Shown piece by piece: positions 1 through 32,000 of a stretch of 32,000 nucleotides of DNA. Under the pieces are notes generated by a model. That model was given only the letters and a program-made list of their open reading frames with translations. It was not told the DNA's origin and did not search any database. The position numbers and the translations under genes were made by a program. Source of the stretch: Nitrososphaerota archaeon (GTDB taxonomy: Archaea; Thermoproteota; Nitrososphaeria; Nitrososphaerales; UBA57); contig PAVW01000020.1 of assembly GCA_002713205.1 (NCBI GenBank), positions 9,349-41,348 on the forward strand, written 5' to 3'. The stretch's first letter is position 1; each line of letters begins with the position of its first letter.

Positions 1-570
1 TGGCCCAATGTACGAGTCCCAATTATATGCATTTCCTTCAATGTTCCTGCATGTATCATTTAATTCAAAATCGATTTCTCCATCTTCTGGATTTATTGAT
101 AAAATAGAACATGCTACTGTACTAGGAAACAATTTACCATTAATCAGATTTAATCCATGAACATGTAATGCACCGCCTGTTATTGGTAATTTTCTATAAG
201 CTTCTTTCCAATCAAAATCCCATATATTTACCCACTTTAGATTTCCTGTTGAAGAATCTATTGCATATGTGTCTCTCATGTTGGTTGTAAAATATACTGT
301 GCCATTAATTACCAAAGGAGGCGTCATTGAACCTTCTGTTAAAGAAATCCCTTCTTGTTCATTAAATTCAGCAGCAGGAATTGGGTAAGTCCATTTCAAT
401 TCCAACATATGTGCGTTATCTGCGTTAATCTGATTCTGTGGTGAGTAGTTTGTTCCTCTCACATTGTGATTAATGAATTCCCAATTGCCTTGATTAGATA
501 ATGCTTGAATTTCTGATGATTGTGCTATTATGCTGAATAATATCAAAATAATTATTATAGTTATCTTCAA
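1..570 (-). CDS. PQQ-like beta-propeller dehydrogenase-family protein, N-terminal 190 codons (rest of gene lies left of the window)
   Basis: Not in the ORF track because it runs off the edge. The reverse-strand frame ending at nt 1 is open for 190 codons. It reads (L/M)KITIIIILILFSIIAQSSEIQALSNQGNWEFINHNVRGTNYSPQNQINADNAHMLELKWTYPIPAAEF...TPPLVINGTVYFTTNMRDTYAIDSSTGNLKWVNIWDFDWKEAYRKLPITGGALHVHGL..., colinear with the N-termini of the 625..2904 and 5331..7604 proteins. There is no ATG. TTG (complement of 568-570) is the first start after an in-frame TGA. Confidence 0.6.
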   Translation of the reverse strand, partial: MKITIIIILILFSIIAQSSEIQALSNQGNWEFINHNVRGTNYSPQNQINADNAHMLELKWTYPIPAAEFNEQEGISLTEGSMTPPLVINGTVYFTTNMRDTYAIDSSTGNLKWVNIWDFDWKEAYRKLPITGGALHVHGLNLINGKLFPSTVACSILSINPEDGEIDFELNDTCRNIEGNAYNWDSYIGP

Positions 571-624
571 TTTCTTACCAGAATATCACAATTATAATAT
601 TTAGAATTTGATGTTTTTTTGTTA

Positions 625-2904
625 TTATATCTTATTTGTTAATTTTATGATTTTTATAATGGATATTCCAATTATTATAATTACTACAGAACCTAATAAT
701 ACATTATAGAATTGTTCATCGAACCAATAGTTATCCCCCGAATCACTTTCTAAAATTCTTGATTCTGCTTTTTTCTCCTCTATTTCTTGTTTCTCAGGTT
801 CTGGTTCTACTGGTACTGGCGCTGCGGGTGCTGGTATTTCAACACAATCACCTCGTACTCCTGCTTCGCAAAGAGAATCAACACCCGATGATGCTGGTTC
901 ATTTATTTTTTCAATATAATTATCAGGTAAACCAAAAGAAAATATAGCCCCCGGAATGTTTTGTTTTGTTATACCTCCTATTGCATAAGCTCCTCTTCCT
1001 CCACTAATCACAAATAATCTTGGTTCCCCATCAATTGTTTTTCCTATTGTTGGTAATACTAATAATGAATTACTAAGAAATATATTATCTAATAATTGCC
1101 CATTGTCAGCATCAAACATATACAAATTTCCATCTGCCGCAGGCAAATATACGACTCCGCCACTTACCATTACTCCGCCCCTATATGCAACTCCATCAAT
1201 AAAATAACTCCATTTTACTTTACCTGTTATTGCATCAACTGCATATAGCGTAACATTTTTTGGTTGCGTATCGAGATAATAATCTTCACCTGGTTTGTCT
1301 CCTAGACTTCCATATTGTCCTGCTTTTATTGCTTTATCTACTCCTCCTGCGACAGGAAGAAAAATTGTTTGTTTATCCATATCTACTGCAATATCTGCTT
1401 CTCCTGCTCTTGCTGGAATCCAATAAAACCAATCCTTTGATGGATAATTCAACCATTTCTTTTCCTGCATGTCATAGTAACTCATTACATTATTCCAATA
1501 TCCATCCTGAGTATTTGGATCACATCCTATGCAAGGATGACCCGAAGTTCTTCCTCTTATCGCTCCATCTGGATCTGTTCTACTTTCTAGTAATGGTGAT
1601 TCAAATATCCACAATGGTTCACCAGTAGCTGCATCAAGAGCCCAAAGTAGACCTGTAACAGAATACTTTAGTATTACTTTCTTTTCTTCACCATCTATTG
1701 TTAGTTTAGCGAGAACAGTATTCCAAGAACTGTCTCCTTCTACCATATCTCGTGGAACTTGTTGATACCACCAGACCATATCTCCTGTCATTACATCTAG
1801 AGCTATTGTAGATGCTGCATACAAATTCGGACCCGTTACAAATGTCTGATTAGGCCAACTGCCTTGATTTCCAGTACCAAAATAGACTATACCTGTTTCT
1901 TCATCAATTGCCATTTGACCCCAAATTGCTGCCACTGACGACGTAAAATGTTTTGGAACTCCCCAATCATTCATTATATTCTCCCTTGGAACGTCTATGC
2001 AAGGAATCCCGAGTTTACCTTCTTCTTTCCATTGCTTATATGAGAAGAACCATCCCTTGTCACATTCATGTAACGCCCATTCTGGATCTCCCTCTGCTGG
2101 TGGCGCTAAGAATTTTCTCCATAATCTCTTTGGAGGATCGAAGTCTAAATCATATGCATCTATAAATGCTCTACCGCCTCCCCATGATGCTGTAGCTCCT
2201 GTAATTGCCACTATTAGGATGTTCTCTTTTTGAAATATCGGACCTGGATGAGATGGGGAACCGTACTTCCCTATGCCGTTATATGATTGCCATGAATAGT
2301 TGTTTCCTTCAACATTACTGCAAATCTTGTTAATTTCAAATGATAATTCACCAGAAAGCGCATCTATTGCTTGAACTGAACAATTTAATGTACTCGAATA
2401 CAATAATCCATTTACATATTGTAAACCATGAATATGAGGTGCTCCTCCTGCAATTTCAGGTAAATCAGCTCTGGCTTTATTCCAATCGTGTTTGTATATA
2501 TTCAGCCAATTAAGATCTCCAAATTTTCCATCAAATGAATAAACATTTCTCATATTTGACGAAACAAATACATTCCCATCTACTATTAGCGGAGGTGTTA
2601 TTACGCCCTCGAATTGGATTCCTCCTGATTGATATCTTAAAAACTCTGACGCAGGTGGAAATGGATATATCCATTTTAATTCTAACATATTAACATTTTC
2701 TTTGTTAATGTCATTTTGTGGGCTATAATTACTTCCCCAGCTGTTATGATTTACAAATTCCCAATTTCTTTCTGCACGTTCTCCGCTAGGAATTGCCAAT
2801 AGGTTGTTATCTGCTTCAATAAACACTTTATTAAAAGTTGAAAAAATCAATAAGAACAAAAGAATTAGTATATATCCATATGAAAAATTCGTTATTGTTT
2901 TCAT
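625..2904 (-). CDS. Secreted, C-terminally membrane-anchored PQQ-like (quinoprotein-type) beta-propeller dehydrogenase-family protein
   Basis: Long ORF (track 625..2916 from a TTG; an ATG at 2904 gives MKTITNF... and is preferred). It has an N-terminal signal/TM segment. The quinoprotein-type N-terminal signature is ERNWEFVNHNSWGSNYSPQNDINKENVNMLELKW. PQQ-repeat motifs A-x-D-x-x-T/S-G-x-x-x-W recur (AIDALSGELSF, ALDVMTGDMVWWY, ALDAATGEPLWIF, AVDAITGKVKWSY, FDADNGQLL). A Pro/Glu linker (PAPAAPVPVEPEPEKQE) is followed by a C-terminal TM helix. No CXXCH haem motif. Confidence 0.8.
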   Translation of the reverse strand: MKTITNFSYGYILILLFLLIFSTFNKVFIEADNNLLAIPSGERAERNWEFVNHNSWGSNYSPQNDINKENVNMLELKWIYPFPPASEFLRYQSGGIQFEGVITPPLIVDGNVFVSSNMRNVYSFDGKFGDLNWLNIYKHDWNKARADLPEIAGGAPHIHGLQYVNGLLYSSTLNCSVQAIDALSGELSFEINKICSNVEGNNYSWQSYNGIGKYGSPSHPGPIFQKENILIVAITGATASWGGGRAFIDAYDLDFDPPKRLWRKFLAPPAEGDPEWALHECDKGWFFSYKQWKEEGKLGIPCIDVPRENIMNDWGVPKHFTSSVAAIWGQMAIDEETGIVYFGTGNQGSWPNQTFVTGPNLYAASTIALDVMTGDMVWWYQQVPRDMVEGDSSWNTVLAKLTIDGEEKKVILKYSVTGLLWALDAATGEPLWIFESPLLESRTDPDGAIRGRTSGHPCIGCDPNTQDGYWNNVMSYYDMQEKKWLNYPSKDWFYWIPARAGEADIAVDMDKQTIFLPVAGGVDKAIKAGQYGSLGDKPGEDYYLDTQPKNVTLYAVDAITGKVKWSYFIDGVAYRGGVMVSGGVVYLPAADGNLYMFDADNGQLLDNIFLSNSLLVLPTIGKTIDGEPRLFVISGGRGAYAIGGITKQNIPGAIFSFGLPDNYIEKINEPASSGVDSLCEAGVRGDCVEIPAPAAPVPVEPEPEKQEIEEKKAESRILESDSGDNYWFDEQFYNVLLGSVVIIIIGISIIKIIKLTNKI

Positions 2905-2921
2905 AAACACTACCAATACAT

Positions 2922-4526
2922 TTATCTCAAATATTTTTCCATGTAAGGTCCTTGAAGATGATATCCTAATTTTTTATAATATTCTCTTGTTCCAATGGCA
3001 CTTATAACGAGTATCTTATTACATGACTCTTTTTCTTTTGCAATTTTCTCTGCTTCTTCCATTAGTTTACTTCCCATTCCTTTATGTTGCCAACTAGACT
3101 TGTCTTTTTTTCCCAATGGAATTAGTTGACCATATACATGAAGTTCTCTGATTAGAGCTGTTTTTTCATCAATTTCTTTCCTATGTGCTAAAATTGAAGG
3201 AATTCGAAGTCTTGCAAAACCAATTAACGACTCACTTTTTTGCTCTTCCGCTGATATGAAATATTCATAACCTTTTGACGCTTCATATTTCTTCTTTAAT
3301 ATTTTTACATCTTTATGATTTATTTCAAATCCCTCTTTTAATTGTCTTAATCCGATTTCTCTACATCTAATACATTTACATTTGTAACCTTTTCTTCTCA
3401 TTTCTGCAATAATTAATTCTCGTATGTTGCCCTTATCTACTCCTGCTTCGATTTCTGATTTGGAAATTTCTCTTTGTATTCTCATTATTCTTACCCATTG
3501 CGGAATGTCTTTCTTAACTTCTGTTAATAAATTGATAACTGTTTGAGTATTGTATGGATCATACAATCCTTTTTGATACATTTTGTATAATCCAGTTCCA
3601 GGAACAACTAAAGTCGGATAAATTTTTAACATATCGGGCTTAAAATTAGATTCTGAAAATAAAGTTTTGAAATCTTCCAAGTCCTTATTGAAATTTGACC
3701 CAGGTAGTCCTGGCATCATATGAGCAACTATTTTAAAACCAGAATCTTTAGCTATTCTGAAAGATTCTATCACATCTTTTAATGTATGATCTCTGTTAGT
3801 GTGCTTATAGATTTCATCAGATAAAGTTTGTACGCCTATTTCTATTCGTGTAGCTCCAAATGATAGAACACTATCTATGTGCCGTTCTTTACACCAATCA
3901 GGCTTTGTTTCTATGCTAAGTCCTACATTTCTAACAATTGATTTTTCCCCTATTTTATGAGCTGTTTTTATATTATTGGAAACTCTTCCATTAAGAGCAT
4001 CAAAACAAGATTTTATAAAATTCTCCTGATAGTCGATAGGAAGATTCATGAAAGTACCTCCAATTATTAATAATTCTATTTTATCTATTTCATGTCCTAT
4101 TGCTTTTAATTGAATCATTCTATTTTTTACTTGATTAAATGGATCGAATTCAACTTCCAATGCTCGTATTGTAGCAGGTTCAGTAGGCAAATAGCTCTGA
4201 GGCGTTCCAATTTTTTCGCCGCCTGGACAGAAAACACAAACTCCATGAGGACAATTATATGGCTTTGTCATTACTGAAATCACCGCTATTCCAGATGCTG
4301 TTTTTGTAGGTTTTATTTTTAGAATTTGAGAATAATACTTTCGTTTATTTTTTGGAAGTATGTTAAATATTTCTGAATTACTTGGTATGTGATCCATCTT
4401 TTTATTTTTGACTATTTCTTTTTTTAATTCTTGTAAATTTTTAAATTGTAATGATTGATTTAAACCTAAATCTTCAGCAAGTATTTTTAAATTGTTTTTT
4501 ATAATTGTTTGTTGATACTTCGACAA
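2922..4526 (-). CDS. elp3: Elp3-family radical SAM / GNAT acetyltransferase (tRNA U34 carboxymethyluridine synthase homologue)
   Basis: 534 aa. Radical-SAM Cys cluster region KPYNCPHGVCVFCPGG...TPQSYLPTEPA. Second Cys cluster KCKCIRCREIG. C-terminal GNAT motif QHKGMGSKLMEEAEKIA. Length and domain order are typical of archaeal Elp3. Confidence 0.9.
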   Translation of the reverse strand: MSKYQQTIIKNNLKILAEDLGLNQSLQFKNLQELKKEIVKNKKMDHIPSNSEIFNILPKNKRKYYSQILKIKPTKTASGIAVISVMTKPYNCPHGVCVFCPGGEKIGTPQSYLPTEPATIRALEVEFDPFNQVKNRMIQLKAIGHEIDKIELLIIGGTFMNLPIDYQENFIKSCFDALNGRVSNNIKTAHKIGEKSIVRNVGLSIETKPDWCKERHIDSVLSFGATRIEIGVQTLSDEIYKHTNRDHTLKDVIESFRIAKDSGFKIVAHMMPGLPGSNFNKDLEDFKTLFSESNFKPDMLKIYPTLVVPGTGLYKMYQKGLYDPYNTQTVINLLTEVKKDIPQWVRIMRIQREISKSEIEAGVDKGNIRELIIAEMRRKGYKCKCIRCREIGLRQLKEGFEINHKDVKILKKKYEASKGYEYFISAEEQKSESLIGFARLRIPSILAHRKEIDEKTALIRELHVYGQLIPLGKKDKSSWQHKGMGSKLMEEAEKIAKEKESCNKILVISAIGTREYYKKLGYHLQGPYMEKYLR

Positions 4527-4607
4527 GATTTTAAATATTAATTAACTTTGGCTCTATATATTACTTCATTATATAAAGAATATTAATTTGTTCATTATAC
4601 ATGTAAT

Positions 4608-5219
4608 ATGTCTAGATATATAATTCTGTTATTGATATTTGTTCTTGGTTTATTTTCTGGTATATCTTCGAGCTATATTGTTTTTTATCCGCAAATTAAT
4701 TCGCTTAATACTTCCATTAACACATTTGCACAATTACAAATTAAACAAGATGATGTTATTCAATCTCTAGAATTAAGTAATAATTTACTCAATGAAGAAA
4801 TTAATTTACTCAAATTAAATAATTCACACTTGTTAGATCAATTAAATGAAACACAAATATTATTAGAAAAACTCCAAAATTCTTCGAATCAAATTGTAAA
4901 CTTTGAAAATTTAATTGAACCTTTGCAGGATCCACTTTTGGAAATTGTTGATAACTTTCAAAATTCAGAAATAATCATTAATAACCGGACTGCTTACCAA
5001 GTAACTGGAACAATTGTAAATTATAACACGGAAGCAGCTGAAAACATTCAGGTCCAAATAACTTGGTGGGTTTTAAGCGGTTGTGGTTGTGATTCTCTTC
5101 CACAACGCTCTGAAATAATCACAATTGAATCTATTTCTGGCCGTTCTTCTTTTAATATAGACGAAACATTTCATTTTTCATTCCCAAAATTTCAATTTTT
5201 ACGTATAGAAATTTTGTAA
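4608..5219 (+). CDS. Hypothetical N-terminally anchored protein with coiled-coil stalk
   Basis: 203-aa ORF. N-terminal TM (IILLLIFVLGLFSGISSSYIVF), an Asn/Leu/Gln-rich heptad-like segment, then a small C-terminal domain (WWVLSGCGCDSLP). No recognisable family. Confidence 0.5.
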   Translation: MSRYIILLLIFVLGLFSGISSSYIVFYPQINSLNTSINTFAQLQIKQDDVIQSLELSNNLLNEEINLLKLNNSHLLDQLNETQILLEKLQNSSNQIVNFENLIEPLQDPLLEIVDNFQNSEIIINNRTAYQVTGTIVNYNTEAAENIQVQITWWVLSGCGCDSLPQRSEIITIESISGRSSFNIDETFHFSFPKFQFLRIEIL

Positions 5220-5294
5220 AACTGTTTTTTTTACTTTAAATACCGTCTTTTTATGCTATAAACTACTGAAATGAATCTTTTTTTGTGTTTCTGG

Positions 5295-5312
5295 AGGGAT
5301 TTATATATATTT
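5295..5312 (+). promoter_or_regulatory. Putative archaeal BRE/TATA promoter of the 5331..7604 gene (leaderless or near-leaderless mRNA)
   Basis: ggagggaTTTATATATAT sits with the TATA centre about 27 nt upstream of the ATG at 5331. This is the usual TATA-to-TSS spacing in archaea. A purine-rich stretch lies immediately upstream (BRE-like). Confidence 0.45.
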
Positions 5313-5330
5313 TATTACTAAATCCAGTCC

Positions 5331-7604
5331 ATGACTCGACATTTAATAGCTAGTCTATTAGTAATTACACTACTTGTCGCAGCAGCTATATTCGTGATGG
5401 CTCCTAAAGCCAGTGCACAAAATGTAGCACCAGCTTTAGGTTCAACTAGAGCTGAACGTAATTGGGAATATATTAACGCAAACTCCTGGGGACATAATTT
5501 TAATCCTCAGACACAACTAAATTCCGAAAACATTCATCTCGCTGAGATGAAGTGGGTATTTCCAATACCTGATGCTGACTCGATAGGGTGTACTAACTTA
5601 AACGGGTTCTGTGGAACCGGTGGTATTGCACCTCCTCTTATTATAGATGGATATGCATACCTTGCCACTAATTACCAAACAATCTTCAAAATCGATATGG
5701 AAACTGGAGCTCAAGTTTGGTATAGTGAACGAACCGCAGACGGAGAAAGAACAGATATTATTGGTGAACAAGTACAATTCCATCGTGGATTAAATCCACC
5801 TGGTCTTCCAGTCTTTTCACTATCAGCTCACACACACTCAATGAACGCTTGGGAACTAAATGGTGAGATGGTCCTTTGGCTCAATTCCTTTGGTTGTACT
5901 ATTAAAGGAATTAGTGCTGAAACTGGTGAAGAAGTTTTCACTTTGTTAGAACATTGTAGAAATGTACCAACTAATTCTGGTTTGTACAACGCACAAGGTT
6001 CACATGCACCAGTTATTGACCGCAGTCACAATCAAATAATTGTAGCGGTTGGTGGACATATGGAAGGAAGTTATGGTGGCAGAGCATATGTAGCAGCATA
6101 TGATCTTGGCGCATGTAGCAGCTTCCCTTGTACTATTGATGCAACAACAGATACTCATCTGAATTGGAGATTCTTTTATCAACCTCCTAACGGTGAACTA
6201 TTCCCTGATGAATACAAAGCATGGGGTGAATGGTTAGTTGATAACTGCGCTGTAGGATGGATTGAAGGCGTAAATTCATGTGATGTCCCAGCAGAAGTTC
6301 TTCGATGGGACTGGTCAGGAATGCCTGGAACTTATAATGAGAAAACAGGTATGCCATTCAATGCAGGTGTAAGCAATATTTGGGGTGAAATCGTAGTTGA
6401 TGAAGAAAATGGTAGAGTATACTTCGGTACAGCTCAACCAGGACCTGATTTCAACACAACATTCACAAAAGGACCTCGTCTATTTGGTTCTGCCATAGTT
6501 GGTGTGAATACTGCTGACGGCTCACTTGGTTGGTATTTCCAAAGCTCCACAAAAGATGTTTGGGATATGGATTGTTCATGGAATACGACCCTCATGGATA
6601 TTGATGGTCGACGAACAGTCATTAAACAATGTAAACAAGGTCACGTTCATGCATTTGATGCAGCTACTGGTGATCCCATATGGATTACTGAAGTACCTGG
6701 TGTACATTTCTCCAAGTATTACTGCAATGCAGCATGTGATAACGGCGGTGGACCTAACAATGGTCTTAGAGGTCGTGGTGTACTACACTCTGTACCACTA
6801 GGTATAGATGGTCTAGGAGACAATGCAAAGAATTGGGCATTCTTTGATATGAGAGTACCTGAAGATGTCCTCAAACCATGGCAAAGTCACCCAGCACCTC
6901 AATCTCAAAGCTTCTGGCAAAATCCTAACGGTTCTGGATGTGCAGAAAATGATATCGCATTCGATGGTGATAGAGTATATGTTGCATGTAAGAATGAACC
7001 TGTATACATTCGAGCGATGAATGTAGATTTCAGATGTCATGCATTCACAGGATGCTTCATGGACAATAGAAACGACGATGCACCGTTCCCGCGAGAATTT
7101 AATCACACAGTTACAGCAATTGATGCTCGTACTGGTGAAGTAGTGTGGGACTTCTTTGTTGATACCGTTGCACACCGTGGTGGTGTAATAGCCTCCGGTG
7201 GAGTATCCTATTGGAATGGTTTCGATGGTAAACTCCGTGCAGTTGATTCAGCAACTGGTGAACTTCTTCATCAATTCAACTTTGGTACAGCTCTAGATAC
7301 ACAACCTATTATCGGTCAAACAGCTGATGGACAGACACGACTTATGCAATCCTATGGAGGCAGAGGTCTAACGAGTCAAGTACCATCACTCAGGGGTTCA
7401 GTACCAGGTGCTCTTACTGCATTTGGCTTACCTGATCAACTACCTGAAGGCGTTAGCCGAGAAGTAGAAGTTAGAGAGGTAATCAAAGAAGTAGAAGTAC
7501 CAGTAGAAACAATTAGTCCAATTTCTTATGTTGCAATTGGACTCGGCGTCGTATTAGTCGTCGTTGCTGGAGTTCTCTTCACAAGATCACGTCAAACAAC
7601 TTAA
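5331..7604 (+). CDS. Secreted, C-terminally membrane-anchored PQQ-like beta-propeller dehydrogenase-family protein (divergent, Cys-rich paralogue)
   Basis: 757 aa. Signal peptide ending ...APKASAQN. Same N-terminal signature as the paralogue (RAERNWEYINANSWGHNFNPQTQLNSENIHLAEMKW). PQQ-repeat motifs KIDMETGAQVWYS, GISAETGEEVF, GVNTADGSLGWYF, AFDAATGDPIWIT, AIDARTGEVVWDF, AVDSATGELLHQF. Glu/Val-rich linker and C-terminal TM (YVAIGLGVVLVVVAGVLF). 16 Cys versus 8 in the 625..2904 paralogue. Confidence 0.8.
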   Translation: MTRHLIASLLVITLLVAAAIFVMAPKASAQNVAPALGSTRAERNWEYINANSWGHNFNPQTQLNSENIHLAEMKWVFPIPDADSIGCTNLNGFCGTGGIAPPLIIDGYAYLATNYQTIFKIDMETGAQVWYSERTADGERTDIIGEQVQFHRGLNPPGLPVFSLSAHTHSMNAWELNGEMVLWLNSFGCTIKGISAETGEEVFTLLEHCRNVPTNSGLYNAQGSHAPVIDRSHNQIIVAVGGHMEGSYGGRAYVAAYDLGACSSFPCTIDATTDTHLNWRFFYQPPNGELFPDEYKAWGEWLVDNCAVGWIEGVNSCDVPAEVLRWDWSGMPGTYNEKTGMPFNAGVSNIWGEIVVDEENGRVYFGTAQPGPDFNTTFTKGPRLFGSAIVGVNTADGSLGWYFQSSTKDVWDMDCSWNTTLMDIDGRRTVIKQCKQGHVHAFDAATGDPIWITEVPGVHFSKYYCNAACDNGGGPNNGLRGRGVLHSVPLGIDGLGDNAKNWAFFDMRVPEDVLKPWQSHPAPQSQSFWQNPNGSGCAENDIAFDGDRVYVACKNEPVYIRAMNVDFRCHAFTGCFMDNRNDDAPFPREFNHTVTAIDARTGEVVWDFFVDTVAHRGGVIASGGVSYWNGFDGKLRAVDSATGELLHQFNFGTALDTQPIIGQTADGQTRLMQSYGGRGLTSQVPSLRGSVPGALTAFGLPDQLPEGVSREVEVREVIKEVEVPVETISPISYVAIGLGVVLVVVAGVLFTRSRQTT

Positions 7605-7610
7605 GATGAT

Positions 7611-7646
7611 AGTTGTCCCTCTGGGACAACTTCATATTTTTTTTTT
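7611..7646 (+). terminator. Stem-loop plus oligo-T transcription terminator
   Basis: Perfect 9-bp inverted repeat agttgtccc (7611-7619) / gggacaact (7623-7631) with a 3-nt loop. A run of 10 T follows at 7637-7646, six nt after the stop codon of the 5331..7604 gene. Confidence 0.6.
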
Positions 7647-7699
7647 CGATTAAATTCCTTCAGCTACACTTATTATTATAAAAACCAAAATAAATTTCA

Positions 7700-7999
7700 T
7701 TGAAAATAATTACTATTGGGTCACAAGCATTTATTTCTGGATTTATGCTATCTGGCGCAAGTGGAATACATGTAAAAAATTCTTCTGACGCTCTAAAACA
7801 GATTAATTCACTTTTAACTACAAAAGATATTGGTCTTGTTCTTATCAGTAATGAAATTTCAAAAGAAATCGAGGATGAATTGAATGATATTCGCTCAAAT
7901 AATCCCACGCCATTAATATATTCAATACCTGGTCCTGGTAGTAAAATTGACCAAGTTGACTATCGCGAACTAATCAAAAAAGTCTTAAAAATGTCTTGA
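7700..7999 (+). CDS. atpF: A-type ATP synthase subunit F
   Basis: 99 aa, TTG start. KIITIGSQAFISGFMLSGASGIHV...DIGLVLISNEISKEI...PTPLIYSIPG matches the subunit F pattern (short Rossmann-like protein, ...IP near the C-terminus). Confidence 0.75.
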   Translation: MKIITIGSQAFISGFMLSGASGIHVKNSSDALKQINSLLTTKDIGLVLISNEISKEIEDELNDIRSNNPTPLIYSIPGPGSKIDQVDYRELIKKVLKMS

Positions 8000-8004
8000 T
8001 TATC

Positions 8005-9195
8005 TTACATCGGTGTTAATTTAAATTTCTTATTTTCTCTTTTCTCTGAATCATTCCATGCCGATGATAATTTTTTCCCTGCACTGCCAATGATAGCTTC
8101 GATTTCTGTTTTATCTGCATATTTTTTAACATGATTTTCAACAGCTTGTATTCCGCTCTTAATTATTTTGTTTTGATATTCTTCTATTTTTCCATTATCG
8201 CAAAGTTGTGCTACATTAGGATCCAATGGTAATGAAACTATAAGTTTTGTACCTAATTTATCCGCAAATTTCTGACTTTCTGATTCTCCAAGTATGTAGT
8301 TGCGCTCTCCACATTTCTTACAACTCAAATATGACATATTTTCCACTAGACCTATTAGCGGGATGTTCAATGCTTTCGCCATATTTGCTGATTTACTGAC
8401 AATCATCTTTGCCAAATCTTGTGGAGTACTTACAATAACAACTCCAGATAAAGGTAAAGATTGAAAAACAGTAAGTGATGCATCACTAGTTCCAGGTGGT
8501 AAATCGACCAGTAGATAGTCCAAATCACCCCAATCAACATCTGAATATAATTGCCTGATTAAATTATTAATAATAGGTCCTCTCCAAATTGTTGGTCTTT
8601 CTGGATCGTCCAACATTAAATTTAATGAAATTATTTTTAAACCTGTGCTAGTTTCTGCAGGAATCATTCCATTTCTTCCTTTTAATATTCTTTTGGTAAC
8701 TCCAAATATTTTTGCTTGACTTGGTCCAGTAATATCTGCGTCAAGTATACCTACGTTATATCCTAATCTTTTTAATTCAGATGCAAATAATGCAGTAATT
8801 AGTGATTTTCCAACTCCTCCTTTGCCAGAAACAACAGCTATTATATTCTCATTATTTTTCTTTTCTAATCGTCCAATTAGATCTTTTTCTGATTTACCAG
8901 ACTTCTTTTGTACCTTTGTTTTCAGAATTGATAATTCTTCTTTAGACATTACAGTTGTATCTGCATTAACTTTGTTTATTCCCTGTAATTTGATTAATTC
9001 ATTTTTCACATCTCTTTTTATTGTATCAGCTAAAGGACATCCTGCAACAGTCAATGCAATTAATACGTCGACTACGTCATTTTTAATTTGGATTTTTTTT
9101 ACCATGTTAAGATCAATTATATTCATATGAATTTCCGGATCCATGACATTTGTTAAAGCGGTTCTAATTTCCTTTTCTGTTGACATGATTTTCAC
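8005..9195 (-). CDS. Mrp/ApbC/NBP35-family Fe-S cluster carrier ATPase with N-terminal DUF59-like domain
   Basis: 396 aa. N-terminal MIP18/DUF59-like segment (VMDPEIHMNIIDLNMVKKIQI...TVAGCPLA). Deviant Walker A SGKGGVGKS. ILDADITGPS, VDLPPGTSD. CxxC pair in YLSCKKCGERNYILG. Confidence 0.85.
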   Translation of the reverse strand: MKIMSTEKEIRTALTNVMDPEIHMNIIDLNMVKKIQIKNDVVDVLIALTVAGCPLADTIKRDVKNELIKLQGINKVNADTTVMSKEELSILKTKVQKKSGKSEKDLIGRLEKKNNENIIAVVSGKGGVGKSLITALFASELKRLGYNVGILDADITGPSQAKIFGVTKRILKGRNGMIPAETSTGLKIISLNLMLDDPERPTIWRGPIINNLIRQLYSDVDWGDLDYLLVDLPPGTSDASLTVFQSLPLSGVVIVSTPQDLAKMIVSKSANMAKALNIPLIGLVENMSYLSCKKCGERNYILGESESQKFADKLGTKLIVSLPLDPNVAQLCDNGKIEEYQNKIIKSGIQAVENHVKKYADKTEIEAIIGSAGKKLSSAWNDSEKRENKKFKLTPM

Positions 9196-9316
9196 TGATT
9201 AATTGGTATTGATATTATTAATTTTTATGATTATATAATATTGATTATATATTTTTGATTTGATAATTAACTATTAAATATAAATAGATAGTGGTTATTT
9301 TTACTAGTGATGTCTC

Positions 9317-9922
9317 ATGGAAAATAATCAGAAAAATAGCAATATTCTTGATGACGTTGCAAAAGAAACTGAAACTGAAATTATGTCTATTATCAACGAA
9401 GGATTTGAACAAGCCAGAAAAATAATTGAAGACTCTGAAAATCGGACAAAAATTGATATAAATGATATTAGTACTTTCCAAGAAAAAGAATCCGAAATTC
9501 TCTCACGTCAAATATTAGGTACTGCTGAAATTGAAAAACGAAATACTGTTCTAAAAATTATTGAAAAAAATATTAATAAAGTCTTTATTACAGCGCTTAA
9601 AGAACTAAATAAAAATAAAGATAAAAATTATCAAAAATCTCTAAATAGTTTTCTTACCGAAGGTGTTGTTTTATTGGATGATTCAATATTATATGTTTCT
9701 TGCAATAAAAAAGATAGACAATTAATTAAAAAAATTATTCCAACTCTCTCCAAACAATATGATAAGGAAATTAAACTTAATGATGAATCCATCGATACTT
9801 GTGGTGGCGTTATTATTCGTAATGCTGATAGTTCAGTTAGTATTAATAATACTATTGAAGAACGATTAGAAAGAATGAAACCAGAACTTCGTACTGAAAT
9901 TGTTAAAAAATTTACTAAATAA
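9317..9922 (+). CDS. atpE: A-type ATP synthase subunit E (peripheral stalk)
   Basis: 201 aa. Charged helical N-terminal half. The C-terminal globular part (...SIDTCGGVIIRNADSSVSINNTIEERLERMKPELRTEIVKKF) is colinear with archaeal AtpE C-termini (...GGxIxxxxDGxxxxDNTxExxxxR...). Confidence 0.75.
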   Translation: MENNQKNSNILDDVAKETETEIMSIINEGFEQARKIIEDSENRTKIDINDISTFQEKESEILSRQILGTAEIEKRNTVLKIIEKNINKVFITALKELNKNKDKNYQKSLNSFLTEGVVLLDDSILYVSCNKKDRQLIKKIIPTLSKQYDKEIKLNDESIDTCGGVIIRNADSSVSINNTIEERLERMKPELRTEIVKKFTK

Positions 9923-9938
9923 TATTTTTTTACTTTAA

Positions 9939-11132
9939 ATGATTTTTTTGAATAATCAAAAAACTCTAATTATACTTTATTCAGTTGTTTTTTGCGTTGC
10001 AACTGGTTTGTCTATAATTACTCCTGCACTTTCATTATATGCAAGAGAGTTCGCCGCAACTAATTTTATGATAGGTGGTTTAATAGCTGGATTTGGGATT
10101 GCTCGTGTTTTTGTTAATCTCCCTGCAGGGATGTTTGCAGATAAATATGATCAAAAACAATTAATGCAATTTGGATTATCGATTATAATTATTTCATCAT
10201 TAGTTGCTGCATTTTCTCCCTCTTATTCAATATTATTGCTTTGTAGAATTGTTGAAGGTGTTGGTTCTGCTTTTTATATGGTTTCCGCATCTACTCTTTT
10301 GAATTCAATTGTTCCTATCTCAAAACGCGGTCGTGCATTGAGTTATTATACTGCTTCCATTCTTTTTGGCGTAATTATAGGACCAATTTTAGGTGGCATT
10401 ATTGTACCACTTTATGGTAAAAGTTCTCCGTTTATTTTCTATTCTTTAATGACACTTGCTGGTCTTCTTATAACTCGTTATTTTATTACTAATACTGTTA
10501 AAATTTCCACTAATAGATCCCCATTTAGTTTGAATCATCTTAAAAATCGTTCACTTCTACTCGTTTCACTTTCTACTTTTGCTTTTGCATTTAGTTGGAC
10601 TGGTTTAGAATTAACTGTTATACCTATTTTTGCATATGATAAGTTACAACTTTCTCCACTATTACTTGGTCTAACTATAAGCATTGCAGCTGTTTCTAAT
10701 TTGGCAAGTACTTTGTTTGCTGGTCATTTAACTGATAGATTTGGTAGAAAAAAACCAATTATATTAAGTCTATTTTGTACAGCTATTGTCGCTTATTGCT
10801 TGTCATTGTCTTATTCTTTTTACAGCTTGTTGTTCTTTATGTCACTTTTTGGATTATCTAGCGGTTTATGGGGGCAAACACAAGCTTGGGCAGCTGATTT
10901 ATCTGACAAAAAACATTTAGGCAGTTTTCTTGGTTTTAATCGCACAATGGGTGATTTGGGCTTTGTCATTGGTCCAATTTTACTGGGTTATCTTTCCTCA
11001 AGTTATTCTGTTAATAATATAAGTTTATTACCCTTTTACTTTGATTCACTTGTTTTGATTATTATTGCAATAGCTATAGTATTTGCCAAGGATCCCGCGG
11101 CTAATTTAAATACTAAATCTAAAAAAAACTAA
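9939..11132 (+). CDS. Major facilitator superfamily transporter
   Basis: 397 aa, about 12 predicted TM helices. MFS loop motifs GMFADKYDQKQ and GHLTDRFGRKKP. Substrate unknown. Confidence 0.8.
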   Translation: MIFLNNQKTLIILYSVVFCVATGLSIITPALSLYAREFAATNFMIGGLIAGFGIARVFVNLPAGMFADKYDQKQLMQFGLSIIIISSLVAAFSPSYSILLLCRIVEGVGSAFYMVSASTLLNSIVPISKRGRALSYYTASILFGVIIGPILGGIIVPLYGKSSPFIFYSLMTLAGLLITRYFITNTVKISTNRSPFSLNHLKNRSLLLVSLSTFAFAFSWTGLELTVIPIFAYDKLQLSPLLLGLTISIAAVSNLASTLFAGHLTDRFGRKKPIILSLFCTAIVAYCLSLSYSFYSLLFFMSLFGLSSGLWGQTQAWAADLSDKKHLGSFLGFNRTMGDLGFVIGPILLGYLSSSYSVNNISLLPFYFDSLVLIIIAIAIVFAKDPAANLNTKSKKN

Positions 11133-11707
11133 ATCCAAGTTTTAATTTGTATTGTTTTTTTAATTATGTTAGATATGATGTATGATATTGGAACTGTATA
11201 TGCTATTAATGTTACATTAAACAATGCAATTAGTCCTAAAGTAATAAACAAAGCTGATTCTGGAATTGCAAACCCTATTGGTGGATTCATAGGCAGTGCT
11301 ATGAAATTAATTATAGTCATTATTGATGTTCTGATTATTATAGCAGAACTTGTTAATATGACTACATTCTTTCTGATTCGGAAATATTGTAATTTATGTA
11401 TTAATATTATTCCTATGAGAGAACTATAAATAGCAAATAAATTATAAATTGGCCCTGTAATTAATTGCCCTGGAAAGAAAATTAAAAGAGAAATGAAATT
11501 AATGAATGATGCTAAAAACGCGGAAATAGGTCCGAATAGAAATAATGCTATAAACAAAGGTATTTCCCATATTTGATAAATAAGAAAGGGCGCATAAGGC
11601 GCTGGTATTCCTAATGGCAAAAAAGGCGGATGTAAAACTAATGATAATGTTGCAAAGAGTATTGACGCTGAAAAAATTTTCGTGGATACAATTGATTTTG
11701 ATTGCAA
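11129..11707 (-). CDS. Polytopic integral membrane protein, function unknown (weak resemblance to ECF-type S components)
   Basis: 192 aa, 5-6 hydrophobic helices, Pro/Phe-rich. Convergent with the MFS gene, with a 4-nt overlap. No diagnostic motif. Confidence 0.5.
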   Translation of the reverse strand: MQSKSIVSTKIFSASILFATLSLVLHPPFLPLGIPAPYAPFLIYQIWEIPLFIALFLFGPISAFLASFINFISLLIFFPGQLITGPIYNLFAIYSSLIGIILIHKLQYFRIRKNVVILTSSAIIIRTSIMTIINFIALPMNPPIGFAIPESALFITLGLIALFNVTLIAYTVPISYIISNIIKKTIQIKTWI

Positions 11708-11767
11708 TTATCGAATAATAAAATTAAACATAAATAAATTTATTGTAACTACAAAAATATTGGTAAC

Positions 11768-12337
11768 TTAATCTACAACTATTATAGTTCCTGTCATAAA
11801 TGGATGAGGATTGCATTTGTAATTGAATTCTCCAACTTGTTCAAATTTATGTGAAAAACCTGCATCGAATCCCATTTCAATGGACTTGAATAATCCGTCT
11901 TCTGATGTGACGTCATGCCAACCGACACCTCCTCCACCACCATCTAACTGGGTATCTTGATTCCTCCAAGTAATTGTAGATCCTTTTTTAATTTTAATTA
12001 CTGCAGGTTTAAATTTGTAATTATCCATAATTATCTCAATATTCCCTTCTAAAACTGTTAGCTCACATTTATCACCAATTAAAACTTGTCCAAATGGACA
12101 TTTTTGTTCTGGTTCAGCAACTGGTTCTGGTTCAGCAACTGGTTCTGGTTCAGCAACTGGTTCTGGTTCAGCAACTGCCTCCTCTTGATTTTTAGATTTT
12201 TCTCCAGATTCGGCCATTTCATCTAAAACATTAATAGAATTATTAGAAGTATCCGGAAAACTATTCGAATAAATGAATATGCCTCCTAATATAATTAGCA
12301 ATGCAATTACAATTGGAACTACAGGTAGTTTATTCAT
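11768..12337 (-). CDS. Membrane-anchored type-1 (blue) copper protein, plastocyanin/cupredoxin family
   Basis: 189 aa. N-terminal TM anchor and an acidic (AEPEPV)x4 linker. Cupredoxin domain with candidate Cu ligands His in GWHDV and C-x2-H-x2-M in YKCNPHPFMTGTIIVVD. Confidence 0.8.
   Translation of the reverse strand: MNKLPVVPIVIALLIILGGIFIYSNSFPDTSNNSINVLDEMAESGEKSKNQEEAVAEPEPVAEPEPVAEPEPVAEPEQKCPFGQVLIGDKCELTVLEGNIEIIMDNYKFKPAVIKIKKGSTITWRNQDTQLDGGGGGVGWHDVTSEDGLFKSIEMGFDAGFSHKFEQVGEFNYKCNPHPFMTGTIIVVD
12107..12178. repeat. 4 x 18-bp in-frame tandem repeat (ttctggttcagcaactgg) encoding the (AEPEPV)n linker of the cupredoxin
   Basis: Three perfect units and a fourth differing at its last base, read directly at 12107-12178. 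Confidence 0.9.
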
Positions 12338-12471
12338 TTAATATTATTTGAAAAATCAATCATTTAAGAATTTTGTATTTACTTCACAATAATTTATCAA
12401 TAGAATGGATTTTTTATTAAAATAATCGAATTGTTTTTAAACCCTAATTGTCAAATGATAAATGATAATTT

Positions 12472-14262
12472 TTGGTCGCAAAAGGTAAGATAATATGGAT
12501 TAGTGGTCCAGCAGTAAAAGCAGATGGTATGTCTACTGCTCAAATGTATGAAACTGTAGAAGTTGGCGAAGATAAGATTGTTGGTGAAATCATTCGACTC
12601 ACTGGTGATACTGCATTTATTCAAGTTTATGAATCTACAAGTGGACTTACCCCTGGCCAACCAGTTGTTGGAACTGGTTCTCCTCTCTCTGTGACTTTGG
12701 GACCGGGAATGATGGGAACTATTTATGATGGTTTACAACGACCTCTTGATAAAATTGCTGCTAAGGCAGGTGATTTTATTACTCGAGGCATTCATGTTCC
12801 TCCAATTCCTAAAAAGAAATGGAATTTCTTACCATCTGTAAAAAAAGGCGATATTGTTAAAGCTGGTAGTATATTAGGCACTGTTAAAGAAACTGATTTA
12901 ATAGATCATAAAATTCTAGTTCCTCCTACTCATTCAGGTGGAAAAATTTCTGAAATTGTTAAAGAAGGTAAGTATGATAAAGATTATGTTATTGCTGTAG
13001 TGGACAATAAAAATGATAAATATGAATTATTTATGCACCATAATTGGCCTGTAAGACAACCACGACCATTTTCACAAAGATATGATCCTGAACTTCCTCT
13101 TATAACTGGACAACGTGTTCTTGATACATTTTTCCCTATCGCTAAAGGTGGAACTGCTGCAATACCAGGTGGTTTCGGTACCGGTAAAACAGTAACTTTA
13201 CATCAAGTTGCTTCTTGGTCCGATGCCAGTGTTGTTTTCCATATTGGTTGTGGAGAACGTGGCAATGAAATGACTGAAGTTTTGATTAAATTCCCTGAAT
13301 TAAAAGATCCTCGTACTGGAAAATCATTAATGGAACGTACAATATTAGTAGCAAACACAAGTAATATGCCTGTAGCGGCACGAGAAGCAAGTATCTATAC
13401 TGGTATAACTATGGCTGAATATTATAGGGATATGGGTTATGACACTGTACTTGTTGCTGATTCTACAAGTCGATGGGCTGAGGCACTGCGTGAATTAAGT
13501 GGCAGATTAGAAGAAATGCCTGCAGAAGAAGGCTATCCGTCATATCTTGCATCACGATTAGCCGAATTTTATGAACGCGCTGGTCGAGTAAAGTGTTTAG
13601 GTTCTCCTGATCGAGATGGATCTGTAACTGTAATTGGTGCTGTTTCTCCACCGGGTGGTGATTTTACTGAACCTGTTTCTACTCATACTATGAGATGTAT
13701 CAAAACTTTTTGGGCTCTTGACACAAAACTAGCTTATTCTAGACATTATCCGTCAATAAATTGGATGACTAGTTATTCTGGTTATGCAGAATCAATTGAT
13801 AATTGGTGGGTATCTAATGTTGATAAAGACAGACCAAAACTTAGACTTGAAACATATACTATATTACAGCGTGAAGACGTGTTAAAAGAAATTGTTAGAT
13901 TATTGGGACCCGAGGCGTTACCTGATGAGGAAAAACTAATACTTGATGTTGCTCGTATGATAAAAGAAGGATTCTTACAACAGATGGCTTTTGATAAGGT
14001 TGATAGATATTGCAGTCCCGAAAAGCAGGTGAAAATGATGAAAATCTATGTTAATTTCTATAAAGAATGTCAAAAAGCATTAAGTAATGGTGTTTCTTTG
14101 GAAAGCATTCGTTCTCTTCCAGTTATTTCTCAAATAATTAGATCTAAATACGAAATTTCTGATAACGAACTTGAAAAAATGGATGAATTGTATAAAATTA
14201 CAATGAAATCAATAACTGAATTATCTGGTAAGGAGGTCCCAGTAGTTGCCGACTCAAAATAG
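12472..14262 (+). CDS. atpA: A-type ATP synthase catalytic subunit A
   Basis: 596 aa, TTG start (first start after an in-frame TAA). Walker [60 protein letters not shown]. Includes the non-homologous insert typical of A/V-type A subunits. Confidence 0.95.
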
Positions 14263-15643
14263 ATCCACTGGTTTAGAATATAGTAAAATCTCAGAAATTA
14301 AAGGCCCATTGCTGATTATTGATGGAGTTACGGGTGCTGCATTTGATGAATTGGTTGAAATAGAAACTCCTTCACATGAAAAACGATTAGGTCGTGTATT
14401 GGAAATAGGAGGAGGCCGTGCTGTTGTTCAAGTTTTTGAAGGTACTACTGGACTTTCTGTTTCAGAAACAAAAACTAGATTCTTAGGAAAAACTATGAAA
14501 ATTCCTGTATCGGATCAATTACTGGGGCGTGTTTTTGATGGATTAGGAAGACCAATTGATAATCTTCCAGATCCTGTAGGCGATAGATTTGATGACATTA
14601 ATGGCGAGTCTATAAATCCTGAAAGACGGGATTTTCCAGAAGATTTTATTCAAACAGGTGTCTCATCAATTGATGGTCTTAATACTTTAGTTCGTGGTCA
14701 AAAATTACCTATATTCTCAGGAGCCGGACTTCCACATAACCTACTTGCTGCTCAAATCGCACGTCAGGCTACAGTTCCTGGCAAAGGTGAAGAATTTGCT
14801 GTAGTTTTTGCTGCAATTGGTGTTCAAAATAGCGAAGCAAGTTTCTTTCGAAAATCATTAGAAGAAAGCGGCGCAATAAAACGGAGTATTCTTTATATTA
14901 ATTTGGCTGATGATCCTGCTATTGAAAGAATTATTACTCCTCGTGTTGCACTTACTGCAGCTGAATATTTGGCATTTGAAAAAGACACTCATGTCTTAGT
15001 TATAATTAGTGACATGACAAATTATGCTGAAGCATTACGTGAAATTAGTGCTGCACGAGAAGAAGTACCTGGCCGTAAAGGATATCCTGGGTATCTCTAC
15101 ACTGATCTTGCAACAATTTATGAACGAGCTGGAAAAATTAAAGGACGAAACGGAAGCTTGACACAGATTCCAATTTTATCTATGCCATCTGATGATATAA
15201 CTCATCCAATTCCTGATCTTACCGGTTATATTACTGAAGGTCAAATTGTTTTAGGACGGGATTTACATCGCAAAGAAATTTATCCGCCTATCAGTATTCT
15301 TTCATGCTTAAGTCGATTAATGAAAGAAGGTGTTGGCGAAGGTAAAACTCGTCAGGATCATCAAAATGTAAGTAGTCAACTATATAGTGCTTATTCTAGG
15401 TCACTTGAGTTGCGTGCATTAGCCGAAATTGTAGGCAAAGCTGGTCTTGCCCCTGTTGATATTAAATATTTAGAATTTGGCGATTTATTTGAGGATAAAT
15501 TCCTTAAACAAGGTTTTGATGAAAATAGAACACTAGAAGATACGCTTGGAATAGCATGGGAATTGTTTAGTACTTTACCAGTTGATGAATTAACCAAAGT
15601 AAAACAAGATGAAATTAGTTTATATTTGAAGGCCAAAGCATAA
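14246..15643 (+). CDS. atpB: A-type ATP synthase subunit B
   Basis: 465 aa. TTG start preceded by aggagg at 14231-14236, overlapping atpA by 17 nt. Motifs [68 protein letters not shown]. Confidence 0.95.
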
Positions 15644-16272
15644 TGTCAAGTTCTAATAAACGACCTCCTCCAACAAAACTTGAATTGATTAAACTAAAAC
15701 GAAGTTTAGTCGTTGCAAAATCTGTTTATAAAATTCTTGAGGACAAACGCGATGTTTTGCTTAAACGAATTGAGGAAATGATAGATGAAGCAGGTCAAGC
15801 TAGAACTGATATGTCAGAGCCTTTATCTGATGCTTATAGATCTTTGTTTAACGCTTACTTGACTTTAGGCTCTAATAAACTCGAATCTATTGCCCATACT
15901 ACGCCTTCTCATCTTGATATTGATGTAAATGTTAAAGTTATTGTCGATGTTCGAATACCGAGTTTCACAATTAATGAAAAAAAACTTGGCTTGAACTATG
16001 GTTTTGCAGATTCAAATTCAAACTTAGACCAAGCCACCAAAATGATGCGTTTAGTTTTACCTCGAATTCTTAAGGCTGCAGAATATGAAAATACTATACT
16101 AGGTCTTGCTAGAGGATTAGAAAAAACACAACGACTCATTAATGCCCTCGAATATGTTATCATGCCAGATTATCAAGAATCAATCAAGTTTATATCTTCT
16201 ATTTTGGAAGAACGAGAACGTGAAGATTTTGCACGTCTCAAACATGTAAAAAAGGTAATTCAGAGTAGGTAA
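15643..16272 (+). CDS. atpD: A-type ATP synthase subunit D (central stalk)
   Basis: 209 aa. TAATG stop/start overlap with atpB. N-terminal PTKLELIKLKRSLVVAKSVYKILEDKRDVLL matches the subunit D signature (PTKxxLxxLKxxLxxAxxGxxLLKxKRDxL). Confidence 0.9.
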   Translation: MSSSNKRPPPTKLELIKLKRSLVVAKSVYKILEDKRDVLLKRIEEMIDEAGQARTDMSEPLSDAYRSLFNAYLTLGSNKLESIAHTTPSHLDIDVNVKVIVDVRIPSFTINEKKLGLNYGFADSNSNLDQATKMMRLVLPRILKAAEYENTILGLARGLEKTQRLINALEYVIMPDYQESIKFISSILEEREREDFARLKHVKKVIQSR

Positions 16273-16284
16273 ACGGTGTAAAAA

Positions 16285-16413
16285 TTGAAGCGGAATAAAA
16301 AATATGAAGATTTACTTGATTTAATACAAAAGCAATTTAATTCTGATGTTGATGAATTAAAAAAATCTATCATTTTGGTACGAGATAAGGCTTATAAAGC
16401 ATTGAAAAAATAA
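16285..16413 (+). CDS. Possible 42-aa small ORF between atpD and atpK (charged helical peptide)
   Basis: Too short for the ORF track. TTG at 16285 to TAA at 16411-16413 reads (M)KRNKKYEDLLDLIQKQFNSDVDELKKSIILVRDKAYKALKK. Co-oriented with and sandwiched between ATPase genes. No homology evidence is available. Confidence 0.25.
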   Translation: MKRNKKYEDLLDLIQKQFNSDVDELKKSIILVRDKAYKALKK

Positions 16414-16434
16414 TAACCAAATAATAGGACATTG

Positions 16435-16746
16435 ATGAAAATGAGCTCTATAACATCTATAACAATAATTGCATTAATCTCAATAGCATTTCTAAGTTTT
16501 CTTCCTTTTGCTTTAGCTCAAGAAGAACAATCTACTGGCGGAGATATGAAATATATTGGTGCAGCAATAGCTTTTGCTGGTGCTGCCATCGGTGCTGGAA
16601 TTGGAATTGGTCAAGCAGGTTCTGCTGGTTTAGCTGCTGCCGCTGAAAACGAAAGTATGAAAACACAAGGTCTTATTATCACTGCATTAGCAGAAGCTGT
16701 TGCTATCTATGGTATAGTTGTAGCTTTGTTAATATTAGGCAGTTAG
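16435..16746 (+). CDS. atpK: A-type ATP synthase proteolipid subunit K (c subunit)
   Basis: Gly/Ala-rich helical hairpin AAIAFAGAAIGAGIGIGQAGSAGLAAAAEN...LIITALAEAVAIYGIVVALLILG, with the conserved ion-binding Glu in LAEAVAIYG. ATG at 16435 is preferred over the track's TTG at 16432. About 35 aa of N-terminal signal-like extension (ITIIALISIAFLSFLPFALAQEE). Confidence 0.9.
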   Translation: MKMSSITSITIIALISIAFLSFLPFALAQEEQSTGGDMKYIGAAIAFAGAAIGAGIGIGQAGSAGLAAAAENESMKTQGLIITALAEAVAIYGIVVALLILGS

Positions 16747-16979
16747 GACTTATTAATTACACTGACTCTTTCTAGTATTCTTGATATTAGTATAATGGAG
16801 ATTATCAAACCTAGCATTGATAACACTAAAGGAATTATAATAGGTTCGAAAAAATTTATTCGGTCAGAAATTCTTAAACCAATACCTAGTCCTCCTATAA
16901 CAAATGAAGATATTAAAACCGGAAGTAGAACTAATATGATTTTCTTGTCTATCTGGTATTTCTTCGTTCTAGTTGCCAA
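16743..16979 (-). CDS. Small two-TM membrane protein, hypothetical
   Basis: 78-aa ORF starting 4 nt downstream of the pyrI stop on the same strand, so possibly co-transcribed. Two clear hydrophobic helices. Its 3' end overlaps the atpK stop by 4 nt (convergent). Confidence 0.4.
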   Translation of the reverse strand: MATRTKKYQIDKKIILVLLPVLISSFVIGGLGIGLRISDRINFFEPIIIPLVLSMLGLIISIILISRILERVSVINKS

Positions 16980-16983
16980 TTTT

Positions 16984-17463
16984 TCATCTGCTTAACAAAA
17001 TTTCTTCTGGGAGTAATATTCTTGAGCAATATTTACATCTTAATTTTGGCGGATCTTTTTTTAAAACTAAAAGTTCTGATATTATTGGTTCACTAGCATT
17101 AGATATGCAAGTTGGATTTGTACATTTGAAAACATCTACAAAGCTTTTCGGCAGCTTGACATTTCTTTTTTCTGTTATCTTATAATTTTGAATGATATTG
17201 ATTGTTGTATTAGGCGAAATCAAAGCCAAACGATTTGTTTCATCAACTACTAGAATTCTATTTTCAACTTTTACTATATCTTTTTTATTTAATCTTTTAC
17301 TTGGGACGTTCATTGCTACAGAAACTTGATTTCCATCTGTACCTTTTATATCGAGTGCAGCCAAGACATTGAAAGCATGTCCTGATTCAATATGATCTAA
17401 TACGGTTCCTTGACGTATTCGATTAATTATTAATTCCTTTTCTGACATTGCTATAATAGACAA
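16984..17463 (-). CDS. pyrI: Aspartate carbamoyltransferase regulatory subunit
   Basis: 159 aa. N-terminal allosteric domain (INRIRQGTVLDHI). C-terminal Zn domain with four Cys (FKCTNPTCISN...LRCKYCSR). Confidence 0.9.
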   Translation of the reverse strand: MSIIAMSEKELIINRIRQGTVLDHIESGHAFNVLAALDIKGTDGNQVSVAMNVPSKRLNKKDIVKVENRILVVDETNRLALISPNTTINIIQNYKITEKRNVKLPKSFVDVFKCTNPTCISNASEPIISELLVLKKDPPKLRCKYCSRILLPEEILLSR

Positions 17464-17539
17464 ATGGAGATTGGAAATTAAGTTTAACTATCGATTAAAT
17501 AACTATAGCTAACTATTTAGTTACAAACTGCTAAACATC

Positions 17540-17548
17540 TTTATATAA
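17540..17548 (+). promoter_or_regulatory. Putative TATA box of pyrB
   Basis: tttatataa is centred about 28 nt upstream of the pyrB ATG (17573), consistent with a leaderless or very short-leader transcript. It lies in the 109-bp pyrI/pyrB divergent intergenic region. Confidence 0.35.
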
Positions 17549-17572
17549 TCCTTTTTGTAGATTATTAGAAGG

Positions 17573-18499
17573 ATGACCAACCCATTTTATAACAAAAATG
17601 TGGTTTCCATAAGAGATTTTACACGTAATGATCTCGAATACCTCTTTCATGTTGCAGATAATATTAATTCAAATTCTTTATGCGAAGCACTTCGAAATAA
17701 AATTTTAGGATTAGTGTTTTTTGAACCAAGTACTCGAACTCGTTTAAGTTTCGAGTCAGCAATGAATTCTCTTGGTGGAACATGTATTGGTTTTTCAGAA
17801 TCCTCGTCTTCTTCTACTGAAAAAGGAGAAAATTTGAATGACACTCTAGTTACTATGAATCAATATGTTGATGCTTTAGTTTTACGACATCAAAAAGACG
17901 GTGTTGCTCGTTTTGCTTCTGAAATTTGCACCAAACCAGTAATAAATGCAGGTAGTGGTACTGAAGAACATCCAACTCAGGCAATGCTGGATTTGTATAC
18001 CATTTTTAAAGAACTCGGTACTATTGACAATCTTAATATTGGGATTTTTGGAGATCTAAAATATGGCAGAACAGTATATTCTTTATTATATGGATTATCA
18101 AATTATAATCCTACTGTATATTTAATTTCTCCTGACCTGTTACAACTTCGTAGTGATGCACTATCTGATATTAGAGAGAAGTTGTCTATTGAACAACATA
18201 GTAACCTATCTGATGTAATCTCTAAATTAGATGTTATATACACTACTCGAATACAAAAAGAACGTTTTCCTGATATTCAGGAATATGAAAGAGTAAAAGG
18301 TTCGTATAGAATTGATGAATCACTATTAAAAAATACCAAAGATAATCTTATAATTCTTCATCCAATGCCACGTTCTGAAGAAATCCCGCCAAGTCTTGAT
18401 ACTACTAAATACGCAAAATATTTTAAACAAATACGGTATGGAAAACTAATACGTTCAGCTTTATTATATCTGATTTTTACAGAACATCCAGAATATTGA
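17573..18499 (+). CDS. pyrB: Aspartate carbamoyltransferase catalytic subunit
   Basis: 308 aa. Carbamoyl-phosphate motif FFEPSTRTRLSFE. HPTQAMLDL, GDLKYGRTVYS, ILHPMPR. Confidence 0.95.
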   Translation: MTNPFYNKNVVSIRDFTRNDLEYLFHVADNINSNSLCEALRNKILGLVFFEPSTRTRLSFESAMNSLGGTCIGFSESSSSSTEKGENLNDTLVTMNQYVDALVLRHQKDGVARFASEICTKPVINAGSGTEEHPTQAMLDLYTIFKELGTIDNLNIGIFGDLKYGRTVYSLLYGLSNYNPTVYLISPDLLQLRSDALSDIREKLSIEQHSNLSDVISKLDVIYTTRIQKERFPDIQEYERVKGSYRIDESLLKNTKDNLIILHPMPRSEEIPPSLDTTKYAKYFKQIRYGKLIRSALLYLIFTEHPEY

Positions 18500-18509
18500 T
18501 TGAATCTAA

Positions 18510-20909
18510 TTAACCACAACTAGAATATGAACAGGATAAACATTTACTACATCCTTCGCTGTGTATTAATGAATTTTCACCGCACATTTCACATTGTTTT
18601 TTTACATTTATTTTTTCTTCCGTTTTTGAAATATTGACTTTTACTTCTTGTTCATTATTTATGACTTCTACTTGTTCATTATGTATAGTATCTGCAAGTG
18701 CATGAGCAACAGCGTCAGGCACCGATCTTATAGGAATGCTATTGCCTTTGGTTTGATGCCATGAGATATTCTTAGTTTGTATACCTCTCATTGTTTTGAT
18801 AATTGATGAAACATCAATATTTGATTGCAGAGCAATTGAAATCAGGCGACCCATTCCTTCATAGGCTGCTTTTTCTTCATCTACTGATTTTCCTCTCTCG
18901 ATAAAAACTTCACGAGGAACTCCATTTTCATCTTTATTAATCGTTATAAAGAGCCCACTATTGTTATATGTGAAACGATAAGTCCTTCCTATCAAATATT
19001 CTGGACGGATATATCCTCCTGATAAAATATGAGCCCCTTCTGCATTCTTGCTTTCTCTTAGATTCTTTGTTTTTTCTGTTTCTAAAACCTGTAAATCTAA
19101 ACAACCATCTCGATATACTGTAATTCCTTTACAATGTGTATTATAAGCTAAATTGTATGCTTTGTTAACATCTTCTACCGTTGCTTCATTGGGCAAATTA
19201 ATCGTTTTACTTACTCCGTCATCAACAAATTCTTGAAAAGCTGATTGCATTAAAACATGTTTTTCACCACTCAAATCAGATGCTATTGGAAACATGTCCT
19301 TGACGGTCTGAGGAATCCATGTAATGTCTTGTATACTTCCTCCATTTTTCGAAATTTCTAGAATCTTTTCTTTATCTAATGTTATTCCTTTTTCAGATAA
19401 TACCTCTTTAAAAAATTCATTTAAATGATGTAATTCTTCAAATTCTTCACTCCTCTCTTTTATCCTTGAATGTCTTACATACACCAATGCAAAATGTGGT
19501 TCTATTCCTGGTGAACAACTAGCTATGGTGCCAATTGAACCTGTTGGAGCTATTATTGTACAATTTACATTTCTAACTCTCTTTTGTGTTTTTGCAAAAT
19601 CACTTTTATCCCAATAAGGAAATGTCCCTCTTTTCTCTGCAAGATCTTCTGACATTTTCCATGCAACTTCTGAGATGAATTTCATTAGATTTCTTGCGAA
19701 TTGGTATGATTTTTCTGTTCCATATTTTATTCCTATTTTACTTAACAAATCAGCAAATCCCATTACACCTAAACCTAGTCTTCTCATGTTATGAGACATT
19801 TCTTTTATCTCGTTTGTGGGATATTTATTCACTGAAACAACATTATCCAGAAAATGAATTGTGTCTCTGACACTTTCTCTTAGTTTATTCCAGTCTATAT
19901 CATCATTCGTTGCATTAATAAATTTCACAACATTAATTGATCCGAGATTACAACTCTCATTTGGTAGAAGAGGTACTTCACCACATGGATTTGTAGATTC
20001 AATTGTAAAATGTTCTCGCACAGGATTTGATAAACTATTATTTATTTTATCAATAAATATTAAACCTGGGTCTGCACATTCCCATGCATATTGAATTATT
20101 TTTTCCCATAGTTCTTTCGCCTTTATTCTTTTAGGATTGCCTCCACATAATTTACACACGTCAAAAATATTTTTATCATTAAGAAAAATATTCTTTCCAC
20201 AATCTTCACATTTTAATACTTCATTTCCAGTTCTTGGATTAATAAATTTATGATTTTCATCATTTCGCAGTTCACTCATAAATTGTTCAGTAATTGCAAC
20301 CGATATGTTGAATTCTTTCATAATTTTTGCCTGTTCATCTAAATTCATATTATTTCTTTTCATTTCAATGAATTCAATTATATCTGGGTGTTCTATACTT
20401 AGAATTCCCATATTCGCACCTCTGCGTTTTCCTCCTTGTTTAATTACTTGTGTACATTTATCAAATAATTGCATAAATGATACTGGTCCTGATGCTACTG
20501 ATCCCGTAGATCCGACTTGATCTCCTTCAGGCCTTAATTTACTAAATGAAAATCCTGTTCCGCCACCTGTTTTTTGAACAATAGCTTGTGTTTTTACTGC
20601 TTCTAGTATTGAACTTGTATTATCTTCGACCGGTAGTACAAAACACGCTGATAATTGCCCTAAAGTTGCGCCTGCATTCATGAGTGTGGGTGAATTTGGT
20701 AAAAATTCAAAATTTTTCATTAATTTATAAAATTTTTCCTCTGACTCTACTATATTGAAATCATTATATTCATTATCTGCAATAGCAACTGTTTTAGCTA
20801 CTCTTCTAAACATTTGATCAGGTGTTTCTTGCTTTCCATCTTGTTTTATTAGATATCTTGCTTTCAACACTTTCATTACATTTTCGGATAAAGTTTCTGC
20901 AATTTCCAT
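18510..20909 (-). CDS. nrdJ: Class II (adenosylcobalamin-dependent) ribonucleotide reductase
   Basis: 799 aa. Active-site finger loop ESTNPCGEVPLLPNESCNLGSINV. N-terminal LKARYL...ETPDQMFRRVA. Internal CxxC...CxxC insert (CEDCGKN...CKLCGG). Cys-rich C-terminal tail (CEMCGEN...CSKCLSCSYSSCG) as used for re-reduction. Confidence 0.9.
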   Translation of the reverse strand: MEIAETLSENVMKVLKARYLIKQDGKQETPDQMFRRVAKTVAIADNEYNDFNIVESEEKFYKLMKNFEFLPNSPTLMNAGATLGQLSACFVLPVEDNTSSILEAVKTQAIVQKTGGGTGFSFSKLRPEGDQVGSTGSVASGPVSFMQLFDKCTQVIKQGGKRRGANMGILSIEHPDIIEFIEMKRNNMNLDEQAKIMKEFNISVAITEQFMSELRNDENHKFINPRTGNEVLKCEDCGKNIFLNDKNIFDVCKLCGGNPKRIKAKELWEKIIQYAWECADPGLIFIDKINNSLSNPVREHFTIESTNPCGEVPLLPNESCNLGSINVVKFINATNDDIDWNKLRESVRDTIHFLDNVVSVNKYPTNEIKEMSHNMRRLGLGVMGFADLLSKIGIKYGTEKSYQFARNLMKFISEVAWKMSEDLAEKRGTFPYWDKSDFAKTQKRVRNVNCTIIAPTGSIGTIASCSPGIEPHFALVYVRHSRIKERSEEFEELHHLNEFFKEVLSEKGITLDKEKILEISKNGGSIQDITWIPQTVKDMFPIASDLSGEKHVLMQSAFQEFVDDGVSKTINLPNEATVEDVNKAYNLAYNTHCKGITVYRDGCLDLQVLETEKTKNLRESKNAEGAHILSGGYIRPEYLIGRTYRFTYNNSGLFITINKDENGVPREVFIERGKSVDEEKAAYEGMGRLISIALQSNIDVSSIIKTMRGIQTKNISWHQTKGNSIPIRSVPDAVAHALADTIHNEQVEVINNEQEVKVNISKTEEKINVKKQCEMCGENSLIHSEGCSKCLSCSYSSCG

Positions 20910-21206
20910 AATTAATTCACTATAACTAACTATTATACGAACCAGTAATATTTGTACATTTATTATTTTTTACCGGATTAAACTCAATCATAAAAAAACT
21001 AGACATAATTTATTATAGCTAAATTTGTATATGATTGTTAAATTGAAAAAAAATTGACTAAATTCAATTTGTTAAAAATATATTTTATCTTTATTGGATT
21101 AAATCAAGGATTAAAATCAAAAAAAAACCTTATATCTGGTTTTTTATAAAATTGTTCTACAATTACGTCTGTCAAATGTTTGTGACTAATTTATTGAAAC
21201 CTATTT

Positions 21207-23291
21207 TTATTTGTGCGGGTATTCTATTAGAGATGTGGAATTACATTCAATACATTTTTCTGCGGAATGTACATTTTTCTTCGCACATGAAATGCATACT
21301 TTCATTTTGTGATAAAATTTAAAGAATGGTATTCTTTTCCCGGTTTTTTTTGCGATTTCAATAATATTTTTTGCATTTAAATCAGTCACGTTTATTGACA
21401 CTGAAAATCCTCCTTTGTACCTTTCTATGAATGTTCCAATATTATCTATTGTATCTGTCTCACTTGGATTTATAATAATTGATTGTGAATATGAATTGTC
21501 TTGATTTTCTGTCTTTACTCGCGCCTTGCCAAATTTATCTGTGTCAAGAAGAGCAAATCTCATACTTGATCCATCTGAAATTGTGGAAATCCCATATTCT
21601 TCGCCTAATTCTTTGCTTGCCGAAGCAATTTCTTCGTTTGCTGTATCTAAAATCTTTGAAATAAGTTTAGCTTTTTCTTTTCCTGTAGCTTTTGAATCGG
21701 TTAGTATATCTATTGATTCATTTAATCCTGTAAAGTTAATAATTAAAGGAATTTTTTGATTGGAAATAATTCCACTATTCATACGTAATAATGGCAAAAG
21801 ATCTTTTCCTACCATGTCGTCTATGATTTCTCTCCTTGTTGAAAGTGCTGAAATAGCTATTTTTAATATGAGATTCACTTTTGCTCTGAAATATATATCG
21901 TCTCTATTTGATTCATATGCTAATCGCGGTAAATTTATTGATAGTGAATGCAGTGCTATTCCCCCTCCGGCTTGTTTTTTATTATTTATTGATTTACTAA
22001 TTCCTAATAAACTGAAACAAGTTTTTTCATTACTGTTTATTGCTATATATCCTCCATTTTTTATAACTGGAATAATTTTATTCAGTATATCATTATCTGA
22101 TTTCTTCCAATCCACCGCTATAATTAAACCCACTTTTGGAATTGCAGTTGATTTGATATATTCAAAATATGATTCTAATATTACTTTATTTATTTTTGTT
22201 ATTTTTTTACCATCATTTTTATAATTCTTTGATATTGATAAATCTAAACTAATAAATGGTCCGTCAACTTCTGCTACAACTTGAGAAATCATTTTTATCA
22301 TTTGCGTAAGATTATCTTTTATATCCGCCATTGATTGATTGTCAGTGTATTTTAGTATGTAATCTAAAAAATTATTATAAATAATTTCTGAATTTATTTC
22401 TTTTTTTAATTCTGATGTTAACAAAACTATGTTTGCTAATGCGTCATTTAGTTTATTTGGCATTATTATTTTTACTGAATTTAGTAATTTTCCTTGTAAT
22501 TGTATGCCTTGTGCAGGTAATGAATTTAAATCTATGAATACATTATCTGGTTTTAATCCCCAAGCGCCCAAGTTTGAAATATGTATGTCTCCTGATAAAT
22601 GTGCATCTGTAATATCTCTCGTTAATTGATTTAATAATAAATATTCAGAAAAAACTGCTTTTGAAGTTTGAGAGATTACTGAATCCACACCATTGGTGCT
22701 TCTAGAAAATTGATTTAATAATTTTGTTACATCATATATTGGTAAACCTATTCTAGTTAATTTATGTCGATATTCTTCTAAACCATTTTCAATTAAGAGA
22801 CCATTTACTATTTCTCGGATTAAAGGAGCCGTTAAGTAGCTTGTTTGAAATTTATATAATCGTGTTTCTGCTTCACTGGTCATTTTCTGCGCTAAATCTA
22901 CAGGCATGCCTGCTTCGTTAACTAATGATTGTAGTATTCTATCAGGTTTGAATTCTTCCATCATTTCTCTTGACGTTCTGACATAGATCTTTCCACTTTC
23001 TATGACACTTTGCTCTTCAATTTGCCTTGTAAGATTCAAAATTAATCTGCCTAAATTTGTAACAGTATAGCGCCTTTCTGCTCTATTTAGAGTAACAAGC
23101 AGCTGCCGTACCAGTTTTCGAAGATGATATGCAAATTTACCTGATTCTTTTTTTGATTTAAAACCTGCAAGTGTCTTTAATTCTGAATAACTCAAAGGAC
23201 CCTTTGAATTAAGAATTCGTAAAATATCTAACCTGTTTGCCGATGCTATTACTGAGTAAATTGTTCTTACTCTTTTCGACGTGGCTTGCAT
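21207..23291 (-). CDS. Fusion protein: ArsR-like winged-helix DNA-binding domain + ATP-cone + class III RNR (NrdD)-like body with C-terminal Zn ribbon; glycyl-radical motif apparently absent
   Basis: Numbering from ATG at 23291 (694 aa). wHTH about aa 9-90 (NRLDILRILNSKGPLSYSELKTLAGF...FAYHLRKLVRQLLV...RYTVTNLGR). ATP-cone about aa 101-182 (KIYVRTSREMMEEFKPDRILQSLVNEAG...LTAPLIREIVNGLLIENGLEEYRHKL). NrdD-like blocks: AHLSGDIHISNLG, TCFSLLG, GGGIALHSLSINLPRLA, INFTGLNESI, SSMRFALLDTDKFG. Zn site CISC...CIEC is followed by only 11 residues (NSTSLIEYPHK). The track's start at 23354 is a TTG inside a repeated intergenic element and is rejected. Confidence 0.7.
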   Translation of the reverse strand: MQATSKRVRTIYSVIASANRLDILRILNSKGPLSYSELKTLAGFKSKKESGKFAYHLRKLVRQLLVTLNRAERRYTVTNLGRLILNLTRQIEEQSVIESGKIYVRTSREMMEEFKPDRILQSLVNEAGMPVDLAQKMTSEAETRLYKFQTSYLTAPLIREIVNGLLIENGLEEYRHKLTRIGLPIYDVTKLLNQFSRSTNGVDSVISQTSKAVFSEYLLLNQLTRDITDAHLSGDIHISNLGAWGLKPDNVFIDLNSLPAQGIQLQGKLLNSVKIIMPNKLNDALANIVLLTSELKKEINSEIIYNNFLDYILKYTDNQSMADIKDNLTQMIKMISQVVAEVDGPFISLDLSISKNYKNDGKKITKINKVILESYFEYIKSTAIPKVGLIIAVDWKKSDNDILNKIIPVIKNGGYIAINSNEKTCFSLLGISKSINNKKQAGGGIALHSLSINLPRLAYESNRDDIYFRAKVNLILKIAISALSTRREIIDDMVGKDLLPLLRMNSGIISNQKIPLIINFTGLNESIDILTDSKATGKEKAKLISKILDTANEEIASASKELGEEYGISTISDGSSMRFALLDTDKFGKARVKTENQDNSYSQSIIINPSETDTIDNIGTFIERYKGGFSVSINVTDLNAKNIIEIAKKTGKRIPFFKFYHKMKVCISCAKKNVHSAEKCIECNSTSLIEYPHK

Positions 23292-23340
23292 CTCTATTTT
23301 TATATATAAAAAAAAACATTTAAAGGTTAAGTAAAGTTGA

Positions 23341-23393
23341 CCATTTTTTGACAAAATTCTATTTTTGTACTAAAAACTGACCAAATTACTTAT
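23341..23393. repeat. Direct repeat copy 1 (53 bp) upstream of the wHTH/ATP-cone/NrdD-like gene
   Basis: ccattttttgacaaaattctatttttgtactaaaaactgaccaaattacttat. The last 31 bp are identical to copy 2 and the first 22 bp show about 6 mismatches. Confidence 0.85.
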
Positions 23394-23433
23394 CCCAGAT
23401 AAACTGTAACTCATTTTTTCATTACTATTTATT

Positions 23434-23486
23434 GCTTTTTTTGACTAAATTGCAGTTTTGTACTAAAAACTGACCAAATTACTTAT
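23434..23486. repeat. Direct repeat copy 2 (53 bp), 93 bp from copy 1
   Basis: gctttttttgactaaattgcagttttgtactaaaaactgaccaaattacttat. Shares the perfect 31-bp core ttttgtactaaaaactgaccaaattacttat with copy 1. Confidence 0.85.
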
Positions 23487-23541
23487 TTTAAATATTAAGG
23501 AATTAATTTATCTTCAAATCGAAAAATAATCATTATAGTGC

Positions 23542-23617
23542 GGGGCGGTAGTCTAGTCTGGTCTAAGATGTTAGCTTTGGGAGCTAATGATCGAGAGTTC
23601 GAATCTCTCTCGCCCCA
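23542..23617 (+). tRNA. tRNA-Pro (anticodon UGG), no intron, CCA not encoded
   Basis: Manual fold. Acceptor GGGGCGG/TCGCCCC (one G-U). D stem GTCT/AGAT. Anticodon stem TTAGC/GCTAA, loop TT-TGG-GA. Variable TGATC. T arm GAGAG-TTCGAAT-CTCTC. Discriminator A. Confidence 0.9.
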
Positions 23618-23636
23618 TTCTTTTCTATAACAATAA

Positions 23637-25085
23637 TCAAATAACAATTAATTTAATTGGTATTGATATAGTTATTGGTTCATTTCTTGCACTTATCATC
23701 AAAGTATATTCTCCTTTGTTTAATTTTTTATCAGTATCGATAATCACGTTTATGTATTTTTCTCCACTGATGGTTTTTCCATCATGATCAAATTCAACAG
23801 TTATATTCTGCAGTTTTCCATTATTTGAAAAAGTTCCTGATGCACTGAAATCAATATTTCTTGTTCCTTTAGTTTCTACTTTTAACATAAAGTTCGATTT
23901 TGAATTCGGTTGTATTTGAATTTCTCTTGTTGATGATTCTATGGAAAATGGTATCTCTTTTGATGAATTTAGAAACGCAATTTTACTTTCAGTCCATTCT
24001 GTAAACCAAATATTATCATTTTTATCTACATCGAACTGAAGTGAATTGGATATATTTCCCCAGTTTTTGTTTCTTGTTGGAATATCATATTCAATTAATA
24101 TTGCTTTTTCCATATCAAATTTTGCAATTGTATTTGCTTGGTGAACATTAAACCACATATTGCCTTTAGAATCGAATTTATTCCAATATGGTAATGTAGT
24201 CGAGAATTGTGATGTACTTAATGATGTGGAAAATTTTGTAAATGTATTATTTTTAAGATCGAATAATACAAATTGACTTGAACCATGGTCAGTTATCCAT
24301 ATCATCTCATTTTTAATTGCTATACCGACTGGAGATGTAATTTCTTTCGGCAATTCAAAAATTTTAAATTCATTTGTTTCTTCCATGAAGCTTATTACTT
24401 TGCCTTCTACAGGCCAAGTAAGAATTGTAAACCATATTTTATCGTTTGAATCTATAGATATTCCTCCTAACAAATCAAGTTTTATCGGCGGTTCAATTTC
24501 TTTAATTCCTTTACTTGTATTCATTAATATTTCATTAATATCCAATTTTGCTATTTTATTTCCAAAAATTTCTGCCACCCAAATATTATTATTGTTATCA
24601 TTGATTATTTGGACTGGATAACTTCCTTTCGTTGGAATTATAAAATTACTAAAACTTTTTTCCTCTTTATTGAATTTCCATATCATATTGTTTTTATGGT
24701 CAGTAAACCACAGATCTTCTTTAATAGATATTAAACTCCATGATTCTACTCCCTTAACACTTTTTGTTTTTATTACGAATTCTGTAAAAATTTCAGATTT
24801 TGGATCAAAAGAAACTAATTTGCTAAAGTTGTTTTCAATAAACCATATTGTATTTTGCTCATCTACAGTGATAGCTATTGGTGCTGAACAAGGTTGTGGA
24901 ATTATATATTCTGTAATGTATTCATTTTTGTTTGGTTTCCTTATGTTACAAGAATCATCTTTATTGTTGAAATCTGACATGTCGTATTCATTTTGTATTA
25001 AATATCCTAATGTTAATCCTAATGTTAGAGAAATTAACAATATTATAGTGACAAATTTGATATTCTTTTTAATAATTACTTTCAA
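23637..25085 (-). CDS. N-terminally anchored extracellular beta-propeller repeat protein (Vgb/COG4257-like blades) with C-terminal Ig-like domain
   Basis: 482 aa. N-terminal TM (FVTIILLISLTLGLTLGYLI). About seven roughly 40-45-aa repeats each ending in an aromatic W-F/I-T/A motif (TIWFIE, DLWFTDH, NIWVAE, KIWFTI, MIWITDH, NMWFNV, NIWFTEW), followed by a roughly 100-aa beta-rich tail. Family assignment is by repeat pattern only. Confidence 0.6.
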   Translation of the reverse strand: MKVIIKKNIKFVTIILLISLTLGLTLGYLIQNEYDMSDFNNKDDSCNIRKPNKNEYITEYIIPQPCSAPIAITVDEQNTIWFIENNFSKLVSFDPKSEIFTEFVIKTKSVKGVESWSLISIKEDLWFTDHKNNMIWKFNKEEKSFSNFIIPTKGSYPVQIINDNNNNIWVAEIFGNKIAKLDINEILMNTSKGIKEIEPPIKLDLLGGISIDSNDKIWFTILTWPVEGKVISFMEETNEFKIFELPKEITSPVGIAIKNEMIWITDHGSSQFVLFDLKNNTFTKFSTSLSTSQFSTTLPYWNKFDSKGNMWFNVHQANTIAKFDMEKAILIEYDIPTRNKNWGNISNSLQFDVDKNDNIWFTEWTESKIAFLNSSKEIPFSIESSTREIQIQPNSKSNFMLKVETKGTRNIDFSASGTFSNNGKLQNITVEFDHDGKTISGEKYINVIIDTDKKLNKGEYTLMISARNEPITISIPIKLIVI

Positions 25086-25161
25086 TTTCTATTTCTATTA
25101 TTAAGTTGTTTATTATATAGAATCTTTAATTTATTATAATATATTCAATTTATCTTATAAA

Positions 25162-25282
25162 GCGGGGGTAGCCAAGCCAGGTCAAAGGCGCTGGACTTAA
25201 GATCTTTCTCAATTTTGAGAAACAGCAAAAATTGGATATCCCGTCTCTCAGGAGTTCGTGGGTTCAAATCCCACCCCCCGCA
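25162..25282 (+). tRNA. tRNA-Leu (anticodon UAA) with an intron of about 36 nt in the anticodon loop (approx. 25202..25237)
   Basis: Acceptor GCGGGGG/CCCCCGC, discriminator A. D arm GCC-AAGCCAGGTCAAA-GGC. Anticodon stem CTGGA, loop CT-TAA-G then intron. Exon 2 is A-TCCCG. Long variable arm T-CTC-TCAG-GAG-TTC (14 nt, Leu-type). T arm GTGGG-TTCAAAT-CCCAC. Mature length 85 nt. The junction is ambiguous by up to 3 nt (gatc / atc repeat). The anticodon stem carries one U-C mismatch. Confidence 0.8.
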
Positions 25283-25327
25283 CTACCAATCGAAAAACTA
25301 ATACATTCGTAAATTCTATTATCTACC

Positions 25328-25531
25328 ATGACAGAGAATTTCAAACAGAGATTAGATTCTGATCTCGTTTTTCGATTAATAGGATTCATTTTAATTTTGA
25401 TTGGGATGCTTTTAGCTTTATATACTTCTGACACTTCGACACTTGCTTCTCAGATAGTTCCTATCTATTATTTTATATCCGTTTCCCTTATCGCTGCAGG
25501 TTTTTTAGGTTTGATTTCTGTTCTTAAATAA
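25328..25531 (+). CDS. Small two-TM membrane protein, hypothetical
   Basis: 67-aa ORF with ATG start and two hydrophobic helices (LIGFILILIGMLLALY; YYFISVSLIAAGFLGLISVL). No homology evidence. Confidence 0.4.
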   Translation: MTENFKQRLDSDLVFRLIGFILILIGMLLALYTSDTSTLASQIVPIYYFISVSLIAAGFLGLISVLK

Positions 25532-25565
25532 ATTATATAACTTCATTATAGTTATTTATAATATA

Positions 25566-26654
25566 ATGATTCGCACTATAATTCTTGGTGTCTGAAACTC
25601 AACTAGTGCATTAGTCCAAGGTCTTACATATTATTAGGCAATTTAAAAAAATCATAATAATACAGGTGATTTTGGTTTATGACATACGATAGTTGGTAAT
25701 TACAAAATATCTGATATAGAGATTGTTGGAGATTACGATATAGATAATAATAAAATTGGTATTGATCTTAACAAAAGTATATTTTCAACTTCTAATAAAC
25801 TCGAAAAATTTGATGATCTAGGAACATTTGGAATTACTGTAGAACCGGGAATTCTTAATGATAAAATGAATCAAAATCTTTAATCATTTATTGTGATCTC
25901 AAATAAACCTAGATATAATCTTTTGACTGACGAAGAATTCCATAATTCATTAAACAAGAAACATCCTGATATTGTAATTAATATGATCTCCTCATGATTG
26001 CATAAAACCTTAGAAAAATATGCAGAAATTTCTATGGATATTGCCTCAAACTTTATTAACGCAACACCAACAAGCATTGCAACTAATGAAACATTCGCGA
26101 AGAATTTCACAAATAAAAAATTGATTATTGTAGGAGATGATTTGATGAGTCAATTTGGCGGTACTGCTTTTCATAAAGGAATTATGAACCTCATACACTA
26201 ACGTGGAATTCACATAAACAAAAGTTATCAGTTAGATGTTGGTGGTGGAATTGAAACAAATAATACAGTTGACGAGAATTCACATGCCTCGAAAAGACAA
26301 GTTAAATCTAATACTATTGAATCCGAATTACCATACGACGTTCAAACTGTTTCAGGCACTACTGATTATGTTGATTTTATGGGTAATTCTCGTACTAATT
26401 ACTTCTGGATTGACGCTGATTCGTTTTTGGGCTCTAAAATTCGGTTTGATATTTACTTACGTAGTAGTGATTGTCCAAATACTGGTGGATTATTATTCGA
26501 CATTATTCATGGTATTCAGTATTCTCGAGATATGAACGAATATGGAAACATTGAAGAATCATTTAATTTTGGTTTTAAATCTACTTTCACTAAGAATGAG
26601 TTAAGACAATCTTATCAAAGTTCAATTTCTCAAAAAAATATGTTCTATAAATGA
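25566..26654 (+). pseudogene. myo-inositol-1-phosphate synthase (Ino1/MIPS family) pseudogene: full length, single frame, seven in-frame stop codons
   Basis: One reading frame (phase of 25566) is colinear over about 363 codons with bacterial/archaeal Ino1. MIRTIILGV*NSTSALVQGLTYY* matches the VAIVGVGNCASSLVQG..YY region. Other matching blocks are DIEIVGDYDIDNNKIGIDLNKSIF, FINATPTSIA, IIVGDDLMSQFGGTAFH, YQLDVGGG and LRSSDCPNTGGLLFD. Stops: TGA 25593, TAG 25635, TAA 25644, TGA 25680, TAA 25881, TGA 25995, TAA 26199. No frameshift is needed. Confidence 0.8.
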
Positions 26655-26668
26655 ATAATATAATTGAG

Positions 26669-26771
26669 CGCCGCCGACAGGATTTTCATCCAAAATCTTG
26701 AACCTGCGACCAGCTGATTAACAGTCAGCTGCTCTACCACGCTGAGCTCTCACCATTTGTATTACGGCGGC
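26669..26771 (-). tRNA. tRNA-Asn (anticodon GUU) with two non-canonical introns (15 nt between positions 8/9; 14 nt in the T loop at 59/60)
   Basis: Reverse strand. GCCGCCG-T [aatacaaatggtgag] A-GCTC-AGCGTGGTA-GAGC-A-GCTGA-CT-GTT-AA-TCAGC-TGGTC-GCAGG-TTCAAG [attttggatgaaaa] T-CCTGT-CGGCGGC-G. Introns lie at plus-strand 26749..26763 and 26683..26696. Both junctions sit in 3-nt bulges flanking a 4-bp helix (CGCC/GGUG with one G-U; UUCA/UGAA perfect). Mature length 74 nt. Confidence 0.85.
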
Positions 26772-26886
26772 TTACGGCACTCAAAAGTTACGACAGTTAT
26801 AATTATTTATATTTATTATATTTTTAACAAAATATTCGTAATTCTTAATATTGTTTATTTTAAGCAATTTTTGGAATTGTTGGTAA

Positions 26887-26987
26887 TGGGCCCGGTGGGC
26901 TTCGATCCCACGACAAACCGATTTCTCATTGTATTATGAGTCGGTCACTATTAGCGTACGTACACTGCCAAGCTGAGTTACGAGCCC
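26887..26987 (-). tRNA. tRNA with CAU anticodon (elongator Met or Ile2) with two introns (15 nt in D arm at 22/23; 12 nt canonical at 37/38)
   Basis: Reverse strand. GGGCTCG-TA-ACTC-AGCTTGGCA-G [tgtacgtacgctaat] AGT-G-ACCGA-CT-CAT-A [atacaatgagaa] A-TCGGT-TTGTC-GTGGG-ATCGAAG-CCCAC-CGGGCCC-A. Introns lie at plus-strand 26950..26964 and 26923..26934. BHB central helices are UGGC/GCUA (one G-U) and CUCA/UGAG (perfect). Not an initiator (G1-C72, no GGG/CCC in the anticodon stem). Confidence 0.85.
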
Positions 26988-27095
26988 TGATTTTTCATAC
27001 TTAGTCTCATTTTTAGGTTTATTCTTTAAATTTGATTTATATGCGTATTTTCCGCAGTACTTAACTAGAGTAATTACTAATTATTTTAGTAGAAA

Positions 27096-28127
27096 TTGCT
27101 TCAAGGATGTTATACTGCTTTAATAACTCCGTTTACTCACGATTCTTTAATAGATTATGAAGGTCTTTCTCAGCTTATAGATTTTCAAATTTCAGAAAAT
27201 GTATCTGGAATTCTTATTGCAGGAACTACTGGTGAAAGTCCTACATTATCATGGGCTGAACATGAAAAACTAATTAAAACGGTATATGATCTTGCCGGTG
27301 AACGAACTGTTGTAATTGCAGGAACTGGAAGTAACAACACTGGTGAAAGTTTGAAAGCAACAAAATTTGCTCATGATCTTGGCATTAAACATGTTTTACT
27401 AATTGACCCATATTATAATGGTCCTAGTTCGATTGAGATACGTAGAGAATATATTGAAGTTATTGCACAAGCATTTCCTTCTCTGACAATTATTCCTTAT
27501 ATCATACCTGGGCGAACTGGAACTAAATTACTTCCTCAAGACCTTGCTTTTTCATATAAAAATTATCCAAATATAAATACTGTAAAAGAAGCTACTGGTG
27601 ATTTTGAAAATGCAAAATTGACTAGAAAACTCTGCGGTAACAATTTCTCGATTATATCTGGTGATGATGACAAAACAGTTTCTTTAATCCAAGACTCTGA
27701 TATTAAAGCTAATGGGGTGATTTCAGTTGCTTCAAATTTAGTTCCTGCCGCAATAGCCGAGCTTGTTTCCTTGACATTAGCTAATAATGATGACTTAATT
27801 GAACTTCAGAATAATGTATCTCCTTTATTCAAACTGGTAGGTGTAACGACAACTGAATTCACTGAACTTGGAAATGTTATTATTAAATCTCGTAACCCTG
27901 TTCCTACAAAAACTCTCATGAGGTTGTTTGGTATGCCTTCTGGCCCATCTAGAAAACCACTTGGTCTAGTTACTTATCAAGCCATGCAGTTTATCATTAA
28001 ACAAGCTAAACTTGTTTATGAAAATAGTAATTTATTTAAGCCTATTGAAGATTTTTTTGATATAAATATACAGGAAAGATTATACTCTGATAAATACATA
28101 CAGAAATTATATTATGAATCGTATTAA
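27096..28127 (+). CDS. dapA: 4-hydroxy-tetrahydrodipicolinate synthase
   Basis: 343 aa, TTG start. ALITPF...GILIAGTTGESPTLSWAEH, PYYNGPS, catalytic-Lys region NTVKEATGD. Longer than typical DapA at the C-terminus. Confidence 0.85.
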   Translation: MLQGCYTALITPFTHDSLIDYEGLSQLIDFQISENVSGILIAGTTGESPTLSWAEHEKLIKTVYDLAGERTVVIAGTGSNNTGESLKATKFAHDLGIKHVLLIDPYYNGPSSIEIRREYIEVIAQAFPSLTIIPYIIPGRTGTKLLPQDLAFSYKNYPNINTVKEATGDFENAKLTRKLCGNNFSIISGDDDKTVSLIQDSDIKANGVISVASNLVPAAIAELVSLTLANNDDLIELQNNVSPLFKLVGVTTTEFTELGNVIIKSRNPVPTKTLMRLFGMPSGPSRKPLGLVTYQAMQFIIKQAKLVYENSNLFKPIEDFFDINIQERLYSDKYIQKLYYESY

Positions 28128-28908
28128 ACTCTGTGTTGTTGGTGCATGTGGAAGACTTGGCAGTACTATAATTAAAGAAAGTATTGATCACTTTGAAATA
28201 GTTGGAGCAGTTGAATCTGTACATAACCCTAATATTGATAAAACCCTTACAAATTTTGGTATTATTGAATCTGATATAAAGATAACAAGTTCTGATGATT
28301 TATCATCTGCAATTTCAAATGCTGATGTTACAATATCTGCTACAACTCCTACTGCTGAGCTTCTTAATGCTCCTGTTTATGTTGAAAATAATAAAAAAAT
28401 TATAATCGGCACAACTGGATTCTCCACAGATGAATATTCTAAACTTGTATCTACATTCAACAATAAAATTCCTTCTCTTCTAACTTCAAATTTTTCTATT
28501 GGAATGAATTTCCTTTATAATTTGTCTGAATTAGTTGGACGATTGCCCGACGAATTTGAAATTAGTATCAATGAAAAACATCATTCTAAAAAACTTGATG
28601 CACCAAGTGGAACTGCTCTATCAATTGCGAAAATCATATCAAAATCTAAAGGTTATAAGGATTTAATTTTTGATAGGACCAAACATGGTAAAAGGCAGCA
28701 ATCAGAACTTGATGTAACTTCCGAAAGGCTTGGTGGTATACCTGGAATCCATGAAATTAATATTGCAGGTCAATACGAACTCCTTAGACTTGAACATATA
28801 GCATTTTCGAGAGCTGCTTTTGCACGAGGCGCATTAGTTGCTGCCAAATGGCTTCATAATATTTCTGAACCCAAAATTTATAGTATGAAAGATGTAATAT
28901 CCAATTAA
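28114..28908 (+). CDS. dapB: 4-hydroxy-tetrahydrodipicolinate reductase
   Basis: 264 aa. Overlaps dapA by 14 nt. Dinucleotide fold KLCVVGACGRLGSTII. Signature EKHHSKKLDAPSGTALSIA. IIGTTGFS. Confidence 0.9.
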   Translation: MNRIKLCVVGACGRLGSTIIKESIDHFEIVGAVESVHNPNIDKTLTNFGIIESDIKITSSDDLSSAISNADVTISATTPTAELLNAPVYVENNKKIIIGTTGFSTDEYSKLVSTFNNKIPSLLTSNFSIGMNFLYNLSELVGRLPDEFEISINEKHHSKKLDAPSGTALSIAKIISKSKGYKDLIFDRTKHGKRQQSELDVTSERLGGIPGIHEINIAGQYELLRLEHIAFSRAAFARGALVAAKWLHNISEPKIYSMKDVISN

Positions 28909-28934
28909 TATAATGTTTAATTAGTGAAATTGCT

Positions 28935-30218
28935 ATGTGGAAAATTGAACCTCCTTTAAAAAATTTTAAGGGGAAATTATCTTTTGCTAATATTAGTACA
29001 TTAAACCTCGCTAAGCAATTTGGTACACCATTATTTGTCACTGACTCTGAACAAATTATTTTAAATTATAATAAATTATATTCTGCATTTTCATCGCACT
29101 ATGATAAATTCAAAATCAATTATGCCGTAAAAGCTAATAATAATCTTTCAATTTTAAAATTATTTAACTATCTTGGAAGTGGTGTTGATTGTTCTTGCCC
29201 AGAAGAAATATTACTCGCTAAGAAAATTGGATTTAAGAATCAAGATATGTTATATACAGGAAATTATAATTCTAATAACCAACTCGATTTTGCACTAAAA
29301 CAAAAAATAATGATTAATGTAGATAGTTATTCGATTCTTCCAAGACTTCTCAAATTAGGTACGCCTAACCTTGTATCTCTCCGAATCAATCCTGGAATTG
29401 GTGGCGGTTCACATAGTGTATTAGTTTTTGGTGGAAAAAACACTAAATTCGGTATGAGTAAAAAAGATGCTGTTGATGCTTACCGTCTTGCAAAAAAATC
29501 AGGAGTCAAAAAATTCGGTCTGCATATGATGACAGGTTCATCAATTCTTGATTCCTCTTATTTTAAAAAAGTAACTAATAAACTCATAGATATAGCTGTG
29601 GAAATAGTAGATGAATGTAAAATCTCATTTGATTTCATTAATATTGGCGGAGGGTTTGGCATTCCGTATAAACCTCCGGAAAAACCACTTGATATAAAGA
29701 AAGTTGGTTCCGATATTGGTAAAATTTTTAATGGCAAGAAATCTTCTAAGATTCTTGGCAAACCTTGGCTATTTGTTGAACCTGGTAGGTATCTTGTTGC
29801 GGATTCTACTATTTTATTAACTAATGTTCACTCAATCAAAAAAAGTCCAGGAAAATATGTTGGTATAGATGCAGGAATGAATACATTACTTCGACCTGCA
29901 TTGTATAATGCATATCATCATATTATTAATGCTAGTCGATTAAACTCACGCAAAACCGAAATTGTGAATGTATGTGGCCAGATTTGTGAAAATACAGATA
30001 TTATTGCTAAAAACAGAAAACTTGGGAATATTAAAGAAGGTGATTTATTAGCTATTCTAAACGTTGGCGCATATGGATTTTCTATGAGCTCTCAATATAA
30101 TACCCGACCTAGAGCTGCTGAAGTAATGATTCATAAAAGAAAAATCAAACTTATTCGTAGAAGAGAAACTATAAATGATTTAATTCATGGTCAAAACCTT
30201 GTTACGTGGTTTAGATGA
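28935..30218 (+). CDS. lysA: Diaminopimelate decarboxylase
   Basis: 427 aa. PLP-Lys region INYAVKANNNLSILK. GGGFGIPY, EPGRYLVADS, CGQICENTD. Fold-type III PLP decarboxylase in a DAP-pathway operon. Confidence 0.9.
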   Translation: MWKIEPPLKNFKGKLSFANISTLNLAKQFGTPLFVTDSEQIILNYNKLYSAFSSHYDKFKINYAVKANNNLSILKLFNYLGSGVDCSCPEEILLAKKIGFKNQDMLYTGNYNSNNQLDFALKQKIMINVDSYSILPRLLKLGTPNLVSLRINPGIGGGSHSVLVFGGKNTKFGMSKKDAVDAYRLAKKSGVKKFGLHMMTGSSILDSSYFKKVTNKLIDIAVEIVDECKISFDFINIGGGFGIPYKPPEKPLDIKKVGSDIGKIFNGKKSSKILGKPWLFVEPGRYLVADSTILLTNVHSIKKSPGKYVGIDAGMNTLLRPALYNAYHHIINASRLNSRKTEIVNVCGQICENTDIIAKNRKLGNIKEGDLLAILNVGAYGFSMSSQYNTRPRAAEVMIHKRKIKLIRRRETINDLIHGQNLVTWFR

Positions 30219-31375
30219 AATTTTCTAATAGATTAAATTCACTTCCTCCATATCCTTTTGCTAAACTTGAAAATCTAATTTCTACAAAACGCCAACAGGG
30301 GGTAGATCTTGTTAATTTTGGTATTGGCGATCCTGATTTAAAACCACCAGAATTTATCAATCATGCATTGATTGACGCTCTTTCTATTCCTGGCAGTCAC
30401 AATTATTCGTCAAGTTCTGGTGAAAAAACTTTTCGTGACAGTATTGCGGTTTGGTTTGAAAAAAGATTTAATGTTATTTTAAATCCTGATGAAGAGATTT
30501 GTGCTTTAATTGGTTCTAAAGAAGGTTTGGCTCACATATTTCGCGCATTTCTAAATTCTGGTGATAAAATTGCCATTCCAAATCCTGGCTATCCATTGTA
30601 TGCAAATGGGGGTGCACTCTTAAATGAATTTCATCCAGTTATACTTGATTTAGATTGCGATTCTAATTTTGTTCCACAAATAAATCAATTACAAGACACT
30701 GATTTTTCTGGTATTTATTTAAATTATCCTAATAATCCTACTGGTGCTGTTGTTGAATTTTCTGATCTAAAAAATATTGTCAATATTTGTAATGATAAAG
30801 GTTCAATTATTGTGTATGATAATGCATATTCAGAGATTACTTATAATGATTATAAAGCTCCATCTATATTACAACATGAAGAAGCACGTCAAAATAGTAT
30901 AGAATTTCATTCTCTTTCTAAGACATTTAATATGACTGGTTATAGAATTGGTTTTGCAGTTGGTAATAAAACTCTTGTTGACGGTCTTAAAAAAATAAAA
31001 AATCAAATTGATTCGGGTTCTCCAAAATTTATCCAGCATGCTGCAAAAGTTGCACTTGATAGCTATGTTAATGGAATTCCACCTAAAGAAATTTCTAATA
31101 ATCTGAAAATTTATGAAAATCGAATGAACATTCTTACTGATGGTTTAATTAAATTGGGTTATGATATTAAAATGCCTTTTGGAACGTTCTATTTATGGAT
31201 GAAAATTGACGAAGATTGTGAAAATTTCGCAATGCGATTATTAAACAATGGGGTTGTTGTTACTCCTGGTTCAGGATTTGGCACATCAGGAAATAAATAT
31301 GTCAGGTTTTCCATAACTCTTTCTGACGCTAATCTCCTTAAAGGACTAAATAAAATACCTGAAAATACCTCGTAA
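30215..31375 (+). CDS. dapL: Class I PLP aminotransferase, probable LL-diaminopimelate aminotransferase
   Basis: 386 aa. ATGA overlap with lysA. N-terminal LPPYPFAKLENL...VNFGIGDPDLKPP resembles the DapL family. PNNPTG. PLP-Lys SLSKTFNMTGYRIGFAVGN. The DapL assignment rests on operon context plus N-terminal motifs, so substrate specificity is unverified. Confidence 0.7.
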   Translation: MKFSNRLNSLPPYPFAKLENLISTKRQQGVDLVNFGIGDPDLKPPEFINHALIDALSIPGSHNYSSSSGEKTFRDSIAVWFEKRFNVILNPDEEICALIGSKEGLAHIFRAFLNSGDKIAIPNPGYPLYANGGALLNEFHPVILDLDCDSNFVPQINQLQDTDFSGIYLNYPNNPTGAVVEFSDLKNIVNICNDKGSIIVYDNAYSEITYNDYKAPSILQHEEARQNSIEFHSLSKTFNMTGYRIGFAVGNKTLVDGLKKIKNQIDSGSPKFIQHAAKVALDSYVNGIPPKEISNNLKIYENRMNILTDGLIKLGYDIKMPFGTFYLWMKIDEDCENFAMRLLNNGVVVTPGSGFGTSGNKYVRFSITLSDANLLKGLNKIPENTS

Positions 31376-31465
31376 TTAAAATTCTATTTAAATATGTTAG
31401 TATTCTCGATTTTCTATAATTTATTATCAATAAATTTTATTAATTATTAAATTCTGTAATATAGC

Positions 31466-32000
31466 ATGCCTATTGATCAAGAATTCTATAAGAACTTACA
31501 ACCAGTAGCTATATCTGAACATGGATATTTAGTATGGGGCCCTGGTAAAGATGGCGCAGCAGCTGAAGATAGTAATGTTAAAGCTGCCTTTGAAGAAGTT
31601 GGTGAAAAATTTGAACCACTTGGTATTCATGGAACATATGTCGCAGTTGATTTTGACGATTGTGTTGCAGATGGCGCGTGTTTACCTGCATGTCCTGTAG
31701 CTGTATTTGAATGGACAAAGAATCCTGGTTTTAGTGGAACTGATGAAAAACTTGATTTAACCGATAAAGCAGCACCAGTTCGAGAATCTGATTGTATTTG
31801 GTGTATGGCTTGTGTAACCGTTTGTCCTACTGAAGCTATTAAAGTAGACGAAGCATTAGTATCTGTTGCAGAAAATGCAATTTCAGAAGCATCTTCTACA
31901 GATTCTACTGATGCTACTTCAGAAGCATCTTCTACAGATTCTACTGATGCTACTTCAGAAGCATCTTCTACAGATTCTACTGATGCTACTTCAGAAGCAT
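31466..32000 (+). CDS. Zn-ferredoxin-type dicluster ferredoxin with C-terminal Ser/Thr/Asp-rich tandem-repeat tail (3' end outside window)
   Basis: Not in the ORF track because it runs off the edge. ATG at 31466. [33 protein letters not shown]...[21 protein letters not shown] is colinear with Sulfolobus-type zinc-containing ferredoxins (N-terminal extension plus two Cys clusters). It then continues into ([12 protein letters not shown])n. Confidence 0.8.
31883..32000 (+). repeat. Perfect 36-bp in-frame tandem repeat, more than 3 copies, continuing past the window end
   Basis: tcagaagcatcttctacagattctactgatgctact at 31883-31918, 31919-31954 and 31955-31990, plus the first 10 nt of a fourth copy. 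All copies are identical. Confidence 0.95.

Follow-up and report, generated by a model that had tools for sequence, protein, structure and literature searches.

The three paralogous genes at positions 1–7604 of the window (the whole stretch of 32,000 nucleotides analysed here), denoted A, B and C, are, by gene order and sequence identity, the right-hand end of a conserved PQQ-dehydrogenase gene island of the heterotrophic marine Thaumarchaeota (HMT, pSL12-like). We consider it likely that this island encodes tethered propellers carrying PQQ and a metal, which oxidise extracellular alcohols, aldehydes or sugars and pass the electrons to blue copper or quinone. The island, the export signals, the missing Cys-Cys pair, the DxD motifs and the high expression have all been published for HMT between 2020 and 2026, so that the discovery value of the cluster is small; new in the present analysis is a residue-level view of the island paralogues.

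Fold, topology and family

The genes and the neighbours discussed with them are:

1..570, minus strand: gene A, 5′ part only, N-terminal 190 aa, running off the window edge (translation; Pfam PQQ match, 6e-16)
625..2916, minus strand: gene B, predicted exported eight-bladed quinoprotein-type propeller with linker and C-terminal TM helix, 763 aa from TTG
2922-4526: Elp3-type gene, within the interval of genes A–C
4608..5219, plus strand: 203-aa ORF immediately 5′ of gene C and co-oriented with it, with N-terminal TM and coiled coil
5331..7604, plus strand: gene C, predicted exported eight-bladed quinoprotein-type propeller with linker and C-terminal TM helix, 757 aa
11768..12337, minus strand: membrane-anchored type-1 cupredoxin with N-terminal TM, (EPEPVA)x4 linker and H...C-x2-H-x2-M ligands (Pfam Cupredoxin_1 and Copper-bind)

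The ORFs, the matches to Pfam PF01011 (PQQ) and the pairwise identities confirmed the three paralogous genes of the preliminary description: B and C are 31% identical over 740 aa (E 8e-97), A and B 52% (2e-56), and A and C 30% (3e-27). Genes A and B lie on the minus strand and gene C on the plus strand. For gene B, the ATG at 2904 (759 aa) is probably the true start rather than the TTG at 2916, because P0049, a database protein with 98% identity, is 759 aa long. Gene A encodes a signal-peptide-like N-terminus followed by the opening blades of a PQQ-type propeller, and is 84–90% identical to full-length orthologues in three loci (L002, L001 and L004).

By sequence and predicted fold, all three proteins belong to the quinoprotein (PQQ-ADH/MDH) superfamily of eight-bladed propellers. 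The PF01011 matches were 9.5e-38 and 6.8e-38 for the complete genes B and C (130.7 and 131.2 bits; gathering cut-off 26.7), and the match of gene A likewise lies far above this cut-off. NCBIfam TIGR03075, the methanol/ethanol subfamily, scored 144.5 bits for B, 106.9 for C and 60.4 for the partial A, all below its cut-off of 480, and TIGR04528 (acido-empty-quinoprotein group A) scored 119.1 for B and 92.1 for C, both below its cut-off of 650. A profile search of the PDB returned quinohemoprotein ADH at 3.5e-52 and XoxF at 8.5e-47, and PedH was the best single-sequence PDB match of gene C. When the AF2 models of B (pLDDT 78.4) and C (pLDDT 81.9, pTM 0.83) were submitted to Foldseek, PQQ ADH/MDH structures filled the first 30 places (TM-scores on target of 0.58–0.77, E about 1e-33), with BamB and tetrathionate hydrolase following at only about 1e-14. 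The PQQ dehydrogenase family proposed in the preliminary description is thus supported alike by Pfam, the PDB profile search and structure comparison, and a regular expression found its N-terminal signature in each of A, B and C. Of the blade motif in its strict form, A-x-D-x-x-T-G-x-x-x-W, there is one copy in A, three in B and two in C. A motif scan found neither a CC dipeptide nor CxxCH in A, B or C, as had been described. The haem c site expected of a type II/III quinohemoprotein ADH is accordingly missing from all three.

The termini of the complete proteins were mapped as follows:

2812..2904, minus strand: gene B signal-peptide-like N-terminus MKTITNFSYGYILILLFLLIFSTFNKVFIEA (hydropathy scan; N-terminal helix in the AF2 model)
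655..711, minus strand: gene B C-terminal TM helix, aa 736–754, then a basic tail (hydropathy scan, AF2)
5331..5417, plus strand: gene C predicted signal peptide MTRHLIASLLVITLLVAAAIFVMAPKASA, with an AxA-type site before QN (sequence reading, hydropathy scan, AF2 helix 2–23)
7512..7601, plus strand: gene C C-terminal tail of ISPISY (aa 728–733), hydrophobic helix (734–750) and basic end TRSRQTT

Just two hydrophobic segments appeared in the hydropathy scan, one N-terminal and one at the extreme C-terminus, and in the AF2 models the terminal helices are set off from the propeller by a disordered linker. Both methods agree with the earlier reading of B and C and give a Sec-type signal peptide, a propeller, a disordered acidic or Pro-rich linker and one C-terminal membrane helix. 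This arrangement places the catalytic domains outside, as had been proposed, predicted to be tethered at the outer face of the cytoplasmic membrane. The linker that precedes the TM helix in gene B is Pro/Glu-rich (aa ~666–735), and that of gene C is acidic and Glu/Val-rich (aa ~704–727), preceding the tripartite tail, which is also found on 28 other ORFs in thaumarchaeal loci retrieved via PQQ-dehydrogenase matches.

The C-x-x-C-D motif that B and C were said to share did not hold up: B has CxxC (C462-IG-C465-D) and C has CxxxC (C465-NAA-C469-D), in different insertion loops that do not align. The cysteine pair is present in 21/29 members of the B subfamily and 11/21 of the C subfamily; disulfides are suggested by the finding that neither cysteine is gained or lost without the other.

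The predicted cofactor site

The residue map, on which three independent alignments agree (HMMER profile, phmmer, and MAFFT with canonical enzymes), places the central motif of the two complete genes at:

6564..6572, plus strand: gene C D412-M-D414, catalytic Asp and lanthanide-type second Asp (DxD), by alignment to PedH and XoxF
1732..1740, minus strand: gene B E393-G-D395, catalytic-Asp position (Glu here) and the lanthanide-ligand Asp of XoxF/PedH (HMMER and MAFFT alignments)

The DxD of gene C aligns with ...HDGWDFDG of PedH and ...HDEWDYDG of XoxF. The remainder of its aligned site comprises W351 as the Trp floor, Q369 for the Asn ligand, K435 for Arg331, and the clade-conserved E245, whose placement as the Glu177 equivalent is uncertain, since it aligns in a longer loop with a 3-residue insertion. 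With Asp414 included, the cofactor and metal site of gene C is almost complete, and on this basis we predict that its product uses PQQ together with a lanthanide (or calcium).

The aligned site of gene B consists of W332 (Trp floor), A243 (no acid at Glu177), N350, E393 and V420 at the Arg331 position. Gene A groups with gene B, and A-type orthologues have an Asp near the Glu loop, Asn, and Gln at the catalytic-Asp position, without the Lys/Arg. The B/A subfamily is thus marked by Glu (B) or Gln (A-type) for the catalytic Asp and by Val or Thr for the Lys/Arg, which is lost together with an adjacent Cys; it retains the clade-wide His-x-His, Glu and Arg residues. Genes A and B form a separate, coherent and conserved subfamily, the chemistry of which is less certain than that of gene C. 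The available text of the HMT papers does not draw this distinction between a DxD/Lys type and an E/Q-x-D type lacking Lys.

Across the clade (n = 98), the second Asp, two residues on from the catalytic position, is kept in 87 members, the Trp floor in 91 and Arg616 in 83, while Lys occupies the Arg331 position in 76, His the Arg109 position in 86, and Glu the Asn394 position in 76. The most conserved residues align with the canonical cofactor site: the Trp floor, the +2 Asp, His163/169, Glu506/539 and Arg579/616. Several canonical PQQ contacts are replaced, with Arg109 changed to His, Asn394 to Glu and Trp476 to His or Tyr, and Cys103-Cys104 absent (L-S in gene C, G-A in gene B). The loss of all PQQ and metal residues, which the preliminary description had offered as a refutation of its proposal, is not seen in gene C and is partial in A and B.

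These replacements bear on the alternative raised most of all for the B/A subfamily, that PQQ is absent from some or all of the proteins and that these are “empty” quinoprotein folds serving as surface hydrolases, binding proteins or scaffolds. There is precedent in the cofactor-free tetrathionate hydrolase and BamB, which share the propeller; in A and B, residues equivalent to Glu177 and Arg331 are missing and the catalytic Asp is replaced by Glu or Gln; the Cys-Cys ring is missing from every member; and the TIGR04528 scores nearly equal those of the PQQ-ADH model. Furthermore, the only PQQ-synthesis gene reported for HMT is for a pqqC-like TENA/THI-4/PQQC-family protein, which is weak evidence for PQQ synthesis because 51 of the thaumarchaeal genomes in the comparison of the HMT study have a member of its orthologous group. 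However, in fold and profile searches true PQQ enzymes outscore BamB and tetrathionate hydrolase by about 20 orders of magnitude, the TIGR04528 cut-off is missed by far, and the residues aligned with the cofactor site are the most conserved of the clade. The structure of the D303E methanol dehydrogenase mutant (1h4j) is also among the Foldseek matches. An Asp to Glu change at the catalytic position is viable in methanol dehydrogenase, the D303E mutant keeping its activity. We regard a cofactor-free role as improbable.

Somewhat less probable again is that the proteins are genuine PQQ dehydrogenases dedicated to C1 metabolism, in which XoxF-type methanol oxidation would feed partial methylotrophy. 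The DxD motif would fit, as would the high rank of XoxF or PedH in the structure and sequence searches, and methanol oxidation has been proposed for ASW MAGs by Reji and Francis (bioRxiv 10.1101/2019.12.22.886556). However, identity to XoxF is only 16–19%, the Cys-Cys pair of all bona fide methanol dehydrogenases is missing, and the six or more divergent paralogues per island (29–60% pairwise identity) point to varied substrates; in addition, substrate prediction was itself graded as extremely speculative by the authors of the 2020 paper (PMC7300363 for both the Cys-Cys pair and the grading).

The gene island and its host

The full island order, C...B-A-p3-p4-cupredoxin-p5, is complete in UBA223 and present in ASW2_bin45 and ASW8_bin1 as far as their contigs reach. 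The window corresponds to the C...B-A portion, and in relatives three further paralogues and a cupredoxin follow beyond the left edge of the window. In UBA223 (L004) a second cupredoxin lies inside the island, between two PQQ-DH paralogues. The cupredoxin at 11768..12337, for which the nearest NCBIfam model is amicyanin (3e-10, below cut-off), keeps its position beside the island across HMT MAGs. The 203-aa ORF is found at the same position in 6 HMT MAGs, 33–46% identical over the C-terminal 90–125 aa; it had no significant match in Pfam or NCBIfam and is possibly an accessory protein. No pqq genes were found within the 32-kb window.

Judged from synteny and identity, the source organism is an HMT and not an ammonia oxidiser. 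The HMT_ATL, ASW8_bin1, ASW2_bin45 and UBA223 MAGs are gene-for-gene collinear with the window, and the order A-B-Elp3-ORF203-C-atpF-Mrp-atpE-...-cupredoxin-atpA-atpB-atpD-pyrI-pyrB is common to ASW2_bin45, ASW8_bin1, HMT isolate ATL, UBA223, ALOHA_A2.5_79 and others, over the parts reached by each contig. Identity to the HMT MAGs is 87–91% for AtpA, 93% for AtpB and 72–90% for genes A, B and C. According to PMC7300363, the collinear MAGs are without ammonia monooxygenase genes and without the 3HP/4HB cycle. ATL_04680, entered as a PQQ-dependent dehydrogenase in that paper's Data Set S4, is probably the gene C orthologue, judged by its contig position. The window belongs to a species or genus distinct from those of the published HMT MAGs. 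Identity to species representatives is at most about 79% for gene B and about 74% for gene C.

The ammonia-oxidising setting assumed in the preliminary description, in which the proteins would be periplasm-side oxidoreductases of AOA and might fill the missing step of hydroxylamine or NO oxidation, is largely refuted and very improbable. In its favour, the enzymes are extracytoplasmic and of redox type, there are blue-copper proteins in the vicinity, a feature also of AOA electron chains, and PQQ-DH homologues are reported in some soil and thermophilic AOA lineages (PMC10640624). Against it, the window is collinear with HMT MAGs reported to be amo-less (ATPase subunits 87–93% identical), and searches of 5.8 billion proteins and 185,579 species genomes gave no named AOA genus (Nitrosopumilus, Nitrosopelagicus or any other) among the matches listed (48; best 120 of 533) or the 64 loci, although a universal nitrification enzyme would be expected in all AOA. 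The tempting link to the missing hydroxylamine oxidoreductase of archaeal nitrification is thereby corrected.

Proposed role and known systems

In the preferred reading, that of tethered PQQ dehydrogenases, the propellers would bind PQQ and metal in the central funnel and act on small extracellular alcohols, aldehydes or sugars. Since the lineage is without cytochrome c, the electrons would be routed to a membrane-anchored blue-copper protein or the quinone pool and thence to a terminal oxidase, so that energy may be gained without substrate uptake. From its proximity, the cupredoxin at 11768..12337 is a candidate electron acceptor.

According to the published accounts, HMT MAGs have 4–19 such PQQ enzymes each, all without Cys-Cys and some with DYD or DXD. 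Most of them carry a signal peptide and TM segments, and their genes rank with the most highly expressed in this widespread dark-ocean archaeal group (PMC7300363; bioRxiv 10.1101/2019.12.22.886556; PMC13374868). PQQ-dehydrogenase genes are also described as co-localised in pairs or trios (PMC10640624). The window genes match what PMC7300363 describes, with predicted signal peptide and TM anchor, no Cys-Cys, and DxD. Orthologous genes were annotated in 2020 as PQQ dehydrogenases feeding the respiratory chain (PMC7300363; bioRxiv 10.1101/2019.12.22.886556). An extracytoplasmic oxidoreductase, as first suggested, remains the best reading, although “unassigned” does not apply in the sense of unnoticed, the role having been discussed in the 2020 papers.

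The lanthanide-marking Asp, kept in most of the clade, raises the tentative prospect that the lanthanide signal is real, in which case these might be the first eight-bladed lanthanide-PQQ enzymes of Archaea, with a blue-copper acceptor and with B/A as a new active-site variant. Deep-ocean archaeal energy metabolism would then be tied to rare-earth availability, blue copper would replace cytochrome c, and the chemistry or cofactor handling of the B/A subfamily would differ from the rest of the clade. The residue map, setting a near-canonical lanthanide-like type (C) against a co-varying variant type (A, B), guides the choice of paralogues and mutants.

The TIGR04528 group is likewise a divergent PQQ fold, whose members are, by the NCBIfam name, PQQ-enzyme homologues thought to be cofactor-less; the scores are comparable to those of the PQQ-ADH model, but 119 and 92 bits against a cut-off of 650 do not indicate membership. 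The best overall profile and Foldseek matches are the Gluconobacter ADH (8GY2) and the Comamonas and Pseudomonas qhADHs (1KB0, 1YIQ, 1KV9). Such membrane-bound and quinohemoprotein ADHs resemble the proposed system in an extracytoplasmic, membrane-associated oxidation that feeds the respiratory chain directly, but they have a fused or partner haem c (CXXCH) and a Cys-Cys pair, neither of which the window proteins possess.

With XoxF (6DAM, 4MAE), PedH (6ZCV) and ExaF, the window proteins share the eight-bladed fold, the Trp floor and, in gene C only, the catalytic Asp with an Asp two residues on (WDMD in gene C, WDFD in PedH, WDYD in XoxF) and the Lys/Arg after blade 5. They differ in their low identity (15–21%), the lack of Cys-Cys, about 150 extra residues of insertions, a longer Glu loop, and the replacement of Arg109 by His, Asn394 by Glu and, in gene C, Asn256 by Gln. 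XoxF, PedH and ExaF are soluble in the periplasm, whereas the window proteins are predicted to be tethered by a C-terminal TM helix, without a cytochrome c partner. In the PQQ-dehydrogenase families of HMT (Aylward and Santoro 2020, PMC7300363; Reji and Francis 2019/2020; HMN study 2026, PMC13374868), the orthologues are 72–90% identical, with the same order and neighbours, and show the same signal peptide and TM anchor, absence of Cys-Cys, DxD, and co-localised paralogues beside blue-copper proteins.

Three exported propeller proteins

The preliminary description had placed three genes of one family at window positions 1–7604, and the open reading frames bore this out:

Gene A, 5′ part: 1–570, − strand; ORF of 190 aa only, running off the window edge
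Gene B: 625–2916, − strand; ORF of 763 aa from a TTG start
Gene C: 5331–7604, + strand; ORF of 757 aa

Residues of gene B were counted from the TTG, but its true start is probably the ATG at 2904, as originally described, since P0049, a database protein 98% identical to it, is 759 aa long. Pfam PF01011 matched far above its cut-off (9.5e-38 and 6.8e-38 for the two complete genes, 6e-16 for partial gene A), and the proteins are 30–52% identical to each other: 31% for B versus C (740 residues, E 8e-97), 52% for A versus B and 30% for A versus C. All three share the N-terminal signature reported earlier and, also as reported, contain neither a vicinal Cys-Cys nor a CxxCH. Strict A-x-D-x-x-T-G-x-x-x-W blades number one in A, three in B and two in C. 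A hydropathy scan showed hydrophobic segments at the N-terminus and the extreme C-terminus and no others, and in the AlphaFold models the terminal helices are set off from the propeller by disordered linkers. Family and topology had thus been read correctly.

AF2 models made from family alignments reached pLDDT 81.9 and pTM 0.83 for gene C, and 78.4 and 0.79 for gene B. The top 30 Foldseek matches of each model in the PDB were PQQ alcohol, methanol or sorbose dehydrogenases throughout (E about 1e-33, TM-score on target 0.58–0.77), including Gluconobacter ADH (8GY2), XoxF (6DAM, 4MAE and 6OC5) and PedH (6ZCV); BamB and tetrathionate hydrolase ranked lower, at about 1e-14. The family profile matched PDB entries for quinohemoprotein ADH (3.5e-52) and XoxF (8.5e-47). 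The window genes did not reach the curated PQQ subfamily cut-offs of NCBIfam, and gene B matched 104 clusters at E ≤ 1e-30 versus 7,694 at E ≤ 1e-3 (50%-identity clusters, from 1.84 billion representative proteins). By these comparisons, the window propellers are a divergent branch of the PQQ-dehydrogenase family.

The C-x-x-C-D motif that had been ascribed to both B and C is not a common one: the spacing is C462-x2-C465-D in B and C465-x3-C469-D in C, and the motifs sit in separate, non-aligning insertion loops. They are kept in 21/29 (B) and 11/21 (C) subfamily members, the cysteines always being gained or lost as pairs. A metal or redox site was rejected on the unequal spacing, non-homologous loops, patchy conservation and paired co-variation; exported proteins with disulfides in their loops would be expected to show such pairs.

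Gene C ends (7512–7601, aa 728–757) in E-[TV]-[IV]-S-P-[ILV]-[ST]-Y, an ~18-aa hydrophobic helix and a basic end. This type of tail, not found in genes A and B, also occurs on 28 other ORFs of marine and groundwater Thaumarchaeota, at loci fetched through PQQ-dehydrogenase matches (L001, L002, L004, L006–L012, L016, L017, L019–L021, L033, L037 and L046). Its architecture is that of a sorting signal, but PGF-CTERM and similar known domains were rejected, as NCBIfam gave only 13–15 bit LPXTG-like noise.

The GC content of gene C is 0.42 versus about 0.31, an excess found chiefly at the first and second codon positions, which therefore reflects amino-acid composition. Its GC3 is only slightly raised (0.245 versus 0.12–0.21); on horizontal transfer its GC content is not decisive either way. 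The GC3 of genes A, B and C (0.215–0.245) is slightly above that of most neighbouring window genes (0.12–0.21). Codon bias linked to expression could account for this, as could an older horizontal acquisition, which a 2026 HMN study (PMC13374868) suggests for these genes.

Cofactor-site residues

Residues were mapped to methanol dehydrogenase (MDH) numbering from three independent, concordant alignments: HMMER profile against the PDB, phmmer against the PDB, and MAFFT with canonical quinohemoproteins, which carry CC, EYGVRG, GVGN and WDY.

Residues of genes C and B and of A-type orthologues at MDH positions
Cys103-Cys104: C absent; B absent; A-type absent
Arg109: C His169 (HxH motif); B His163 (HxH motif); A-type His
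Glu177: C E245 (clade-conserved, three residues upstream in a longer loop, placement uncertain); B A243 (no acid); A-type Asp nearby
Trp243: C W351; B W332; A-type Trp
Asn261: C Q369; B N350; A-type Asn
Asp303: C D412; B E393; A-type Gln
+2 position (Ala in Ca-MDH, Asp in XoxF/PedH): C D414; B D395; A-type Asp
Arg331: C K435; B V420; A-type Val/Thr
Asn394: C E539; B E506; A-type Glu
Trp476: C H615, then invariant R616; B Y578, then invariant R579; A-type Tyr/Phe, then Arg

Among single PDB sequences, gene C matches that of the lanthanide enzyme PedH best; here FQSSTKDVWDMDC lines up with FQSTPHDGWDFDG. Among the 98 clade members, DxD is found in 67 and ExD in 14, and 76 have Lys at the Arg331 position. 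The E/Q-x-D state goes with the absence of this Lys (Val or Thr instead) and, in the genes inspected, with the absence of the adjacent Cys415-Cys434 pair.

The preliminary description had named the disappearance of every PQQ- and metal-binding residue as refuting its reading; gene C shows no such disappearance. Genes A and B are a variant, B having no acid at Glu177, Val at Arg331 and Glu for Asp303. At 46–98% identity they form a coherent variant subfamily rather than decayed copies. A cofactor-free role for these two is unlikely. Specific methanol oxidation is quite improbable: the Cys-Cys is missing, and the diversity of paralogues lends it no support.

Host organism and gene order

Scanning the family alignment against 185,579 species, each represented by a single genome, gave 64 loci, the closest of which belong to MAGs of heterotrophic marine Thaumarchaeota (HMT): ASW2_bin45 and ASW8_bin1 (Reji & Francis), isolate ATL (HMT_ATL of Aylward & Santoro), UBA223, ALOHA_A2.5_79 and Langseth_MAG_00051. 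By tblastn with every window protein, the window is collinear with them gene for gene for >20 kb, over the parts that each contig covers, in the order A-B-Elp3-ORF203-C-atpF-Mrp-atpE-(MFS)-membrane protein-cupredoxin-atpA-atpB-atpD-pyrI-pyrB-RNR. Identities are 87–91% for AtpA, 93% for AtpB, 84–90% for gene A, 74–79% for gene B and 72–74% for gene C. Remoter homologues are found in groundwater Thaumarchaeota, Gagatemarchaeaceae and Caldarchaeum, then in bacteria at 22–24% identity. A named match, the deep-Ionian fosmid KM3_90_H07 (P0138, 56% identical), is grouped with the HMT enzymes in a 2020 paper (PMC7300363).

No named genus of ammonia-oxidising archaea (AOA) appeared in the 64 loci or among the matches listed from 5.8 billion proteins, and the database label "uncultured Nitrosopumilales" on two syntenic MAGs is purely taxonomic and does not show that they oxidise ammonia. 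With 87–93% identity and full synteny to the reference HMT MAGs, the host is an HMT, not an ammonia oxidiser. The AOA setting and nitrogen link originally proposed are thus abandoned, and a role in nitrification is essentially excluded.

Other features of the window are:

4608–5219, + strand: ORF203, 203 aa, N-terminal TM and coiled coil; directly upstream of gene C, same strand
18510–20909, − strand: standard ribonucleotide reductase large-subunit gene with TSCPD domain
21207–23354, − strand: 715-aa protein with HTH, ATP-cone and NrdD-like domain, adjoining the preceding gene
23637–25085, − strand: 482-aa exported beta-propeller of virginiamycin B lyase/NHL/SGL type (PF24684, 2.7e-29)
25162–25282, + strand: 121-nt tRNA
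26757–26939: short ORF giving ...GPVGFDPTT...

ORF203 has no family assignment. Its place is kept in six HMT MAGs, with 33–46% identity across the C-terminal 90–125 aa, and it may serve gene C as an accessory protein. The NrdD-like domain of the 715-aa protein falls in the class III, anaerobic family of ribonucleotide reductases (PF13597, 1.8e-40), which is odd in a presumed aerobe. The 482-aa propeller is unrelated to the PQQ family and has 25–27% identical homologues in HMT loci L035, L040 and L051. The tRNA probably contains an intron, since Rfam calls it (46 bits) and ARAGORN misses it. The ~1.8 kb at 25300–27090 has no ORF above 100 aa; the peptide of the short ORF in this stretch is of a kind associated with translated tRNA sequence, so another tRNA or fragment may lie there.

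A proposed electron acceptor and the paralogue island

The proteins combine an export signal with a propeller, a linker and a helix at the C-terminus, and their funnel residues are conserved. PQQ and a lanthanide or calcium ion would be held in the funnel, extracellular alcohols, aldehydes or sugars would be oxidised, and the electrons would pass to a quinone or to a membrane-anchored type-1 cupredoxin, for which there is a candidate:

11768–12337, − strand: type-1 cupredoxin, membrane-anchored, with (EPEPVA)x4 linker and complete His/Cys/His/Met ligand set

The closest NCBIfam model is amicyanin (3e-10, under cut-off), a protein that accepts electrons from another quinoprotein dehydrogenase. 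The cupredoxin keeps its position in HMT MAGs, and a second, paralogous one lies between two PQQ-dehydrogenase genes in the UBA223 island (19313–19963 of locus L004). The weak point of this mechanism is PQQ supply: for HMT the sole listed PQQ-pathway gene encodes a pqqC-like member of the TENA/THI-4/PQQC family, which says little on PQQ synthesis because its orthologous group spans 51 of the thaumarchaeal genomes in the comparison of the HMT study.

In UBA223 the order is C - ORF203 - Elp3 - B - A - p3 - 255-aa ORF - p4 (DYD) - cupredoxin - p5 (DWD), where p3–p5 are further paralogues, and the order of the paralogues recurs in ASW2_bin45 and ASW8_bin1 to the limit of their contigs. The window therefore covers no more of this six-paralogue island than its right-hand end.

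Such enzymes have been described before. Aylward & Santoro (PMC7300363) report that each HMT MAG encodes 4–19 PQQ dehydrogenases, which fall into 21 families and are all given as lacking Cys-Cys, with DYD in four, DXD in five, signal peptides in 15 and TM segments in 19; eight are within the top 40 expressed genes, and electron transfer to quinone or blue-copper proteins is proposed there on the ground that cytochrome c is missing. In their Data Set S4, ATL_04680 (contig 17, gene 72) is entered as a PQQ-dependent dehydrogenase; its place on the contig makes it the probable orthologue of gene C. Reji & Francis (bioRxiv 10.1101/2019.12.22.886556) report these enzymes, signal peptides included, from ASW2 and ASW8, Sheridan et al. 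(PMC10640624) found the genes co-localised "in adjacent pairs or trios", and the 2026 study of 104 genomes (PMC13374868) again places them among the most expressed. In the lanthanide literature we found no earlier treatment of thaumarchaeal eight-bladed enzymes beyond the 2020 DYD/DXD remark. Set against these accounts, the feature is already known, and the interest left lies in the predicted lanthanide-type site and the variant B/A subfamily.

Follow-up and report, generated by a model that had tools for sequence, protein, structure and literature searches.

A putative archaeal regulator of ribonucleotide reductase genes built on an inactive class III reductase fold

Beside the gene of a class II ribonucleotide reductase (RNR), in the 32-kb stretch of DNA analysed here (the window), lies a gene whose product resembles the class III enzyme NrdD and carries a winged helix-turn-helix (wHTH) in addition. 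What is such a protein for? The control of RNR transcription in archaea is poorly understood. The gene (21207..23291, stop codon included; reverse strand, as are its domains, nrdJ and all the boxes and other elements of the locus mapped below) encodes 694 aa, in which a wHTH, an ATP-cone-like domain and an NrdD-like pseudo-enzyme are joined, and its product is a putative RNR regulator. The initial annotation, which had the coordinates and strand right, proposed that a dead NrdD scaffold combined with a wHTH and an ATP-cone regulates RNR, and our computational analysis supports this core idea. The lost radical elements, the retained fold, the wHTH, the selection acting on the gene, its linkage to RNR and a common palindrome together suggest that the protein is probably a dimeric, nucleotide-sensing transcription factor for the RNR gene, derived from a dead class III RNR; its DNA binding, its effector and the sign of the regulation are what we infer.

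A class III reductase fold and its missing radical residues

The open reading frame begins with an ATG at 23291. A longer version starting from a TTG at 23354 was judged unlikely and rejected, because a palindromic box and a TATA-like element, described below, fall within that extension; full-length homologues have 682-702 aa. The body of the protein (residues 201-655; 21327..22691) has, according to Pfam, Foldseek and alignments, an NrdD fold without the radical residues. The Pfam family NRDD (PF13597) matches residues 203-687 with 139.7 bits (E 1.6e-40), on profile positions 10-531 of 562. Foldseek retrieves the NrdDs of T. maritima, S. thermophilus and T4 with E-values of 1e-20 to 1e-22 (TM 0.55-0.69 against the NrdD structures 4coj, 9d3x and 1hk8). 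The ten-stranded barrel of NrdD is present, followed by its C-terminal four-Cys Zn ribbon (residues 656-694; 21210..21326), whose cysteines C666, C669, C680 and C683 are invariant in 89 sequences. The pseudo-enzyme also retains the NrdD motifs DAHxxGxIH, NLPR, RFxxxDxEKxG and GG, including N453 in NLPRLA, which corresponds to the Asn of NLPR that is invariant in the family.

What is missing is the radical machinery. Given that the PF13597 match ends at position 531 of 562, the last ~30 profile positions, which hold the glycyl-radical loop, have no counterpart in the protein. The chain terminates 11 residues past the last ribbon Cys, about where SRITGY would begin; the CxxC...CxxC ribbon and the stop 11 residues later had both been recognised initially. 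The same annotation read a Glu in place of the radical Gly, which proved to be a misalignment: SLIE-Y aligns with SIER-F of real NrdDs, that is, ahead of SRITGY, and the whole loop is deleted, with nothing substituted. The RxxGY motif, and with it the radical Gly, is consistently absent from the 116 full-length homologues inspected, all of which end 6-21 residues past the Zn ribbon. The betaA active-site Cys (NCC; C79 in T4) is replaced as well, the sequence being DNVFID in the window protein and PDTVFxDL in the family. The finger-loop Cys is not conserved either, with a family consensus of xSYSG. Cys425 of TCFSLL, likened at first to the thiyl-Cys region, is an accident of lineage: it is confined to the closest relatives of the window protein and is offset in the MAFFT alignment, and an orthologue of 68-69% identity has NNFSYSG at this place. 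A profile alignment to the T4, S. thermophilus and T. maritima enzymes places no Cys at the positions of T4 C79 or C290. Because the glycyl-radical loop, the betaA Cys and a conserved finger-loop Cys have all been lost family-wide, the 694-aa protein is, judged by its sequence, a catalytically dead NrdD copy that cannot do radical chemistry.

The significant Pfam match and automated annotation, which often reads 'anaerobic ribonucleoside-triphosphate reductase', would fit a functional class III RNR extended at its N-terminus, or a pseudogene that arose recently from such an enzyme. Such an enzyme would, however, have to work without the Gly-radical loop, the betaA Cys and a conserved thiyl Cys, and every NrdD equivalog model scores far below its cut-off (TIGR02487 of NCBIfam, 114 bits vs 326). 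The gene of the activase, nrdG, is absent from the 32-kb window, as had been noted before, and the sole radical-SAM protein encoded there is Elp3-like (2922-4526). A frameshift suspected near 21207-21230 is excluded, since 116 of 116 full-length homologues end shortly past the ribbon; moreover, the ending ...CNSTSL(I/V)EYPHK followed by the stop is identical in the four closest homologues (P0001-P0004), and the spacer between this gene and nrdJ contains, in all three frames, no glycyl-radical-like coding in which a hidden C-terminus could lie. Measured against its relative in locus L084, the gene has a dN/dS of 0.13 overall, 0.05 for residues 1-200 and 0.15 for the body, so that purifying selection is strongest on the wHTH and the cone. 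The conserved truncation point together with the value of 0.13 excludes decay. At the level of sequence both versions are refuted, and we consider them extremely improbable.

The winged helix and the ATP-cone-like domain

Residues 1-98 (22998..23291) form an ArsR/DUF7347-type wHTH according to Pfam and AlphaFold2 (AF2). Over residues 11-85, DUF7347 scores 39.8 bits (cut-off 27.6) and HTH_20 28.7 bits (cut-off 27), and the ArsR-like domain named in the initial annotation agrees with the AF2 topology. An AF2 run with 21 sequences gave a pLDDT mostly below 50 over residues 1-211; this was remedied with 89 sequences, from which model 2 was built, with a whole-model pLDDT of 86 and the topology of wHTH and cone present. 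In that model the block of residues 11-90 has a pLDDT of 83-94, and the elements H6-14, H18-30, H35-42, H47-62, E66-69, E74-77 and H79-98 make up a helix-turn-helix with a beta-wing, as in ArsR/SmtB proteins. The recognition helix carries the invariant G51-x-F53-x-Y55-H56-L57. Mean pairwise identity of the wHTH is 84% among 21 Nitrososphaeria; the Bathyarchaeial wHTH is divergent (31% identity). The predicted domain may bind DNA in a sequence-specific manner, for which the conserved palindrome at both promoters, described below, is indirect evidence. It shares with ArsR/SmtB repressors the matches to HTH_20, HTH_5 and DUF7347 and the topology a1-a2-a3-aR-wing-a5, but nothing points to metal-sensing sites, and the effector module is of a wholly different kind. 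Single-sequence searches of the PDB with the wHTH fragment and with the cone fragment returned nothing useful.

The adjoining segment (residues 99-200; 22692..22997) comprises an ATP-cone-like domain of the variant VRTSR and a conserved linker, YLTAPLIRE...EEYRHKLTRLGLP. It is the part best conserved between Nitrososphaeria and Bathyarchaeia (60% identity) and lies close, in alignments, to the equivalent segment of real archaeal NrdDs. AF2 predicts the cone as a beta-hairpin with helices. Many homologues have a precomputed PF03477 match or score above the cut-off (26-36 bits in distant family members). The description of a clear ATP-cone in the initial annotation was slightly overstated for the window protein itself, whose residues 102-174 reach 24.8 bits, just below the cut-off of 25.8, and in which the canonical K-R dyad is absent. 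Where canonical cones read VxKRDG this one reads VRTSR, the dyad being replaced by T-S flanked by Arg in an alignment read by eye. Given the sub-threshold score and this replacement, nucleotide binding by the cone is not assured.

Linkage to reductase genes across archaea

The presumed target is nrdJ (18510..20909), which encodes a class II, B12-dependent RNR of 799 aa without an ATP-cone and is identified securely by TIGR02504 (696 bits vs a cut-off of 400). It follows the regulator gene on the same strand after a spacer of 297 bp, a spacing and orientation given correctly from the start. Among Nitrososphaeria loci with enough sequence, 72 of 72 have an RNR gene 3' of the regulator and in the same orientation; the RNR was typed in eight of these, and each of the eight is an NrdJ (class II), several subtypes being represented. 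A longer paralogue, with Ala in place of the Gly, directly precedes a true nrdD in three of three Bathyarchaeia loci, which represent two distinct genomic contexts since L083 duplicates L082. This downstream nrdD is bona fide, with SRITGYY or SRVTGYY and a QCC finger loop, and is followed by pyrB and pyrI in the same way as in the window; L082 runs on into ATPase genes. An RNR gene is not adjacent in three loci of more distant lineages, labelled Aigarchaeota, Nitrososphaeria and Baldrarchaeia. The family is encoded in at least 512 species genomes, and its reach into Bathyarchaeia and other archaeal lineages is wider than was supposed at first.

Gene adjacency fits a physical partnership as well as it fits regulation, and the protein might be an allosteric partner or chaperone acting on RNR by contact, for instance by offering an ATP-cone in trans to a cone-less NrdJ, with the wHTH as an interaction module or in a minor role. 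The window NrdJ lacks a cone, and the body keeps its non-radical NrdD motifs under the purifying selection mentioned above (dN/dS 0.15). We nevertheless find such a partnership quite unlikely. Many of the partner NrdJs, e.g. those of L007, L061, L073 and L056, possess an N-terminal ATP-cone of their own, and a specific protein interface is hard to reconcile with the switch of the partner from NrdD to another class, NrdJ, beside a regulator that stays. Furthermore, the recognition helix of the wHTH is the most conserved element, and a palindrome is common to both promoter regions. These observations favour the transcription factor. From the synteny, it would have arisen as a paralogue beside nrdD in an anaerobic ancestor and would have stayed put when Nitrososphaeria exchanged nrdD for nrdJ at the same locus. 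If true, this would be a clear case of a regulator that outlasted the replacement of its target enzyme class.

A palindrome in the promoter regions and the proposed regulation

Two regions, the promoter of the regulator gene itself and the spacer that separates this gene from the RNR gene, are about 9-fold enriched in a 16-bp palindrome, GTCAA-N6-TTGAC. If up to one mismatch is allowed, there are 83 copies in 34.4 kb of these target regions and 9 in 32.8 kb of non-coding DNA elsewhere in the same loci, counts that are not independent events because the loci are phylogenetically related; dinucleotide shuffles yield 1.1 +/- 1.0 matches. When half-site spacings of 3-8 in either orientation are allowed, 69 of 79 loci contain a box, and the spacing is 6 in 84 of the 147 matches. 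The boxes are the only invariant blocks in the footprinting alignments A3 and A4. The significance of the palindrome rests on this cross-species analysis, since the window alone, with three motifs against 1.4 expected, does not differ significantly from its shuffles (16 of 100 reach three). The enriched k-mer GTTCACA turned out to be a soil-clade variant (TTCAC) of the right half-site of the same box. No GTCAA box is present in Bathyarchaeial loci, which fits their divergent wHTH (31% identity).

In the window, box A (GTCAACTTTACTTAAC; 23326..23341), one mismatch from the consensus, abuts a TATA-like element (CTTTAAATG; 23317..23325) in the promoter of the regulator gene itself; just one upstream block is invariant in A3, among relatives down to 67% protein identity, and box A is part of it. 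The TATA-like element, also invariant in A3, would by analogy with general archaeal promoter architecture be a promoter element, and since its centre is ~30 nt ahead of the ATG, the mRNA should have no leader or almost none. In soil clades, box and TATA overlap (GTTAAATACAATTGAC). Box B (GTCACAAACATTTGAC; 21171..21186), again with one mismatch, is situated where the spacer begins, 20 nt beyond the stop codon of the regulator, and appears in A4 as the invariant block AGTCA.AAACA.TTGAC; in other clades, too, a box is found at +5 to +35 past the stop. Closer to nrdJ there is a degenerate box (GTCAATTTTTTTTCAA; 21043..21058), whose GTCAA half-site is invariant in A4, and 7 nt 3' of it a TATA-like sequence (ATCATATACAAATT; 21022-21035), with ATxAxATAC.AxATT invariant in A4; both are candidate regulatory elements. 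A T9 tract between box B and this proximal box (21119..21127) is likely the terminator of the regulator transcript, by analogy with oligo-T termination in archaea. For a simple repressor, the position of box B, ahead of T9 and some 150 nt upstream of the likely nrdJ TATA, is odd. Upstream of the regulator, a 73-nt sequence is directly repeated (23344-23416 and 23437-23509), and the copies contain the half-sites GGTCA and (A/T)GTCAA; they are present in L084 and L085 and absent from L087, L001 and L006, and may possibly be auxiliary sites, although their relevance is uncertain. When the spacers of the window and of 10 loci were compared with Rfam, no RNA family was detected, so a riboswitch is unsupported.

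The distribution of boxes also bears on the question of whether RNR is only one target among others, such as pyrBI or DNA-replication genes, of a broader regulator of nucleotide metabolism or replication. The window shares its conserved pyrB/pyrI neighbourhood with the Bathyarchaeia loci and with L090, labelled Baldrarchaeia, and some lineages place the regulator away from RNR: beside pyrB in L090, and beside unrelated genes in the other two RNR-less loci. On the other hand, no box was found between pyrI and pyrB of the window. Moreover, of the 12 exact boxes counted over all 88 loci, the regulator and RNR regions hold 10, leaving only two elsewhere in ~950 kb of loci. A broader role is, as far as these loci show, unlikely. 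A transcription factor dedicated to RNR would form dimers in the manner of NrdD enzymes, with the N-terminal core helices as the interface, so that each wHTH domain would meet one half of the palindrome, whose half-site centres are 11 bp apart. Occupation of the box that abuts or overlaps the BRE/TATA of its own promoter would result in autorepression, and the one or two boxes in the spacer would serve to control nrdJ. By analogy with NrdR and with NrdDs that have an ATP-cone, ATP or dATP on the cone may alter conformation or oligomeric state and thereby DNA binding, remnants of the specificity and active sites may contribute to sensing, and RNR transcription would be coupled to the dNTP pool. 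It is also conceivable, though we propose it only tentatively, that the protein is a hitherto unrecognised archaeal master regulator of dNTP supply, a complete class III RNR turned ligand sensor, with several inherited allosteric sites (ATP-cone, specificity site and former active site) to read the nucleotide pool and a wHTH controlling RNR transcription, which survived the swap of oxygen-sensitive nrdD for B12-dependent nrdJ at the transition to aerobic ammonia-oxidising archaea; its conservation would then span the whole existence of Nitrososphaeria and Bathyarchaeia.

NrdR has been reported to be rare in archaea (PMC9110341, PMC12176259), and the 694-aa protein would fill that gap. Both are presumed to act as nucleotide-sensing transcription factors dedicated to RNR genes, have an ATP-cone (here an ATP-cone-like domain), are encoded beside nrd genes, and have palindromic boxes at nrd promoters and apparent autoregulation. 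However, DNA binding resides in an N-terminal Zn ribbon in NrdR and in an unrelated wHTH here, where the Zn ribbon is C-terminal and of the NrdD type. Paired NrdR boxes were not found, GTCAA-N6-TTGAC being present instead, and an enzyme-derived body of 450 residues is added to a cone without the canonical K-R dyad. The protein is best read, from these comparisons, as a functional analogue of NrdR and not as a homologue. It is homologous to the NrdDs of T4, T. maritima, S. thermophilus and P. copri over the ATP-cone, the barrel and the Zn ribbon, but differs from them by the absence of the glycyl-radical loop, the betaA Cys and the conserved finger-loop Cys, by the added wHTH, and by its occurrence in organisms whose RNR gene at the locus is nrdJ.

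Enzyme-derived effector domains attached to a (w)HTH occur in MocR/PdxR (aminotransferase-like), in NrtR (Nudix-like) and in ROK or SorC repressors. There, as proposed here, an inactive copy of a pathway enzyme senses a ligand and controls the same pathway; in contrast to MocR/PdxR-type regulators, the sensor of the archaeal protein may have inherited up to three nucleotide sites (cone, specificity and active). We know of no enzyme-derived regulator based on a glycyl-radical enzyme or an RNR, and this one, if confirmed, would be the first in which such a scaffold was recycled as the sensor of a transcription factor. No description of the architecture wHTH, ATP-cone and NrdD-like body was found in the RNR, NrdR and ATP-cone literature searched, in line with the earlier remark that no characterised protein of this kind was known to its author, and an RNR regulator based on a dead NrdD is most likely a type not yet described. 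The family is a concrete and testable candidate for RNR regulation in ammonia-oxidising archaea and Bathyarchaeia. Many database entries label relatives of the regulator as 'anaerobic ribonucleoside-triphosphate reductase', which wrongly implies a class III RNR capacity in Nitrososphaeria, a class that includes aerobic ammonia oxidisers.

Domain architecture and predicted fold of the putative regulator

The regulator gene (21207-23291, minus strand, start ATG at 23291) encodes 694 aa. The Pfam NRDD profile matches residues 203-687 (139.7 bits, E 1.6e-40, profile positions 10-531 of 562), and since the match ends at position 531, the C-terminal ~30 positions, corresponding to the glycyl-radical loop, are absent. 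Residues 11-85 match DUF7347 (39.8 bits) and HTH_20 (28.7 bits), each above its Pfam cut-off. The ATP-cone, which the initial annotation had called clear, is matched at residues 102-174, with a score (24.8 bits) slightly below the cut-off of 25.8. The protein falls far below threshold in all curated NrdD equivalog models, e.g. 114 against 326 bits for TIGR02487. The class II RNR gene nrdJ (18510-20909, minus strand; TIGR02504 696 bits, cut-off 400) lies 297 bp downstream on the same strand, and its product has no ATP-cone. These scores and positions confirm the initial observation of an ORF joining a wHTH, an ATP-cone and an NrdD-like body beside a class II RNR gene, with two corrections, concerning the C-terminal glycyl-radical segment and the finger-loop Cys.

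A second AlphaFold2 run, with an 89-sequence alignment (pLDDT 86.3, pTM 0.73), gave a winged helix of textbook form (H6-14, H18-30, H35-42, H47-62, wing E66-69 and E74-77, H79-98) and a cone made of a beta-hairpin and helices. The NrdD-like body was borne out by Foldseek, in which class III RNRs were the only strong matches (S. thermophilus 9d3x, E 8e-21; T. maritima 4col, E 3e-20, and 4coj, E 4e-22, the latter with the first AlphaFold2 model; T4 1hk8, TM 0.69). The NrdD fold has been retained and the catalytic residues have been lost.

The regulator is functional, and the strongest constraint acts on the wHTH and the cone. Comparison with L084, a relative at 89% protein identity, gives a dN/dS of 0.13 for the whole protein, with 0.05 in residues 1-200 and 0.15 in the body. 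In a set of 21 diverse Nitrososphaeria, mean pairwise identity is 84% in the wHTH, 76% in the cone and linker, and 31-58% in the body. Across 89 sequences from two archaeal classes 41 columns are invariant, among them G51, F53, Y55, H56 and L57 of the recognition helix, V104, R105, F114 and I119 of the cone, and LIRE, YR, R180, G182 and P184 of the linker. A profile search identified residues 1 to ~255 (wHTH, cone and first NrdD-core helices) as a module conserved superfamily-wide, which fits a unit for DNA binding, nucleotide sensing and dimerisation. The cone motif reads VRTSR in place of VxKRDG; given that the real NrdD of the Bathyarchaeia locus L082 has the same variant, it is lineage-typical, and the nucleotide ligand of the cone is putative.

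Loss of the radical chemistry

Thousands of relatives were recovered when 5.8 billion proteins were searched. Among the best 120 homologues, 116 are full-length (682-702 aa); every one ends 6-21 residues after the second CxxC, and RxxGY was found in none of them. Alignment with bona fide NrdDs, having SRITGY, an MGCR or MCCR finger loop and the betaA Cys, places the end of the regulator approximately where SRITGY would start. The S-L-I-E-Y previously read as Glu for the radical Gly proved to be a misaligned segment preceding the motif, and the loop has been deleted rather than substituted. Where T4 and S. thermophilus NrdD have the betaA 'NCC', the regulator has DNVFID and the family PDTVFxDL. 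The finger loop, 'KTCFSLLG' in the window, is 'KNNFSYSG' in a 68-69%-identical orthologue, so that the Cys of TCFSLL, likened earlier to the thiyl-Cys region, is already missing from a close relative. The Asn of NLPR, which we take to be the equivalent of T4 N311, and the four Zn-ribbon Cys are invariant in the 89 sequences.

It had also been suspected that a frameshift conceals a true C-terminus in the spacer between the regulator stop codon and nrdJ. No frame of the window spacer encodes one, and this, together with the common end point in the 116 homologues, rules out a frameshifted NrdD. Judged from its sequence, the regulator is a pseudo-enzyme. As initially noted, nrdG was not found within the window; the single radical-SAM protein there (2922-4526, minus strand) is Elp3-like, with radical SAM and GNAT domains, and is not an NrdG activase. 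Four other NrdD-like homologues with ATP-cones and without a wHTH (P0243, P0250, P0264 and P0216) likewise lack the finger-loop Cys, the RxxGY Gly or both, which suggests additional pseudo-NrdD lineages.

Linkage to RNR genes and a candidate operator

In a scan of one genome per species, a relative is encoded in at least 512 genomes. Of the 80 loci retained, nearly all carry the label Nitrososphaeria or Thaumarchaeota and the rest have generic labels; they include Nitrosopumilales, Nitrososphaera, Nitrosotalea, Nitrosomirales and Gagatemarchaeum. An RNR large-subunit gene lies downstream on the same strand in 72 of the 72 loci with enough downstream DNA, after a spacer of ~150-350 nt in loci with well-placed starts. 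Eight of the RNRs were typed, and each passes the NrdJ equivalog model; they belong to differing subtypes, with or without their own ATP-cone, and one apparently contains an intein. Within Nitrososphaeria, the linkage between the regulator and an RNR gene is invariant. Much longer nrdJ products (1110-1166 aa) are encoded downstream in L011, L026, L042, L050 and L076, and the L011 insertion matches an intein-containing DnaB-type helicase model, suggesting an intein. Just upstream of the regulator gene, on the opposite strand, the window has a tRNA-Pro (anticodon TGG; 23542-23617, plus strand); L001 and the upstream sequences of L087 and L006 have a tRNA at the corresponding place.

The k-mer GTCAA(A) occurs upstream of the regulator in 33 of 62 loci (5.1 expected), and TGTCAA / TTGACAA in the spacer in 44 of 61 (9.1 expected). 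They resolve into a 16-bp palindrome, GTCAA-N6-TTGAC, common to both regulatory regions, which we regard as a candidate operator; a half-site spacing of 6 accounts for 84 of 147 matches. Allowing one mismatch, 83 palindromes were counted in 34.4 kb of target regions against 9 in 32.8 kb of non-coding DNA elsewhere in these loci; shuffles that preserve dinucleotides gave 1.1 +/- 1.0 (maximum 4). At least one box (spacing 3-8, either orientation) is present in 69 of 79 loci. These counts are not independent because the loci are related. Across all 88 loci there are 12 exact palindromes, ten of which are located ~-87 relative to the start of the regulator or ~+25 or ~+172 relative to its stop. 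The window alone holds three matches against 1.4 expected, which is not significant.

Box A of the window (23326-23341, GTCAACTTTACTTAAC) abuts CTTTAAATG (23317-23325), centred ~30 nt before the regulator ATG, and box B (21171-21186, GTCACAAACATTTGAC) lies 20 nt past the stop codon. A proximal box of degenerate sequence (21043-21058) is followed by the TATA-like ATCATATACAAATT (21022-21035). In footprinting against relatives whose proteins are 89% and 67-69% identical, essentially only these blocks are invariant, and soil clades have a box that overlaps the regulator's own TATA (GTTAAATACAATTGAC).

Other elements occur nearby. An ATG at 21004-21006 (minus strand), ~22 nt 3' of ATCATATACAAATT, is invariant among relatives and opens a 26-codon uORF (20926-21006). 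The encoded peptide is not conserved, and the ATG is more likely to mark the region where nrdJ transcription starts than to begin a leader peptide. A second motif, ATGAGACGC / GCGTCTCAT, which sits a few nt beyond the 3' side of the GTCAA box or flanks it as an inverted pair in the spacers of L007, L010, L014, L018, L031, L042 and L060, does not occur in the window spacer and has no Rfam match; another factor could bind there, or the motif could extend the operator. Upstream of the regulator, a 73-nt direct repeat with GGTCA and (A/T)GTCAA half-sites (23344-23416 and 23437-23509, 79% identity, 93-nt spacing) is shared with L084 and L085 (both at 89% protein identity) and not with more distant relatives. 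A third near-match, GTCAAAGGCGCTGGAC (25181-25196), ~100 nt upstream of a Vgb_lyase-like beta-propeller gene (23637-25085, minus strand), is probably due to chance.

We infer that the regulator is a putative transcription factor dedicated to RNR, which would sense nucleotides through a module derived from an enzyme. The NrdD core would mediate a dimer presenting two wHTH domains to the palindrome. Occupancy of box A may block TBP/TFB, causing autorepression, and the spacer boxes would control nrdJ, for which a loop joining boxes ~130 bp apart is one possible means. DNA affinity might be set, as in NrdR, by ATP and dATP at the cone, perhaps along with dNTPs at the inherited specificity site or the former active site.

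Known relatives and proposed ancestry of the gene pair

In design, the regulator resembles MocR, NrtR and others, which use an inactivated pathway enzyme as sensor. Functionally, the closest system is NrdR, whose DNA-binding domain is however unrelated and whose boxes differ; NrdR has been reported to be rare in archaea (PMC9110341, PMC12176259). Evolutionarily, the regulator is a paralogue of NrdD that lacks four of the five testable features by which the enzyme family is defined. In agreement with the initial annotation, no description of this architecture was found in full-text literature on RNR phylogeny, ATP-cones and NrdR. Databases label such proteins 'ArsR family regulator', 'HTH domain-containing protein' or 'anaerobic ribonucleoside-triphosphate reductase', and JGI 'anaerobic ribonucleoside-triphosphate reductase/predicted transcriptional regulator'. 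The regulator bears on how archaea regulate dNTP synthesis and is open to direct testing.

An exhaustive profile search uncovered a second family of longer proteins (~740-775 aa), labelled Bathyarchaeia in a further homologue search, that shares the wHTH and cone and whose C-terminal domain is complete; there RxxGY has become R(I/S)SAKY (Gly to Ala), and the betaA Cys is missing. Its gene immediately precedes a true nrdD (SRITGYY or SRVTGYY, QCC finger loop, RPFCQ), flanked by a glutaredoxin or thioredoxin gene and then pyrB(-)/pyrI; in L082 the block runs on into A-type ATPase genes. The order regulator, nrdJ, pyrB, pyrI, ATPase in the window has the same layout, and the pyrB / pyrI / A-type ATPase block is conserved across the window (12472-18499), L082 (12883-18301) and L090, a locus labelled Baldrarchaeia (7339-11001), where it contains no RNR gene. 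These layouts are most simply read as an ancestral pairing of the regulator with nrdD, in which nrdJ took the place of nrdD at the same locus in the Nitrososphaeria lineage. Lineages labelled Aigarchaeota, Conexivisphaerales, Hecatellales and Baldrarchaeia have relatives that are more degenerate (526-650 aa, in some cases lacking the Zn ribbon) as well as some of full length; the three loci examined from such lineages have no adjacent RNR gene, which limits the ancestral-pair reading, and their other flanking genes match the ancestral neighbourhood. Bathyarchaeial loci have some other site instead of the GTCAA box. In L082, AATGTAAAATT occurs upstream of the regulator and right after its stop codon, upstream of nrdD (~7960-7985 and 10298-10315), mirroring the layout of boxes A and B with a different sequence.
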